Of a stretch of 34,874 nucleotides of DNA, positions 1-34,874 are shown piece after piece (position 1 is the first letter of the stretch; the number at the start of each line of letters is the position of its first letter). This DNA is from a bacterium. GTDB taxonomy: Bacteria; Patescibacteriota; Microgenomatia; Levybacterales; UBA12049. A program made the translations under genes and the position numbers. The notes under the pieces were generated by a model. The model saw only the letters and a list, made by a program, of their open reading frames with translations, was not told the origin of the DNA and made no database searches. Location of the stretch: contig JAKAEF010000001.1 in the NCBI GenBank assembly GCA_021820025.1, positions 1 to 34,874 of the forward strand, written 5' to 3'.

Positions 1-912
1 TTACTATTTATTACATTTATAATAGCTGGTGTTGGCTTTGGATTATTTCATTCCATTGCTTTTGGTCTTGTATCAGAATGGTCTGATAGATCAACTAGAG
101 GAAAACAACTTGCAAACTTTACCGCTAGCGGAGACATTGGGAAAATTGCGTTAACAACTGTGTTAACAATTATTATTGGATTTATTGGATGGCGCTTTAC
201 TGCATTTTTTTATGGGATAGTTGCTCTTTTCTGCTTACTGCTATTTATAAAACTTCTTTCATCATCAGAAAAATTTCATACAACAACAAAATCACAAACA
301 ATTTCTGTTCCATTACACGACTTTTTTACAAATATATCTTTTGTTACGGCAAATTTTGTAAACATTTTTGACACTCTGGCAAGTACGTCTCTCTATATCT
401 TTTTACCTTTTTTACTTATGAAAAGAGGAATCAATCCCAGTACGCTTGGTGCTTTTACAGCAATGTTTTTTTTAGGAAATTTTTTAGGGAAAACACTCTT
501 AGGAAGATTAGTAGATAAATATAGCAATACAAAAATATTTATTATTTCAGAAATTTCCATGGCAATTTTTATATTTATTTTGGCCAATGCATTATCTCCA
601 ATTATTATTTTTGGAGCAGCAATAGCTCTTGGTATTTTTACCAAAGGAACTGTTCCTGTTGTAAAAAGTATGATTTCTGAATCTGTAGAACATCATCAAA
701 ATTTTGATAAAGCATTTGGTATTAATACTATTATAGCCAGTACCGCTGCAGCTCTTGCTCCTTTAATTTTAGGATTTTTATCTAATTCTTATGGAATTGT
801 GCTAGCATTTAATTTTTGTGCAGTGAGTGCTCTTCTGGCAATAATACCTGCTACAATTTATAAAATAGTTCATGGAAAACTACCAAAACCTCAACTGGCA
901 ACGGCAGAATAA
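1..912 (+). CDS. MFS-type transporter, 5'-truncated by the window edge
   Basis: Frame 1 is open from nt 1 to the TAA at 910-912. The listed ORF start at 160 is an internal GTG. The translation is a series of hydrophobic helices, and nt 1-160 encode ...GLFHSIAFGLVSEWSDRSTRGKQL..., an MFS-style cytoplasmic loop. Confidence 0.7.
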   Translation, partial: LLFITFIIAGVGFGLFHSIAFGLVSEWSDRSTRGKQLANFTASGDIGKIALTTVLTIIIGFIGWRFTAFFYGIVALFCLLLFIKLLSSSEKFHTTTKSQTISVPLHDFFTNISFVTANFVNIFDTLASTSLYIFLPFLLMKRGINPSTLGAFTAMFFLGNFLGKTLLGRLVDKYSNTKIFIISEISMAIFIFILANALSPIIIFGAAIALGIFTKGTVPVVKSMISESVEHHQNFDKAFGINTIIASTAAALAPLILGFLSNSYGIVLAFNFCAVSALLAIIPATIYKIVHGKLPKPQLATAE

Positions 913-1689
913 TTAGCCTTTTGGAAAGAGAGCTATCGCGATTTTTTTTGCTCTATGTAAAAGAGGTATATTTTCTTGAGAAACAAGACGGTCTTCTCTT
1001 ATTTTTTCTGGAGCTTTCCCTTCAGCAAAATCTTTAAGAGCTAATATAACATTTTCGTGTTCTATAGGTAAAAGTTTTGCTTGAATTTGCTCAGCTGTAT
1101 GCTTAATAAATTCCTGAACTGGAATACTATTTTCACAATCTTCAGGAGTAATTCTTCTATCAATTTTGGGTAAACCCATTTTTATAGTTCTTATTAAGTT
1201 TCCACGATCAAATTCTTCAGTTACAAAATGTACATCACTTTCTGTCCAAGGGTCTTGGTCTTTTGTAAATAAACAGTACAAAAGTCTTGCACAGCTAACT
1301 CTTGTCCCATACATACCTTTCCCCCCAAAATCTTCATAACCCGGATCCAATGGCCCTGGATGTTGATTTATAATTTTTTTAGGATAGGCAGTAATAACAG
1401 TTTTTGGAAGCAATGGTAACCAACCATTTTGAGAAACAAATTCAGCATTATATTTTTGTAGTGTTTTGAGGATCGCATTTCCAAAATCCTCATCTGTTTG
1501 AAATCCTTTTCTGTTAATAATCTCTGTTGGAATACCAAAAGCTTTTGCTTTTTCAATACCTTTTACATAAGGATTACTGCCTATAACAACAACCGGCATG
1601 ACAAGATTAGTTAAAACGCCATTTTGGGCAGCAGATATAATTGCCTGTGCTGTCGTCCCTCCTCCAGAAATCAAAATTCCCAGTTTCAT
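913..1689 (-). CDS. PurN-like formyltransferase (Formyl_trans_N family)
   Basis: The ORF runs 913-1725, but the 1725 start is TTG. The first ATG is at 1689 (MKLGILISGGGTTAQAI...). INQHPGPL supplies the N-x-H of the PurN catalytic triad, and DVHFVTEEFDRGNLI supplies H...D-x-G. The stop codon directly abuts the MFS stop. Confidence 0.6.
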   Translation of the reverse strand: MKLGILISGGGTTAQAIISAAQNGVLTNLVMPVVVIGSNPYVKGIEKAKAFGIPTEIINRKGFQTDEDFGNAILKTLQKYNAEFVSQNGWLPLLPKTVITAYPKKIINQHPGPLDPGYEDFGGKGMYGTRVSCARLLYCLFTKDQDPWTESDVHFVTEEFDRGNLIRTIKMGLPKIDRRITPEDCENSIPVQEFIKHTAEQIQAKLLPIEHENVILALKDFAEGKAPEKIREDRLVSQENIPLLHRAKKIAIALFPKG

Positions 1690-1740
1690 AACATGTATTG
1701 TAAATTGAATAGGATTCTTCGTCAATTAGAGTAACTAAAG

Positions 1741-2070
1741 TTATTTCTTTTTCTTTTTTAATACTCTTATATCATTATGAAATTCTTCTTTTAATTTTTT
1801 TGTCGCTAGAATCATTTTTTCTTCAACATTTTCAATTCTTGCTCTCAAAAATTTCCAAATATGATCATGATTATCATGATACACATGTGCTAAGAACATT
1901 TTTTTATCTTTTTCAGGAAGTTCTGAAAGAATTACATCTAAAATAATCGTATGCACATTGGTTTTAATAATGGCAATGAGATGTTCCTTCTCTTGAGGTT
2001 TTAAAGATAACTGATCTAATTCTATAATTAAGGAATCGATCTCTATAATATGATCATAAAATTGTTTCAT
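1741..2070 (-). CDS. hypothetical small helical protein (109 aa)
   Basis: Listed ORF 1741-2214 overlaps the upstream gene. An internal ATG at 2070 (MKQFYDHIIEID...) lies 2 nt after the upstream stop at 2073-2075, giving a clean operon junction. I recognised no motif. The C-terminus is K-rich. Confidence 0.55.
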   Translation of the reverse strand: MKQFYDHIIEIDSLIIELDQLSLKPQEKEHLIAIIKTNVHTIILDVILSELPEKDKKMFLAHVYHDNHDHIWKFLRARIENVEEKMILATKKLKEEFHNDIRVLKKKKK

Positions 2071-2072
2071 AG

Positions 2073-2960
2073 TTATTGTAACGATTGTACCGGCCCAAGC
2101 GGTACCGATGAATCCTGAATAAAAAATATTAAAACAGCCCCCTTTGCTGCTCCGTCCACCCTTCCTAAGTATTGCATAACTTCTGGTGATCCGCCAAAGC
2201 TTTTTCCAGTCCATTCTGATGGTCCGGAATCAGCAATATCTGCAACAATTGCGCGTCCATTATTTGGATTTACAACAAGCACTTTTCTATATTTAAAAAA
2301 ATTATTGTATTCGGCTACATGCTGCATGTATCCGGGAGATAAAAACGTCTCTACTGCAACATAGTACTTTTCCCGTAATTTATCTTCTTGTGTCAACTGA
2401 CTCTCTGATGGAGCAAAATAACCCCACGCTCCAAGACCCGGTGCCATACCTGAAGACCAATACAAAGACGCATCTGTAGAATTATCAAAGTGTGAATCCA
2501 TTGTATTACCTGGATATAAAGCTAAATGCTGCTCTTCACCAATATATCCATAAGTTCTATTAAGTCGAATGCCATTTAGTTCTGGCGTTACTTGAATACC
2601 ATAGGTACTACTCAAAAGTTGAGCTATATTTTTCTCTTCATCTGGGATTAAAGGTCTTATTTCATGAGGTAAAACATTATATAAATCAGAAAAGAAAAAG
2701 GTTTTTTTATCTAAATTAAGAAACTGCTCTTGAGCGTATGCAGGAGTTACTTTTGCAGACAAATTTCCTGAAGAAGATAGCAATAAAAACCCAACTAAGC
2801 TACTAAGCATCCATTGCTTTGGCCTATTTACAAACCAATCCAAAACATCTGCATGCTTATTCCATAAAGAAGCTTGAAGTTCTTTGTGGCGATCTGTCCA
2901 TTTTTGAGCAAGCGCGTCATAATGGGAGACCTTCTTCTTAAAAAAGGGCAGCTGTACCAT
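2073..2960 (-). CDS. membrane-anchored secreted protein with RlpA/expansin-like double-psi beta-barrel C-terminus
   Basis: The ORF start at 2999 is TTG; the first ATG is at 2960 (MVQLPFFKKK...). There is one N-terminal anchor helix (WMLSSLVGFLLLSSSG). The C-terminal KVLVVNPNNGRAIVADIADSGPS...GGSPEVMQYLG resembles the DPBB signature V-x-V-x-N..NG+..V.V.D.GP. Confidence 0.5.
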   Translation of the reverse strand: MVQLPFFKKKVSHYDALAQKWTDRHKELQASLWNKHADVLDWFVNRPKQWMLSSLVGFLLLSSSGNLSAKVTPAYAQEQFLNLDKKTFFFSDLYNVLPHEIRPLIPDEEKNIAQLLSSTYGIQVTPELNGIRLNRTYGYIGEEQHLALYPGNTMDSHFDNSTDASLYWSSGMAPGLGAWGYFAPSESQLTQEDKLREKYYVAVETFLSPGYMQHVAEYNNFFKYRKVLVVNPNNGRAIVADIADSGPSEWTGKSFGGSPEVMQYLGRVDGAAKGAVLIFFIQDSSVPLGPVQSLQ

Positions 2961-2966
2961 AGAATT

Positions 2967-2996
2967 ATCATAGCAAATAAAATAGCAAGAAGTCAG
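2967..2996 (-). promoter_or_regulatory. promoter for the DPBB-protein operon, with leaderless geometry
   Basis: The minus strand reads CTGACT (2996-2991), 18 nt, then TATGAT (2972-2967). Six nt follow before the ATG at 2960. Confidence 0.35.
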
Positions 2997-3024
2997 CAAC
3001 CTATCGTAAAGTTGGTAAATTTAC

Positions 3025-3030
3025 TATAAT
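3025..3030 (+). promoter_or_regulatory. -10 box for the rsmB-family gene, with leaderless geometry
   Basis: TATAAT at 3025-3030 lies 7 nt before the ATG at 3038. I saw no convincing -35 box and no Shine-Dalgarno. Confidence 0.35.
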
Positions 3031-3037
3031 ACAAGCT

Positions 3038-4003
3038 ATGACAAATCAAACAAGCCAATTACCAGAAAAATTTCTGACTAGATTATCAGAAATGTATAGT
3101 CCAGAAGAGCAAAAACAAATACTACAAGCTTTCTCTCATAAAAATCCACCTACTTTTCGGGCAAATACATTAAAGATTTCACCTGAAGAATTAAGAGAGG
3201 AATTAGCAAAGCAAGACATACTTGTAGAAACTGTTCCCTGGTATAAAGATGCATTTATTTTAATTAATCAACCACAAAAAGTATTGACAGCAACACAATT
3301 GTATACCGATGGGTATTTTTATGTGCAAAGTTTATCTAGTATGATCCCACCGCTTGTTTTAGATCCAAAACCTGGAAAAAAAATACTTGATATTACTGCA
3401 GCACCTGGCAGTAAAACAACACAAATGGCAGCTTTAATGGCAAATAGTGGAGAAATTATTGCAAATGACAAAAGTAGAGTACGGTTATATAAACTTGAAG
3501 CAAATTTAAAACAACAAGGAGTAACAAATACAAAAATTACTTATATGCCAGCCCAAACAATTTGGAAAAAGTTTCCTGAATATTTTGATAAGACACTTGT
3601 CGATGTTCCGTGTAGTATGGAAGGAAGATTTTTTATAGAAAATCCAAAGAGTTTTGTAGATTGGTCGACAAATAAGATAGACTTTTTGCAAGATATTCAA
3701 AAATATATCCTAAGATCTGCAATTTCTGCAACCAAGGTAGGTGGTGAAATTGTGTATTCAACCTGTACACTCTCTCCAGAAGAAAATGAATCTGTTATTG
3801 ATTGGATACTCAAAAAAGAGCAAGGTGCTATTGTTATTGAACCAATTCAAATACCAAATTTGGAATTTGCTAAAACGCTAACTCATTGGAAACAAAAAAT
3901 CTATAATCCTGAAATTAGTAATACTGCTAGAATTTTACCTTCTCTGTTAATGGAAGGATTTTTTATAGCAAAACTTAAAAAAATTAGATCAACTCTCCAA
4001 TAG
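3038..4003 (+). CDS. RsmB/RsmF/NOP2-family RNA m5C methyltransferase
   Basis: The SAM-binding motif is ILDITAAPGSKTT. The two catalytic-cysteine motifs are DVPCSMEGRF and YSTCTLSPEENE. Confidence 0.85.
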   Translation: MTNQTSQLPEKFLTRLSEMYSPEEQKQILQAFSHKNPPTFRANTLKISPEELREELAKQDILVETVPWYKDAFILINQPQKVLTATQLYTDGYFYVQSLSSMIPPLVLDPKPGKKILDITAAPGSKTTQMAALMANSGEIIANDKSRVRLYKLEANLKQQGVTNTKITYMPAQTIWKKFPEYFDKTLVDVPCSMEGRFFIENPKSFVDWSTNKIDFLQDIQKYILRSAISATKVGGEIVYSTCTLSPEENESVIDWILKKEQGAIVIEPIQIPNLEFAKTLTHWKQKIYNPEISNTARILPSLLMEGFFIAKLKKIRSTLQ

Positions 4004-4322
4004 ATTACTTGCCTTTATTTCAAAAAAATTTCTACAATGTTTTTCGTGTTTACTTTTTTTTACACATCCTACTGCGTTGAGAACATTTCTCCTTGCTTGC
4101 TATTCTTGGAGCAATTATTACAACAATCTCCCTTCAGGCATATGTAAAAATTACAAAATGGTTTAATACGAGAAGAGCAAGAACATATGTTAGCGCTATC
4201 AGAAACCTTATCCCGCATTTATTTATGCAATCGCTGTTTATTTTACTTGTATTAATGTGAAGTTGGTCGGGAATTTAGATATTTGCTAATTTAAAATTTT
4301 GAAAAAAACAATTAACATTTAG

Positions 4323-6971
4323 TTAATTAGGATAATGACATTTTTTGTATTTCTTCCCAGATCCACACCAGCAAGGATCATTTCTTCCAGGTTTTTTATC
4401 TGTTTTTTTTGGTTGCTTTTTACTGTTAGTTGAAACTTCTTGTGCTGGTGTATTTTCTTGAATATTTTGTATTGGTTGATTGGCTGGCTGAATTTGAATT
4501 TTGTAAATTCTATGAACTATTTCATCATCAATTCTGCCAATTAATTTTTCAAATAATTTAAATGCTTCATTTTTATACTCTACCAATGGATCTCTTTGTC
4601 CATATCCTCTCAGACCAATTCCTTGTCTTAGATTTTCTATTACATCTAAATGATCCATCCAAATCGTATCAATAACAGAAAGCATGACAAATCGTTCAAT
4701 TTGTCTTGCCAAATCTGTTCCAAGATTTTGTTCTCGTTTGTTATATAAATCTATTGCAACATTTGTTAAAAACTCTGTTTTTTCTAAAGGAGCATGATAT
4801 TGTTCTAACTGCATTACTAATTGTTTTTGGGAATTTTCATCAAAAGGAATTATTGTAATAAATTCTGAAATAATTTTTTCATTACTTCCCTCTGCTTCTC
4901 CAAGCATGACAACTTCCGCGACAGATGCAGAAATTTTTTCTAAAATATCATTTTTTAATGCCTCTTTGTCTGTACTTTCTAAAATTTTCTTTCTTCTAAC
5001 ATAAATAATTTCACGTTGCTTATTTAATACATCATCATAATCAACTAAATGCTTTCTCATATCAAAATTAAATCCTTCAACTTTTATTTGTGCTTGTTCT
5101 ATTGCACGAGAAACCAATGGGTGAGTAAGCGGCACATCTTCTGGCATATTAAATCGCGTCATCATATTGGCAATTGCTTCTCCTCCAAAAAGTCGCATAA
5201 TTTCGTCATCTAATGCTACATAAAATTGAGAAGTTCCTGGATCTCCTTGTCGACCTGCTCGACCTCTTAGTTGGTTATCAATTCTTCGGGATTCATGTCG
5301 TTCTGTACCAATAATAAATAATCCTCCTAATTCCAAAACTTCTTTATGCTGCTTTTCCCATTTTTTGTATTCTGGAGAACTTGTTTTTGTTGTTCCATCT
5401 GTATTTTTAGGAGTTTCTCCTCCTAAAATAATATCTACTCCTCGACCCGCCATATTGGTTGCAACAGTTACAGACCCTTTTTCTCCTGCTTTTGCAATAA
5501 TTTCTGCTTCTCTTTCATGATTTTTTGCATTTAATACTTCATGTTTAATTCCCCGTCGTTGTAACAGTTGAGAAACAATTTCGTTTTTATCGATTGACGT
5601 TGTACCAACTAAAACAGGTTGTCCTCTTTTATGTGCTTTTTCAATTGCATCAACAACTGCTGTATATTTTGCTCTTCCTGTTTTATAGACAGCATCAGAT
5701 AAATCAATTCTTTGTACATTTTTGTTTGTTGGTATAACAACAACGTCTAATTTATAAATTTTGTGAAATTCTTCTGCTTCTGTTACTGCTGTACCTGTCA
5801 TACCTGCTAATTTCTCATACATACGGAAATAATTTTGCAAAGAAACAGTTGCCAATGTTTTTGATTCTCTCTGTATAGGAACATTTTCTTTTGCTTCTAT
5901 TGCCTGATGCAATCCTTCTGAAAGTCTTCTTCCAACCATTAAGCGACCTGTAAATTCATCTACCAAAATCACTTGATTATCTTTTATAATGTAATCTTTT
6001 TCTCTATGGAAAAGTGTTTTGGCTTTAAGTGCAGCTTCTAAATGATAAACAGTATCAAAATCTTTTTCGTAAATATCCGCAATACCAAATAATTTTTCTA
6101 TTTTTGCAATTCCATGTTCTGTTAAATGTGCTGTGCGCAGTTTCTCATCTATTTTAAAATCAGTATCTGCCGATAATTTTTCAACAATTTTTGCATATTC
6201 ATAATATTTTTGTGTTGGAACTTCATCTGGAGCAGAGATAATATGTGGCGTTCTTGCTTCATCAATTAATACAGAATCAACTTCATCAACAATAGCAAAA
6301 TAATATCCTCTTTGAACCAATTGGCTGCTATCTTGTGCCATATTGTCTCTCAAATAATCAAATCCAAATTCTGAATTAATACCATACACGACATCTGCTG
6401 CATATGCCTCTTTTCGAGAAACTTCTTTTAAATGAACTAATCTAAAATCAGTTGCTTTTTCATTTACATATTTCGGATCGTAGATAAAAGATTGTTCGTT
6501 AATAATTGCACTTACACTGACTCCCAATAAATGGAAAACAGGCCCCATCCATCCAGCATCTCTTCTAGCCAAATAATCATTAACAGTTACCAAATGTACG
6601 TTTTTACCGGTTAAGCTATGTAAATAAAGTGCCGGAACTGCAGACATAGTTTTTCCTTCTCCTGTTTTTTGTTCTGCTATTTTGCCTGATGCCAAAGTAA
6701 TTGCTGCCATAAGTTGTACGTCATAATGACGCATTCCTAGTGTCCTAACGGCTGCTTCTCTAACAAGAGCAAAGGCCTCGGGTAAAAGCATTTCTATTGG
6801 GTCACCATCTTGAATTCTTTCTTTAAATTCCAAAGTTTTTTTTACAAAATCTGCGACTTTTAGTTTTTTAAATTTTTCTTCAAAACTGTTAATTTGGGCA
6901 ACAAGAGGCAAAAGCTTATTTACTTCTTTTTCATTAGAATCAAATAGTTTGGAAAAAAGGGAAAACGCCAT
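4323..6971 (-). CDS. secA: preprotein translocase ATPase SecA
   Basis: 882 aa. The Walker A-like motif is MKTGEGKT-type (QKTGEGKTMSA). The DEAD-like motif is IVDEVDSVLIDEARTP. TNMAGRGVDI is present, as is the C-terminal zinc finger CWCGSGKKYKKCH. Confidence 0.97.
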   Translation of the reverse strand: MAFSLFSKLFDSNEKEVNKLLPLVAQINSFEEKFKKLKVADFVKKTLEFKERIQDGDPIEMLLPEAFALVREAAVRTLGMRHYDVQLMAAITLASGKIAEQKTGEGKTMSAVPALYLHSLTGKNVHLVTVNDYLARRDAGWMGPVFHLLGVSVSAIINEQSFIYDPKYVNEKATDFRLVHLKEVSRKEAYAADVVYGINSEFGFDYLRDNMAQDSSQLVQRGYYFAIVDEVDSVLIDEARTPHIISAPDEVPTQKYYEYAKIVEKLSADTDFKIDEKLRTAHLTEHGIAKIEKLFGIADIYEKDFDTVYHLEAALKAKTLFHREKDYIIKDNQVILVDEFTGRLMVGRRLSEGLHQAIEAKENVPIQRESKTLATVSLQNYFRMYEKLAGMTGTAVTEAEEFHKIYKLDVVVIPTNKNVQRIDLSDAVYKTGRAKYTAVVDAIEKAHKRGQPVLVGTTSIDKNEIVSQLLQRRGIKHEVLNAKNHEREAEIIAKAGEKGSVTVATNMAGRGVDIILGGETPKNTDGTTKTSSPEYKKWEKQHKEVLELGGLFIIGTERHESRRIDNQLRGRAGRQGDPGTSQFYVALDDEIMRLFGGEAIANMMTRFNMPEDVPLTHPLVSRAIEQAQIKVEGFNFDMRKHLVDYDDVLNKQREIIYVRRKKILESTDKEALKNDILEKISASVAEVVMLGEAEGSNEKIISEFITIIPFDENSQKQLVMQLEQYHAPLEKTEFLTNVAIDLYNKREQNLGTDLARQIERFVMLSVIDTIWMDHLDVIENLRQGIGLRGYGQRDPLVEYKNEAFKLFEKLIGRIDDEIVHRIYKIQIQPANQPIQNIQENTPAQEVSTNSKKQPKKTDKKPGRNDPCWCGSGKKYKKCHYPN

Positions 6972-6977
6972 ATATTT

Positions 6978-7006
6978 ATCTTAACACAACATGAATCTAG
7001 CTTCAA
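6978..7006 (-). promoter_or_regulatory. promoter for secA, with leaderless geometry
   Basis: The minus strand reads TTGAAG (7006-7001), 17 nt, then TAAGAT (6983-6978). Six nt follow before the ATG at 6971. Confidence 0.4.
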
Positions 7007-7012
7007 TCAAAG

Positions 7013-8269
7013 CTACTTTTTGGGAGATATTGTATCCTTTCCCAGGTATTTTTGAAGGACTTCTGGAATAACAATACTTCCATCTTTTTGTTGATAATTT
7101 TCTAAAATTGCAATTAATGTTCTTCCAATAGCAAATGCCGTTCCATTTAATACATTTACATATTTTTTTTCTTGTCCGTCTGTGTATTTAATATTAAGTC
7201 TCTTTGACTGGAAATTAGTAATTGTTGATGCACTGGTTACTTCTCTATATTTATTTTGTCCAGGCATCCATGCTTCTATGTCGTATTTTCTTGCAGTTGG
7301 AAAACCTAAATCTCCAGTGCACATTTTAACAACTTGATATGGAATTTTTAATAGTTGGAATAATTTTTCTTCAAGAGACAATAAATATTCATGCGCTTCG
7401 TCATCTTTTCCTTCTTCTACCATCATAACCATTTCTACTTTATCAAATTGATGGACACGTAAAATTCCTCTGGTATCTTTTCCATAACTTCCCGCTTCCC
7501 GTCTAAATGCTGTAGAAAATCCGGCAATTTTTAAGGGCAATTGTTTTTTATCTACTGTTGTGTCCATATACATTGGTACTAAAGAATGCTCAGCAGTTCC
7601 TACCAATGTTAAACCATCTTTTTCCAAATGAAACATATCTTCTGATCCACCATGTTCCATATATCCCATACCTTTCATTGTTGTTGTTTTAATTAAAACT
7701 GGTGGAACCACTGGAGTAAATCCTTCTTGCAATAATGTATTAAATGCCAACTGAACTAATGCAAATTCTAATAATGCTCCTTCATTTTTTAAATAATTAA
7801 ATCTTGCGCCACTTACTTTTCCTGCAGATTTAACATCTATAATGTCTAATGCTTCACCTAATTCCAAATGATCTTTTGGAGTAAAATCAAATGTTGGAGG
7901 TTCTCCCCACGTTTTTACAACATCGTTTTCTGTATCATTTTTACCAACCTTTACATCTGGTTTTGGAAGATTTGGAATAAGAGACAATTTTTCTGTTAAT
8001 AATTTTTCTGCTTGTTCTAAGTGAAGTGATTCTTTTTCTAAGTCTTCTTTTATTTGTTTCCCTTTTGCAATTTGTTCTGGAGCTGGCTTGCCTTTAATTT
8101 CTTTTGCTTGTGTATTTCTTTCTTCTTGAAGTTTTTGAACTATTTTTTGTGCTTCGTGTCTTTTTTTATCTAACTCAAGAATTTCTGCAACATTAACTGT
8201 TACACCTTTACTTAAAGCTGCCTTAGCAACTTGTTCCGCATTTTCTCTAAAAAATTTTATGTCTATCAT
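7013..8269 (-). CDS. serS: seryl-tRNA synthetase
   Basis: The canonical N-terminus MIDIKFFRENAEQV starts at ATG 8269, in an ATGA overlap with the rdgB stop. The listed 8320 start would overlap rdgB. Class II motifs include FRREAGSYGKDTRGILRVHQFDKVE and GTAFAIGRTLIAILENYQ. Confidence 0.95.
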   Translation of the reverse strand: MIDIKFFRENAEQVAKAALSKGVTVNVAEILELDKKRHEAQKIVQKLQEERNTQAKEIKGKPAPEQIAKGKQIKEDLEKESLHLEQAEKLLTEKLSLIPNLPKPDVKVGKNDTENDVVKTWGEPPTFDFTPKDHLELGEALDIIDVKSAGKVSGARFNYLKNEGALLEFALVQLAFNTLLQEGFTPVVPPVLIKTTTMKGMGYMEHGGSEDMFHLEKDGLTLVGTAEHSLVPMYMDTTVDKKQLPLKIAGFSTAFRREAGSYGKDTRGILRVHQFDKVEMVMMVEEGKDDEAHEYLLSLEEKLFQLLKIPYQVVKMCTGDLGFPTARKYDIEAWMPGQNKYREVTSASTITNFQSKRLNIKYTDGQEKKYVNVLNGTAFAIGRTLIAILENYQQKDGSIVIPEVLQKYLGKDTISPKK

Positions 8270-8877
8270 ATGTGCAGCTGTTCTTTTATTATAGATTTTA
8301 TTGCATTTACTGCCTTCCATCGGTGATTATACTCTTTCATCTCTCTATCGGTCAATTCGCTTTCATGATAGTATTTGTTTATTTCTGGTAAGTAAAAAAA
8401 CGATCTGTAGGGATATCCATGAAGTACTTTTATAAGTGGCTCTTTCGCAATGACTCCTTCAACATGTCCATTTACTTGCCAATAGGAGCCCTCAGGAAGA
8501 GCCAAAGTAATGACTGTTTGAAAAACAGCTTTTCTATTATCCTCTGGTAATTCTTTTGCTACTTTTTTCATTTTTTCAATAATTGCATCATCTTTTCCCT
8601 CTGGTCCTGCCCAGTACCTACTTTGTACCCCAGGTTCATTATTTAAAGCGCTAATTTCAAGACCACCGTCATCACTAATTGCGGGTATTCCTGATAATTT
8701 TGCATAGGTAACAGCTTTTAATCTTGAATTTTCTTCGTAAGTGGTCCCTGTTTCTTCAACATCTTGGGATATTCCTACATCTTTAAGTGAAACTAATTTA
8801 ACAGGAAGATCTTTTAAAAATTCTCCTATCTCTTTTATTTTTCCTTTATTTGTAGTTGCAATAAGCAGCTTTTGCAT
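8266..8877 (-). CDS. rdgB: non-canonical purine NTP pyrophosphatase (RdgB/HAM1)
   Basis: ATG 8877 gives MQKLLIATTNKGKIKEIGEFL, the typical Ham1 N-terminus (T-x-N-x-x-K...E). It lies 4 nt downstream of the HD gene stop. The longer listed ORF overlaps the HD gene. Confidence 0.85.
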   Translation of the reverse strand: MQKLLIATTNKGKIKEIGEFLKDLPVKLVSLKDVGISQDVEETGTTYEENSRLKAVTYAKLSGIPAISDDGGLEISALNNEPGVQSRYWAGPEGKDDAIIEKMKKVAKELPEDNRKAVFQTVITLALPEGSYWQVNGHVEGVIAKEPLIKVLHGYPYRSFFYLPEINKYYHESELTDREMKEYNHRWKAVNAIKSIIKEQLHI

Positions 8878-8881
8878 AGAG

Positions 8882-9460
8882 TTATAAACCAATTTCTGAA
8901 GCAATGCTCTGCATTGCAGAAAGAGTAATGGCAATAAACTTGTCCAGAGGAATTCCTAATTTAGTTTCACATAACTTAATATTTTCTCTATCTACACCTT
9001 TAGAAAAACCAGATGTATTAAATTTTTTAAGTATAAATTCTGGTGTCATAGATGAAAGTTTTTTATCAGGATGTACAAGTGTTGAGGAGACAACCAATCC
9101 AGTCAGTTGATCAACTGTCGTAATTGCCCAATCTAAATCAGATTCCGGTTGTACATGTGTCATTGTGTAATTATGTGCTTTTATTGCATGTGCCATTGGT
9201 TCTGGAATAATATTTGGATTTTCTTCAAACAACAAAATTCCATGCTTATCTAACTTATTTTCTTTTTGTGCAACTTCGTAATCTACATCGTGAAGTAGAC
9301 CGGTAATTCCCCAAAGTTCTTCCGTCTCTGCATGATAATCACTACTGTGCAGATGCTTATAAATTCCTTTCATTGCTGCTTCAGCTGCCAAACAATGTTT
9401 AATAAGATTTTTATTTTGCAAATAAGTTGTTAATAATGTATATGCTTCTTGCCTTGTCAT
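8882..9460 (-). CDS. HD-domain metal-dependent phosphohydrolase
   Basis: 192 aa with H...HD signature residues (HCLAAEAAM ... GLLHDVDYE). Its start overlaps the lysS stop (ATGA at 9457-9460). Confidence 0.7.
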   Translation of the reverse strand: MTRQEAYTLLTTYLQNKNLIKHCLAAEAAMKGIYKHLHSSDYHAETEELWGITGLLHDVDYEVAQKENKLDKHGILLFEENPNIIPEPMAHAIKAHNYTMTHVQPESDLDWAITTVDQLTGLVVSSTLVHPDKKLSSMTPEFILKKFNTSGFSKGVDRENIKLCETKLGIPLDKFIAITLSAMQSIASEIGL

Positions 9461-11721
9461 ATATTTGCCACTACTCCAAAAGATTCAATTGTTCCCCCGC
9501 AATATTTTATTATTTTATCACAAGCTTCTTGTAAGCAAGTTTGTACTTCTTCTGGAGATATTGAATATACTCCATCAACATTAAGTAAAATATTTTTTGT
9601 ATGTAATTGAACTGCTGTTCGTTGTGCATCTCTATAATTAAAATCCATATTATATCCGCCATTTTGATCAAAATATGCAATTTCTTTTTCTGTATATGCT
9701 GTTGGTTTTTCATCTCCTAATAAAAGAATTTCTTCCCCGTTTTTTGCAAAGCGAAGAACGGTTGGAAAAGCAATAGTATCTAAATCAAATGCTCCAACAG
9801 AAACTTTGTGTTTCATAACTGTCATATTATATGCATCAACACATGTATTAATGGTATACAAACCTTTACCTAATGCAATTCTTCGCAAAAGCGCTTCAGG
9901 TGATGGTCTTCGTGAATGCCAATCAACTCCCATTTCTTTATATAATTTTCTATAACTTACTACTTCATCAAATTTTCCCAATTCTTCTGTTGTTAAATTT
10001 TGGATTGATGTTAAAAATGCTTGTTTTTCTTTTTCTAATTCTGGATTTGTTTTTTCAATTTGTACTCCTTTAATAACTGCAACTCCAACAGAGATACTTG
10101 GAAATTTTTCAAAAAGATGTTTATCTATAGAAAATATATTTGGGTTATCAAACCTTGTTATTTGTGATTCTTTCGAACTAGCGGTTGCTGTAGGTAAAGC
10201 ACTTACTTCTAAAAATCTATTTTTTACAAAATCTTTATCTAAAGAAAGAATAAGCCATGCTGCTTTTGGACCACTTGTTTTTCCAAGTAAAGAAAGATAA
10301 ATTGCACCAAAAACTTCTCTTCCAGAAATTCCCATTTCTTTTCCCCATTCGTACATATCAAATTGCAATTTTTCTGCATCGGAATAATTGGCTAATTGAT
10401 TTACAACTTTTTGTAAAAATGCTTTTTGTTTTTCTGATAATTCTTTTGCTTTTTCAGGTAATTTTTCTTGGACAACAAATTTATCTTGTTCTGGTGCATA
10501 TTTGTCTACCCAAACTTTTGCGTATGTTGCCCAATTCTCAAGACCCTGTTTTTTTATTTCTTCCTGCATGTTTGGCATTTGTACCCATTGGGCTAAAACA
10601 GAAAAACGAATACTTGGTGGTTTTTGTACTTCTCCAACTTGAGAAAGTTGAAAGGTTCTTGCTAAATCTGCATCTGATTTTCCAAAATATGCATCTGCAC
10701 ATCTCTGATATTCATCGAATAATTGTGGAATAGTATTAGGATTTGATAAATCAAAATTAATTTCACTATTAATTTTTGTTCTTACCATTAAGAATCGCAA
10801 AACTTGTGGAGGTAAAATCTCTAACATATCAGCAGCCGATGCACCAACACCTTTAGATGTAGACATTTTTTGTTTTCCTAAAATAAACCACTCATATGCC
10901 AATGGAAATGGGACAGGATAATTAAATACTCTATCAGAAATTTTTGATGCAACATCATGAGATCCACCTGCTGTCATATGATCTTTTCCTGCTCCTTCAA
11001 CTGTTACACCAATAACTTTCCATTTTGCGGGCCATTCTATTTTCCACGTTAGTTTTCCTACAATTTCTCCATCTCCACTAAATGGAGACATTTTGCCTAT
11101 AAACCCACAGCCTTTGGTAAATTTAACTTTATTCTCTTCACAGGTAAAAGTAATTTGTTCTCCATCCCAATCGGTTACTGTTGTTGTTGAAACTTTTCCA
11201 CAATTTGTGCAGTATGGTTGAAATGGATACCATTTTTCCGGCATTGTTTTTTTATAAATTTCTTCATAAATTTTTTTAATATCATCTGCTTTATCTAATG
11301 CTTCTTTAATTAACGGATTCATTTTTCCGCTTCTATATAAATCTCCTCCCCAAATAATTTCAGGTTCGCTCCCAATAGCATTAAAAACTTTTTTAAAATC
11401 TTCTGCATAATAATGGGCAAAGCTTTTATATCCTTCTTCTGGAGATGGAACTTTAAAAAGTGGCAAACCTAAATATTTTTCAAATTTTTCTTTTGGCAAA
11501 TACACAGGCAATCCATCCATTGGATCCTGGTCTTCAAAAATATAGGTATATTTTGCATTCACACCTATATCTAATAAACATTTATAAATTAAGTCATGAA
11601 TCACCACACCACGCAAACTCCCCACATGAATTTTGCCAGATGGTGTTTTAGCATCATCCACCCATTCCAGTGGTTTATTTCGTTTTTTTATTTCTAGTGC
11701 AATTTGATCTGCCCAAAACAT
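9457..11721 (-). CDS. lysS: class I lysyl-tRNA synthetase fused to a C-terminal B3/4 domain
   Basis: HIGH-type motif KIHVGSLRG. KMSKS-type motif KMSTSKG. The Cys-rich insertion CTNCGK...CEEN..GCG is typical of class I LysRS. Residues ~527-754 match the free-standing B3/4 family pattern (RRPSPEALLRRIALGKGLYTINTCVDAYNMTVMKHKVSVGAFDLD ... FNYRDAQRT). Confidence 0.9.
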   Translation of the reverse strand: MFWADQIALEIKKRNKPLEWVDDAKTPSGKIHVGSLRGVVIHDLIYKCLLDIGVNAKYTYIFEDQDPMDGLPVYLPKEKFEKYLGLPLFKVPSPEEGYKSFAHYYAEDFKKVFNAIGSEPEIIWGGDLYRSGKMNPLIKEALDKADDIKKIYEEIYKKTMPEKWYPFQPYCTNCGKVSTTTVTDWDGEQITFTCEENKVKFTKGCGFIGKMSPFSGDGEIVGKLTWKIEWPAKWKVIGVTVEGAGKDHMTAGGSHDVASKISDRVFNYPVPFPLAYEWFILGKQKMSTSKGVGASAADMLEILPPQVLRFLMVRTKINSEINFDLSNPNTIPQLFDEYQRCADAYFGKSDADLARTFQLSQVGEVQKPPSIRFSVLAQWVQMPNMQEEIKKQGLENWATYAKVWVDKYAPEQDKFVVQEKLPEKAKELSEKQKAFLQKVVNQLANYSDAEKLQFDMYEWGKEMGISGREVFGAIYLSLLGKTSGPKAAWLILSLDKDFVKNRFLEVSALPTATASSKESQITRFDNPNIFSIDKHLFEKFPSISVGVAVIKGVQIEKTNPELEKEKQAFLTSIQNLTTEELGKFDEVVSYRKLYKEMGVDWHSRRPSPEALLRRIALGKGLYTINTCVDAYNMTVMKHKVSVGAFDLDTIAFPTVLRFAKNGEEILLLGDEKPTAYTEKEIAYFDQNGGYNMDFNYRDAQRTAVQLHTKNILLNVDGVYSISPEEVQTCLQEACDKIIKYCGGTIESFGVVANI

Positions 11722-11780
11722 ATGATTTTCTTTCTGATCCTCTTATTTTACCGTATTTTGCAGGATCTAACAAATAAGTC

Positions 11781-12902
11781 TTACTTCTTCTTGGAAGTGA
11801 CAAAGAGGGTAAGGATTTGTTTATAGATTTCTTCAACAAATAAAACAGAATCTACATTGACCCATTCATTTCTGGTATGCCCGCCATTTCCTATTGGCCC
11901 AAGTGCCAAAACAGGAATATTGAGTCTATTTGCAAAAACATTTTCATCTGCAACAGAAGGTGTATAAATTGGTGTAACGTTGTTTTTTGCCAAAATTTCT
12001 TTTTGTAATATTTTTACAAACCAATGACTAAGCGGCATTTCATAACTTTCTCCATATGGCGTGTCTCTTTTTACCGGTTTTATTTCTATATCAATTTTAT
12101 TTTTTTTGGCAACAGCTTGTACTTTTTTAACAAAATCCGTACTTTTTGTTTTTGGTGTTGTAAGAAGTGAAAACTGAGCAACTGTTCTATCTGGAATTGA
12201 GAATGAATCTGTTATTCCAGAAATTGTATGAAAAACAACATCTGTTTCTCCCAGCAATGCATGTTTTGGCAGAGGAATTTGTTTGATAAGACAAAGTAAT
12301 TCTGCCATTTTTTCTATAGCATTGATTCCTTTTTTACCCTCTGCTGCATGTGCTTTTTTCCCAAACACAGTTAACTCAAACAAAATTCTTCCTTTTCTGC
12401 CAAAAACAGCACTAAATGGTTTTGTTACATCTTTTACTTGTCCACTTTCTGCTGCAACTAAAAATGCCACATCTTTTAAAAGACCAGAAGATACTAAGTC
12501 ATGTGCTCCTTTAGAAATATTTTCCTCATCAACACCGAAAATTATTTTTACAGGAAATTTATTTTTAACAGCATATTCGCCAGTTTGTAAAATTGCAGCA
12601 ATACCGCCTTTCATGTCTTCTGTTCCCAAACCCCATGCTTGTTTTCCTTTCATGGTAATTTTATACGGGTTTTTAATATCACTATCTGCCGGAACAGTAT
12701 CCATATGTCCATAAAACCCAAGGTATTTATCTGCTTTTCCATAGGTTGCAATAATGCTGTTTCGTGTTTTATCTGTTGGAACAAGTTTTACAGAAAATCC
12801 AAGCTTTTTTAAATACTCAGCAAGAAATTTACTAATTGCTGCTTCTTGTGGGAATGGGGAAGGGATTTCGACCAGTGTTTTAAATAAATCTAATGTTTTC
12901 AT
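11781..12902 (-). CDS. M20-family metallo-amidohydrolase (ArgE/DapE/CPG2-like)
   Basis: Metal and catalytic motifs are HMDTVP, GTEDMKGG, GVDEEN and a later H...E. An AAGGA Shine-Dalgarno lies inside the end of the upstream gene. The gap to the ATP-grasp stop is 2 nt. Confidence 0.85.
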   Translation of the reverse strand: MKTLDLFKTLVEIPSPFPQEAAISKFLAEYLKKLGFSVKLVPTDKTRNSIIATYGKADKYLGFYGHMDTVPADSDIKNPYKITMKGKQAWGLGTEDMKGGIAAILQTGEYAVKNKFPVKIIFGVDEENISKGAHDLVSSGLLKDVAFLVAAESGQVKDVTKPFSAVFGRKGRILFELTVFGKKAHAAEGKKGINAIEKMAELLCLIKQIPLPKHALLGETDVVFHTISGITDSFSIPDRTVAQFSLLTTPKTKSTDFVKKVQAVAKKNKIDIEIKPVKRDTPYGESYEMPLSHWFVKILQKEILAKNNVTPIYTPSVADENVFANRLNIPVLALGPIGNGGHTRNEWVNVDSVLFVEEIYKQILTLFVTSKKK

Positions 12903-12904
12903 TA

Positions 12905-14392
12905 TTATCCTTCTACTTGTACTTCAACTGTTCCTAATTGTACTCCGTGTTCTTTTTGCAAACGAGTTAGTAATTCTCGTGCTCTCTCTGGAGTTTGGGC
13001 TAATACTAACACTTTTGCATGAGGAGAGGCAATGACTTGTTCTTGCCCATCTTCATCTTCCCCAACGACTGTTCTTGAAGCAAGAACAAGCACGCCTTCT
13101 TTTGTATCTGGGTTATATACCATATCTGGTCCGATACTTTGTGCAAAATCTTCAAAACTTGCAATACCTCTATTTAGAGTAATATTGGTATTTATCCAGT
13201 GTTTTACTCCTAATTTTCTTGCTGCAAAATCTGCATACGTACTAATAATTGGTCTTGTATTTAATTCCAGTGTTCTTACAATTATTTCACCATCTGGTCT
13301 TCGAATAACAACATAATCAGGTCCTTGAATTCCATGATAGCCATTGATGTCTGCATTGTATCTGGCAGTTGCTCTAATTTGGTCATCAATTAATGCCTGA
13401 ATTGCTGGTTCTGGATAATATCTTCTACTACCAACAAAAGACCCGTTTTCTGTAATTTGTTCAAAATGTCCAAGAATTTCAACACTTCCATCTGCTCGAG
13501 ACACACCATGTGCACTACCTAACACTAATACTTCTCCCAAATTTCTTGCATCTTGTTCAATAATTAAACCTGTTCCATAAGGCGCAAAAGTATCTAGAAA
13601 CCAAGAAGCTTCAATATTTCTTTCTTTTCTTAGCTCAGCAGATTCATCAAAACGTGCATGCATTTCTTTAATTGCTTGTCTAAGCGTTGCAGCTGTTACT
13701 CTCTCAATATGCAAAACTGTATCCCCGCCAGAACCACCTGGTAATTTAACCCAAACGCCATGGGGTAAATTGCCAAACTCTGCAACAAGACCATCAATCG
13801 CGTCTTGTGTAACTTCTCCACTTACTATTCTTCCTGGCATCATATTAATACCAAATTCTGCAGCATGTTCTCGTAAATCTTGTTTGTTATTTGTTAAATC
13901 ACTACTTGGAGTATCTAAAGTTGGCATACCAAGTTGTTCTGCTTGCGCACGTACAGCATCACCAATAATTGTTGGAAGTAAGACAGAAGTTCTGGTATCT
14001 CTTCGCATACTCCCATCATTAACTCGCGCTGCCATTCTTTCCAAAACATCACCATGTGGGAATGGATAAGGATTTGCTAAATCTCCATTTTCAACTCTAT
14101 GTGGCACTTCAATTAATTGACCTGGTTGTAAAATACCAATTTGTTCATAATGCTCTCGTAAACCTCCAAAAAGTTTTGGGGTAATAGCTACTTCTCCAGG
14201 ACCTGCAACAAACAAAGATAAATACCCTAAGTACGCATCACCATACGGTTCTGGAAGAATCGTAAATCTTTCTGGATTAACAAAATTTGCAGCGTGAGTT
14301 GGCACTCGATCAATATGATCTGCGCCATTTCTTTGTCCATTAACCGTTAATGCACCCAATGCGGGTGCTTCTTGTCTTGCTTGCATTGCCAT
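12905..14392 (-). CDS. ATP-grasp family carboxylate-amine ligase with an N-terminal pre-domain, substrate unknown
   Basis: 495 aa. ATP-grasp signatures occur in canonical order: VWVKLPGGSGGDTV (Lys plus Gly-rich loop), LIIEQDA (hinge) and RTLELNTRP (E-x-N Mg site). About 200 aa precede the first motif and about 110 aa follow the last. Composition is K-poor and R-rich. Confidence 0.75.
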   Translation of the reverse strand: MAMQARQEAPALGALTVNGQRNGADHIDRVPTHAANFVNPERFTILPEPYGDAYLGYLSLFVAGPGEVAITPKLFGGLREHYEQIGILQPGQLIEVPHRVENGDLANPYPFPHGDVLERMAARVNDGSMRRDTRTSVLLPTIIGDAVRAQAEQLGMPTLDTPSSDLTNNKQDLREHAAEFGINMMPGRIVSGEVTQDAIDGLVAEFGNLPHGVWVKLPGGSGGDTVLHIERVTAATLRQAIKEMHARFDESAELRKERNIEASWFLDTFAPYGTGLIIEQDARNLGEVLVLGSAHGVSRADGSVEILGHFEQITENGSFVGSRRYYPEPAIQALIDDQIRATARYNADINGYHGIQGPDYVVIRRPDGEIIVRTLELNTRPIISTYADFAARKLGVKHWINTNITLNRGIASFEDFAQSIGPDMVYNPDTKEGVLVLASRTVVGEDEDGQEQVIASPHAKVLVLAQTPERARELLTRLQKEHGVQLGTVEVQVEG

Positions 14393-14424
14393 AAGAATTA
14401 CATGTTTGACTTAAAACCTTGTAA

Positions 14425-14452
14425 ATTATACCTATTTATTGAAGCGTGTCAA
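14425..14452 (-). promoter_or_regulatory. perfect consensus sigma70-type promoter upstream of the ATP-grasp ligase gene
   Basis: The minus strand reads TTGACA (14452-14447), a 16-nt spacer, then TATAAT (14430-14425). The ATG lies 32 nt downstream of the -10 box, at 14392. Confidence 0.6.
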
Positions 14453-14469
14453 CTATTTATAAGAATTTG

Positions 14470-14489
14470 ACAAATTTAACCAAATTTGT
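14470..14489 (-). terminator. AT-rich hairpin after the HDAC-type gene (weak terminator candidate)
   Basis: The minus strand reads ACAAATTT-GGTT-AAATTTGT, a perfect 8-bp stem starting 8 nt after the stop. The downstream tail is only moderately T-rich. Confidence 0.3.
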
Positions 14490-14496
14490 TTGTTTT

Positions 14497-15450
14497 TTAA
14501 CAAAAAGAAAGCCCTTTAACCAAACTCCAAGCTATATCTCCTAAATCTGAGACAAAATACCCTCCTTCTTGGATAACCAAGGTGGGAAGTTGTAATGAGG
14601 CAATTTGCAAACCAATTTCTTTATAAAATGGAATTGTAAGTTTAAATGCTGCAATCGGATCTTTAATGTAGGTATCAAAACCTGCAGAAATAACTAAGAA
14701 ATTTGGATTAAATTTTTTAATATTTTTTATAGCTTGTTGTAATGTTTTTTTATACAAGATTTCTGATGCATCTACAGGAAGTGGATAATTAATATTAAAT
14801 CCGACTCCATCTGCAATTCCCGTTTCTTCTTTAAATCCAGTTATATAAGGATATTTTTCCCTTGGATCTGCATGCAGAGAAACATATAAAATATCATCTC
14901 TGTCATAAAACATTTGTTGAGTTCCATTACCGTGGTGGTAATCAATATCTAAAATTGCAACTTTCCCTTTTGCAGATAAATATTCTGCGGCAACTGCAGC
15001 ATTATTTATATAACAATATCCACCCATATTATATGCACCGGAATGATGTCCAGGAGGTCTGCACAAAGCATATATTAATTTTTCACCGTTTTCTAAAAGT
15101 TCTGCTCCGGTTAATGCAATATCTGCAGATTCTTTTGCTGCAACAAATGTATCTTTTGTCATTGGGGCGTAGGTATCTGTTGTAAAATATGATGCAAAAA
15201 AATTGTCTGTTGGTTTTAAGGATTTAGATTTATTTTTTAAAAATTCTATGTAATTCTTATGATGTACTTTTTCTACATGAGAAATTGGGAATGATTTTGG
15301 TGCAATAAATTCTCCTGCGTTTTCTTGTCTAAATTTTTTAGCAATAATTTCTATTCTCTCTGGAACCTCTGCGTATGGAGCTTGTTGCATGTCATATACT
15401 TCGTATGCTGGATTATGTAATTTGTGTTTGGATGAATAAATAATTTTCAT
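14497..15450 (-). CDS. HDAC-family Zn-dependent deacylase (acetylpolyamine amidohydrolase / AcuC-like)
   Basis: The full set of family motifs is present: CRPPGHH, ILDIDYHHGNGTQ, SAGFDTY and QEGGY. The gap to the upstream orphan gene is 1 nt. Confidence 0.9.
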   Translation of the reverse strand: MKIIYSSKHKLHNPAYEVYDMQQAPYAEVPERIEIIAKKFRQENAGEFIAPKSFPISHVEKVHHKNYIEFLKNKSKSLKPTDNFFASYFTTDTYAPMTKDTFVAAKESADIALTGAELLENGEKLIYALCRPPGHHSGAYNMGGYCYINNAAVAAEYLSAKGKVAILDIDYHHGNGTQQMFYDRDDILYVSLHADPREKYPYITGFKEETGIADGVGFNINYPLPVDASEILYKKTLQQAIKNIKKFNPNFLVISAGFDTYIKDPIAAFKLTIPFYKEIGLQIASLQLPTLVIQEGGYFVSDLGDIAWSLVKGLSFC

Positions 15451-15451
15451 A

Positions 15452-16630
15452 TTAATTTGTCCCAGTTAATTCTAACACTGTTTGGACTGCTGATCTAGAG
15501 TACATTTGTTTTCTTCTTTCTTCATTAAATGGTAAATACATCCACAAAAATGATCTATAAAGAGTTGGTAGTTCGCGTCTTCCATCGTCTACTTTTACGT
15601 TGCCAAACAACGTTTGAAGAGGAAAATCTTCTCTCCCTGTTATTTCTTCATCTAATGGTCTTGGGATAGTTAGCCCGCTTTTTCTAGCATTAATTGGAGC
15701 TCCATTTACTGTATTACATTCTGCAAAAATTACTGGATTTCTATTTCCACAATCATGCTCTACTTGAGCAATTAAATGAATAATTGCTGCTTCCATTGAT
15801 TCATTTCGTGGAACAAGAGACAAAAACTCTGTTAATTCAACAAGCCGCACACTTTCTCCGTTACCAATAGGTAAATCTAATGCTTCAGCCTTTGCAGCAG
15901 CGACAAGATTTCCATTATTATCAGTTATTGCAGACAACCATTCATTTTTTGCTTCTCTTGGCAATTCTCTTTCTGCTTCTAATCTCTGTTGCATTGCTGC
16001 CACATCACCAGTTTGCCAGCCAAATCTAATTCCCCACCAGTATTCCAATTGTTGTTCCAGAGTTTGTCCCTCATCATTTCTAACATCTGCATCTACCATA
16101 TGATGGTACGAGTATTTTGATGCTATGGCACGCTCTGTTCTTGTTACCGAATGTATTGTATCTTTAGCTAACACTTCTGCTGTTTTTGCTGGAATTTCAC
16201 TCGGTGTTATAGGAGTTTGGCGCTGTTCTCCGTTTTGTCCGAAAACGACATAATACAGTTGAGATTCCCCAAGATGAGCAGGAACAGCAACAGCAACTTC
16301 TAACGTAGAACATGCATCGGGACTTGTAGACGACATATTAACAAGTGCTTCTTGTGTTACTAACGCTCGCACCATTGTCCTACCAACTTCAGGATGAGGC
16401 AAAAGTTCTCGTAAACCATGTACGCCATTAACAAGCTCCGATAACTCTGCAGCACCTGCAATAGCATGATCTGGGGTATACATAAGCCTGTCAAAACTAC
16501 GTAGATCAAGTCCCAATGCGCCGGTACTAGTTGCAGCATCAATCCGCCTATCTGCAACCTCCCGCATTTGGGCTTGTAATTGTTCTCTTATTGGAGCTGT
16601 AGATTGTTGTGCTAATTCTTGTTGAACCAT
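15452..16630 (-). CDS. orphan 392-aa protein, possibly with a degenerate GNAT-like core in the C-terminal half
   Basis: The ATG at 16630 is preceded by GAAGGAAGGA-N5 and by a TTGACT-16-TACAAT promoter. Composition is K-poor and R-rich. I recognised no catalytic motif. Residues ~225-345 show a GNAT-like strand/helix order (VIFAECNTVNGAPINARKSGL). Confidence 0.7.
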   Translation of the reverse strand: MVQQELAQQSTAPIREQLQAQMREVADRRIDAATSTGALGLDLRSFDRLMYTPDHAIAGAAELSELVNGVHGLRELLPHPEVGRTMVRALVTQEALVNMSSTSPDACSTLEVAVAVPAHLGESQLYYVVFGQNGEQRQTPITPSEIPAKTAEVLAKDTIHSVTRTERAIASKYSYHHMVDADVRNDEGQTLEQQLEYWWGIRFGWQTGDVAAMQQRLEAERELPREAKNEWLSAITDNNGNLVAAAKAEALDLPIGNGESVRLVELTEFLSLVPRNESMEAAIIHLIAQVEHDCGNRNPVIFAECNTVNGAPINARKSGLTIPRPLDEEITGREDFPLQTLFGNVKVDDGRRELPTLYRSFLWMYLPFNEERRKQMYSRSAVQTVLELTGTN

Positions 16631-16662
16631 AAAAATCCTTCCTTCGGTAAAGGGTAAAGCTT

Positions 16663-16690
16663 ATTGTACCTGAAGCTAATTCAAAGTCAA
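16663..16690 (-). promoter_or_regulatory. promoter for the orphan-392/HDAC operon
   Basis: The minus strand reads TTGACT (16690-16685), 16 nt, then TACAAT (16668-16663). The GAAGGAAGGA Shine-Dalgarno follows at ~16645-16636. Confidence 0.5.
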
Positions 16691-16703
16691 TTTTTTATAA
16701 AAT

Positions 16704-16732
16704 TTGATAAAAATAACACTATATGTTAAAAT
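16704..16732 (+). promoter_or_regulatory. promoter for the ACT-domain gene, with leaderless geometry
   Basis: TTGATA (16704-16709), 17 nt, then TAAAAT (16727-16732). Only 6 nt separate the -10 box from the ATG at 16739, and there is no Shine-Dalgarno. Confidence 0.5.
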
Positions 16733-16738
16733 CTTAAC

Positions 16739-17386
16739 ATGATCACAGTACCTGAGGCTACACGCAAAGTTATAGAACGTTCACGCTACCTGGCAGAGGC
16801 TATGAGTAAGGGGCTTATTAATTACTCTTCTTTAGCCCGCTATATTAAGCCAGAACTTGAACAAATGCTTGTTAAAAATGTCAGTGAATCATCTATTATT
16901 ATGGCTTTAAAAAGGCTTGAACCTTATTTTCAACCAAAATATAAACATGTTACTGTTTTCCAAAATCCTCCAGAAATGATTGTGAGATCAAATCTAGTTG
17001 AAATAACTGTTGCGAATTCTGAAGAAATGACAAAAAAATTACCTCAAATTATGGCAGTTTACGCGAATCAGCAAAAATACTACTTTACCATTACAGAAGG
17101 AGTATCAGAAACAACTATTATTGCAAGCCATGATTTGTTTGATAAAATCAAAACAATTTTAAATGGAGAAAAAGTAGTTGAAACATATGTTGATCTTTCT
17201 TCTATCACAATTAGACTCCCTAAAGAAGTTTTAGAATCTCCCGGAATTTTTTACTTTTTCTTAAAAAGTCTGGCATGGGAGGGGATAAATATTATAGAAA
17301 TCGTTTCAACCTATTTGGAATTTACCATAATTTTAGAAGATAAAAACGTAAACAAAGCATTTGCAATTCTTAAATCTCTTTTTTAA
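16739..17386 (+). CDS. ACT-domain protein with a helical N-terminus (putative ligand-sensing regulator)
   Basis: The C-terminal PGIFYFFLKSLAWEGINIIEIVSTYLEFTIILEDKNVNKAFAIL is an ACT-like beta-alpha-beta-beta-alpha-beta unit. The gene is divergent from the orphan/HDAC operon. Confidence 0.6.
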   Translation: MITVPEATRKVIERSRYLAEAMSKGLINYSSLARYIKPELEQMLVKNVSESSIIMALKRLEPYFQPKYKHVTVFQNPPEMIVRSNLVEITVANSEEMTKKLPQIMAVYANQQKYYFTITEGVSETTIIASHDLFDKIKTILNGEKVVETYVDLSSITIRLPKEVLESPGIFYFFLKSLAWEGINIIEIVSTYLEFTIILEDKNVNKAFAILKSLF

Positions 17387-20118
17387 ATTTGTTTTTCTTG
17401 CAATTTTTGGTGTTCTTTCATTAAGCAAAAATCAGAAACAATAGTGACATTATGTTCTCTTGCATAATTTTCTGCTTTTGTATTTCTTACTCCTTCTGGT
17501 AACCAAATTGTTTTTATTCCTTTTTTAATTGCCTCTTCAACATGTGGAAATACTTCTTCTGATCTTCTATAAATTGCAACCATATCTACTGACTTTTCAA
17601 TTTCTAATAAATTTTTATATGCTTTTTCTCCTAACACTTCTCCAATTGCTGGATTAACAGGAACAATAGAAAATCCTTTTGATTGTAAATAAATACCAAC
17701 CTTATGACTGTATCTGTCTGGATCCTGAGAAATTCCAACAATTGCAATTGTTTTTGCTTTTTGCAAAACATTTAATTGGATTGCATCATCTAATGGATTA
17801 TTTTGTATATCAAAATGCCATTCTTCTAATTCTATTGGATCAACTCCATATTCTGTTATGTAAGCCAAATGTTCTTCCAAAGCATTTTTGTAATGATCAA
17901 TTATTTTTTTTGCTTTTTCTAAAGAAATTACTTTTTGTTTTTCCATTTTTTCAATTATTTCTATTGCTAAATGATATCTACTTGTTTTATTTCTCATATG
18001 CATATCAAAAGGTGTTGTTGTCCCACCCAATTCTAAATATCCATGAACAGAAAATCTTTGAGGATTTTTTATGTGGAAAAATATTGACTCCAAATCTTCA
18101 GGATATCCATGATAATTTACAATAACAGGTTTATCGGAAGTAAAATATTTTTCTGCATTTGGAATCTGATTTTTTTGTTGATCTCGTCCTGACAAGCGAA
18201 CAATATTTACAAAGCGAATCTTAATTTCCGGTGCTACAACTTTTACCATTTCTAAAGCAGCCATTGCTTCCTTTGTTACATAGTCCCCAACTCCCGCAAT
18301 AACAATGTCAGGGTTTTCATCACTTGCAAATTCCCAAATTAAAAGTCCGTCTTCCAAAGATTTTTGTGCTTGTTGTAACGTAAGCCATCTTGGTTCTATA
18401 GTTTTACCAGCAACAATTGCATTAATACCATTTGTTGATGCTAATGTTTCGTCTAAAACTGCAAGCATACTATTGTCATCAACAGGGAAATAAACTTTTA
18501 TTTTGTCATCATGTTTTTCTAAAAGTGAACTGACAAATGATGGATTCTGGTGCGTAAATCCATTGTGTTCTTGTCTCCATAAAACTGAAGAAAGCATGTA
18601 ATTTATAGATGCATATGGTCCCCGCCATGAAAGAGTTCTGGCAACTTTTAAAAACTTTTCATATTGATGCGTCATGCTGGAAAAAATTTGTGCAAATGCT
18701 TCATAAGTTGTAAATACAGCATGTCGTCCTGTTAAAATATATCCTTGGGCTAACCCATGTAAATTAGTTTCTGATAACATTTCCATAACTCTTCCATCTT
18801 GTGTCATATCTTTATCGTCTTTACTAATTGGCCAAACAAATGCTCTGCTTGTCTCTTTAAAAACAGTATCCAGTCTGTTGGAGTATGTTTCGTCAGGAGA
18901 CATAAGACGAAAATTATTTTTATTTAATGCAAAAACTTGTTGCAAATATTCACCAGCTTTTTTCATGCTGTTAGATCCCAATTTCCCGGGAACTTCAAAT
19001 TTTGTTTCTAAATTTTCTGTTTTTGGAAGAATTAATTTTTTAAAAAAATTTTTACTGTATGCATGAGGATTATTTCCAATTCTCAACTTTTCTTCAGGAA
19101 GAATATTAAAAATTTCTTTTGAAAATCCTTTATCTTTAGAAAAAACATCATTAAACTTATAAGAAGTTAGCCAATCTTCAATTGCCTCTAACTCATATTC
19201 ATCTTTTCTTGCATTTGGAGCAACAACTTGATGTGCTAAAATATTTCCTTCAATTTTTTTCTTATTTAATTCTTTTATTCCAGTCCATCCTTTTGCTGTC
19301 TGTAAAATAATCATTGGAAATTTAGGAGAAACAATTTTTTTGCCTGAACGCGCATCTTTTTGAATTTTTTTAATTTTTGCTAAACAAGTATCTAATGTTT
19401 TTACCATGTCTTCATAAATATGTTCTCCTGTAACAAAAAATGGTTCATATCCATATCCTTCAAAAAGATCTGATAACTCTTTATTAGACATGCGACCAAA
19501 GATTGTTGGACCAGAAATTTTATAGCCATTCACGTGCAATATAGGCAAAACTGCACCATTTATTGCAGGATCTATTAATTTATTTATATGCCAGCTAGAA
19601 GCAATAGGTCCAGTTTCTGCTTCTCCATCTCCAATCATACAAACAGCTAATAAATCTGGATTATCTAAAACAGCTCCATATGCAGTTCCTAAGGAGTAAC
19701 CTAACTCTCCACCTTCTAAAATTAATCCGGGCGCCTCAGGATTACTGTGACTTGATACACCATATGGCCAACTAAAAATTTTTGAAACCCAGGCAATCCC
19801 TTTTTCATCAAGAGTTGCTTCTTTGTAGTATTTCTCTAGTGTTCCTTCTAAGAATAAATTTGCCTGAAGTGCAGGAAATCCATGACCAGGTCCTAAAACA
19901 AACATGGTAGAAACTTCATGTTTTTTTACAAAATATTGTAAATTTGCATAAACAAAATTTATCCCTGGACATGTTCCCCAATGTCCAAACAAGCGTTGTT
20001 TAATATCTTTGCTAGATAGTTTTTCAGATAATAAATAATTATCTTTTAAATAAATTTGTGTTACTGTCAAATAATTTGCAGCACGAACATACGCTTTAAT
20101 TGCAGAAATATCATTCAT
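17383..20118 (-). CDS. xfp: xylulose-5-P/fructose-6-P phosphoketolase fused to a C-terminal CoA-binding (YccU/CoA_binding_2-like) domain
   Basis: Phosphoketolase motifs GHWGTCPG, EGGELGYSL and GDGEAETGP (ThDP site) are present. Length is 911 aa. The last ~139 aa (KTIAIVGISQDPDRYSHKVGIYLQSKGFSIVPVNP...VDMVAIYRRSE...IKTIWLPEG) match the small Rossmann CoA-binding family. Confidence 0.88.
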   Translation of the reverse strand: MNDISAIKAYVRAANYLTVTQIYLKDNYLLSEKLSSKDIKQRLFGHWGTCPGINFVYANLQYFVKKHEVSTMFVLGPGHGFPALQANLFLEGTLEKYYKEATLDEKGIAWVSKIFSWPYGVSSHSNPEAPGLILEGGELGYSLGTAYGAVLDNPDLLAVCMIGDGEAETGPIASSWHINKLIDPAINGAVLPILHVNGYKISGPTIFGRMSNKELSDLFEGYGYEPFFVTGEHIYEDMVKTLDTCLAKIKKIQKDARSGKKIVSPKFPMIILQTAKGWTGIKELNKKKIEGNILAHQVVAPNARKDEYELEAIEDWLTSYKFNDVFSKDKGFSKEIFNILPEEKLRIGNNPHAYSKNFFKKLILPKTENLETKFEVPGKLGSNSMKKAGEYLQQVFALNKNNFRLMSPDETYSNRLDTVFKETSRAFVWPISKDDKDMTQDGRVMEMLSETNLHGLAQGYILTGRHAVFTTYEAFAQIFSSMTHQYEKFLKVARTLSWRGPYASINYMLSSVLWRQEHNGFTHQNPSFVSSLLEKHDDKIKVYFPVDDNSMLAVLDETLASTNGINAIVAGKTIEPRWLTLQQAQKSLEDGLLIWEFASDENPDIVIAGVGDYVTKEAMAALEMVKVVAPEIKIRFVNIVRLSGRDQQKNQIPNAEKYFTSDKPVIVNYHGYPEDLESIFFHIKNPQRFSVHGYLELGGTTTPFDMHMRNKTSRYHLAIEIIEKMEKQKVISLEKAKKIIDHYKNALEEHLAYITEYGVDPIELEEWHFDIQNNPLDDAIQLNVLQKAKTIAIVGISQDPDRYSHKVGIYLQSKGFSIVPVNPAIGEVLGEKAYKNLLEIEKSVDMVAIYRRSEEVFPHVEEAIKKGIKTIWLPEGVRNTKAENYAREHNVTIVSDFCLMKEHQKLQEKQI

Positions 20119-20130
20119 AATTTATTTTCT

Positions 20131-21885
20131 TTAATAATCCTCAAGAGTAGAGGTATCACCTTCAGGAAGACCTAATTCCCTAGATTTTAATAAGCGGCGC
20201 ATAATTTTGCCCGAGCGGGTTTTAGGAAGTTTATCTATAAATTCTATTTCCCGTGGATATGCATGGCCTGCCAAATGTTGTTTTACATACGCCATAATTC
20301 TCTTTTTTGTTTCTTCATTTTTTTCAACGCCTGGTTTTACAACAACAAAGGCTTTAATAATTTCTCCACGTAACTCATCTGGTTTTCCAATAACTCCTGC
20401 TTCTATAACATCTTCATGTTCGACAAGTGCACTTTCAACTTCAAACGGACCTACACGTTCTCCAGATGTTTTTATAACATCATCTGCTCGTCCAACAAAC
20501 CAAAAATACCCATCTTTATCTTTAAATGCTTTATCTCCAGACAAATACCATCCATTTCTAAAGTATGAATCAAATTTTTCTTTATTTCCCCAAATTTGTT
20601 TCATTAAAGAATAAATTGTTTCCGGCTTTAGTGCTAAATGTCCTTCTTCTCCAACAGGTACTTCTTTCCCATCTTCATCAATTACTGCTGCGATAACACC
20701 TGGGAGTGGCTTTCCCATACTGCCTGGCCTAACATCCATAACAGAATAATTTGTTACGGTTATTGATCCTTGTTCTGTTTGCCACCACGTATCATGGAAT
20801 GGTAATCCAAATGCTTCTAACCCCCACCAAATTGCTTCAGGATTTAATGGTTCACCAACACTGGCCAAAAATCGAAGATTTGATAAGTTATATTCCTTTG
20901 GAGAAACAGGAGATCCCATAAGCATTCTAATTGCAGTTGGGGCTGTATACCAAACAGTTACTTGGTAATCTTGCAAAACTTTGTACCAATTTTCGGGAGA
21001 AAATCTTCCTTCAAAAATTACAGAAGTTGCTCCCAAACCAAACGGACCTAATGCTCCATAGACAACTCCTGTTACCCAGCCTAAATCCGCTGTACACCAA
21101 TAAATATCATCTTCGTGTACATCTAAAACAAATTTTGTTGTTACCATTGCCTGTACAATATCTCCATGTGCATGCACAACACCCTTTGGTTTTCCTGTTG
21201 TTCCAGAGGTATAGAGCATGTAAGAAAGATCTTCTTTTTGCATATGAGCAATTGCAAAATCTGCAGAAGCTTTTTCCATTTCATGTTTATAATAAATAAG
21301 ATTTTCTCCTTTGGGTTGATCAACAGATCCTCTTTCTACAATAATTACTTTTTCAAGTGCAGGTAAATCTTTCCAGATTTTTTGAATTCTTGGAAAAAGA
21401 GTTGCATTGGTAACAACAACCTTTGCTCCACTATCTAATAAGCGATCCATTAATGCCATTTCCATAAATGCGGAGAATAATGTTCCTGCAATTGCACCAA
21501 GTTTTAAGATGCCAAAAAAAACAACTAATCGCTCAGGAATTGTTGGTAAGAAAATAAAAACTCTATCTCCTTTTTGTACTCCATGCAAATCTAAAACATT
21601 AGCAAATTTATTTGTTAAATCTTTTAATTGGCCATAGGTATATGTTTCTTTTTCACCAGTTGCACTTTCAAATAAAAGTGCATTTTTAGAAGCACTTTTT
21701 CCGATAGCATGTCTGTCAATTGCAATATAAGAAGCATTTAAAGTTCCGTCTTCAAAAAAATCTAAATATTCTTTTTCTGCTTTTTTCCATGTAAACTCTT
21801 TATAGGTTTTTTCGTAATCAGAAAGGTTTGGTTTTTTAACAAATTTTTTGGGGTCTTTGTGAATTATATTTGCACCTGTATTCAT
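20131..21885 (-). CDS. acs: AMP-forming acetyl-CoA synthetase / acyl-CoA synthetase
   Basis: The AMP-binding motif is YTSGTTGKPKGV, and the A10 motif is LPKTRSGKIMRR. I prefer the start at ATG 21885. The listed TTG start at 21933 lies inside a TTGACA -35 box. Confidence 0.88.
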   Translation of the reverse strand: MNTGANIIHKDPKKFVKKPNLSDYEKTYKEFTWKKAEKEYLDFFEDGTLNASYIAIDRHAIGKSASKNALLFESATGEKETYTYGQLKDLTNKFANVLDLHGVQKGDRVFIFLPTIPERLVVFFGILKLGAIAGTLFSAFMEMALMDRLLDSGAKVVVTNATLFPRIQKIWKDLPALEKVIIVERGSVDQPKGENLIYYKHEMEKASADFAIAHMQKEDLSYMLYTSGTTGKPKGVVHAHGDIVQAMVTTKFVLDVHEDDIYWCTADLGWVTGVVYGALGPFGLGATSVIFEGRFSPENWYKVLQDYQVTVWYTAPTAIRMLMGSPVSPKEYNLSNLRFLASVGEPLNPEAIWWGLEAFGLPFHDTWWQTEQGSITVTNYSVMDVRPGSMGKPLPGVIAAVIDEDGKEVPVGEEGHLALKPETIYSLMKQIWGNKEKFDSYFRNGWYLSGDKAFKDKDGYFWFVGRADDVIKTSGERVGPFEVESALVEHEDVIEAGVIGKPDELRGEIIKAFVVVKPGVEKNEETKKRIMAYVKQHLAGHAYPREIEFIDKLPKTRSGKIMRRLLKSRELGLPEGDTSTLEDY

Positions 21886-21904
21886 AATTTGGTAGATCGT
21901 GGTT

Positions 21905-21933
21905 ATAGTAACAAGGTTTCTTTTATCTGTCAA
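21905..21933 (-). promoter_or_regulatory. promoter for the acs-xfp transcription unit
   Basis: The minus strand reads TTGACA (21933-21928), 17 nt, then TACTAT (21910-21905). The ATG lies 19 nt further on, at 21885. Confidence 0.45.
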
Positions 21934-21964
21934 TTTGTTATAGATCTATCACAAATAAACAATA

Positions 21965-21984
21965 TTTGTTAAAAATTTAACAAA
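21965..21984 (-). terminator. AT-rich hairpin between GNAT and acs (weak terminator candidate)
   Basis: The minus strand reads TTTGTTAAA-TT-TTTAACAAA, followed by TATTGTTTATTTG. It lies between the GNAT stop (21999) and the acs promoter. Confidence 0.3.
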
Positions 21985-21998
21985 AAATGTAATATGTT

Positions 21999-22529
21999 TT
22001 ATAACTGTCTAACTAATGTAGATACACCAGGAACATATTGAGATCTAACCTGAAATCCTCGATGCAACAATGCTTGTTCTGATACTGCATTTTCTGGTTG
22101 CGCCTTTATTGTTGAATATCCTGCTTCTTTTGCAGCAAAACAAAGCCGCTCTACTAATTGACTCATTATACCTATTTGTCTAAATTTAGGAGCAATATAA
22201 ATATCTTCTAATACTGCTTCTGTTCTTGGCTCTCCAGCGATTGCACCTGAATAAAATCCATATCCTACAATATTTCCTCTGTTATCTCTGACAAGTTCTA
22301 TTAAATAATCTCTCTGATCTTCTATAAAACTACCAATTAATGCAGCTGTAGCATCTGTTTCTTGATGTAAAGTTGCTTTCCTACGAAAACGTTCACCCGC
22401 TGCTCGAGCATGTTCTCCTGCCCAATTAGTTCTCAATCTACCAATTTCCGTTACTACTCTTTGCGTTTCTGGATCTATATCTCTAGATTGTAACTGTGAA
22501 TAATCAATTATTCCGTATCTTTCGCGCAT
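21999..22529 (-). CDS. GNAT-family N-acetyltransferase (K-poor/R-rich)
   Basis: The GNAT core is NIVGYGFYSG...VLEDIYIAPKFRQIGIMSQLVERL...AKEAGYSTIKA...A...LHRGF. The first ATG is at 22529; the listed 22550 start is TTG. This is the last gene after coaBC and pantoate kinase. Confidence 0.8.
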   Translation of the reverse strand: MRERYGIIDYSQLQSRDIDPETQRVVTEIGRLRTNWAGEHARAAGERFRRKATLHQETDATAALIGSFIEDQRDYLIELVRDNRGNIVGYGFYSGAIAGEPRTEAVLEDIYIAPKFRQIGIMSQLVERLCFAAKEAGYSTIKAQPENAVSEQALLHRGFQVRSQYVPGVSTLVRQL

Positions 22530-22543
22530 ATTTGTATTATATA

Positions 22544-23350
22544 TTAACAAATTAAAAATTGTTGAGACCCTGCAAATGGTATATTACTAAACACTCCATT
22601 TCCAAGCATTATCATAGAAGCAACTCCGCCTTTATTTTCTATTTCTTGAATTGTTTGTATAACTTCTTGATCTTGCAATAACCCACTAGTCGTAGCAAAT
22701 TCTTTTGAAATAGTAATGACATTTTCTAATGTTATTTTTTTCTCTTTATAAAGAGCATCAATTTTTTCAATTGCTGTTTTTCCAGCAACATCAATTTTTT
22801 CTTTTATTACTGGATTTTGAATAACAGATTTTGTTTCAAGTGTACTAAAAAATCGACAATAAATTGGAATATTTGCTATTGGTAAATGTATAACTTTAAA
22901 CAGATAACTAGGATCTTTTTTCAGTAAAAATCCTCCAAAATATTCATTTGTTATATCTCCCAGCCCTGTTCCGTTTTCTACTTCTGCAATATGAGAAAGC
23001 TTTGCCAACTCTATTTTTCCTTTTTGTAAATTAAGTAAATCATTTATTGCATATGCTGTTGCAAGTGTTGCTGCCCCGCTTAATCCAAATCCTCCGCCAA
23101 GTGGTAAATCAGAAATAATTGAGACTTCTAATGGTATGTCTGTTAACTTTTTTATAACAGATAAAACGGGACCAATATGTATTTCTTTTTTGTTTAAAAA
23201 AATTTTTGTATTTGCAGCTTTTGCAACTGTTGCCGTTGCTCCCTTAGATATTGTAAATCCAACACCCGTTGAACCTGTTGTTTCAGGTGTTTCTCCTTTA
23301 TGAATTCTAAAAATACAAGAAATATTTCCGGGAGCAAATGCTGTTGTCAT
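22544..23350 (-). CDS. GHMP-family kinase, archaeal-type pantoate kinase candidate
   Basis: The GHMP phosphate-binding loop is DLPLGGGFGLSGAATLA. The HIAEVENGTGLGDI motif fits my memory of the archaeal pantoate kinase family. Its start overlaps the coaBC stop (ATGA at 23347-23350). Confidence 0.6.
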   Translation of the reverse strand: MTTAFAPGNISCIFRIHKGETPETTGSTGVGFTISKGATATVAKAANTKIFLNKKEIHIGPVLSVIKKLTDIPLEVSIISDLPLGGGFGLSGAATLATAYAINDLLNLQKGKIELAKLSHIAEVENGTGLGDITNEYFGGFLLKKDPSYLFKVIHLPIANIPIYCRFFSTLETKSVIQNPVIKEKIDVAGKTAIEKIDALYKEKKITLENVITISKEFATTSGLLQDQEVIQTIQEIENKGGVASMIMLGNGVFSNIPFAGSQQFLIC

Positions 23351-24543
23351 AATACATTTTCAATTATTTTTTGTGCAATTTGTTGTTTTGTATTTAGAGG
23401 AATATGTATCTCTTCTCCTGTATTTTTTAATATATATACTTCATTGGTATCAACTAAAAATCCTGTTTTTTCTCCAACTACATTTGCAACAATTGCAAAA
23501 ATATTTGTTTGTTTTAATCGTTGTTTTGATTTTATTAGTAAATTTTGAACTGTTCCTGTTTCTGCTTTAAATGCAATTACCTTTACATTTTTATTCCATA
23601 ACATAATTTTTGATAGTATTTTTTCTTTAGGAATTAATTTTAAAATCATCTCTTTGTCTGAAGAAATTTTTCCATTAAATTTTTCTACTGAAAAATCAGC
23701 AACAGCTGCAGCATGAAAAACAATGTCAGTATTTTTAACTTCTTTTTGTAAAATTTCTTCTAATTCGTCTGCTGTTTCAAAAATAAGTTGCTTTATATTG
23801 TATTTTGGTTCTACAGAATTTTTAGCACGAATTATTGTTACATCTGCTCCTTGTAAAAAACATTCTTCCGCCAATGCTACTCCCATTTTCCCAGAAGATT
23901 TATTAGAAATAAATCGAACATCATCTATATATTCTTTTGTTCCGCCAGATGTTACTACAATTTTTTTCCCTTTTAATTTAGTTGATTTAGAAACTATAGA
24001 AGTAATCTCATTTATAATTACATCTAAATTTGCCAATCTTCCTTGCCCTTCATATCCGCATGCCAACATTCCAGAATCGGGATTAATAATAATATATCCA
24101 AGCGTTTTTAATTTCTTTATATTCTCTTGTGTAGCAGGATGATGCCACATATGCACATTCATGGAGGGGCAAACAATAATAGGGCAGGTTGCTGCCAACA
24201 CTGTTGTCGTTAAGTAATCATCCGCAATTCCATTTGCCAATTTTGCAATTATATTTGCAGTTGCTGGAGCAATAACAATTGCTTGAGCATTTCCAGCAAT
24301 TTGAATGTGTTCAACTTTTCTCTCTTGAAGAATCTTTTTTGTATTAATCGGTTTGTCAAACAAATTAGCAAAAACTTCTATCTTATTTTCTTTTTTAATT
24401 TTTTCAGGAGAAATCATTTCAGATGCTCCAGAAGTCATAATAACAACAACATTAATATTTTTTTGTTGCAGTTTTGTAATTATTTCCTGAGCTTTTACAA
24501 CAGCTATTCCTCCAGATAATCCTAGTATTACTTGCTGTTTCAT
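23347..24543 (-). CDS. coaBC: bifunctional phosphopantothenoylcysteine decarboxylase / phosphopantothenate-cysteine ligase
   Basis: The N-terminal flavoprotein part has GLSGGIAVVKA and PATANIIAKLANGIADDYLTT. The C-terminal CoaB part has VTSGGTKEYIDDVRFISNKSSGKMG. Confidence 0.93.
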   Translation of the reverse strand: MKQQVILGLSGGIAVVKAQEIITKLQQKNINVVVIMTSGASEMISPEKIKKENKIEVFANLFDKPINTKKILQERKVEHIQIAGNAQAIVIAPATANIIAKLANGIADDYLTTTVLAATCPIIVCPSMNVHMWHHPATQENIKKLKTLGYIIINPDSGMLACGYEGQGRLANLDVIINEITSIVSKSTKLKGKKIVVTSGGTKEYIDDVRFISNKSSGKMGVALAEECFLQGADVTIIRAKNSVEPKYNIKQLIFETADELEEILQKEVKNTDIVFHAAAVADFSVEKFNGKISSDKEMILKLIPKEKILSKIMLWNKNVKVIAFKAETGTVQNLLIKSKQRLKQTNIFAIVANVVGEKTGFLVDTNEVYILKNTGEEIHIPLNTKQQIAQKIIENVL

Positions 24544-24552
24544 AATAGGGGT

Positions 24553-24582
24553 ATTGTATCAATTTGTAAGTATAAGAGGCAA
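24553..24582 (-). promoter_or_regulatory. extended -10 promoter for the coaBC / pantoate kinase / GNAT operon
   Basis: The minus strand reads TTGCCT (24582-24577), 18 nt, then TGA-TACAAT (-10 at 24558-24553). The ATG at 24543 is 9 nt after the -10 box. Confidence 0.45.
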
Positions 24583-24583
24583 A

Positions 24584-25582
24584 CTAGGAGAGATTTCCAA
24601 GCTCTGCTGTTGCAATGGCAAAAAGAAATAACGGGATAAATCGTAAACCCTCAACTGCTATATATCTGCTCTGCCATTGAGGTAAAAATTTATTATTAAA
24701 CGAATATAAAGAACTACATTTATACATATAGGCAAGTGGAGTAAAAAAACAAGAAAGCATGGTACGTTTTATTTTTCCATATTCTTTTTGAGAATTCATA
24801 AAAGTTGCAAAATTTAAACTTACAATTTCTGATTTTTTTTGTTTGTAATAATCTAATGCTTGGAGAATTAAAAATTCCATAAGACCGTTTGGCGTATTTT
24901 TCCTTTTTCTCATTGCATCAAGAGACCAACTATTTCTTCCATAAATTGGGACCATGGATAAATATCCTAATATTGTACTATCTTGAATAGCTAGAATAAA
25001 TTCACAATCACTATCATATAATGCTGGAATTCTTCCTAAAGACATAGAAAATCCTCTTTCTCTATTTCCTTTTTGCTGTAACCATTCACAAGAAATTTCT
25101 TCGATTTGTGATAAATAATTCTGAGGAATATTTGCACGGGAAAAAATTTGACATGTTATTCCTAGTTTCTGAACATATTTTTCTGCACGTCTAACTTTTT
25201 TTTTAAGGTATTGTTTATTAAATTGTGACAAATGCATAATTGCTTCTTCTCCTACCTTTACAGTTTTATAATGTAGTTTTTTAAGTATCAATCTATTGTT
25301 AGCATGCAGTCCTATGAAACATGTTTTAAGGTTTGCACCTTTTGTAAAATAAATAAATTCTTTTAACAATTTTTCTGTTTCTTCTATTGGTCCAATAGGA
25401 TCGGCACTTACTAATGCAACATTTTTCCAAATTCTATAAGAAAGAAACGAACGCCCTGTTGATGAGAAAAAATACTTTCTGTTATCTTGCAAAGAAAAAT
25501 ACGATAAAGAATCGTATCCATATTTTTTTAATAATATTCTAACTGCAGAGAGAGTATGAGGACTCGTTTGTAAAGGTTTCAT
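24584..25582 (-). CDS. stand-alone DUF2156 protein (C-terminal aminoacyl-tRNA transferase domain of MprF/LysX-type aminoacyl-phosphatidylglycerol synthases)
   Basis: Family pattern seen: SLSYFSLQDNRKYFFSSTGRSFLSYRIWKNVALVSADPIGP, SLDAMRKRKNTPNGLMEFLI, SLNFA and YSFNNKFLPQWQSRYIA. No N-terminal transmembrane flippase region is present. Confidence 0.8.
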   Translation of the reverse strand: MKPLQTSPHTLSAVRILLKKYGYDSLSYFSLQDNRKYFFSSTGRSFLSYRIWKNVALVSADPIGPIEETEKLLKEFIYFTKGANLKTCFIGLHANNRLILKKLHYKTVKVGEEAIMHLSQFNKQYLKKKVRRAEKYVQKLGITCQIFSRANIPQNYLSQIEEISCEWLQQKGNRERGFSMSLGRIPALYDSDCEFILAIQDSTILGYLSMVPIYGRNSWSLDAMRKRKNTPNGLMEFLILQALDYYKQKKSEIVSLNFATFMNSQKEYGKIKRTMLSCFFTPLAYMYKCSSLYSFNNKFLPQWQSRYIAVEGLRFIPLFLFAIATAELGNLS

Positions 25583-25598
25583 ACAGGGGTTAACAGAC

Positions 25599-26075
25599 TT
25601 ATTCTACGGAGACAACAGTATATGCAACTTTACCAGCTGGTGCTTCTACTTCTATTTTCTCTCCAATTGCTTTACCCATTAATGCTTTACCAAGAGGAGA
25701 CTGGTCAGAAATTTTTTGTTGTGCAGGGTCTGCTTCCCATTCGCCAACTACAGTATATACTTGTTTTTTGCCACCAACATGTAAAGTTACAGTTGCCCCA
25801 AGTATTACTGTTTTTTTACCACCAGATTTTCCTGGTTTTTCTTCAATTATTTCTACCTGTTTGAGCATTTCTTCAAGCTCATCAATTCTTCCATCAATAA
25901 AAGATAATTCTTCTCGTGCAGCTTGATATTCTGCATTTTCAGAAAGATCACCTTGATTTCGTGCTTGAGAAACTGTCTCCAAAACTTCTGGTCTTCGGAC
26001 TTTTGCTAATTGGTCATACTCTTTTTTAAGAGTTTCCAAACCTTCTTTTGTTAAGTATATTTTTTTATCTGGCAT
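25599..26075 (-). CDS. greA: transcription elongation factor GreA
   Basis: ATG 26075 gives MPDKKIYLTKEGLETLKKEYDQL...RPEV...ARNQGDLSENAEYQAAREE, the canonical GreA N-terminus. The listed 26123 start is TTG and lies in the leader. Confidence 0.93.
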   Translation of the reverse strand: MPDKKIYLTKEGLETLKKEYDQLAKVRRPEVLETVSQARNQGDLSENAEYQAAREELSFIDGRIDELEEMLKQVEIIEEKPGKSGGKKTVILGATVTLHVGGKKQVYTVVGEWEADPAQQKISDQSPLGKALMGKAIGEKIEVEAPAGKVAYTVVSVE

Positions 26076-26091
26076 AGTTTTTAAAGAAAAT

Positions 26092-26160
26092 CCCTCACAT
26101 ATTCTGTAGAGGGTTTTTATCAACTTGTTGCATGGTATTAAAAGTTACTACTTTTGTCAA
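26092..26160 (-). promoter_or_regulatory. greA leader: promoter-like element followed by a terminator-like hairpin
   Basis: The minus strand reads TTGACA (26160-26155), 17 nt, then TACCAT (26137-26132). Next come AAAAA, CCCTC, a 12-nt loop, GAGGG (26113-26092) and ATTTTCTTT. The greA ATG is at 26075. Confidence 0.4.
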
Positions 26161-26175
26161 TAACCTCTAGTACTA

Positions 26176-27168
26176 TTAGCCAACAAACCTATTTAATATT
26201 CCTGCTGCCTTTTTTTTAGCTTCCTTCGTTACCTCTACCTCTACTAATCCTTTTTTTGGCTGACCATAAAAAATCTTAAATCCTTCTGGCAAAACTAAAA
26301 TTAATGGTAATACCAATAAATCTTCTTCTCCTGCCACTTCTAAGATATAAGTAGTATCGCCAGAAATAATTTCTACAATTTTTAATAATACTCTCCATAC
26401 ATCAATTGTCAAGGATCCTGGAGGGTTTTTAACAGAAAAAATTTTTTCGTTTCCTTTAAATCCAAAATCATTTTTTGTTTTATGGGTTTGTTGCCTTTCG
26501 ACAACATAATCTATAACAGAAAGTTTTGGAAAAATATGTGCATCTAAAAAACGCTTTGTGGTTACATCTCCAACCGTAATAATTTTTTCACTTGGAATTT
26601 TACTAATAGCTGCAAAGCCATTTGTATGCAAAGTTCCAAATGGCTTTTGTAAATCTTCACGTACTGGAATGGGAAGTTGTAAATTATGGCTAAACCAAGT
26701 TGGATTTCCATACATATCCATAAAACCTGTTCTTATATGTGTTGATGCCAAAGGCAAATCAGCATTGCCTTTAACAAGAGGCATAGAAATAATTGGCAAT
26801 GAAGAAAAACCACGTTCTGCTCTTTTTTTATTAACTACTTCTGCACCAAATTGTGTATTGTCTGTAACAATTAATGCCTCAACCGGATATGTATTATCTG
26901 CAACAGGTCCTTCAACAGTATTAATTGGGACAATAATCGATCTATCAAAGAAATTGTTGTTTTTTAAGAAAGCCTCTAAGGTTTTTTTTCGTTCTGCAAA
27001 AGGAGGAATTTGCAAATCATTTTTATAGTTTTTTATATAGATGTCAGAGGTTAAACCAATAAGTACATGCTCGCTTACTGAAAATGCAAAAGTTAGAAAT
27101 GCTTCATGACCTTTATGCAAAGGACCAAATGTTCCACCGATTGCAACTAACTTATATTGATATGCCAT
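26176..27168 (-). CDS. fusion of archaeal-type phosphopantetheine adenylyltransferase and DUF359 (GTP-dependent dephospho-CoA kinase family)
   Basis: The N-terminal half has the cytidylyltransferase motif GGTFGPLHKGHEAFL. The C-terminal half has ITVGDVTT, VIDYVVERQ, VAGEEDLLVLPLIL and FYGQPKKGLVEVEV, which are typical of DUF359. Confidence 0.78.
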   Translation of the reverse strand: MAYQYKLVAIGGTFGPLHKGHEAFLTFAFSVSEHVLIGLTSDIYIKNYKNDLQIPPFAERKKTLEAFLKNNNFFDRSIIVPINTVEGPVADNTYPVEALIVTDNTQFGAEVVNKKRAERGFSSLPIISMPLVKGNADLPLASTHIRTGFMDMYGNPTWFSHNLQLPIPVREDLQKPFGTLHTNGFAAISKIPSEKIITVGDVTTKRFLDAHIFPKLSVIDYVVERQQTHKTKNDFGFKGNEKIFSVKNPPGSLTIDVWRVLLKIVEIISGDTTYILEVAGEEDLLVLPLILVLPEGFKIFYGQPKKGLVEVEVTKEAKKKAAGILNRFVG

Positions 27169-28018
27169 ATTTTTTTAATCGTTTTGTATACTCAGATAAT
27201 ACCCTTGTTGTGACATCCTGCGGATGAAATGCAAACAGTGTATTTGTTATTGTTTCATTTGTCTTATGTAAATTCATGTACCAGTTTTGCATTAATCGTG
27301 CAGGAAAGTCAAAAATAACAAATATTTTTTCAAAAACCTCTTTTATTATACTACTCTTTCCTTCTCCAGCCAGATTTACTTGTGCGTGAGGTAAATAAGA
27401 TAAAACCCAATCATTTGCCAATAAAAATGCTTTATACATATTATTACGATCATACAACGGTTTTACTTGTACGATTTCGTGAGCAGTAAACAGGTTTTGC
27501 TTATTTTTTGGCAAAGTAAGTGCGTCTTTTGTAATAAACATATTTGTACAGATTGCATTTTTTGCATGCGTATTATTTCTTTTTCTTCTTTTTCCAAGTA
27601 CCTGCAGTAAAAACAGTACAAATAATCGTGTTATCCAAATTGAATTTTTGCTACAAATAATAAAAAGATCAATATCATCTGACGTATCCGCATTATTCAT
27701 AGCTAAAGATCCGCTTAAACCAATAAAAAAAATTGTTGGGATAAGAGAAAGTATTGTAACTGTTTTTTGAGCAATAAATATCTTTTTTCTACTAATTTTT
27801 TCTCTTTCTATTCTTTTTTCTACAATACTTTTTCTATTTTTTAGGAAAAAATATTCTTTCTCTGTAAAAATATCTTTTATTTGTCTTATATCGTGTAAAG
27901 AAAATTGAAAATTCCCCAAAAGATAAAACCGCAGTTCTTTAAGCGTTAGCGGATAATCAAAAATATCACTATAAATCAGTGTTTTTAACACTGCCCTACT
28001 GAGCTTTTTTTGGTGCAT
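27152..28018 (-). CDS. nucleotidyltransferase-fold (Pol-beta-like) protein
   Basis: GLSGSLAMNNADTSDDIDLFI fits the minimal G-S...D-x-D NTase signature. I prefer the start at ATG 28018. The CDS overlaps the upstream gene by 23 nt and the downstream gene by 17 nt. Confidence 0.5.
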   Translation of the reverse strand: MHQKKLSRAVLKTLIYSDIFDYPLTLKELRFYLLGNFQFSLHDIRQIKDIFTEKEYFFLKNRKSIVEKRIEREKISRKKIFIAQKTVTILSLIPTIFFIGLSGSLAMNNADTSDDIDLFIICSKNSIWITRLFVLFLLQVLGKRRKRNNTHAKNAICTNMFITKDALTLPKNKQNLFTAHEIVQVKPLYDRNNMYKAFLLANDWVLSYLPHAQVNLAGEGKSSIIKEVFEKIFVIFDFPARLMQNWYMNLHKTNETITNTLFAFHPQDVTTRVLSEYTKRLKKYGISI

Positions 28019-29885
28019 ATTGCTGTAATATTTGGTTAACACCCGCTGTAAGGGTATCAACCGCTGTTTGGGCAGAGGTTCCTGAAAGCACACTATTTAT
28101 TGCATTTCCAAGATATTGATTAAGTGGTGCATTAAATACCTGATCTTTTGTTTCTCCGACAAAAATAGATGATTGTGCTGTAGCAGCTTGAGCAATGAAT
28201 GGTGCAATAAGCGGATTACTTGAAAGAAGGTTTCCCATGTCGCTTCTTGGATACAATTCGCCAAAAAGTCTTGTTTTTGCTTCTTCTGTATATAGTTTTT
28301 GCAAAGTACTTTTTTGGGTTAAATAGTTCATAAACAATAATGCTTCTTTAGGGTACTTGCTTTTTAAAGAAACGCCTTCTGCCCAATAACTTGCTATTGT
28401 CATATTTCTTCCAGGTAAATGAGGGACAGTATAGACAGAAAAGTTTAGAGTTGGATTTAAGGCTTTAATGGTAAAAATATCCCATGAATATCCAAAAAAC
28501 ATTCCCAAATTTCCTTGCGCAAAAGCTGTAGCTGAAGGATCTAATGTTGTATCCCAGACACTACTCTCTCCATTGGCAAAAGAAGTATAAAACGTAAGCG
28601 CATCTGCTAAGTTTTTTGACGAAGATGGAAGATTTGCCATATTTACACCGTTTTGTACAAAAAGCAAAGACATAATATCTGGGGCATGCAAAATGTTGTT
28701 ATAGGTGCCAACAGCGGCTCCAGCTGTTTTAATTTTTCCTGATGCGTCTTTTGTTGTTAGCGCGCGGCTTACCGAAATAAAATCAGTCCAATTAGTTGGG
28801 ACCTGCTGGTTTGCCTTTTTAAAAATATCATTGTTAGTAAAAAGAGCAAGTGTATCAATATCTAAAGGAATCCCATAAATTGCACCATTTTTCATTAAGT
28901 CTTGTTGAAAAACAGGATAATAATTTTTTGTAAAATCTGCCGTTGTTATAACATTCTGAGGCAAAGGCTCTAAAACAGGCTCAAGCATAGGAAGCCAGCT
29001 TGGCTGGAAACGGAAAATATCTGGTCCTGTTCCATTTTGAATTCTGGTTAACAACCTTCTAGTGTAATCTGAGGGATCTTGTTTTACATACTGCACAACG
29101 ATATTAGGATTTTGCCTTTCAAAATCAGTAATAATCGGCTGCATAACCGCTTGGTCTTCCCATAGCCCCCAATATTGCAAGGTAACTTTTTGAGGAGCTG
29201 CTTTTGAGAAAAGAGATAGGATAAAAAAAAGTAAGCCTCCGCCTACAATAAAAAATGCAGCTATCCCAACAATTATCTTAACAAGAGGTAGCATAGATCG
29301 TTCTTCTGACATGCCTTTTTTAGTCGCAGGAGGGACAGATGAAGATCCGCCACCACTTGCAGGTGCTGGAGCCGGCTGGACTTGCTGTTCTTGCTGCAAT
29401 TGCTGCACTCTGTGTGACAATGTTTCTTCTGTATGAGTAGATTGAGCTGTCTCCATATGAACAGGCTCTGGCGCTATATGTTCTGCAGGCACAGGTTGCT
29501 GTTCTTGATGCAGTGGCAATGTACCGTGTTCAGTAGCTAATGGAACTTGCTGATGCTGCGGAATTTCCATATGAGGAGCCTGCTGCGGCATTTGAGCAGC
29601 TTGAATTATTGGATGAATACTTGATGGTGGAACAATTTCTCCGTGCATTGCTGGATTACTTGGGGCAACATTTTGCATATGAGGTGCTGGCTCTTGATGT
29701 AGTGGAACCGTACTTGCATGTTGTGGTTCTGCTATTGGCAAAGTTTCTCCATGCGCTGCAGGTTGTGTTAATGGTTGAATTGGTTGTGGAATATTTGGCA
29801 CATGAAAAGCATCATTGGGAGAAAATGAACCCGATTGCGGCACAGTCGAGTGCTGATTATTTGCATTTTGAGAAGAATTATCCAT
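27996..29885 (-). CDS. membrane-anchored family-1 extracellular solute-binding protein (sugar-ABC type) with a long H/P/Q-rich N-terminal tail
   Basis: I prefer the start at ATG 29885 (MDNSSQNAN...). A ~195-aa low-complexity region is followed by KKGMSEERS and a TM helix (LPLVKIIVGIAAFFIVGGGLLFFILSLF). The SBP fold follows (LQYWGLWEDQ...NPNIVVQYV...YGIPLDIDTLALFTN). No permease or ATPase gene lies next to it. Confidence 0.75.
   Translation of the reverse strand: MDNSSQNANNQHSTVPQSGSFSPNDAFHVPNIPQPIQPLTQPAAHGETLPIAEPQHASTVPLHQEPAPHMQNVAPSNPAMHGEIVPPSSIHPIIQAAQMPQQAPHMEIPQHQQVPLATEHGTLPLHQEQQPVPAEHIAPEPVHMETAQSTHTEETLSHRVQQLQQEQQVQPAPAPASGGGSSSVPPATKKGMSEERSMLPLVKIIVGIAAFFIVGGGLLFFILSLFSKAAPQKVTLQYWGLWEDQAVMQPIITDFERQNPNIVVQYVKQDPSDYTRRLLTRIQNGTGPDIFRFQPSWLPMLEPVLEPLPQNVITTADFTKNYYPVFQQDLMKNGAIYGIPLDIDTLALFTNNDIFKKANQQVPTNWTDFISVSRALTTKDASGKIKTAGAAVGTYNNILHAPDIMSLLFVQNGVNMANLPSSSKNLADALTFYTSFANGESSVWDTTLDPSATAFAQGNLGMFFGYSWDIFTIKALNPTLNFSVYTVPHLPGRNMTIASYWAEGVSLKSKYPKEALLFMNYLTQKSTLQKLYTEEAKTRLFGELYPRSDMGNLLSSNPLIAPFIAQAATAQSSIFVGETKDQVFNAPLNQYLGNAINSVLSGTSAQTAVDTLTAGVNQILQQYAPKKAQ
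29454..29753 (-). repeat. degenerate in-frame tandem repeats encoding an H/P/Q-rich motif, about 3 copies
   Basis: The protein repeats are HGETLPIAEPQHASTVPLHQEPAPHM, HGEIVPPSSIHPIIQAAQMPQQAPHM and HGTLPLHQEQQPVPAEHIAPEPVHM, spaced 36-39 aa apart. The DNA shows matching similarity (cttgatgcagtggcaatgtaccgtg vs cttgatgtagtggaaccgtacttgc). Confidence 0.6.
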
Positions 29886-29926
29886 CCTATCTATAGTATA
29901 ATACGTGTGGAATTCAAACAAGAGCA

Positions 29927-31345
29927 ATGAAGAAACATCATCCAATACACGTTCATATTTTTCATTTTAGTAAAGCTGTTTTCTGGTTTTTGGTTGGTAT
30001 TATTCTTGGATCTTTTTTTACCGTCAGCTTTGCGTACATACTATTTCAGAGAATTTATGGAAACACTATTTACCCCGGCGTTTATATTAATAATATAAAT
30101 TTTGGTGGCAAAACAGAGCAGCAGGCAAAAGACTATATAGACAGACAAAATCAGAATATTGGCAACACAACCTTTAATTTTACCTACAATGACCAAACAG
30201 TAAGCGTAACAGCAAGCGATATACATGCAGGATATAACTCTTCCCTTTTAGCCCATCAAGCATTTTCCATTGGCAGAACCCAATATATTCTTTCCGATAT
30301 TGTGCTTGTTTTTAAGGCATATCTTTATGGCATTTACTTACCGCCTTCGTATACCTATAATCCAGATGCGCTAACACAAGCACTTTCTCCTATTACCGCT
30401 AAAACGAATATTTCTCCAACTGATGCTGTGTTTACTGTTGTTAACGGAAAAGTCACAACGTTTCGTCCTTCCTCAGAGGGACAGGCAATAAATATAGATG
30501 AAATACAAAAAATTGTTTCTCAAAAAATCCCACAGATTCTTTTAATTGGAAAAAGGCAAGAATTTACAATTCCCGTTACGGTAATTCCCATTAAACCTAA
30601 GATAGCAACAGAAGATGCAAATCAGCTTGGCATTAAAGAATTAATCGGTACAGGAACTTCCCTTTTTAGACACTCTGCAGATAGCAGAGTTTTTAATATT
30701 ACTCTTGCTGCTTCACGACTAAATGGCGTTATTGTTGCACCCGATGAAGTTTTTTCCTTTGATAAAGCGCTGGGAGATGTTTCTTCGTATACGGGTTATA
30801 AACAAGCATATGTTATTCAAAACGGCCATACAGTATTAGGAGACGGAGGTGGCGTTTGCCAAGTTTCAACAACTTTTTTTAGAGCACTACTTAATGCCGG
30901 TTTGCCAATTGTAGAACGTCATGCACACGATTACCGCGTTGGCTATTACGAAGAAGATGCTCCTCCTGGACTGGATGCAACTGTTTATGTGCCAACTGTT
31001 GACTTAAAATTTAAAAACGATACTGGCCATTCTATTCTTATACAGTCCTACATTGATCCAACAGACATGAGACTTACGTTTTATTTATACGGTACCAGAG
31101 ACGGCAGAGAGGTAAGTATGACCACTCCAGTTGTAACAAATCAAACATCAGCACCTGCACCTTTATATGAAGATGATCCAAATTTACCACTCGGACAAAT
31201 TCAACAAATCGATTTTGCGGCAAATGGAGCGACAGCTACTTTCCACAGAACAGTTACCAAAGATGGAAAAGTAATTATTAATGATACATTTGTCTCCAAC
31301 TATCGTCCTTGGCAGGCAGTATTTTTGCGAGGAACAAAATCATAA
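29927..31345 (+). CDS. VanW-family protein with an N-terminal membrane anchor
   Basis: The TM helix is AVFWFLVGIILGSFFTVSFAYILF. The VanW core is GGGVCQVSTTFFRALLNAGLPIVERHAHDYRVGYY. Confidence 0.85.
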   Translation: MKKHHPIHVHIFHFSKAVFWFLVGIILGSFFTVSFAYILFQRIYGNTIYPGVYINNINFGGKTEQQAKDYIDRQNQNIGNTTFNFTYNDQTVSVTASDIHAGYNSSLLAHQAFSIGRTQYILSDIVLVFKAYLYGIYLPPSYTYNPDALTQALSPITAKTNISPTDAVFTVVNGKVTTFRPSSEGQAINIDEIQKIVSQKIPQILLIGKRQEFTIPVTVIPIKPKIATEDANQLGIKELIGTGTSLFRHSADSRVFNITLAASRLNGVIVAPDEVFSFDKALGDVSSYTGYKQAYVIQNGHTVLGDGGGVCQVSTTFFRALLNAGLPIVERHAHDYRVGYYEEDAPPGLDATVYVPTVDLKFKNDTGHSILIQSYIDPTDMRLTFYLYGTRDGREVSMTTPVVTNQTSAPAPLYEDDPNLPLGQIQQIDFAANGATATFHRTVTKDGKVIINDTFVSNYRPWQAVFLRGTKS

Positions 31346-31374
31346 ACTCGATTAAGAACAAAATTTAAAAAACC

Positions 31375-31383
31375 TGCTATAAT
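31375..31383 (+). promoter_or_regulatory. extended -10 promoter for the cytidylyltransferase / DUF192 / tsaD / VOC operon
   Basis: TGcTATAAT at 31375-31383 lies 15 nt upstream of the ATG at 31399. Confidence 0.4.
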
Positions 31384-31398
31384 CTGCTCAATAGGCGT

Positions 31399-31884
31399 AT
31401 GAACCAAGTAATTTCCCCAGAAAATGCCCAACAAATTATTAACGACCTTCATAAAAACGAGAAAACAGTAGTAATTACCGGAGGTTGTTTTGATATTTTG
31501 CATCCTGGACATTTTGCCCTTTTTGAAAACGCAAAAAAAGCAGGAGATACATTATTTGTATTATTGGAAAGCGACGAAAAATTAACCCAGATTAAAGGTG
31601 CCAGCAGGCCTATTCATTCGCAAGAAGAAAGAGCAACAATGCTTAAAGCAATTAAATATATAGACTACATTATTCCCCTTCCCCTTTTTACTAAAAATGA
31701 ACAATATGATGATTTGTTACAAATGTTACATCCAGATATTATTGCAACAACAGAGAATGACACAAATTTAAAACATAAACAAAGACAGGCAGCACTTATT
31801 CACGCAAAAGTAATAGAAGTCACAAAATATATTCCCCATAAATCAACCAGCAATTTAGCCAATATTTTGTCTAAAGAAAACTAA
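31399..31884 (+). CDS. cytidylyltransferase-family nucleotidyltransferase (RfaE domain II / HldE-C-like)
   Basis: Motifs are GGCFDILHPGH, GDTLFVLLESDEKLTQIKGASRPI and a conserved EER...L...IDYII. Confidence 0.7.
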   Translation: MNQVISPENAQQIINDLHKNEKTVVITGGCFDILHPGHFALFENAKKAGDTLFVLLESDEKLTQIKGASRPIHSQEERATMLKAIKYIDYIIPLPLFTKNEQYDDLLQMLHPDIIATTENDTNLKHKQRQAALIHAKVIEVTKYIPHKSTSNLANILSKEN

Positions 31885-31886
31885 CT

Positions 31887-32360
31887 ATGAAAAAAATGTT
31901 TTTAGTTTTTGGACTCCTTATTGCCATAATTATTTTTGTTTTTGTTACGCAAAACGGCAGATTTTCTAATCTTTTTGCATTTCCAACCAGCCATCAATCA
32001 ACAATTACCATAGATAATCAGACATTTAGCGTTCTGGTTGCAAAAACCGAAAAAGAAAAAGAAATTGGTCTCTCAAGCCGCACAGGGTTACCCGACAATA
32101 TGGGTATGGTTTTCCCGTTTGATACACCAGGTTTTTATGCTTTTTGGATGAAAAACATGAAGTTCCCATTAGATATTATTTACATTCACGGGAATAAAAT
32201 TGTCACCATTATTAACAATCTTCCAAATCCAACCCCCCAAAACGACACCTGGCAAATTGTTAAACCGACAGAAGCCGCTGACTTAGTTTTAGAAATTAAT
32301 GCAGGACTTTCTAAAAAATATAACTTCCAGGTCTCAGACATGGTAAAATTATCCCTATGA
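31887..32360 (+). CDS. DUF192-family protein with an N-terminal signal/anchor
   Basis: The family pattern is GLSSRTGLPDNMGMVFPFD...FWMKNMKFPLDIIYI. The stop overlaps the tsaD start (ATGA). Confidence 0.75.
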   Translation: MKKMFLVFGLLIAIIIFVFVTQNGRFSNLFAFPTSHQSTITIDNQTFSVLVAKTEKEKEIGLSSRTGLPDNMGMVFPFDTPGFYAFWMKNMKFPLDIIYIHGNKIVTIINNLPNPTPQNDTWQIVKPTEAADLVLEINAGLSKKYNFQVSDMVKLSL

Positions 32361-33388
32361 GAATTTTAGGTCTAGAAACATCCTGCGATGAAACATCCGC
32401 AGCAGTTATAGAATCAAACGAGGCAAAAGAGCTTACCCTTTTGTCTAACGTTGTTGCATCATCTATGCAGCTGCATAGTAAAACAGGCGGTATTATTCCA
32501 GAAGTTGCAGCACGAGAGCAAATTAAATACATGCTTCCGGTTATAAATGAAGCATTACGCAAAGCTAATCTAAATCCACAAGCTCCCGAGATTGATGCAA
32601 TTGCAGTAACCGTTGGCCCAGGATTAATTGGCTCACTTTTAGTTGGAGTAGAAACAGCAAAAACCCTTGGTCTTGTCTGGAACAAACCAATAATTCCTGT
32701 AAATCATTTATTTGGTCATATCTATGCCAATTGGATAGAAAATAATAACATCCAACTTCCCTGTTTGGCTGTTATTATTTCTGGTGGCCACACAGACTTA
32801 GTTATTATTAAAAATCACCAAGATGTTACCTGGATTGCAGGAACCCGTGATGATGCAGCCGGTGAAGCATTTGATAAAATTGGCAGACTTCTCCATTTAC
32901 CATATCCTGCAGGACCAACCATAGAAAAATTAGCAAAGATGGGCAATCCAAAAGCATACACCTTTCCAAGACCGCTTTTACATGAAAAAACCTTTGATTT
33001 TTCTTTCTCTGGTCTTAAAACAGCAGTACTGCGCGAAGTGCAAAAACTGGAAAAAGAGAATACAACATTGTCAGAGCAAACAGTTAAAGATTTAGCTAGG
33101 GCAACTCAAGACGCAATTGTAGATGTAGTTGTACAAAAAACCCTAAAAGCAGCAGAAGAATACAATGTTTCCTCAATTGTTTTGTCTGGGGGTGTTGCAG
33201 CAAACCAAACCTTAAAAGAGACATTTGAAAAGAAAATCCAAGAAAAACAGCTTCCATTTGCGTTTTATGTCCCTGCAAAAAATCTTTGTACAGACAATGG
33301 TGCAATGATTGCTGCTGCAGCAGTTTTTAATCCACAGCAAGAATCTTGGGAAAACATTACTGCAAATCCTGAGTTATACTTTGATTAA
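32357..33388 (+). CDS. tsaD: tRNA N6-threonylcarbamoyladenosine synthesis protein TsaD (Kae1/Gcp family)
   Basis: Motifs are MRILGLETSCDETSAAV, HLFGHIY, SGGHT and CTDNGAMIA. Confidence 0.93.
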   Translation: MRILGLETSCDETSAAVIESNEAKELTLLSNVVASSMQLHSKTGGIIPEVAAREQIKYMLPVINEALRKANLNPQAPEIDAIAVTVGPGLIGSLLVGVETAKTLGLVWNKPIIPVNHLFGHIYANWIENNNIQLPCLAVIISGGHTDLVIIKNHQDVTWIAGTRDDAAGEAFDKIGRLLHLPYPAGPTIEKLAKMGNPKAYTFPRPLLHEKTFDFSFSGLKTAVLREVQKLEKENTTLSEQTVKDLARATQDAIVDVVVQKTLKAAEEYNVSSIVLSGGVAANQTLKETFEKKIQEKQLPFAFYVPAKNLCTDNGAMIAAAAVFNPQQESWENITANPELYFD

Positions 33389-33389
33389 T

Positions 33390-33779
33390 ATGTTTACAAA
33401 ATACAGAATTTTAATCTATTCAGAAAATCCCGACAAGTTGCTTCCCTTTTATACAAATGTTTTGGGCTTTACACTTTTAAATAAACTTGACTATCCAGAC
33501 GACTACGGATATATGCTCCAAGTGGTGGGTGATTCGTATGTCTGGCTTGGCAAACATTCAGCAATTACAGGAAAAGCAAAAGAAAGTTTTAGGCATTTGT
33601 TTAATTTGTATCCAGAAGAAGGTGTAGCCTTTTGGTACAACAAAATTAAAGACAATCCACAAGTAACAATAGTTGCAAAGCCATTTGAAGCACCATTTTC
33701 TACAAAAGAAAATCCAGTATTTTTTTGCACTTTTTTAGATCCAGAGGGCAATTGCTGGCAATTTGTTGGCAAAGAGTAA
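33390..33779 (+). CDS. VOC/glyoxalase-fold protein
   Basis: ATG 33390, 1 nt after the tsaD stop, gives MFTKYRILIYSENPDKLLPFYTNVLGFTL... and ends ...FLDPEGNCWQFV. Both ends are typical of glyoxalase/bleomycin-resistance folds. The listed 33309 start lies inside tsaD. Confidence 0.65.
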   Translation: MFTKYRILIYSENPDKLLPFYTNVLGFTLLNKLDYPDDYGYMLQVVGDSYVWLGKHSAITGKAKESFRHLFNLYPEEGVAFWYNKIKDNPQVTIVAKPFEAPFSTKENPVFFCTFLDPEGNCWQFVGKE

Positions 33780-33781
33780 AT

Positions 33782-33810
33782 TTGCCAAAGTTTTTTAAAA
33801 GTGGTATAGT
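33782..33810 (+). promoter_or_regulatory. promoter for the GAF-ANTAR gene
   Basis: TTGCCA (33782-33787), 17 nt, then TATAGT (33805-33810). The ATG lies 15 nt downstream, and there is no Shine-Dalgarno. Confidence 0.45.
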
Positions 33811-33825
33811 CCTGCCATACTCCCT

Positions 33826-34521
33826 ATGGAACACAATTTTGCTGTTGATCAGTCTATTACCGATGTTATTAACCTACTTTCTGACATTGTCGTATTTAGC
33901 CAATTAGACTTTAACCAATTCTTAAAAAACTTTTTAAAAATCTTAGTTAAAATTGTCCCAGCCGATTCATGCTTAATTTACTTTTACGACCCTCACACGC
34001 ACCAGCTAACCCTTGTTGGTTCTAAAAAACCACACGAAAACATGGAAAACATTTTTATGCGAGAAGGTGAAGGTATTACCGGTTGGGTTGCACAACACCA
34101 AAAAACAGTGGCCATTGGTGAAAAAGCATATTTAGACGAACGGTTTAAAGCATTTAAACAACTCCCAGAAGACAAATTTGAAAGCTTTTTATCTATACCT
34201 ATTCTTAGCCAAACAGGAACAATTGGCGTTGTAAATATTCAAAACCGTCAGCCATACACTTTTTCTAAAGAACAAATTAAAACCATAGAATCTTTGGTAA
34301 AAATTATTGCTTCAGCTTTTGCCAAAACAGTATGGGAGAGAAAGGTAAGTAAATTAGAAAACCAGTTAGAAGAAAGAAAAGTTATAGAAAAAGCAAAGGG
34401 AATATTAATGAAAGAAAAAAACATGTCGGAGCAAGAGGCATTTGCCTTTATTCGAAAAGAAGCAATGAATAAAAGAAAATCCATGAAAGAAATTGCTGAT
34501 GCAATTTTACTTATTTGGTAG
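33826..34521 (+). CDS. GAF-ANTAR RNA-binding antitermination regulator
   Basis: The N-terminal GAF part reads ...CLIYFYD...GEGITGWVAQHQKTVAI...SFLSIPIL...GVVNIQN. A coiled linker and an ANTAR helix bundle follow (RKVIEKAKGILMKEKNMSEQEAFAFIRKEAMNKRKSMKEIADAIL). Confidence 0.85.
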   Translation: MEHNFAVDQSITDVINLLSDIVVFSQLDFNQFLKNFLKILVKIVPADSCLIYFYDPHTHQLTLVGSKKPHENMENIFMREGEGITGWVAQHQKTVAIGEKAYLDERFKAFKQLPEDKFESFLSIPILSQTGTIGVVNIQNRQPYTFSKEQIKTIESLVKIIASAFAKTVWERKVSKLENQLEERKVIEKAKGILMKEKNMSEQEAFAFIRKEAMNKRKSMKEIADAILLIW

Positions 34522-34615
34522 CTTCATACTTTTTTATTACACTTCTCTTAGCAACCACAAATAATCTAAACGCATAGGGGGTGATGGATAAACCTCACAA
34601 ATTATAACTTTAGGC

Positions 34616-34658
34616 AACAGGCGAAAACACGTGGTGCAAACCATCTGTTTTTTGTTTT
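34616..34658 (+). terminator. candidate intrinsic terminator downstream of the GAF-ANTAR gene
   Basis: The outer stem is AACAG/CTGTT. It encloses an inner hairpin GTGGT-GCAA-ACCAT (GNRA-type loop) and is followed by TTTTTTGTTTT. Confidence 0.35.
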
Positions 34659-34874
34659 ATGCAGTTAGTCCTAATTTTTTCTTGCCAGAGGTCCTCTCCA
34701 AATAATAAATCAGATTTTGTATCTATCTTCTTGATCTACATTAAGTATTCTTCCAAATGCTTTATAACTGCTTTAATTAATTCTAAAATTTTTTTATTAA
34801 TATTCTCTACATTGTTGAGATTATGTTTGTCCATATTAGTAGATAATTATACACCATTCGTAAAGCTAATCAGA

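Follow-up and report, generated by a model that had tools for sequence, protein, structure and literature searches.

A CtdA-like B3/B4 module fused to class I lysyl-tRNA synthetase, a candidate editing domain for tRNALys

Editing domains of known synthetases and the case of LysRS

LysRS and ArgRS are the standard examples of aminoacyl-tRNA synthetases without a separate editing domain, and LysRS is, to our knowledge, alone among synthetases in having two structurally unrelated classes. For other synthetases, editing folds such as the ProRS INS domain with YbaK and ProXp, the AlaRS editing domain with AlaX, and ThrRS-ed occur as free-standing proteins as well as fusions to the synthetase that they correct, and have been gained and lost among lineages (reviewed in PMC7373986); we know of no module of the ProRS, AlaRS or ThrRS type on LysRS. 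The module described here follows the same evolutionary logic with an unrelated fold and, unlike those systems, one clade of modules is shared by two synthetases that are not homologous but charge the same amino acid.

The B3/B4 domain of the PheRS beta subunit (3pco, 6oz5, 1pys) has the same core fold as the module and is a cis editing domain on its synthetase; it is internal and rigidly packed within the heterotetramer, whereas the module is terminal and sits on a disordered linker. The editing site of E. coli PheRS includes R244, N254, H265, G318 and E334. According to the papers on CtdA, the Asn is the only PheRS editing-site residue that CtdA shares, and these also describe the role of the CtdA Y104-N105 pair (bioRxiv 10.1101/2024.11.30.626143). 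CtdA itself is a documented canavanyl-tRNA(Arg) deacylase (PMC10018355, PMC12449066). The only form of LysRS editing described is cyclisation at the synthetic site, before transfer (PMC7373986, PMC5370406), consistent with the premise of the original prediction that no dedicated editing domain of class I LysRS is known, and the E. coli enzyme attaches Arg, Thr, Met and other amino acids to tRNALys without deacylating the products (PMC5370406). Searches of open-access PMC and bioRxiv full text, the three CtdA papers included, found no description of a LysRS-B3/4 fusion.

The lysS fusion gene and its C-terminal module

The window, meaning the whole 34,874-nt stretch of Patescibacteriota DNA that was analysed, encodes a class I LysRS that continues into a B3/4 module.

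9457..11721, minus strand: lysS-B3/4 fusion gene, an open reading frame with ATG start, 754 aa plus stop
10207..11721, minus strand: class I LysRS body, residues 1–505 (TIGR00467, PF01921, PF19269)
10135..10206, minus strand: S/T-rich variable linker, residues 506–529, predicted to be disordered
9460..10134, minus strand: CtdA-like B3/B4 module, putative deacylase, residues 530–754 (225 residues)
9496–9954, minus strand: Pfam B3_4 core, residues 590–742 (PF03483)
9826..9831, minus strand: codons of Y631-N632, counterparts of the catalytic CtdA Y104-N105 by HMMER alignment to 9f7e/9mkl

The LysRS body comprises a Rossmann catalytic domain followed by a helical anticodon-binding domain, with Pfam matches to tRNA-synt_1f (PF01921) at residues 2–361 (E 2.3e-94) and to Anticodon_2 (PF19269) at residues 417–502. 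The NCBIfam model lysS_arch (TIGR00467) scores 361.8 bits, above its cut-off of 147.55, and aligns residues 1–503 with model positions 1–511 of 515, in agreement with the predicted end of the core near residue 505. Both class I signatures are present, HVGS at residues 32–35 and KMSTS at residues 285–289, with K285, M286, S289 and K290 invariant across 54 homologues, and the structural model of the body is confident (pLDDT mostly >90). All motifs quoted in the original prediction (HVGSLRG, KMSTSKG, RRPSPEALLRRI, LYTINTCVDAYN, SVGAFDLD and FNYRDAQRT) can be read in the translation, as can the S/T-rich linker that it placed after the core, which runs ALPTATASSKESQ. The linker is flexible, with pLDDT <50 at residues 512–518 and a whole-protein pTM of 0.65, and none of its columns is ≥90% conserved; 49% of the columns of the module are.

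The fused gene is the sole lysS found in the source genome, which is 86% complete, so that the absence of another is not proven; a class II LysRS was not found there, the best TIGR00499 match reaching 66 bits where the cut-off is 427.6. In a six-frame search of the same genome the B3_4 domain in lysS scores 85.5 bits, and the only other B3_4 copy is that of PheT.

The Pfam B3_4 match (PF03483, E 8.8e-23, 81.2 bits against a gathering threshold of 29.3) spans model positions 2–174 of 174; the C-terminus is a B3_4 domain and not an anticodon-binding extension. An exhaustive HMMER search aligned positions ~20–245 of P0001, equivalent to protein residues 527–752, with free-standing B3/4 proteins of 225–240 aa over their full length (3–222), so the predicted correspondence of residues ~527–754 to that family stands. 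The AF2 model of the module (pLDDT 92.9) finds its best Foldseek matches in the CtdA structures 9f7e and 9mkl, with TM 0.76–0.82 over 232–234 columns against chains of 226–231 residues; the CtdA fold is thus matched over its full length, including the helical insert specific to CtdA. Sequence searches of the PDB with the module likewise place CtdA at the top and match PheRS beta as well. The PheRS editing domain aligns with TMq 0.55–0.60 and an rmsd of about 6 Å at Foldseek probability 1.0, and its sequence similarity to the module is weak, extending across the N-x-V-D-x-x-N helix (pheT_bact, E 7.6e-5, residues 604–681). The module is nearer to CtdA than to the PheRS editing domain. The proposed relation to the latter holds at the level of the superfamily, with the module of the CtdA type rather than the PheRS type (TM 0.76–0.82 vs ~0.57).

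CtdA and the module have in common the R-x-x-x-T and N-x-R framework, the VGG-motif glycine and the Tyr-Asn pair that is catalytic in CtdA, where residues are mapped by sequence alignment to CtdA fragments at ~17% identity. Y631 and N632, which match the catalytic pair of the closest enzyme with an assigned activity, are invariant in 54 fusion proteins and are also common to CtdA and the ArgRS-fused modules. The framework residues S607, E609, R613/R614, N625, V628, D629, G643, N695, R697 and T702 are common to CtdA and invariant or nearly so. By contrast, the substrate-binding residues differ: F645, D646, N691, D693, Y696, D698, N714 and D716 are fixed in the window clade and unlike CtdA. The CtdA motif VGGEN reads VGAFD in the module, and the CtdA residues E118, C166, R168, W171, Q173, I189 and E191 are exchanged for F645, N691, D693, Y696, D698, N714 and D716, respectively, the last being a conservative change. 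Because E118, C166 and Q173, which bind the canavanine side chain in CtdA, are not kept, the activity of CtdA is not transferable to the module by homology. Three to four carboxylates together with aromatic residues at the predicted pocket positions would nonetheless suit a cationic side chain.

Fusion partners, distribution and the likely role of the module

In the phylogeny the window module belongs to a 28-row LysRS-linked clade (support 100/96), in which 13 class I and 12 class II LysRS fusions are interleaved; the class II enzymes among these are genuine LysRS. The characterised CtdA groups with ArgRS fusions in a separate clade (100/97); as with the module, its connection is to a basic amino acid, but it is free-standing and linked to arginine or canavanine, whereas the module is fused to its synthetase and linked to LysRS. 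Since the two non-homologous LysRS classes have only lysine and tRNALys in common, the function of the module appears to be tied to these. ArgRS, which carries fused CtdA-type modules and whose product is edited by CtdA, presents a parallel case. A strict rule joining pocket signature to fusion partner was rejected, as the LysRS fusions P0326, P0302 and P0344 carry modules of the CtdA/Arg type. The module may belong in or beside the 'CtdA-2' group of PMC12449066; cluster names were carried for none of the free-standing and ArgRS-fused relatives.

The taxonomic survey of the fusion revealed a patchy spread at the level of the phylum (20 of 401 genomes). Plain and fused LysRS1 are interleaved among close relatives, which forces at least six gains or losses and marks the module as accessory and not a structural need of the enzyme. 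Such a patchy, accessory module would fit niche-dependent proofreading like that of CtdA. The labels 'uncultured Gammaproteobacteria', 'Methylomirabilota' and 'Eisenbacteria' at some loci probably stem from automated MAG submissions and were not counted as spread outside Patescibacteria. The module is under strong purifying selection, on a par with the essential LysRS core, with a dN/dS of 0.087 compared with 0.065 for the core and 0.34 for the linker. Its mean pairwise identity is 71% against 55% for the core, in a set that was picked by module similarity and is thereby biased upward.

On the basis of these comparisons we lean, by a modest degree, towards the module acting, on its tether, as a domain for post-transfer editing of tRNA(Lys); its catalytic activity, its action in cis or in trans, and the candidate substrates are inferred. 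The LysRS body, as the housekeeping enzyme of the cell, would charge tRNALys and the tethered module would then sample the tRNA 3′ end, either before release or through re-binding at high local concentration. Its pocket would take a near-cognate basic amino acid and reject lysine, while Tyr631-Asn632 would position the ester and the attacking water for hydrolysis of the ester bond, as proposed for CtdA and bacterial PheRS. The tether would confine the putative deacylase to tRNALys and could thereby allow it to strip off an amino acid that rightly belongs on a different tRNA. One specific candidate substrate is Arg-tRNALys, because the E. coli enzyme makes this product and is unable to remove it; further candidates include ornithine, thialysine, homoarginine and canavanine. 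Class I LysRS reportedly discriminates better than class II, and the need for editing is therefore not obvious. Two observations also count against post-transfer editing: many close relatives are without the module, and around the free-standing Lys-type modules P0385, P0391 and P0394 of the clade neither lysS nor an amino-acid link was found, the neighbourhoods being unrelated and not CPR-like.

The same pocket permits a different substrate. The acidic and aromatic residues D646, D693, D698, D716, F645 and Y696 would suit lysine itself, and the module could act on correctly charged Lys-tRNA, for example as pool control in starvation, or on Lys-tRNA(Arg/Asn); its tie to both LysRS classes agrees with this, and the tandem diverged module pairs found in some proteins (P0002, P0003) hint at more than one substrate. 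We nevertheless regard such a role as fairly unlikely. A cognate deacylase tethered to the sole LysRS would set up a futile ATP-consuming cycle, the tether brings the module near tRNALys and not near other tRNAs, and the characterised members of the superfamily, PheRS B3/B4 and CtdA, spare the cognate aminoacyl-tRNA (PMC10018355, PMC12449066).

It is also quite improbable that the module is a non-catalytic tRNA-binding appendage, similar to Trbp111 or EMAPII, that raises the affinity of LysRS for tRNALys. The positions that are most conserved appear from the alignments to be the Tyr-Asn pair and buried polar and acidic residues rather than a basic surface, and the nearest characterised relative of the module is an enzyme. 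Repeated loss among close relatives with otherwise similar LysRS cores argues that charging can proceed without the module, and P0255 carries a separate, dedicated tRNA_bind domain besides the module, which argues against the latter being merely such an appendage. In favour of tRNA binding, B3/4 domains do touch tRNA in PheRS, sources annotate related proteins as 'DNA/RNA-binding domain of Phe-tRNA-synthetase-like protein', added tRNA-binding domains are common on synthetases, and a flexible tether would suit this role equally well.

Beyond the window protein, we put forward tentatively, with slightly less than even confidence, the broader proposal that CtdA-superfamily deacylases have been repeatedly recruited as post-transfer editing domains by ArgRS and by both classes of LysRS, in several independent N- and C-terminal fusions. 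Under this proposal the window clade would represent the first proofreading domain for tRNALys, and its signature F/Y645, D693, Y696, D698 and D716 would mark a new specificity.

The HD gene and the wider locus

The lysS fusion lies in a same-strand gene string that is headed by a 495-aa ORF and ends at rdgB, and the predicted continuation of the operon with an HD hydrolase and RdgB is borne out.

8882..9460, minus strand: putative HD-superfamily metal hydrolase gene, 192 aa, whose ATG overlaps the lysS stop as ATGA
8266..8934, minus strand: rdgB/Ham1 non-canonical purine NTP pyrophosphatase (PF01725 E 2.1e-42, NF011397 E 2.9e-48)
11781..12902, minus strand: M20 deacylase of the ArgE/DapE family, immediately upstream of lysS across a gap of 59 nt (PF01546/PF07687)
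14425..14452, minus strand: perfect sigma-70 consensus TTGACA-16-TATAAT, a pattern match only, ~30 nt upstream of the 495-aa ORF

The window HD protein reaches no Pfam or NCBIfam cut-off (Pfam HD E = 0.12 for the protein alone), and in the alignment of its family H22, H57, D58, H96 and D117, the H..HD..H..D ligands, are invariant. The top five PDB matches of the family profile are all Ap4A hydrolases of the YqeK type (8jja, 8wmy, 2ogi and 2o08 among the YqeK structures compared), which are of similar size (~190 aa) with HDIG-type H..HD..H..D ligands; the similarity is weak, the best E being 4e-4 over ~45 residues only. The model TIGR00488 gives no match for the window protein and weak matches for 4 of 20 family members (best E 5e-4). 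In the closest relatives (L048, L062, L076) LysRS, B3/4 and HD form in-frame triple fusions, which makes the HD gene more than an operon neighbour; P0237 and P0255 are further HD fusions, and G415 is a LysRS2-HD fusion. These fusions point to a functional link between HD and LysRS despite sparse adjacency: the HD gene adjoins the fused lysS in 18 of 80 related loci, and in its own family it usually lies elsewhere. With adjacency at this level the module does not depend on HD, and HD adjacency as a marker rule of fused lysS was rejected.

We consider it very unlikely that the module and HD jointly handle a non-tRNA by-product of LysRS (lysyl-adenylate, an aminoacyl ester or Ap4A), with the B3/4 domain as a small-molecule esterase or ligand sensor, because HD adjoins so few of the loci and every characterised enzyme of the B3/B4 fold acts on aminoacyl-tRNA. 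In favour of such a role, fusion or coupling of HD to LysRS recurs whether or not the module is there, the solved structures nearest to HD are YqeK enzymes, class II LysRS is a classical Ap4A producer (PMC5370406), and in 45 of 80 loci the house-cleaning gene rdgB follows the fused lysS at a distance of no more than 1.5 kb downstream. Alongside a post-transfer editing module, the translationally coupled HD hydrolase probably clears a second LysRS by-product, for which Ap4A or a related dinucleotide is our leading guess. Activation by class I LysRS depends on tRNA (PMC7373986), which makes Ap4A production by the window enzyme doubtful.

As to the remaining neighbours, profile matches to RdgB begin at residues 20–23 of the listed ORF, and translation probably starts from the ATG of residue 20 (nt 8877). 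Among 80 loci, 5 have the M20 gene upstream of the fused lysS, and two of these are class II fusions. Its product matches TIGR01910 (ArgE/DapE) and similar models but falls below every equivalog cut-off, which leaves no assignment as DapE, ArgE or LysK. For the 495-aa ORF the sole match is a faint one to PGM1_C. Promoter-like sites in the region are in total not above chance, and no T-box, lysine riboswitch or tRNA gene was found in the window.

The occurrence of one module on both classes of LysRS is strong comparative evidence for a job related to lysine and tRNALys, and it renders this branch of the CtdA superfamily directly testable, with a defined enzyme, catalytic residues and a short list of candidate substrates. 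If the module does edit, the known quality-control repertoire of synthetases would be extended and the free-standing CtdA-2-like proteins would gain a function. Some lineages would then hold a LysRS of three activities, namely charging, proofreading and clearance of a by-product through a YqeK-like HD domain, and genome-reduced, scavenging Patescibacteria would be seen to guard their translation from analogues taken from hosts or the environment.

A class I LysRS with a C-terminal B3/4 module

The minus-strand ORF at 9457–11721 encodes a 754-aa protein. Pfam places the catalytic domain of class I LysRS (LysRS1) at residues 2–361 (E 2.3e-94), the anticodon-binding domain at 417–502 and a B3/4 domain at 590–742 (E 8.8e-23; 81 bits against a cut-off of 29), and the archaeal-type LysRS equivalog of NCBIfam matches residues 1–503 at more than twice its cut-off. 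These domains bear out the original prediction of a LysRS–B3/4 fusion, and the sequence motifs that it quoted are all present. An exhaustive HMMER search with residues 508–754 against 1.8 billion representative proteins returned 2001 matches and confirmed the overall observation: residues ~527–752 span entire free-standing proteins of 225–240 aa, so the module boundaries proposed at ~527–754 are correct. The fusion is therefore a real feature. Public annotation calls the fusion proteins plain 'lysine--tRNA ligase', and we found no mention of LysRS or ArgRS fusions of B3/4 modules in the open-access literature, including the papers on CtdA, a canavanyl-tRNA(Arg) deacylase, which deal with stand-alone proteins only (PMC10018355; PMC12449066; bioRxiv 10.1101/2024.11.30.626143).

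Fold, pocket and tether of the module

The closest solved relatives by sequence are the CtdA structures 9f7e and 9mkl, followed by PheRS beta subunits. The top structural matches of the AlphaFold2 model of the module (pLDDT 92.9, pTM 0.89) are likewise CtdA, over the whole chain (TM 0.76–0.82, ~234 aligned columns); the match to PheRS B3/B4 domains is poorer (TMq 0.55–0.60, rmsd about 6 Å). Working as a free-standing protein, CtdA deacylates canavanyl-tRNA(Arg) and leaves Arg-tRNA(Arg) intact (PMC10018355; PMC12449066). Mutagenesis showed that it requires Y104, N105, E118 and E191, N105 being the sole one also present in bacterial PheRS editing sites (bioRxiv 10.1101/2024.11.30.626143).

With residues mapped by sequence alignment at about 17% identity, CtdA Y104–N105 aligns with Y631–N632 of the window protein, a pair invariant in 54 fusion proteins. 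The substrate-contacting positions are replaced (CtdA E118 by F645, C166 by N691, R168 by D693, W171 by Y696, Q173 by D698, I189 by N714 and E191 by D716), and the replacements are invariant or nearly so across the LysRS-linked clade. The module thus appears to combine the catalytic residues and framework of an established deacylase with a pocket of its own, which is fixed and abounds in carboxylates and aromatics. Because its substrate-binding residues and phylogenetic placement set it apart, it is no CtdA orthologue; it is probably not of the PheRS-type B3/B4 kind either. Its place may be within or next to 'CtdA-2', an uncharacterised group with a specificity that is, in the authors' words, 'yet to be determined' (PMC12449066).

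The full-length model comprises two confident bodies (mean pLDDT 90.8) with a pTM of only 0.65 and a disordered stretch at residues 512–518, and the linker (506–529) has zero conserved columns in the alignment; the module is therefore predicted to be tethered rather than docked. Against a same-genus orthologue, dN/dS is 0.34 in the linker, 0.065 in the LysRS core and 0.087 in the module. Purifying selection on the module is thus about as strong as on the essential synthetase.

Distribution and partner synthetases

A word-indexed search limited to long proteins yielded 793 clusters, nearly all of them ~750-aa LysRS1–B3/4 proteins of Patescibacteria, under the names Levy-, Roizman-, Gottesman- and Daviesbacteria or Microgenomates. 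The species-representative genome collection encodes the module at 224 loci; among the best 80 it sits on LysRS1 in 75, on class II LysRS (LysRS2) in five and is free-standing in none. Many contigs with typical Microgenomates LysRS–B3/4 genes (L028, L032, L033, L038, L039, L041, L076 and others) go under record labels such as 'uncultured Gammaproteobacteria', 'Methylomirabilota', 'Eisenbacteria' or 'Acidiferrales', and are probably mislabelled automated MAG submissions.

No class II LysRS was found in the organism's own genome (about 1.0 Mb, 86% complete), so the fused enzyme is its housekeeping LysRS; the only other B3/4 copy there is PheT. Across the phylum, just 20 of 401 sampled genomes have the module, and within the own family and order, in a mosaic pattern, some genomes have a fused LysRS1, some a plain one of ~508 aa and some none. 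Fused and plain enzymes are intermixed in a maximum-likelihood tree of LysRS1 cores, with sister pairs such as fused G417 and plain G402, or fused G404 and plain G439/G431 (all genomes); for the 39 sequences, starred branches force at least six gains or losses. This makes the module an accessory part that is mobile in evolution.

Several matches whose modules are about 70% identical bear PF00152 and PF01336 in place of PF01921, and these partners pass as bacterial class II LysRS by the curated cut-offs. When 73 modules are placed in a tree, the Lys-linked clade (support 100/96) holds 13 LysRS1 fusions, 12 LysRS2 fusions and three free-standing proteins, with the two fusion types thoroughly mixed and at least seven switches forced. 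Because the two LysRS classes are not homologous and have only their substrates in common, this mixing strongly suggests that module function is tied to lysine and tRNALys, not to one protein scaffold. The M20–lysS–rdgB neighbourhood likewise occurs with both fusion types. A second clade (100/97) contains CtdA and nine modules at the N-terminus of ArgRS:

Outside the window, ArgRS N-terminal fusions: P0283, P0293, P0299, P0311, P0322, P0330, P0347, P0357, P0370

These show the CtdA pocket signature (E645, C691, R693, W696, E/Q698 and E716 in window-protein numbering). ArgRS, too, is to our knowledge described as lacking an editing domain. Pocket type correlates with the partner synthetase strongly, if not absolutely: the LysRS fusions P0326 (C-terminal), P0302 and P0344 (both N-terminal) bear CtdA-type modules, so LysRS has acquired superfamily members several times independently. 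Architectures vary further, with two tandem, diverged modules in P0002 and P0003, an additional tRNA_bind domain in P0255 and an additional C-terminal DUF2000 (PF09391) in the LysRS2–B3/4 proteins P0250 and P0223. P0283 has two B3_4 stretches.

Neighbouring genes and proposed role

8266–8934, minus: rdgB ORF as listed, TTG start, overlapping the HD gene by 53 nt
8882–9460, minus: HD-superfamily gene, 192 aa, downstream of lysS
11781–15450, minus: M20 deacylase, 495-aa ORF and HDAC-family deacetylase, upstream of lysS
L048:1929-4808; L076:1917-4850; L024:878-2986: fusion loci of the HD family

Family matches of rdgB begin at residues 20–23, so translation probably begins at the ATG at nt 8877, immediately past the HD stop. 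The HD gene's own ATG overlaps the lysS stop as ATGA. Alone, the HD protein falls below every curated Pfam and NCBIfam threshold; H22, H57–D58, H96 and D117 are invariant in its family, and comparing the family profile with the PDB puts symmetrical Ap4A hydrolases of the YqeK type in all top five places, as weak matches (E 4e-4). A paralogue 43% identical lies elsewhere in the genome (G000:C35:3173-3712). The domain follows LysRS1–B3/4 in frame in L048, L062 and L076 (960–986 aa), the window protein's nearest relatives outside its genus (core tree, 100/100), and follows B3/4 in P0237 and P0255. Its fusions comprise LysRS1–B3/4–HD, LysRS2–tRNA_bind–B3/4–HD and LysRS2–HD without B3/4, as in genome G415. 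The gene adjoins fused lysS in 18 of the best 80 of 224 loci and sits away from lysS in most own-family genomes. The HD–LysRS link is therefore real, yet independent of the B3/4 module. An Ap4A-type clean-up role is offered purely as a hypothesis, weakened for class I LysRS because that enzyme needs tRNA for activation (PMC7373986).

Upstream, the M20 deacylase belongs to the ArgE/DapE family, the 495-aa ORF, assigned to no family, has a faint PGM1_C/ATP-grasp peptide-ligase match (E 0.024), the deacetylase matches PF00850 (E 2e-71), and a perfect sigma-70 consensus lies at 14452–14425; speculatively, these genes might form a cluster that salvages amino acids (lysine/ornithine) for LysRS. Elsewhere in the window, a 911-aa phosphoketolase (17383–20118, minus; 918 bits over residues 2–769) continues at its C-terminus for about 130 further residues, which resemble the N-terminal, CoA-binding part of the alpha subunit of acetate--CoA ligase (ADP-forming), and adjoins an AMP-forming acetyl-CoA synthetase gene (20131–21933).

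On balance, we favour post-transfer editing of tRNALys by the tethered module. The fold, conserved catalytic pair, fixed pocket, constraint, occurrence on both LysRS classes and flexible tether are observed; from them we infer hydrolytic activity, its substrate and action in cis or in trans. The predicted mode of action resembles that of CtdA, and the module can be likened to the editing modules of ProRS, AlaRS and ThrRS, which occur fused or free. In E. coli, class II LysRS deals with homocysteine, homoserine and ornithine by pre-transfer editing in its synthetic site; it also attaches Arg, Thr, Met and others wrongly to tRNALys and does not deacylate the products (PMC5370406; PMC7373986). 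These published findings supply a concrete need for tRNALys editing. The tether could let a deacylase strip arginine and the like from tRNALys without attacking Arg-tRNAArg; ornithine, thialysine, homoarginine and canavanine are equally possible substrates.

That the module deacylates Lys-tRNA itself, or lysine carried by wrong tRNAs, is conceivable; we consider it rather unlikely. Set beside the invariant Y–N pair, a non-catalytic tRNA-binding appendage is quite doubtful, and action with the HD domain, fused to LysRS with or without B3/4, on a non-tRNA by-product is very improbable. For the editing domain that we favour, the patchy, repeatedly lost distribution would fit a protective role that depends on the niche, as with CtdA.

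Follow-up and report, generated by a model that had tools for sequence, protein, structure and literature searches.

The window, meaning the whole stretch of 34,874 nucleotides analysed here, carries four minus-strand open reading frames of 392, 317, 495 and 373 aa, arranged as two pairs in which a putative amide-forming enzyme (maker) is followed by a putative amide-cleaving one (breaker). These genes, their promoter-like sites and the neighbours that bear on their interpretation are:

9457..11721, minus strand: class I lysyl-tRNA synthetase (LysRS) gene (lysS) with a C-terminal B3_4 domain (Pfam tRNA-synt_1f 2e-94, plus B3_4)
11745..11773, minus strand: promoter-like site TTGTTA-17-TAAAAT of lysS (promoter scan and alignment)
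11781..12902, minus strand: breaker 2, 373-aa M20 metallohydrolase of ArgE/DapE/LysK type (Pfam Peptidase_M20 and M20_dimer)
12905..14392, minus strand: maker 2, 495-aa lysine-poor ATP-grasp ligase (Foldseek; PGM1/BesA/LdmS structural type)
14425..14452, minus strand: consensus sigma-70-type promoter of the ligase-M20 cassette, TTGACA-16-TATAAT (12/12 match)
14497..15450, minus strand: breaker 1, 317-aa HDAC-family Zn deacylase (Pfam Hist_deacetyl 2e-71)
15452..16630, minus strand: maker 1, 392-aa lysine-poor protein, putative N-acyltransferase (predicted fold and relatives)
16663..16690, minus strand: promoter-like site TTGACT-16-TACAAT, 5′ of the GNAT-like gene (10/12 match)
16739..17386, plus strand: 215-aa ACT-like protein, divergently transcribed (ACT_7 E 0.0098; aspartokinase ACT domain 3l76 E 0.038)
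20131-21933: acetate-CoA ligase (Acs; NF003313, 805 bits vs cut-off 729)
21999..22550, minus strand: 183-aa small lysine-poor GNAT, directly upstream of the acetate-CoA ligase gene (Acetyltransf_1 5e-9)

Two separable cassettes in a variable slot

The 392-aa and HDAC genes are 1 nt apart (TAA-T-ATG), and the ligase and M20 genes 2 nt apart (TAA-TA-ATG), with a Shine-Dalgarno sequence, GAAGGA, placed within the 3′ end of the ligase gene ahead of the M20 gene. The 104-nt spacer from the HDAC gene to the ligase gene contains the consensus promoter. All of these coordinates and junctions, the spacer and its promoter, and every motif quoted in an earlier, sequence-only reading of this DNA were confirmed. 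The ligase promoter block is near-identical in three related genomes, with a different upstream gene in loci L001 and L048, and an alignment of the window with L001, L049 and L003 shows the lysS promoter-like site kept whether the upstream gene is HDAC or M20. The region consists of two independent two-gene cassettes, each with its own promoter, and both occupy a variable slot with the ACT-like gene on one side and lysS on the other.

In 32 of the 33 loci that are informative, all of them from Patescibacteria, the GNAT-like (392-aa family) gene is followed by an HDAC gene, with a gap of 1-60 nt in most loci and up to ~240 nt. The ligase gene has an M20 gene behind it at each of its 7 loci, even where ligase identity is as low as 32%. 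Pairing in both cassettes is far beyond chance, and the claim that each pair is a real, tightly coupled unit holds. The same reading implied a single integrated pathway in which all four enzymes work in turn on one molecule, and the distribution of the pairs largely refutes this. The pairs are adjacent in the window, and also in the distant locus L005 with their order reversed (ligase, M20, GNAT fragment, HDAC), but they have separate promoters and are apart in most relatives: about 30 loci, L003 included, have GNAT-HDAC without ligase-M20, whereas L001/L002, L004 and L048/L049 have ligase-M20 alone, in L004 elsewhere, flanked by the genes for ribosomal protein S7 and a PPIase. The GNAT-like gene of L005 is moreover cut down to its last third, and we consider the four-gene pathway most improbable. 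GNAT-HDAC is a conserved Patescibacteria module and ligase-M20 a rare accessory one; they are separable cassettes, usually apart, that were brought together twice independently. Separation of the pairs in nearly all relatives had been named as a sign of chance juxtaposition; they are indeed mostly separate, but two independent juxtapositions in opposite orders indicate that their adjacency in the window is probably not pure chance.

Predicted folds and relatives of the four enzymes

The 392-aa protein has no sequence match in Pfam, NCBIfam or the PDB. It had been called an orphan, which is true for word-based and Pfam searches only, since exhaustive phmmer recovers 142 representative relatives (clusters) of ~350 aa each; 12 of 40 relatives match Acetyltransf_9. 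Structure prediction with Foldseek, proposed earlier as a check, places a GNAT fold at approximately residues 174-365, behind an N-terminal domain at ~40-170 (AF2 model, pLDDT 90.9, pTM 0.89), and the best-ranked matches are GNAT-fold acyltransferases, SpeG among them (E up to ~6e-3). The protein is thus a plausible amide maker on its predicted fold, and with it the maker-then-breaker logic holds in both pairs. The beta4-alpha3 loop is shortened in the window protein (LVELTEFLSLVPRNESM) and is a Gly-containing loop in relatives, which makes acyl-CoA use uncertain for the window's subfamily.

The partner deacylase carries RPPGHH at 131, DIDYHHGNGTQ at 168, GFD at 257 and QEGGY at 294. Its closest PDB sequences are acetylpolyamine amidohydrolases (APAHs; 9gkz 8e-76, 3q9b 3e-69), and the aligned cores are highly similar (bit scores 237-259). 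The core is APAH-like, but the polyamine-specificity (L2) loop is absent: deacylase residues 74-86 correspond to MrApaH residues 74-109, and the short loop is common to all 16 orthologues examined. In APAHs this loop restricts activity to polyamines (PMC11532494).

The 495-aa ligase has only six relatives among 5.8 billion proteins searched. It carries WVKLPGGSGGDTV at 214, LIIEQDA at 276 and RTLELNTRP at 373, and its AF2 model (pLDDT 72.9) matches PGM1 (3wvr 4e-15), 8ynd, LdmS (7r8q 6e-13) and BesA (8yi6 6e-13) in Foldseek. Invariant across the family are K216, GSGGD 220-224, E279, D359, E376, N378 and R380; the invariant lysines are K170 (TNNK motif), K216 (WVK strand) and K460, and by analogy with other ATP-grasp enzymes K216 would be the ATP-contacting lysine. 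The fold matches and invariant catalytic residues bear out the earlier assignment as an ATP-grasp amide ligase, here of PGM1/BesA type.

Its M20 partner has HMDTVP at 66, EDMKGG at 95 and DEEN at 125. The best NCBIfam matches are DapE/ArgE subfamily models, all under their cut-offs, and PDB matches include ArgE (7rsf), DapE (3ic1) and LysK (5xoy), which liberate ornithine, diaminopimelate and lysine, respectively. A LysW/LysX pathway was correctly set aside before: no carrier, kinase, reductase or aminotransferase gene for it was found among the window ORFs scanned.

Lysine depletion and maker decay

A lysine-poor composition common to both maker families is a new finding here. In the window the 392-aa protein contains 2.0% K and 7.4% R and the ligase 2.0% K and 7.1% R; the M20 enzyme contains 12% K. 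Across the families K/(K+R) is 0.03-0.39 (mean 0.20 in 19 GNAT-like proteins and 0.29 in 7 ligases) with host-like GC3, compared with a background median of 0.67 and 5th percentile of 0.38 in 180 ORFs. GC3 and Arg codon usage of the makers are the same as in neighbouring genes. Where an Arg position is mismatched in the GNAT-like family, the replacement is Lys in only 8.4% of cases, vs 33.4% for the partner HDAC of those genomes, and the makers use arginine, glutamine or glutamate in place of lysine. We know of no reports of such a composition for known lysine or polyamine acetyltransferases. Unrelated proteins at these loci are also lysine-poor (a class II LysRS in one lineage, a PRT-like protein and a T2SSE ATPase), so the depletion is not exclusive to acyl-transfer enzymes.

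Makers also diverge faster than breakers (25-32% vs 50-60% identity), and three loci retain an intact breaker beside a decayed maker, which is a ligase pseudogene in L001/L002 and a GNAT remnant in L005 and L028. This pattern could reflect an effector or toxin-immunity system, in which the maker would be a harmful modifier, self-directed or delivered to a host bacterium, the downstream hydrolase its antidote, and lysine depletion a shield for the delivered effector against lysine-directed tagging such as pupylation in actinobacterial hosts. Breakers that outlast their makers resemble orphan immunity genes, the ligase-M20 cassette varies in presence and has moved between loci, and one study reports lysine deserts as prevalent among bacteria with pupylation-dependent degradation (PMC10665810). 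We nevertheless regard this as very unlikely, since the genes had no PADLOC match, none was found on plasmids, inspected N-termini have no evident signal peptide, no secretion gene is linked, and Saccharibacteria are not the majority of carriers. The GNAT-HDAC pair lies in a housekeeping neighbourhood and recurs across several Patescibacteria lineages instead of being sporadic, and the breakers are here the conserved partners, whereas immunity proteins usually co-evolve with their cognate toxins.

LysRS neighbours and a possible lysine link

The lysS product scores 362 bits against TIGR00467 (cut-off 148). A LysRS of class I or class II flanks GNAT-HDAC in 15 of 25 informative loci and is missing from this position in 10. 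The class I gene lies 20-57 nt 3′ of HDAC in nine loci, the window being counted additionally; a class II gene stands in its place downstream of HDAC in L029 and L044, is one gene off in L045, and lies directly upstream of the pair in L018 and L020. The presence of two unrelated LysRS classes near the pair points to a link via lysine or Lys-tRNA rather than via one synthetase protein, although some of the class I adjacency may reflect inherited synteny instead of selection. Either the GNAT-like gene or the ligase gene has an ACT-like homologue next to it in L001, L003, L021, L033, L035 and L048, and the marginal domain matches make an amino-acid-binding regulator possible.

These arrangements bear on whether the cassettes handle polyamines, a reading in which the GNAT-like enzyme would acetylate a polyamine in the manner of SpeG/PaiA, the APAH-like enzyme would regenerate it, ATP-grasp and M20 enzymes would make and break an ordinary dipeptide or aminoacyl-polyamine, and lysS adjacency would be inherited gene order without functional meaning. 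It agrees with the APAH core, the SpeG match and the acidity of both makers (pI 5.0-5.1), as expected for polycation-binding enzymes, and ATP-grasp enzymes reportedly couple amino acids to polyamines in phevamine biosynthesis. Yet the L2 loop, which confers polyamine restriction on APAHs, is deleted in every orthologue examined (PMC11532494), two LysRS classes occur nearby in three different arrangements, and the lysine purge of the makers is left without explanation, making this reading unlikely.

The acuABC layout, earlier called different, merits more weight, since the GNAT-HDAC pair has an acetate-CoA ligase, a second lysine-poor GNAT (K 2.2%, R 10.3%; its L048 orthologue is also lysine-poor) and the ACT-like gene within 6 kb; a phosphoketolase with a CoA-binding domain is also nearby. 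In such a switch the GNAT-like enzyme would acetylate the catalytic lysine of a target protein, classically acetate-CoA ligase, the loop-less HDAC would deacetylate it, lysine depletion would prevent auto-acetylation, and ligase-M20 would be unrelated, an accessory module for dipeptides. Lysine depletion most naturally fits an enzyme acting on protein lysines, and an active site that has lost the L2 loop should be accessible to peptides (PMC11532494). In L014, L027 and L039 the pair has Acs/XFP one to three genes upstream, with Acs immediately next to it in L027. However, only ~4 of 25 informative lineages have Acs close to the pair, against 15 with LysRS there, L001 and L048 keep Acs/XFP in place without the pair, the deacylase is APAH/HDAC6-like rather than AcuC-like, and the LysRS class swap argues against a protein-specific target. 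The GNAT-like protein, at ~350-390 aa with an extra domain, is also unlike AcuA, a much shorter single-domain GNAT. We consider this switch rather unlikely.

The LysRS adjacency and lysine depletion together suggest, without proving, that the makers reversibly modify lysine-type amino groups. Our preferred reading, to which we assign a probability of roughly 40%, is that the cassettes reversibly mask and release lysine by making and breaking acyl-amides and so buffer the pool that feeds LysRS. The GNAT-like enzyme would form an amide on an amino group from an acyl-CoA, probably acetyl-CoA; the ligase would form one from an ATP-activated amino-acid carboxylate; and the second enzyme of each cassette would cleave the product of the first. 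The amine would most likely belong to lysine in its free form or to one of its small derivatives, or else to a peptide lysine. A lysine-directed acylating enzyme might otherwise modify itself, which we propose as the reason for the purge; lysine storage alone gives no account of why the maker and not the breaker is lysine-poor. Breakers could be useful alone in salvage of ready-made acyl-amines, which would explain their persistence where makers decay. The diamino-acid-releasing relatives of the M20 enzyme and a deacylase lacking the polyamine-restricting loop are both counted toward the lysine link. Lysine makes up ~9-10% of this organism's proteins, and to our knowledge amino-acid biosynthesis is generally absent from Patescibacteria. 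Against the lysine reading, the closest solved relatives of the deacylase by sequence act on polyamines, and the nearby Acs, phosphoketolase and second small GNAT fit an acuABC-like protein-acetylation switch.

The sequence-only reading could not map these genes onto a known pathway, having missed a published precedent for the second cassette. Staphylococcal hmrA, an M20D enzyme, and ldmS, an ATP-grasp L-Asp-L-Met ligase, form an operon (PMC9486568); LdmS is among the structural matches of the window ligase, and the ligase-M20 cassette is the same kind of pairing.

Two independent maker-then-breaker cassettes

The four minus-strand genes, which come from a Patescibacteria MAG, form two independent cassettes, in each of which the gene for a putative amide-forming enzyme (the maker) is followed by one for an amide hydrolase (the breaker). 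The open reading frames have exactly the coordinates assigned to them by the sequence-only reading, and the tight coupling proposed there is borne out by the junctions, which read TAA-T-ATG in the first pair and TAA-TA-ATG in the second, with a GAAGGA ribosome-binding site inside the 3′ end of the ligase gene. The 104-nt spacer does hold a perfect TTGACA-16-TATAAT promoter, promoter-like sites also precede the 392-aa gene and lysS (the lysyl-tRNA synthetase, LysRS, gene), and the coding strand showed no intrinsic terminator.

Genes and promoter-like sites of the two cassettes
16690..16663 (-): promoter-like site before the 392-aa gene
15452..16630 (-): 392-aa GNAT-like protein, maker of cassette 1
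14497..15450 (-): HDAC-type deacylase, breaker of cassette 1
12905..14392 (-): 495-aa ATP-grasp ligase, maker of cassette 2
11781..12902 (-): M20 hydrolase, breaker of cassette 2
11773..11745 (-): promoter-like site before lysS

The feature is real and conserved, and the pairing seen in one sequence recurs across genomes. An M20 gene lies directly 3′ of the ligase gene in 7/7 distinct loci, including those at 32–40% ligase identity, with co-directional junctions ranging from a 1-nt overlap (in locus L049) to a short gap. Among 34 distinct GNAT-like loci collected, 33 are informative for the partner gene, and in 32 of these an HDAC gene lies 3′ of the GNAT-like gene at a spacing between a few-base overlap and about 240 nt. 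Carriers of this pair with informative names are Patescibacteria (Daviesbacteria, Levyibacteriota, Saccharibacteria). The sole exception, L038 (1737-3499), has an unrelated 226-aa ORF after the GNAT-like gene and no HDAC. Four loci titled ‘uncultured Gammaproteobacteria’ (L015, L016, L022 and L024) show the same GNAT-HDAC locus type at 37–41% GC and are probably mislabelled Patescibacteria bins.

The four genes had been read as one set, a view that does not survive comparison with related genomes, where the pairs are found apart as separable cassettes. Among close relatives with LysRS 78–87% identical, L003 has the GNAT-HDAC pair only, immediately 5′ of lysS; L001/L002 and L048 + L049 have the ligase-M20 pair only, between an ACT-like gene and lysS; L004, from the same sample as L003, has ligase-M20 elsewhere, between the genes for ribosomal protein S7 and a PPIase; and the window has both pairs side by side. 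The promoter block 5′ of the ligase is near-identical in the window, L001 and L048 despite differing upstream genes, and lysS has a conserved promoter of its own in the four loci aligned (the window, L001, L049 and L003). The more distant L005 has the order ligase, M20, last third of the GNAT-like gene, HDAC, which is opposite to that of the window, and the pairs were thus joined twice. The proximity of the two pairs is probably not accidental. They are not one obligatory system, and a single four-gene pathway, which the side-by-side arrangement might suggest and the separated arrangements speak against, is the least probable reading of the locus. The two makers, compared with each other, are not homologous.

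Makers and breakers also differ in how they evolve. Across the same genomes the makers share 25–32% identity versus 50–60% for the breakers, and the makers thus evolve faster. Decay has likewise affected makers beside breakers that remain intact. The L001/L002 ligase carries a frameshift and an in-frame stop beside an M20 gene that is 90% identical, and L005 and L028 retain GNAT remnants only, followed by an intact HDAC gene. An interpretation of such pairs as effector and immunity genes is very improbable given the searches, since PADLOC returned no defence-model match for any of six proteins and tblastn against plasmids returned nothing for either maker.

Folds and partners of the encoded enzymes

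The 392-aa protein is no longer an orphan, as it had been labelled, because exhaustive phmmer recovered 142 representative relatives of ~350 aa at 25–36% identity, giving a family of about 142 clusters at 50% identity. A word-based homology search with the family profile returned 9 proteins only, and the profile found nothing among PDB sequences. Pfam gave no family match for the 392-aa or 495-aa protein (none at E<=0.01 for the ligase), and direct searches of both against Pfam, NCBIfam and the PDB gave nothing usable. Within the family, 12 of 40 aligned relatives match Acetyltransf_9 (best E 4.9e-7, in a region corresponding to residues about 175–270), and P0031 reaches 23.6 bits over residues 149–244, short of the cut-off of 25; the window protein itself has no Pfam GNAT match. 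AlphaFold on the family alignment modelled the 392-aa protein with pLDDT 90.9 and pTM 0.89, and the top-ranked Foldseek matches are GNAT acyltransferases, including Naa60, a Brucella ribosomal-protein-alanine N-acetyltransferase, GNA1, SpeG and others; the best of them (Naa60 and the Brucella enzyme) match at probability 1.0 with a target TM of 0.62–0.65. In the predicted structure the ~205 aligned columns were placed on the C-terminal half; the N-terminal half of the family carries an invariant STGxLG..R..R motif.

In GNATs the acyl-CoA pyrophosphate is bound by a loop, Q/R-x-x-G-x-G/A, between beta4 and alpha3. The loop that follows the conserved LVESTEW strand contains Gly in most relatives of the 392-aa protein; in the window subfamily it is about 6 residues shorter and has no Gly (LVELTEFLSLVPRNESM), so the acyl donor of this subfamily is uncertain.

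The assignment of the partner as an HDAC-type enzyme stands (Pfam HDAC 2e-71), as does that of the ligase partner as M20 with its dimerisation domain, and the motifs quoted in the sequence-only reading are all present in the proteins. The nearest PDB sequences to the deacylase are acetylpolyamine amidohydrolases (APAHs, cluster 4 deacylases), namely Pseudomonas sp. ApaH (9gkz, 8e-76) and Mycoplana ramosa ApaH (MrApaH; 3q9b, 3e-69), with which it shares the Zn-ligand, tandem-His and catalytic-Tyr motifs RPPGHH, DIDYHHGNGTQ, GFD and QEGGY. What sets it apart from them is a ~23-residue deletion that takes out the L2 loop together with the Arg95 and Glu106 positions, a loss seen in every Patescibacteria orthologue examined; the polyamine-specificity (L2) segment has 13 residues (74–86) versus 36 (74–109) in MrApaH, and the short form is common to 16/16 orthologues. 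In APAHs this L2/PSL loop is the driver of dimerisation and also limits the site to polyamines (PMC11532494). Polyamine acetylation, with a synteny that is functionally inert, would fit the APAH likeness and sits less easily with the loss of the polyamine-restricting loop; it is a doubtful reading.

The ligase is far rarer, with no more than six relatives (31–93% identity) in a set of 5.8 billion clustered proteins and none recovered by a metagenome scan with the ligase alignment. An AF2 model built from the relatives’ alignment (pLDDT 72.9, pTM 0.74) matches 292 PDB chains at E<=1e-3, and all among the 50 listed are ATP-grasp enzymes; the best full-length Foldseek matches are PGM1 (E 4e-15), 8ynd, LdmS (7r8q) and BesA (down to 6e-13). 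The six family members, as low as 31% identity, keep K216, GSGGD 220–224, E279, D359, E376, N378 and R380 invariant. Full-length fold matches combined with invariant catalytic residues make the 495-aa protein a predicted ATP-grasp amide ligase of the amino-acid/peptide-ligase type. It belongs to no curated family: its sole sequence-model match is NCBIfam BesA at 16.2 bits versus a cut-off of 750, and the likeness to PGM1, BesA and LdmS is structural only. The M20 partner is ArgE/DapE/LysK-like and falls below every curated cut-off, the best NCBIfam models being of the DapE/ArgE subfamily.

Lysyl-tRNA synthetase linkage and lysine depletion

The GNAT-HDAC pair, conserved as a module in Patescibacteria, is tied to LysRS, whose gene adjoins it in 15/25 informative loci. 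Class I LysRS starts 20–57 nt after the HDAC gene in nine loci, and in the window the inserted ligase-M20 cassette separates the two genes. Class II LysRS, which scores above its NCBIfam cut-off, has the same downstream position in L029 and L044, is one gene off in L045, and in L018 and L020 immediately precedes the GNAT-like gene. The occurrence of two unrelated LysRS classes in three arrangements therefore makes a link via lysine or Lys-tRNA more likely than one via a single synthetase protein. The acetate-CoA ligase (Acs) and phosphoketolase genes are near the GNAT-HDAC pair in about four lineages (Acs in about 4/25 informative lineages), with Acs two genes away in the window.

Several features of these neighbourhoods merit description. 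The window class I LysRS (9457-11721, -) reaches 754 aa through a B3_4 domain, familiar from the PheRS beta subunit, added at its C terminus; its orthologues in L008, L011, L012 and L039 have about 500 aa and lack B3_4; in L015 and L016 class I LysRS directly follows the HDAC gene, with the long B3_4-type form in L016. A 215-aa ACT-like protein (16739-17386, +), with a weak ACT_7 match and weak similarity to aspartokinase ACT domains, recurs in divergent orientation beside either the GNAT-like or the ligase gene, in lineages at only about 30% identity (L001, L003, L021, L026, L033, L035 and L048), and in L026 adjoins another M20-like gene. The phosphoketolase (17383-20118, -; XFP_N/XFP/XFP_C) is fused to a C-terminal CoA_binding_2 domain, as in L001, L014 and L048 and, as suggested by a full-length tblastn match, L039. 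Just 5′ of the small GNAT, Acs and phosphoketolase genes is a run of CoA-biosynthesis-type genes (22544-27168, -) encoding a GHMP kinase, Dfp/CoaBC and a CTP_transf_like+DUF359 fusion, giving an acetyl-CoA-themed neighbourhood. A GAF-ANTAR protein (33826-34521, +) is a putative RNA-binding antiterminator regulator.

A second lysine- or Lys-tRNA-related gene in the window (24584-25582, -) encodes a protein homologous to the C-terminal lysyl-transferase domain of MprF/LysX (LPG_synthase_C 2.8e-59) that stands alone, lacking the membrane part; the protein is not lysine-poor. The LysRS adjacency had raised the idea that the 392-aa protein is a tRNA-dependent lysyl transferase of the Fem/MprF-like tandem-GNAT kind, which is unsupported: its N-terminal half has no GNAT match, and this genuine MprF-C homologue is unrelated to it.

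In Rfam searches neither cassette had a riboswitch or T-box nearby. The one T-box that turned up (L021, 10883-11173, +, 100 bits) precedes an unrelated lysine-poor 351-aa protein with a phosphoribosyltransferase-like motif; the specifier seems to read UUA, which does not encode lysine, and therefore this T-box gives no support for lysine-responsive control. L020, a Patescibacteria contig, contains a group I intron match (113-305, +, 90 bits) about 1 kb 5′ of a tRNA gene.

Lysine is depleted in the makers themselves. The window ligase and GNAT-like protein contain 2.0% Lys and 7% Arg, compared with 8–12% Lys in their neighbours at the same GC3. Mean K/(K+R) is 0.20 in 19 GNAT-like proteins (range 0.03–0.39) and 0.29 in 7 ligases, against a background of 180 ORFs with median 0.67 and 5th percentile 0.38, and the partners average 0.63 (HDACs) and 0.83 (M20s). 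The window GNAT-like protein has no Lys in its first 148 residues, and one orthologue contains just one Lys among 356 residues. The GNAT-like alignment contains no column with a conserved Lys; K170, K216 and K460 are invariant in the ligase family. At Arg positions, Lys makes up 8.4% of mismatches in the GNAT-like alignment versus 33.4% in the partner HDACs of the same genomes.

The lysine poverty of the makers reflects selection against lysine and is not a relic of recent transfer. Recent transfer from a GC-rich donor is contradicted by GC3 and a host-like Arg codon usage equal to that of neighbouring genes, by the persistence of depletion across lineages at 25–30% identity, and by the replacement of Arg with Gln, Gly or Glu rather than Lys.

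Lysine-poor proteins occur elsewhere in these loci. The third in the window is a 183-aa GNAT (21999-22550, -; Acetyltransf_1 5e-9; K 2.2%, R 10.3%), whose gene overlaps the end of the GHMP-kinase gene and lies 66 nt 5′ of Acs (20131-21933, -); L048 also has this GNAT, K-poor there too, and L001 lacks it. The protein may be an AcuA/Pat-like regulator of Acs. In one lineage class II LysRS is itself lysine-poor (L018 891-2997, L020 3401-5507 and L029 2483-3814; K/(K+R) 0.29–0.33), and in L018 and L020 a lysine-poor 211–216-aa protein with no family assigned comes before it; the class II enzymes of L044 and L045 are not lysine-poor.

Proposed function and relation to known systems

The maker/breaker idea was broadly right, and we infer that the amines acted upon are lysine-type amino groups, because LysRS adjacency is independent of synthetase class, named members of the M20 type release diamino acids, the loop that restricts APAHs to polyamines is missing from the APAH-like enzyme, and both makers avoid lysine. 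We favor, with a probability of about 0.4, a reading in which free lysine or its small derivatives are reversibly masked and the makers would have shed lysine to escape self-acylation. A further proposal, that of lysine-releasing enzymes built to be starvation-proof, was rejected since the hydrolases, the would-be lysine releasers, are lysine-rich.

It is also conceivable, if quite improbable, that lysine content itself serves as a translational sensor, with the maker/breaker ratio set by lysine supply. Being almost free of lysine codons, the makers would continue to be translated when Lys-tRNA is short, and the translationally coupled downstream breakers (8–12% Lys) would stall; lysine supply would then adjust, through the maker/breaker ratio, the acylation of a lysine-related metabolite or of protein lysines. 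Such an arrangement would be an attenuation-like switch written into whole-enzyme composition, beside lysS in a lysine-hungry auxotroph. Strong selected lysine loss in three unrelated acyl-transfer enzymes of one genome region is unusual, and may reveal either self-protection of lysine-directed enzymes, as the masking reading would have it, or a way of responding to scarce lysine through protein composition.

The symbiotic Patescibacteria are abundant and for the most part uncultured; because their genomes are very small, a module conserved in them probably matters to its carriers. A literature search did not find the module in Patescibacteria. The former ‘orphan’ now defines a delimited, previously unannotated GNAT-fold family locked to a loop-less HDAC-type deacylase and often joined to LysRS, and its presence in cultivable Saccharibacteria (L023, L025 and L027) makes genetics and biochemistry feasible.

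Among known systems, acuABC of Bacillus subtilis encodes the GNAT AcuA, the CBS/ACT protein AcuB and the HDAC-family AcuC beside acsA. The window likewise combines a GNAT and HDAC-family deacylase unit with an ACT-like gene beside it and Acs nearby, and a comparable protein-acetylation switch is possible, if unlikely. However, the window deacylase resembles APAHs and HDAC6 rather than AcuC, the GNAT-like protein carries an additional N-terminal domain and itself lacks a Pfam match, and the neighbour of cassette 1 conserved across lineages is LysRS, not Acs.

Cassette 2 resembles LysX/LysK with the carrier LysW in pairing an ATP-grasp ligase with an M20 hydrolase, which in that pathway mask an amino group and release lysine, respectively, and LysK is among the matches of the window M20 protein (5xoy; NF003367, 83 bits versus a cut-off of 363). 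However, LysX is RimK-type and the window ligase is PGM1-like, and a LysW-type pathway is excluded, as first argued, since the Pfam scan of window ORFs turned up no gene for LysW and none for a kinase, reductase or aminotransferase (LysZ/LysY/LysJ). The best whole-length structural matches of the ligase, PGM1 (pheganomycin peptide ligase, 3wvq/3wvr), 8ynd (Streptomyces) and BesA (propargylglycine-glutamate ligase, 8yi6), share 14–18% identity with it and belong to actinomycete natural-product clusters, whereas the window ligase is found with an M20 partner only, in a small-genome symbiont.

The set had not been mapped onto a known pathway, but the staphylococcal hmrA/ldmS operon is comparable. 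It encodes the M20D peptidase HmrA and the ATP-grasp L-aspartate-L-methionine ligase LdmS, and why maker and breaker are coupled is an unresolved question there too (PMC9486568). Like cassette 2 it is a two-gene operon of an ATP-grasp amino-acid ligase and an M20 metallopeptidase, and LdmS (7r8q) matches the window ligase at Foldseek E 6e-13 and TM 0.62 with about 15% identity. The hydrolase comes first in hmrA/ldmS and is M20D, whereas in cassette 2 it is downstream and ArgE/DapE-type; the former has the sulfur-amino-acid regulators S-box, CymR and CodY, and no riboswitch or T-box was found near the latter; lysine depletion is not reported for LdmS, in contrast to the lysine-poor window ligase; and the hosts are Firmicutes and Patescibacteria, respectively. 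The ligase-M20 cassette is a rare accessory analogue of this operon, and provides a second example of the ligase-plus-peptidase operon type known in staphylococci.

Follow-up and report, generated by a model that had tools for sequence, protein, structure and literature searches.

Lysine-poor, arginine-rich amide-forming enzymes paired with hydrolases recur beside lysyl-tRNA synthetase genes

Why do three proteins encoded by a small-genome Patescibacteria (CPR) bacterium with a lysine-rich proteome hold so little lysine? Lysine makes up 9–12% of the organism's proteome. In the window, which is the whole stretch of 34,874 nucleotides analysed, a sequence-only reading had singled out an ATP-grasp ligase, an "orphan" protein and a small GNAT as lysine-poor, arginine-rich outliers. 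Counting the translations reproduced its figures for all five proteins concerned. The ATP-grasp protein has 10 Lys and 35 Arg in 495 residues (K/(K+R) = 0.22), the orphan protein 8 Lys and 29 Arg in 392 residues (0.22) and the small GNAT 4 Lys and 19 Arg in 176 residues from the ATG (0.17), compared to 45 Lys and 7 Arg in the 373-residue M20 protein and 28 Lys and 5 Arg in the 317-residue HDAC-family protein. The remaining 27 window ORFs of at least 150 residues range from 0.55 to 0.92, and against their pooled lysine fraction of 0.744 the one-sided binomial p values are 3.7e-13 (ATP-grasp), 2.8e-11 (orphan) and 1.7e-8 (small GNAT). The features discussed are as follows.

9457..11721, minus strand: lysine-rich class I LysRS with a fused B3_4 domain, directly 3' of the cassettes (Pfam, NCBIfam)
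11781..12902, minus strand: M20 metallohydrolase, DapE/ArgE/LysK-like, fixed downstream partner of the ATP-grasp gene (Pfam, PDB matches)
12905..14392, minus strand: lysine-poor ATP-grasp amide ligase of the PGM1/LdmS/BesA-like L-amino-acid-ligase type (AF2 and Foldseek, motifs)
14425..14489, minus strand: putative promoter of the ATP-grasp/M20 unit, a consensus sigma-70-like match with a palindrome just upstream (motif match)
14497..15450, minus strand: ApaH-type (acetylpolyamine amidohydrolase) HDAC-family deacetylase with normal lysine, fixed downstream partner of the orphan gene (PF00850, PDB, motifs)
15452..16630, minus strand: lysine-poor "orphan", a divergent GNAT-fold acyltransferase of 392 residues (family search, Pfam, AF2, Foldseek)
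16739..17386, plus strand: 215-residue aspartokinase-type ACT-domain protein, divergently transcribed, neighbour of either cassette (profile, Pfam)
21999..22529, minus strand: lysine-poor small GNAT, between pantoate kinase and acetyl-CoA synthetase genes (Pfam)

The translational coupling described earlier is evident, with 2 nt between the ATP-grasp stop codon and the M20 ATG, and 1 nt between the orphan stop codon and the HDAC ATG. The antisense ORFs at 13032–13316 and 13770–14069 are likewise present, and we treat them as a by-product. The extra G+C of the three outliers lies only at codon positions 1 and 2 (GC1 0.51–0.59, GC2 0.42), and their GC3 of 0.136–0.214 falls within the window range of 0.115–0.329. 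The amino-acid shift is chiefly in lysine (0.24-fold) and arginine (2.6-fold), accompanied by smaller rises of A, G, Q and E (1.2–1.4-fold) and falls of F and I. Synonymous codon use correlates with that of the rest of the window at r = 0.964, and AGA accounts for 63% of arginine codons in the outliers versus 57% elsewhere in the window. Per-gene comparison within the window finds host-like GC3 and codon use beside shifted lysine and arginine. Beyond the window, 119 proteins of 150 residues or more were sampled from AT-rich loci centred on these families, not from a whole genome, and 13 of them have K/(K+R) below 0.35. All 13 lie inside one gene set: ATP-grasp, orphan-family and small GNAT proteins, class II LysRS, and one 216-residue protein adjoining that LysRS.

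The ATP-grasp protein had no match in the Pfam search of window proteins. Foldseek search with its AF2 model (pLDDT 72.6) gave 8ynd, 3wvq (PGM1), 7r8q (LdmS) and 8yi6 (BesA) as the best matches (E 2e-15 to 1e-12), and it carries the motifs WVK214 and ELN376. Its homologues in 13 loci have K/(K+R) of 0.22–0.42, whatever the host GC, and the only lysines kept across the family are K169, K215 (of the ATP-binding WxK) and K459. In 13 of 13 loci the M20 gene (47–59% identity) lies directly 3' of it. The M20 protein matches Pfam Peptidase_M20 and M20_dimer; among PDB entries, ArgE, DapE and LysK (5xoy) come closest to it, and the NCBIfam models of these three stay below their cut-offs. Across loci, the K/(K+R) of M20 varies from 0.39 to 0.87 and its lysine content falls by 4.2 points per 10% host GC (r = -0.83), whereas the lysine, arginine, FYMIN and GAP contents of the ATP-grasp protein are all flat. 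As mean FYMIN is 20.0% in ATP-grasp and 20.5% in M20, the difference is specific to lysine and arginine. Among sites that are basic in the window protein and non-basic in distant homologues, 23 of 29 are Arg and 6 Lys in ATP-grasp, versus 1 of 14 Arg and 13 Lys in M20. Mean pairwise identity is 36% for ATP-grasp and 51% for M20. The promoter TTGACA-16-TATAAT is the sole 12/12 match in 11700–24700, and just upstream of it lies a perfect 8+4+8 palindrome, ACAAATTTAACCAAATTTGT at 14470–14489, unique in the window; judged from its motif, the promoter probably serves the ATP-grasp/M20 unit.

The second protein is no orphan, as it belongs to a GNAT-fold family of 142 cluster representatives. Acetyltransf_9 was matched by 13 of 40 members and Acetyltransf_1 by 6 of 40; the window protein has no Pfam match of its own and a degenerate acetyl-CoA loop motif. 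Its AF2 model (pLDDT 90.6) contains a GNAT domain resembling NAA60, RimI and SpeG (Foldseek probability ~1, E 4e-4 to 6e-3); proteins of this type have two domains and 330–390 residues. Median K/(K+R) across the family is 0.23, and none of its lysines is conserved. Lysine stays low against host GC (mean 2.8%), whereas FYMIN tracks host GC as that of the HDAC partner does. This partner matches PF00850 at 241 bits, has acetylpolyamine amidohydrolases as its best PDB matches (9gkz, 259 bits) and carries RPPGHH131, PIA265 and EGGY295 (motif definitions of PMC11532494). It follows the orphan homologue in L003 and L012 as well as in 10 of 13 analysed metagenome loci; the sequence of the remaining three loci stops at or shortly after that homologue. 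Identities are 24–33% for orphan homologues and 42–57% for HDAC. Compared to background, the lysine content of M20 is 1.0 points higher and that of HDAC 1.3 points lower, neither significant.

On these sequence comparisons, lysine depletion with arginine replacement appears to be an old, selected and family-wide trait of the ATP-grasp and orphan families, and not a mark of foreign origin. The sequence-only reading had considered import from a GC-richer donor with amelioration chiefly at synonymous sites, which would suit the raised GC1 and GC2 beside host-like GC3, a general GARP-up, FYMINK-down tendency, and the accessory and patchy nature of the units. However, homologues remain lysine-poor down to ~25–30% identity in hosts of 30–52% GC, and those of 24–41% identity in AT-rich hosts are just as lysine-poor. 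Moreover, the co-inherited hydrolases carry host composition, the lineage-specific basic residues are arginines, codon use is indistinguishable from that of the host, and orphan FYMIN has equilibrated with the host whereas lysine has not. The data thus already contradict import for the ATP-grasp and orphan genes, and it is very improbable overall; the small GNAT, with two near-identical relatives only, is the gene for which it might hold. Orthologues in other genomes are likewise depleted in both families, and the competing proposal that lysine is selected against was borne out for them. An inert, constrained, arginine-rich composition, for example for fold or solubility, would need no lysine-specific selection and agrees with the flat ATP-grasp composition. 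We consider it unlikely, because the lysine-poor families diverge faster than their partners, so that the sequences are not frozen and lysine poverty is not simple conservation; because orphan-family residues other than lysine track the host; because the gap between ATP-grasp and M20 is confined to lysine and arginine; and because low lysine recurs in several unrelated families of the same loci.

Two conserved two-gene units show the trait, each in its energy-consuming member that forms the amide: the PGM1/LdmS-type ATP-grasp ligase with its M20 deacylase, and the GNAT-fold acyltransferase with its ApaH-type deacetylase. Both units recur beside LysRS genes and the aspartokinase-type ACT protein. 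The window LysRS is of class I (tRNA-synt_1f and B3_4; TIGR00467 at 362 bits), and a LysRS of either class adjoins one or both cassettes, in differing gene orders, in at least 11 loci (L001, L003, L008, L010, L013, L014, L016, L018, L020, L026 and L030); in L012 it lies ~4.5 kb away. Lysine-poor class II LysRS copies (0.23–0.37) occur in L010, L012, L013, L014 and L020, coexisting in L010 and L013 with a lysine-rich class I LysRS. For the ACT protein, a putative amino-acid sensor, a profile search hit aspartokinase 3l76 in its ACT domain (E = 1e-6); ACT_7 was found in 6 of 6 family members and ACT_9 in 4 of 6. Its homologues adjoin the ATP-grasp gene in L001, L009, L015 and L017, and the orphan gene in L003, L021 and L023. 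In addition, a moderately lysine-poor aspartokinase is adjacent to the cassettes in L010 and L020, and some loci encode lysine-poor small proteins of 207 or 216 residues. Searches for a lysine riboswitch or T-box gave no match, so that lysine-responsive regulation is purely hypothetical.

The small GNAT has the lowest lysine share of the three and lies in a CoA/acetate operon. It matches Acetyltransf_1 and Acetyltransf_7, and its weak PDB matches include, among the nearest, diamine, thialysine and polyamine acetyltransferases (2bei, E 0.0025; 8a9o, E 0.0055). One of its two near-identical relatives is in L009, and the gene is missing from the syntenic L001. Sequence comparison detected no homology to the orphan protein, and close relatives have acquired or lost the ATP-grasp, orphan and small GNAT units independently of one another. 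A single system joining the three genes through their lysine poverty is therefore not upheld; the small GNAT may share its cause with the other two or have its own.

As to the cause, we tentatively favour the possibility that the lysine-poor proteins have to be made even when little tRNA-Lys is charged. They would form part of a response translated while lysine or charged tRNA-Lys is limiting, in which a protein with 8–10 Lys codons could still be completed where one with ~45 would stall. While supply is short, the ligase and the acyltransferase would use lysine, or an amine resembling it, as substrate; once supply returns, the hydrolases would break the bond again. This "catch-22" or low-cognate-bias logic has been described for amino-acid biosynthetic enzymes (PMC4209129), and we count as precedent the S. 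aureus operon of hmrA (M20) and ldmS (ATP-grasp ligase), which carries methionine-limitation regulators (PMC9486568). The recurrent LysRS of either class, the lysine-poor class II copies in five loci, the aspartokinase-type ACT protein, the aspartokinase adjacent in two loci, and the confinement of K/(K+R) below 0.35 to this gene set all speak for limitation. Against it, the coupled hydrolases keep background or slightly raised lysine, which fits poorly with a need for the entire operon in starvation; no lysine riboswitch or T-box turned up; the small GNAT, in its CoA/acetate operon, has no evident lysine link; in the ATP-grasp protein no residue class, lysine included, varies with host GC; and the background of about 100 proteins was picked around these loci.

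That all three proteins are amine acylators is what a different cause, raised by the sequence-only reading, predicts directly: own lysines would be pseudo-substrates, hence arginine. The enzyme-class part of that proposal holds, for one is an amino-acid ligase of the ATP-grasp type, another has a GNAT fold and the third is a GNAT. Self-modification would proceed via an acyl-phosphate intermediate in the ATP-grasp enzyme and via acyl-CoA in both GNATs, the intended targets being lysine-like primary amines (free lysine, diamines, polyamines or protein lysines). The paired hydrolases would need no protection, and their background lysine is thus explained better than by lysine limitation. The near-absence of conserved lysines in both families, the diamine/thialysine acetyltransferases near the small GNAT, the ApaH-type partner, of a class acting on acetylated diamines and acetyl-lysine (PMC11532494), and the lysine-free regions that avoid self-modification in ubiquitin and Pup systems (PMC10169902, PMC10665810) all agree. 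Nevertheless, depletion is global, at ~2% lysine along the whole chain, and not local to the active site; the class II LysRS, the 207/216-residue proteins and the partly depleted aspartokinase are left unexplained; and other window enzymes that handle activated acyl groups or lysine (Acs, phosphoketolase, class I LysRS and LPG_synthase_C) are lysine-rich. We know of no indication that GNATs in general are lysine-poor. Self-acylation avoidance is thus a somewhat doubtful explanation. A toxin-antidote or effector-immunity role, in which the lysine-poor enzyme acylates lysines or amines of a host, a competitor or the producer cell, its lack of lysine is its own immunity and the hydrolase is an enzymatic antidote, is distinctly improbable. 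It would suit the fixed layout of a fast-evolving "writer" and a slower "eraser", the patchy distribution in close relatives with a pseudogenised copy in L001, the occurrence in episymbiotic CPR lineages and a Bdellovibrionota MAG, and L027, where both partners are nearly lysine-free. However, PADLOC gave zero matches, the N-termini, read by eye in the translations, have no obvious signal-peptide-like stretch, there is no sign of toxicity, and the recurrent LysRS and ACT link is left unexplained.

Several known systems resemble parts of this arrangement. Enzymes of starvation responses and biosynthesis with low cognate amino-acid bias (Alves and Savageau 2005, discussed in PMC4209129) and the Up-Trp/Down-Trp proteins of Chlamydia (PMC3937554) share the principle that proteins needed in scarcity hold few residues of the scarce amino acid. 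The genes clustered with those of the lysine-poor proteins in the present case encode LysRS, a putative ACT sensor and aspartokinase. The depletion is, however, about fourfold, far above the usual statistical trend, the window enzymes are not known lysine-biosynthetic enzymes, their co-transcribed partners are undepleted, and induction by starvation is only presumed. Lysine deserts of ubiquitin and Pup components also show selective removal of lysine, a conserved lysine-less state and a risk of lysine modification, but concern disordered stretches, conjugation and proteasomal degradation, whereas here whole enzymes are depleted with arginine compensation and no such system is evident. The enzymes of polyamine acetylation and deacetylation, SpeG/SSAT-type GNATs and ApaH (PMC11532494), resemble the GNAT-fold acyltransferase adjoining a deacetylase with the RPPGHH and EGGY motifs. 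The window acyltransferase differs in its size, two-domain build, lack of a Pfam match and degenerate loop. To our knowledge, a fixed operon of such an acyltransferase with ApaH and a LysRS linkage has not been described so far. LysX and LysK, an ATP-grasp and an M20 enzyme, act in the LysW-mediated lysine pathway, and ArgA/ArgE are comparable. They likewise pair an amide-forming "protecting" enzyme with an M20 "deprotecting" hydrolase and are linked to lysine, and LysK is among the PDB matches of the window M20. By contrast, the window lacks LysW, LysZ, LysY and LysJ, its ATP-grasp protein is PGM1/LdmS-like and not RimK/LysX-like, and its M20 falls short of the LysK and DapE cut-offs. In the hmrA/ldmS operon of S. 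aureus, encoding an M20 amidohydrolase and an ATP-grasp L-aspartate-L-methionine ligase (PMC9486568), the gene order differs, the window M20 is DapE/ArgE-like, sequence similarity to LdmS is marginal (ATP-grasp profile versus 7r8p, E = 0.19), no compositional bias is reported for LdmS, and S-box/CymR sites provide the link that LysRS and ACT neighbours give here. Nevertheless, LdmS (7r8q) is one of the structures closest to the window ATP-grasp protein, and both are ATP-grasp and M20 operons tied by context to one amino acid, methionine there and lysine here.

A recount of every open reading frame (ORF) in the window exactly reproduced the lysine and arginine numbers that the sequence-only reading had counted by hand, and three genes stand apart from the others. 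These genes, their downstream partners and the adjoining elements are as follows:

11781-12902, minus strand: M20 hydrolase, downstream of the ATP-grasp gene
12905-14392, minus strand: ATP-grasp protein, lysine-poor
14425-14489, minus strand: sigma-70 consensus promoter, perfect (12/12), upstream of the ATP-grasp gene
14497-15450, minus strand: HDAC-type hydrolase, downstream of the orphan gene
15452-16630, minus strand: 'orphan' protein, lysine-poor
16739-17386, divergently transcribed: 215-aa aspartokinase-type ACT-domain protein, adjoining either unit in seven loci
21999-22529, minus strand: small GNAT, lysine-poor

The lysine share of lysine plus arginine, K/(K+R), is 0.22 for the ATP-grasp protein, 0.22 for the orphan and 0.17 for the small GNAT, compared to 0.55-0.92 for the other 27 ORFs of the window (M20, 0.87; HDAC, 0.85). 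Against a pooled background of 0.744, the binomial p values are 3.7e-13, 2.8e-11 and 1.7e-8, respectively. The three proteins possess only 10, 8 and 4 lysines, compared to a mean of ~32 in the rest of the window, and the lysine content of the ATP-grasp protein and the orphan lies 4.6 and 5.5 points below the local background. The chief amino-acid shift in the three genes is in K (0.24x) and R (2.6x), accompanied by modest increases in Q, E, A and G; among these residues, Q, E and R are one base away from the Lys codon AAA. A wider sample of 119 proteins (each at least 150 aa long) was drawn from AT-rich loci; it is biased towards loci of the lysine-poor families and no substitute for a genome. 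K/(K+R) falls below 0.35 in 13 of them, each an ATP-grasp, orphan-family or small GNAT protein, a class II LysRS or the 216-aa protein beside it. The idea that the hydrolases, as 'erasers', are deliberately enriched in lysine is unsupported, as M20 exceeds its local background by merely 1.0 points (p = 0.03) and HDAC lies 1.3 points below its own, which is not significant.

The sequence-only reading had offered import from a GC-richer donor, followed by amelioration at synonymous sites, as one explanation. The surplus G+C of the three genes is confined to codon positions 1 and 2, their GC3 of 0.136-0.214 is host-like and within the range of the window, and their synonymous codon choice cannot be told apart from that of the other window genes (r = 0.964), with AGA making up 63% versus 57% of the Arg codons. 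The three families proved rare: a search against an index of 5.8 billion proteins returned six matches for the ATP-grasp protein, four for the orphan and two for the GNAT, the latter two counts including the window's own entries; all the index homologues are lysine-poor as well, with K/(K+R) of 0.15-0.39. Scans of genomes and metagenomes yielded another 24 loci, 23 of which were analysed (related loci are numbered with the prefix L). The ATP-grasp homologues keep a K/(K+R) of 0.22-0.42 across hosts of 34-52% GC. In 13 of 13 loci, an M20 gene directly follows the ATP-grasp gene, with a K/(K+R) of 0.39-0.87 that follows the host. Regression on host GC gave a decrease of 4.2 lysine points per 10% GC for M20 (r = -0.83) and a flat lysine content for the ATP-grasp family. 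The orphan family and its HDAC partner alike follow host GC in the AT-driven residues F, Y, M, I and N, but orphan K stays low, at a mean of 2.8%.

The pattern extends to individual sites. Where distant homologues have a non-basic residue, the basic residues of the window's ATP-grasp protein are 23 Arg and 6 Lys, and those of its M20 partner are 1 Arg and 13 Lys; R-to-K exchange between homologues amounts to 5.6% in the ATP-grasp family versus 14.9% in M20. The mean pairwise identity is 36% for ATP-grasp versus 51% for M20, and 24-33% for the orphan versus 42-57% for HDAC. The lysine-poor proteins thus diverge faster than their partners, and the lysine poverty is therefore not frozen ancestry. 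The M20 and HDAC partners have a host-like K/R composition in nearly all loci, leaving no foreign composition common to a whole unit. As transfer of a whole unit cannot yield one foreign and one native gene in every host, import is rejected for the ATP-grasp and orphan families on host-like codon use, lysine-poor homologues across hosts and partners of native composition. For the small GNAT, which has only two near-identical relatives, import is formally possible, and codon use gives it no support. The sole locus in which the depletion reaches the hydrolase as well is L027 (310-2303, on a contig of 47% GC), where the orphan homologue has 1 K and 35 R and its HDAC partner 1 K and 30 R; the gene after this pair has 17 K and 18 R.

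The ATP-grasp protein has no Pfam match, and the NCBIfam BesA model (NF042917) gave 16 bits against a cut-off of 750. Its AlphaFold2 model (pLDDT 72.6, pTM 0.73) resembles 8ynd, PGM1 (3wvq), LdmS (7r8q) and BesA (8yi6), with E values of 2e-15 to 1e-12 and TM scores on the target of 0.61-0.71. The modelled structure adopts a three-domain ATP-grasp fold of the PGM1, LdmS and BesA type, with the predicted activity of a peptide or L-amino-acid ligase. Both signature motifs are present, WxK with the ATP-binding lysine (WVK214-216) and ExN for Mg binding (ELN376-378); K215, E375, N377 and R379 are invariant in the family alignment. The partner contains the catalytic Peptidase_M20 domain (81 bits) and the M20_dimer dimerisation domain (57 bits). 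Its nearest relatives are ArgE, DapE and LysK, all below the curated cut-offs: no NCBIfam cut-off for DapE, ArgE or LysK was reached, the best being PRK08588 (150.6 bits vs 289), and the DapE-ArgE model TIGR01910 gave 142.8 bits vs 217.6. Lysine biosynthesis by protection and deprotection, as in LysX/LysK or ArgA/ArgE, was considered and rejected, as the window contains no kinase, reductase or aminotransferase partner and M20 stays under the curated cut-offs. The ATP-grasp gene of L001 (7133-8672) is disrupted by a frameshift near residue 290 and an in-frame stop, a pseudogene upstream of an intact M20 gene; that lineage can dispense with the ligase. A perfect palindrome, ACAAATTTAACCAAATTTGT (14470-14489), sits 18 nt upstream of the -35 box of the ATP-grasp promoter and could be an operator or else the HDAC terminator. 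A role as an operator shared by the lysine-poor genes was discarded, as no copy of the palindrome precedes the orphan or GNAT gene, and looser matches, with up to three mismatches, occur as often as expected by chance.

The family to which the orphan belongs comprises 142 cluster representatives. Pfam GNAT models do not match the window's orphan; among 40 family members, 13 match Acetyltransf_9 (best E value 5e-9) and six match Acetyltransf_1. Its AlphaFold2 model, of high confidence (pLDDT 90.6), resembles NAA60, RimI, SpeG and GNA1 over ~200 of 391 residues, with Foldseek probabilities of 0.9-1.0 and weak E values of 4e-4 to 6e-3. The model thus places a GNAT domain within the orphan, a predicted acyltransferase. 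The acetyl-CoA loop, Q/R-x-x-G-x-G/A, reads QRGKGLG in the L012 homologue and is degenerate (RNESMEA) at the aligned position of the window's orphan. The HDAC partner matches Pfam PF00850 with 241 bits, and its closest PDB entries are acetylpolyamine amidohydrolases (9gkz, 259 bits; 3q9b, 237; 6phr, 235), compared to 190 bits for HDAC6. Among the ApaH motifs RPPGHH, EGGY and P-I-S defined in PMC11532494, it carries RPPGHH131 and EGGY295, with PIA265 instead of PIS; the first two are kept in all 11 homologues checked (L012 and ten metagenome loci). By these motifs the partner is a deacetylase of the ApaH type (cluster 4 of PMC11532494) with predicted acetylpolyamine activity, and activity on acetyl-lysine is also reported for this class (PMC11532494).

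Directly downstream of the orphan homologue, a gene for an HDAC homologue is present in L003, in L012 and in 10 of the 13 loci analysed from the metagenome scan; in the other three, the available sequence ends at or close to the orphan homologue. The window, L012 and L005 have both units; in close relatives a single unit occupies this site, ATP-grasp/M20 in L001 and orphan/HDAC in L003. In L005 (2668-3072), a 134-aa ORF right after ATP-grasp/M20 is similar to the orphan family's C-terminal half alone (VESTEW, AECN and YMYLP motifs); either the copy is truncated or its start was called wrongly. The proposal that the distant GNAT forms one system with the ATP-grasp and orphan genes found no support: it shows no detectable homology to the orphan family (hhalign probability 0.1%), the units come and go independently, and the proteins predicted in 30 related loci include no homologue of it except the L009 orthologue.

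In at least 11 loci, a lysyl-tRNA synthetase (LysRS) gene lies next to the units, in an order that varies between loci. Class I LysRS is found beside the units in the window, L001, L003, L008, L010, L013, L018 and L026, and class II LysRS in L010, L013, L014, L016, L020 and L030, as well as ~4.5 kb off in L012. The class II enzyme is itself lysine-poor (K/(K+R) 0.23-0.37) in L010, L012, L013, L014 and L020, and in L010 and L013 it lies alongside a lysine-rich class I LysRS; in L016 and L030 it looks like a housekeeping enzyme of normal lysine content. L010 and L020 also have an aspartokinase with K/(K+R) of 0.43-0.47. Directly upstream of the lysine-poor class II genes of these two loci lie genes for homologous lysine-poor proteins of 207 and 216 aa (L010 7671-8294, L020 3401-4051; 26% identity, E value 2e-14). 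The class I LysRS of the window (9457-11721, minus strand) is fused to a C-terminal B3_4 domain, an editing-type fold of PheRS-beta, and the class II LysRS of L016 (12525-14693) has a similar C-terminal extension, so that fusions of this kind occur repeatedly among CPR genomes, on LysRS of either class. An Rfam search, at gathering thresholds on the window and nine loci and at E <= 1 on 11700-22700, returned no riboswitch or T-box. PADLOC gave no defence-system match for six proteins, and the 35-kb window holds no gene for lysine-directed protein tagging of the ubiquitin or Pup type.

The window, of 32% GC, combines the bacterial genes SecA, GreA and VanW with class I LysRS and archaeal-type CoA biosynthesis genes (22544-27168, minus strand), an archaeal-type pathway in a bacterium. 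Among named relatives, a Patescibacteria MAG is closest, with 86-95% protein identity. Further features are:

17383-20118, minus strand: phosphoketolase (XFP_N/XFP/XFP_C) fused to a C-terminal CoA_binding_2 domain, beside acetyl-CoA synthetase; the fusion is kept in L001 and L009
22544-23350, minus strand: pantoate kinase, archaeal-type CoA pathway
23347-24543, minus strand: CoaBC, archaeal-type CoA pathway
24584-25582, minus strand: stand-alone LPG_synthase_C protein (aminoacyl-tRNA-dependent lysyl-transferase type) without a membrane flippase, ~13 kb from the LysRS gene
26176-27168, minus strand: PPAT-like cytidylyltransferase fused to DUF359, archaeal-type CoA pathway

No phosphopantothenate synthetase was recognised within the window. 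In the close relative L009 (7024-9245), genes for a Zn-dependent dehydrogenase and a class I/II aminotransferase lie between the phosphoketolase and ACT genes, where the window has none; the site is a hotspot for accessory genes. The 47% GC Saccharibacteria contig of L011 starts with a stretch of 64-66% GC (1-2316) bearing a 219-aa ORF with 0 K and 22 R, which may reflect chimeric assembly or recent insertion.

Altogether, selection at the level of composition disfavours lysine in the amide-forming member of each of two conserved maker/breaker pairs, which are embedded in a lysine-linked neighbourhood. This bears out the part of the sequence-only reading that proposed selection against lysine in such enzymes; the avoidance of self-modification that it gave as the reason is one of two causes that fit and are not mutually exclusive. 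In one, lysine-poor proteins stay translatable when charged tRNA-Lys is scarce, in line with the 'catch-22 / low cognate bias' principle (PMC4209129). It alone predicts the linkage to LysRS, ACT protein and aspartokinase and the lysine-poor back-up LysRS; the methionine-limitation-regulated operon of hmrA (M20) and ldmS (ATP-grasp) is a precedent (PMC9486568), and the Trp-dependent translation profiles of Chlamydia offer a comparison (PMC3937554). A literature search on lysine-poor acetyltransferases or lysine-starvation composition effects on LysRS returned nothing specific. We consider this cause a serious candidate at somewhat below an even chance. In the other, enzymes with a lysine-like amine as acceptor avoid acylating themselves. 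It alone predicts background lysine in the tightly coupled hydrolases, and it suits the enzyme classes, including the small GNAT with its weak resemblance to diamine/thialysine acetyltransferases; we give it a slightly lower chance than the first. A general version, that enzymes handling activated acyl groups shun lysine, was rejected, as Acs, phosphoketolase, class I LysRS and SerRS are all lysine-rich.

Building on scarcity of charged tRNA-Lys, we also put forward, as a long shot, that the pairs might act as a codon-content 'lysine rheostat', in which the supply of charged tRNA-Lys would directly set the maker:breaker ratio. In each pair, a spacer of 1-2 nt couples translation of the lysine-poor, amide-forming enzyme to that of a hydrolase with normal or high lysine content, whose reading frame opens M-K. 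An acylated lysine-like metabolite or protein mark would rise and fall with this ratio, and a dedicated riboswitch would be superfluous. The same starvation circuit of lysine-hungry, auxotrophic CPR bacteria would include the lysine-poor back-up LysRS and the ACT-domain sensor.

To our knowledge, almost nothing is known of regulation in uncultivated CPR bacteria. If lysine poverty marks proteins made at lysine exhaustion, composition alone could flag starvation-response genes in these organisms, and two widespread LysRS-adjoining units that lack annotation (ATP-grasp/M20 and GNAT-fold/ApaH-type) would gain an initial functional lead. If self-acylation avoidance is the cause, the 'lysine desert' principle of ubiquitin and Pup systems would be broadened to cover bacterial small-acyl transferases. 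In both cases, co-inherited partners across host GC make selection on a single residue separable from mutational bias and horizontal transfer. The nearest known systems are hmrA/ldmS, polyamine acetylation by SpeG/SSAT with ApaH, the protect/deprotect schemes of LysX/LysK and ArgA/ArgE, low cognate bias and lysine deserts. None of them has this combination: a forward enzyme with a fourfold, arginine-compensated loss of lysine, a hydrolase partner of normal composition, and linkage to LysRS.

Follow-up and report, generated by a model that had tools for sequence, protein, structure and literature searches.

The CoA biosynthetic pathway of Thermococcus kodakarensis comprises pantoate kinase (PoK; TK2141), phosphopantothenate synthetase (PPS; TK1686), a PPCS-PPCDC enzyme (TK0517), PPAT (TK2128), and a GTP-dependent dephospho-CoA kinase (DPCK; TK1697), three aspartate residues of which (D48, D67, and D125) have been probed by mutagenesis (PMC6650551). 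Fusions of PPAT with arCOG04076 in uncultured archaea provided the clue that led to the archaeal DPCK, and homologues of this kinase were reported in archaea only (PMC6650551). PoK and PPS have already been described in bacteria, namely in the sponge-associated Entoporibacteria (Thomes and Lescure 2020, PMC7883664). These microorganisms possess just a limited portion of the archaeal pathway, and KARI (IlvC) has been proposed as a substitute for ketopantoate reductase (KPR) (PMC7883664).

Here we analyze a contig of 34.9 kb (in its entirety referred to as the window) from the genome of a member of the Patescibacteria (CPR) with a size of about 1 Mb, which is 86% complete and is distributed over 132 contigs. 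In addition to PoK and PPS, this bacterium encodes PPAT and DPCK of the archaeal type, and we consider it highly probable that it possesses a nearly complete CoA pathway drawn from the archaeal enzyme set. These are known enzymes in a rare taxonomic setting; no new enzyme is involved. Since all matches to protein families at the CoA loci are strong and family-specific, chance is not an issue.

The coaBC and PoK Genes Overlap

An open reading frame on the minus strand (22544-23350) encodes a GHMP kinase of 268 amino acids that we assign to a DPANN/bacterial PoK subfamily, based on profile NF040725, the crystal structure 6jbc, and genetic linkage to PPS; judged from its sequence, it would convert pantoate into 4-phosphopantoate. 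The protein matches PF00288 in a Pfam profile search (47 bits), and its top NCBIfam model, NF040725 for pantoate kinase, covers residues 3-255 of 268 at 163 bits (E 7e-48). Mevalonate kinase, the runner-up among the GHMP families, reaches 35 bits, and the models for homoserine, galacto-, and shikimate kinases do not exceed this value. Likewise, the top match in the PDB is T. kodakarensis PoK (6jbc; E 1e-14), aligned over the full length of the protein (residues 3-257), followed by a partial match to a homoserine kinase (1.8e-6). A protein from a sister genome that is 81% identical to the window PoK carries the PGAP label 'pantoate kinase'. Both the window PoK (163 bits with NF040725, the cut-off of which is 380, and 74 bits with NF041122, the cut-off of which is 500) and the DPCK domain discussed below score under the equivalog cut-offs of NCBIfam, and we therefore regard them as divergent members of their families.

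In T. kodakarensis PoK (TkPoK; 6jbc), Ser104, Glu134, Asp143, Arg155, and Thr186 are the presumed catalytic and substrate residues, with Arg155 as the one that presumably binds pantoate. S91, E123, D132, and T173 of the window PoK align with four of these residues, while the position of Arg155 is occupied by K144, a residue that is invariant in an alignment of 20 members of the subfamily. In a tree that included three GHMP outgroups, the PoK group containing TkPoK splits off weakly (70/74) on very long branches. With inter-family branches of 3-9 substitutions per site, an AU test does not reject placement of the window protein among the outgroups (p 0.36). The assignment to PoK, which an earlier note on this DNA had made from sequence motifs, is carried by the profile scores and by gene linkage: among 80 loci related to the window PoK, a tblastn survey found PPS in 70, mostly directly adjoining PoK, and CoaBC in 37. 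The same subfamily also holds the published PoK orthologues of the Poribacteria (e.g., L101, which corresponds to PCPOR2b).

The gene preceding PoK encodes the bifunctional phosphopantothenoylcysteine synthetase/decarboxylase CoaBC (23347-24543, minus strand). It scores 378 bits with TIGR00521 (cut-off 220) and contains both the flavoprotein decarboxylase domain (PF02441; residues 4-172) and the DFP ligase domain (PF04127; residues 190-372). When the minus strand is read (...GTA TTA TGA CAA...), the tetranucleotide ATGA is common to the TGA stop codon of coaBC and the ATG start codon of PoK, precisely the overlap that had been noted before. In a phylogenetic tree, the window CoaBC groups with PoK-linked CoaBC proteins of other CPR bacteria as the sister of a DPANN group (98); these PoK-linked CPR proteins stand apart from most other CoaBC proteins of Patescibacteria.

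Downstream of PoK on the same strand lie genes for CoA-using proteins (17383-22550), as judged by profile searches and gene order: a GNAT acetyltransferase (21999-22550), the called TTG start codon of which overlaps the PoK stop codon, an acetyl-CoA synthetase (20131-21933), and a phosphoketolase fused to a CoA_binding_2 domain (17383-20118). The order coaBC-PoK-acetyl-CoA synthetase recurs in two related loci (L038 and L042). Upstream of coaBC is a stand-alone gene for the C-terminal (aminoacyl-PG synthase) domain of MprF (24584-25582, minus strand; PF09924, 201 bits), which is present in L038 but missing from the same position in L042 and in genome G106, and which is probably unrelated to CoA synthesis. 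Beyond it lies greA (25599-26123, minus strand; NF001263, 176 bits with a cut-off of 145), a bacterial marker outside of the pathway that separates the two CoA loci of the window; its position is collinear in the relatives L038, L042, and L122, with 67-97% identity.

An Archaeal-type PPAT Is Fused to a DPCK Domain

The second CoA locus, 3 kb from PoK and coaBC, consists of one open reading frame for a protein of 330 amino acids (26176-27168, minus strand). Its N-terminal domain (residues 4-157; 26698-27159) is a PPAT of the archaeal/eukaryotic type, which scores 128 bits with the archaeal model NF001985 (cut-off 104), has A. fulgidus PPAT as its top match in the PDB (3do8; E 1e-13), and possesses the HxGH nucleotidyltransferase motif (H18-K-G-H21); the model for bacterial CoaD, TIGR01510, is not among the profile matches of the fusion protein. 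The C-terminal domain (residues 164-327; 26188-26679) belongs to the DUF359/arCOG04076 family of GTP-dependent DPCKs (PF04019; 105 bits, cut-off 25), as had been recognized in the earlier note. It attains 93 bits with NF041125, a Thermococcales-specific model with an equivalog cut-off of 300, and its top match in the PDB is T. kodakarensis DPCK (8jvc; E 6e-16). Residues D201, D220, and D283 of the fusion protein align with D48, D67, and D125 of TK1697, and the phosphate donor of this domain is probably GTP. Each of the best 120 database relatives of the fusion protein contains both domains, and those with a taxonomic name derive from Levybacteria, Parcubacteria, or Patescibacteria.

PPS and panB Are Located Elsewhere in the Genome

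No PPS gene is found within the window, and the suggestion that it might reside elsewhere proved correct. The sole PPS match in the whole genome is on contig C70 (positions 1-654), in a gene that overlaps panB (TIGR00222; 266 bits, cut-off 208). This PPS scores 206 bits with PF02006 (cut-off 26), 304 bits with NF010324 (cut-off 227), and, as a truncated copy, 281 bits with NF041123 (cut-off 300). The full-length protein (P0241; 246 amino acids) matches PDB entries 3wdk (E 1e-68) and 4mb0 (E 1e-66). A contig of 10.6 kb from the same organism carries an identical PPS together with smpB, and in a sister genome (GCA_036392095.1) panB-PPS lies on a contig of 40.9 kb beside smpB, spoIID, and a gene for a penicillin-binding protein (PBP). 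Another contig of this sister genome reproduces the gene order PPAT_DPCK-greA-mprFC-coaBC-PoK-GNAT-ACS at 81-97% amino-acid identity.

Bacterial Isozymes and Precursor Supply

Six-frame profile searches of the contigs of this genome did not reveal the enzymes that bacteria normally employ, absences that are provisional for an assembly that is 86% complete and in 132 contigs. PanC (PF02569; best score 10 bits), CoaA (TIGR00554; no matches), CoaX (PF03309; no matches), and CoaE (PF01121; best score 10 bits) were not found, nor was bacterial CoaD, the other HxGH transferases of the genome being RfaE-II-like and NadD proteins only. The same incomplete genome yielded no ApbA-type KPR, no PanD, no PLP-type aspartate decarboxylase, and no other enzyme forming beta-alanine. 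It does possess an ilvBN-ilvC-ilvD cluster on contig C38 (ilvB, 744 bits; ilvC, 340 bits with a cut-off of 226; and an ilvD-like gene), which can, judging by its predicted products, serve as a source of 2-oxoisovalerate. IlvC is most plausibly the candidate for the ketopantoate reductase.

Distribution of the CoA Genes

Among a sample of about 391 species genomes of Patescibacteria, a close PoK occurs in one (the genome studied here), PPS in two, a full CoaBC in seven, and CoaE in 23. DUF359 is present in nine of these genomes, always as a fusion of about 330 amino acids, and the PPAT-DPCK fusion is concentrated in the class of our bacterium (7 of 24 genomes, versus 2 of 367 elsewhere in the Patescibacteria). 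A genome of the same family (G106) has kept the backbone ...NTase-greA-ACS-CoA_binding and is devoid of these CoA genes. The nearest relatives of the four front-end proteins are found in DPANN and Levybacteria-like operons (PoK, 44-54% identity; CoaBC, 40-54%; PPS, 52-60%; PanB, 45-53%). DPANN loci have the order PanB-CoaBC-PoK-PPS, and several CPR loci the order CoaBC-PoK-PPS. From these sequence affinities, the front end appears to be related to the DPANN operon, which would have been split in this lineage into coaBC-PoK and panB-PPS within an otherwise conserved bacterial backbone; the PPAT-DPCK fusion, in turn, would represent a back end for salvage, found repeatedly in this class of the CPR. 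The PoK tree has a basal polytomy and gives neither the direction nor the number of transfers between DPANN and CPR.

Proposed Pathway and Alternative Explanations

In the pathway that we propose, 2-oxoisovalerate would be produced by IlvBN, IlvC, and IlvD and converted into ketopantoate by PanB; the reduction of the latter to pantoate would fall to a KPR, most plausibly IlvC. Pantoate would be phosphorylated by PoK and ligated to beta-alanine by PPS to give 4'-phosphopantothenate, to which CoaBC would add cysteine with subsequent decarboxylation. The fusion protein would finally adenylylate 4'-phosphopantetheine and phosphorylate dephospho-CoA, with GTP as the probable donor.

CPR bacteria are generally auxotrophic episymbionts. 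The front end of the pathway might be incomplete, with a host supplying pantoate, beta-alanine, or CoA precursors and the bacterium converting scavenged intermediates instead of synthesizing CoA de novo. The failure to find a dedicated KPR or a source of beta-alanine in this genome, and the occurrence of any CoA gene in just 2-6% of the sampled phylum, lend this explanation some weight, but we still regard it as unlikely: the genome has panB and, within the ilv cluster, ilvC, and its intact genes show translational coupling and are conserved in the sister genome (81-87% identity). These features speak for a pathway that operates from 2-oxoisovalerate onward, if not from further back. Import of beta-alanine would be compatible with our main explanation and would not refute it. 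It is considerably less probable that the GHMP kinase is not a PoK and acts on another substrate, such as host-derived pantothenate or pantetheine, in a hybrid or salvage route. Its score below the PoK equivalog cut-off, the replacement of Arg155 by Lys, the weak tree against other GHMP families, and the salvager-like gene content of most relatives in the class, which have the PPAT-DPCK fusion only, all fit such a role. They are opposed by the gap between the 163 bits of the PoK profile and the 35 bits that no other GHMP family exceeds and by the full-length match to the TkPoK structure. Furthermore, the same genome encodes PPS, which occurs together with PoK in 70 of the 80 related loci, 4-phosphopantoate is to our knowledge the only known substrate of PPS, and no PanC was found that could supply pantothenate. 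The Lys itself is invariant across the whole subfamily alignment, which includes the PoK orthologues of the Poribacteria (PMC7883664).

Could archaeal DNA from a DPANN member have been binned with a CPR genome? The window PoK is about 50% identical to proteins of Woesearchaeota, and C70 is short and slightly higher in GC content (36.5% versus 33.9%). Nevertheless, PoK, coaBC, and the PPAT-DPCK fusion share their 34.9-kb contig, which has the best tetranucleotide fit within the bin, with greA and other bacterial genes, and the same arrangement is found again in L038 and L042. Furthermore, on the 10.6- and 40.9-kb contigs panB-PPS is physically tied to smpB, spoIID, and PBP genes and thus does not represent stray DNA from an archaeon. 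A contaminated or chimeric bin is therefore very improbable and effectively refuted, and the bacterial context claimed at the outset holds for both sites. Least credible of all is the speculation in the earlier note that a non-homologous ligase, the putative ATP-grasp enzyme encoded nearby, joins phosphopantoate and beta-alanine. Proximity is what speaks for it; the canonical PPS encoded on C70 and in relatives renders such a ligase unnecessary, and the open reading frame in question (12905-14392) matches no Pfam or NCBIfam model, and its partner is a gene for an M20 deacylase instead of a CoA gene.

Comparison with Known Systems

Between pantoate and CoA, the archaeal pathway that we propose for this CPR bacterium relies at each step on the enzyme families of T. 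kodakarensis (structures 6jbc, 3wdk, and 8jvc). The fusion protein has kept the three catalytic Asp residues of the kinase, the window PoK has kept the Ser, Glu, and Asp residues of 6jbc that are presumably catalytic, and the PPS proteins of the two organisms are about 55% identical. The systems differ in that the host is a bacterium, that PPAT and DPCK reside on one polypeptide, that the window PoK is very divergent from TkPoK (long branch, 58 bits), and that an ApbA-type KPR and a PLP-type aspartate decarboxylase were not found in our genome, with IlvC as the candidate reductase.

Like our bacterium, Poribacteria have archaeal PoK and PPS in place of PanC and PanK and lack a classical KPR, the role of which has been proposed to fall to KARI (PMC7883664). 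Poribacteria, however, have retained bacterial PPAT and DPCK, whereas here both enzymes belong to the archaeal type and the searches revealed no bacterial CoaD or CoaE; moreover, PoK and PPS are adjacent in Poribacteria, whereas here PoK is joined to coaBC and PPS to panB. The archaeal PPAT-arCOG04076 fusions correspond to the window protein in domain order and in their two consecutive activities, which are predicted for our protein, but the latter is found in Patescibacteria. Finally, the operons of DPANN archaea (Woesearchaeota/Nanoarchaeia) and of Levybacteria-like CPR bacteria resemble our locus in having coaBC directly upstream of PoK. In contrast to the DPANN operon, the genes studied here are split over two chromosomal sites, coaBC-PoK and panB-PPS, the former of which adjoins the PPAT-DPCK fusion, greA, and the acetyl-CoA synthetase gene.

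Archaeal-Type CoA Biosynthesis Genes in the Window

Our ORF list and profile scans bore out the claim of the earlier note that this bacterial stretch carries archaeal-style CoA genes. The 268-aa GHMP kinase encoded at 22544-23350 (minus strand) matched the pantoate kinase (PoK) model NF040725 over residues 3-255 with 163 bits (E 7e-48), while mevalonate kinase, the second-best GHMP family in the NCBIfam scan, reached 35 bits. Its start codon lies in an ATGA shared with the stop codon of coaBC (minus strand, GTA TTA TGA CAA), a gene located at 23347-24543 on the same strand (TIGR00521, 378 bits; cut-off 220). At 26176-27168 (minus strand), a single 330-aa protein gave two-domain profile matches: residues 4-157 correspond to an archaeal-type phosphopantetheine adenylyltransferase (PPAT; NF001985, 128 bits; cut-off 104) and residues 164-327 to the DUF359 family (PF04019, 105 bits) of GTP-dependent dephospho-CoA kinases (DPCK; NF041125, 93 bits). 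The scores of the PoK and of the DPCK domain are under the NCBIfam equivalog cut-offs. Between the two CoA loci lies greA, a bacterial gene (176 bits; cut-off 145), and between greA and coaBC a gene for a stand-alone MprF C-terminal (aminoacyl-phosphatidylglycerol synthase) domain (24584-25582, minus strand). The latter is devoid of the membrane flippase part; it is kept in the related locus L038 of the sister MAG GCA_036392095.1 and is not found at the matching position in L042, a locus collinear with the window, or in G106, a genome of the same family. Since a promoter and terminator scan found fewer promoter-like sites in the window (26) than in shuffled sequence (37), we claim no transcription units.

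The top PDB match of the window PoK was the pantoate kinase of Thermococcus kodakarensis (TkPoK; 6jbc), which aligned at full length (E 1e-14); homoserine and mevalonate kinase structures gave partial matches with E-values of 1e-6 or worse. In the alignment with 6jbc, S91, E123, D132 and T173 fall on TkPoK S104, E134, D143 and T186, while K144 faces R155. These five TkPoK residues are reportedly catalytic and substrate residues, and we treat the correspondence as a lead. A GHMP tree rooted with the ThrB-like kinase of genome G072 and two mevalonate-pathway kinases of genome G200 separated PoK with a support of 70/74, and an AU test did not reject placement of the window protein among these outgroups (p 0.36); because this outgroup tree is not decisive, the assignment rests on profile scores and gene linkage. 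Weak PoK matches in G200 and G072 were discarded as PoK candidates, their sequences being those of mevalonate-pathway kinases and of a homoserine kinase. The fusion protein matched both T. kodakarensis DPCK (8jvc, E 6e-16) and Archaeoglobus fulgidus PPAT (3do8, E 1e-13), and its D201, D220 and D283 align to D48, D67 and D125 of TK1697, the residues mutated by Shimosaka et al. (PMC6650551).

Phosphopantothenate Synthetase Is Encoded on a Second Contig

The earlier note, which saw no phosphopantothenate synthetase (PPS) in the window, had supposed that the gene may lie elsewhere in the genome, and this is where we found it. We searched all six frames of the own genome (1.0 Mb, 132 contigs, 86% complete) for PF02006 and obtained a single match, on contig C70 (C70:7-465, minus strand, 206 bits). 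The corresponding ORF (C70:1-654) ends at the contig edge and scored 304 bits with NF010324 (cut-off 227); panB lies upstream with a 4-nt overlap (TIGR00222, 266 bits; cut-off 208). The full-length protein (P0241, see below) matches T. kodakarensis PPS (3wdk, E 1e-68). With a canonical PPS encoded, the ATP-grasp enzyme that had been considered a low-probability substitute for this step becomes unnecessary. The ORF of this candidate (12905-14392, minus strand, 495 aa), which adjoins a gene for an M20 ArgE/DapE-type deacylase, is one of three sizeable ORFs of the window for which neither Pfam nor NCBIfam yielded a match at our thresholds; the others are 15452-16630 (minus strand, 392 aa), which adjoins an HDAC-type deacetylase gene, and 16739-17386 (plus strand, 215 aa).

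Another assembly encodes an identical full-length PPS protein (P0241, 246 aa) on a contig of 10.6 kb, and the sister MAG an 87%-identical copy on one of 40.9 kb. On the 40.9 kb contig and on C70 alike, panB-PPS is accompanied by pdxS/pdxT and by genes for a TlyA-like methyltransferase and a P-type ATPase; its flanks on the 40.9 kb contig also include smpB, spoIID and a penicillin-binding protein gene, and the 10.6 kb contig shares these neighbours as far as smpB. The sister MAG furthermore carries the locus L038 (contig DASVYQ010000068.1), which is collinear with the window (PPAT_DPCK-greA-mprFC-coaBC-PoK-GNAT-ACS, the last being acetyl-CoA synthetase) at 81-97% amino-acid identity. Since panB-PPS is linked to smpB, spoIID and penicillin-binding protein genes, and a window-collinear contig is found in the same MAG, the PPS gene is carried on bacterial DNA. 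DNA composition gives no cause for concern: by tetranucleotide fit, the window contig is the best among all contigs of the genome, and C70 is not conspicuous, given its short length.

Bacterial Isozymes and Upstream Steps

Our searches of the 86% complete genome did not find the pathway normally used by bacteria. PanC (PF02569) and CoaE (PF01121) models each gave a best score of 10 bits, and no match was obtained for CoaX (PF03309), CoaA (TIGR00554) or PanD (PF02261). For bacterial CoaD, an HxGH motif scan followed by NCBIfam assignment retrieved just an RfaE-domain-II-like protein (window 31399-31884) and NadD. We applied each family model to 14 control genomes as well, and it found matches in the expected bacteria. 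At 86% completeness, we regard the absence of the bacterial CoA isozymes as provisional.

For ketopantoate reductase (KPR), the own genome gave only sub-threshold Rossmann matches to the ApbA type, which we rejected as ProC, a UDP-glucose dehydrogenase-like protein, a Gnd fragment, glutamate dehydrogenase and an oxidase-like protein. Contig C38 has a branched-chain amino acid cluster (C38:20105-28185) that can supply 2-oxoisovalerate for PanB. This cluster contains ilvB (744 bits), ilvC (TIGR00465, 340 bits; cut-off 226), a threonine-dehydratase-like gene (ilvA-like, by sequence), ilvD-like and RidA-like genes, and a 559-aa ORF (C38:21822-23501) in which an acetolactate synthase small-subunit (ACT) domain (ilvN) is apparently fused to a class I aminotransferase. 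CPR genomes of 1 Mb do not usually contain such a cluster. Ketol-acid reductoisomerase (KARI, IlvC) has been documented to stand in for KPR in Corynebacterium glutamicum and Thermotoga maritima, and has been proposed for this role in Poribacteria with PoK and PPS (PMC7883664). In the own genome, the C38 IlvC is the candidate reductase. Beta-alanine supply is the sole pathway step without a candidate gene in the own genome, where PanD was not found and a crude search by motif for PLP decarboxylases of group II, a weak test, returned nothing plausible.

Two genes recur beside the operons of DPANN archaea. A gene of about 219 aa, HAD-phosphatase-like by sequence, accompanies PoK/PPS genes in 35 DPANN loci (within L039-L111), and a deoxyhypusine-synthase-like gene of about 306 aa is present in 13 loci (L041, where it lies upstream of panB, and 12 others). 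We rejected both as KPR candidates, and neither has a convincing homologue in the own genome.

Distribution in Patescibacteria

Gene counts were taken from an evenly drawn sample of about 391-401 Patescibacteria species genomes. PPS was present in two of them (the own genome and G072), a close PoK in the own genome only, CoaBC above cut-off in seven (within the own class, only in the own genome), bacterial CoaE in 23 and DUF359 in nine. Seven of the 24 own-class genomes have DUF359 vs 2 of 367 elsewhere, in all nine cases within a frame of about 330 aa that aligns along the entire PPAT-DPCK fusion. The fusion's 120 best relatives in the database likewise all contain both domains, the named ones being Levybacteria, Parcubacteria or Patescibacteria. 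Because DUF359 is enriched in the own class and always occurs as the fusion, the latter looks like a recurrent two-step back end of this CPR class, leading from 4'-phosphopantetheine to CoA; it is the front end that is exceptional there.

G072, a 2.1 Mb genome of the same assigned phylum (L011, L014, L027), encodes a PPS (235 bits), CoaBC and a bacterial CoaE. PoK was not found in it, its only GHMP match resembling homoserine kinase by sequence, and G072 may possess a different hybrid CoA route.

Gene Order and Origin of the Front End

Relatives of the window PoK were retrieved with an alignment as query; the protein alone retrieved none. In 80 named genome loci they share 43-54% identity with it, except L038 (81%). 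The order is PanB-CoaBC-PoK-PPS in Woesearchaeota/Nanoarchaeia and in MAGs auto-labelled "Methanosarcinales", CoaBC-PoK-PPS in Levybacteria-like CPR, CoaBC-PoK in one Saccharimonadales MAG, and PoK-PPS in Poribacteria, Lentisphaeria, Latescibacterota and Methylomirabilia. L042, from a MAG mislabelled "Gammaproteobacteria", has PPAT_DPCK-greA-coaBC-PoK-ACS, an order shared with the window at 44-71% identity. In many MAGs (among them L040, L042, L043, L049, L052-L056 and L102), record titles such as 'uncultured Methanosarcinales archaeon' or 'uncultured Gammaproteobacteria bacterium' disagree with the genes present and with the place in the tree: the rows titled "Methanosarcinales" lie intermingled with those of Woesearchaeota/Nanoarchaeia, and L042 is collinear with the CPR window including greA.

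In the PoK tree, a single clade (support 100) unites the Poribacteria-type bacteria, Levybacteria and Saccharimonadales are nested with DPANN (95), and the window and L038 pair (100) in a polytomous base; TkPoK forms a very long branch. In the CoaBC tree, the PoK-linked CPR proteins group together (88), with the window sister to L042 (93), and this group is sister to DPANN, both jointly (98) standing apart from most other Patescibacteria CoaBC. G106 has kept the backbone RfaE2-like - orf472 - solute-binding protein - NTase - greA - ACS - CoA_binding and possesses at those sites neither PPAT_DPCK, mprFC, coaBC and PoK nor GNAT and phosphoketolase; its own PPAT-DPCK fusion (35% identity) lies 2.3 kb away. 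The simplest reading would be that a front-end operon of the DPANN type passed into CPR and, in the window's lineage, was split into coaBC-PoK and panB-PPS and placed in a conserved bacterial backbone. Loss in G106 is the alternative to such an insertion. PoK and PPS are widely distributed in archaea, and it is from this distribution that we infer the direction of the proposed transfer, from DPANN to CPR. DPANN are the other radiation of ultra-small episymbionts and, as far as known, share habitats with CPR.

Two further window genes encode multidomain proteins. At 17383-20118 (minus strand), a phosphoketolase and a CoA_binding_2 domain are joined in one fusion. Since G106 holds only the CoA-binding part, apparently stand-alone and directly after ACS (L122:6555-6929), the phosphoketolase fusion or insertion seems confined to the window's lineage. 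At 9457-11721 (minus strand), a class I (archaeal-type) lysyl-tRNA synthetase (PF01921, 317 bits) ends in a B3/4 domain (PF03483, 81 bits), which is known from the phenylalanyl-tRNA synthetase beta subunit.

Implications and Comparison with Known Systems

We give an even chance to the following overall reading. The window's lineage, together with the sister MAG and the L042 organism, would be prototrophic for CoA except for beta-alanine in an almost entirely CoA-auxotrophic phylum, having joined two cross-domain modules: the PPAT-GTP-DPCK fusion, the usual phosphopantetheine-salvage back end of its CPR class, and a front end exchanged with DPANN archaea. If so, this would be a concrete case in which CPR bacteria and DPANN archaea have exchanged modules, the 'archaeal' DPCK family would be a regular bacterial enzyme in this CPR class, and the organism would be the first bacterium known to us in which every step from pantoate to CoA is archaeal-type. 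The PoK/PPS reaction order and the DUF359 kinase have so far been treated as markers of archaeal vs bacterial CoA synthesis, with Poribacteria as the one published bacterial exception; their joint occurrence in a bacterium would weaken them as domain markers. Such a lineage possibly has smaller host needs, and beta-alanine may be the sole CoA precursor that it requires, which would be useful for the design of cultivation media. There is also an annotation to correct: because PGAP names the fusion just 'pantetheine-phosphate adenylyltransferase', metabolic reconstructions of CPR seem to lack its kinase step.

All enzymes considered here belong to known families, and the novelty is taxonomic and evolutionary. 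Our open-access full-text search found no paper that treats pantoate kinase together with Patescibacteria, none that joins phosphopantothenate to both DPANN and CPR, and no relevant paper among the top-ranked matches for DUF359 or dephospho-CoA kinase with CPR. PPAT-arCOG04076 fusions have been described in uncultured archaea by Shimosaka et al. (2019), who retrieved DPCK homologues from archaea only (PMC6650551). Thomes and Lescure (2020) reported PoK and PPS in sponge-associated Poribacteria, which retain bacterial DPCK and PPAT and in which the archaeal pathway is represented in limited part only (PMC7883664). In the window's organism, by contrast, both of these enzymes are archaeal-type and fused, and their bacterial isozymes were not found in the 86% complete genome. 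What the window adds to the known systems is that the last two steps of CoA synthesis are also archaeal, fused in one protein, recurrent in the class and unaccompanied by a bacterial isozyme.
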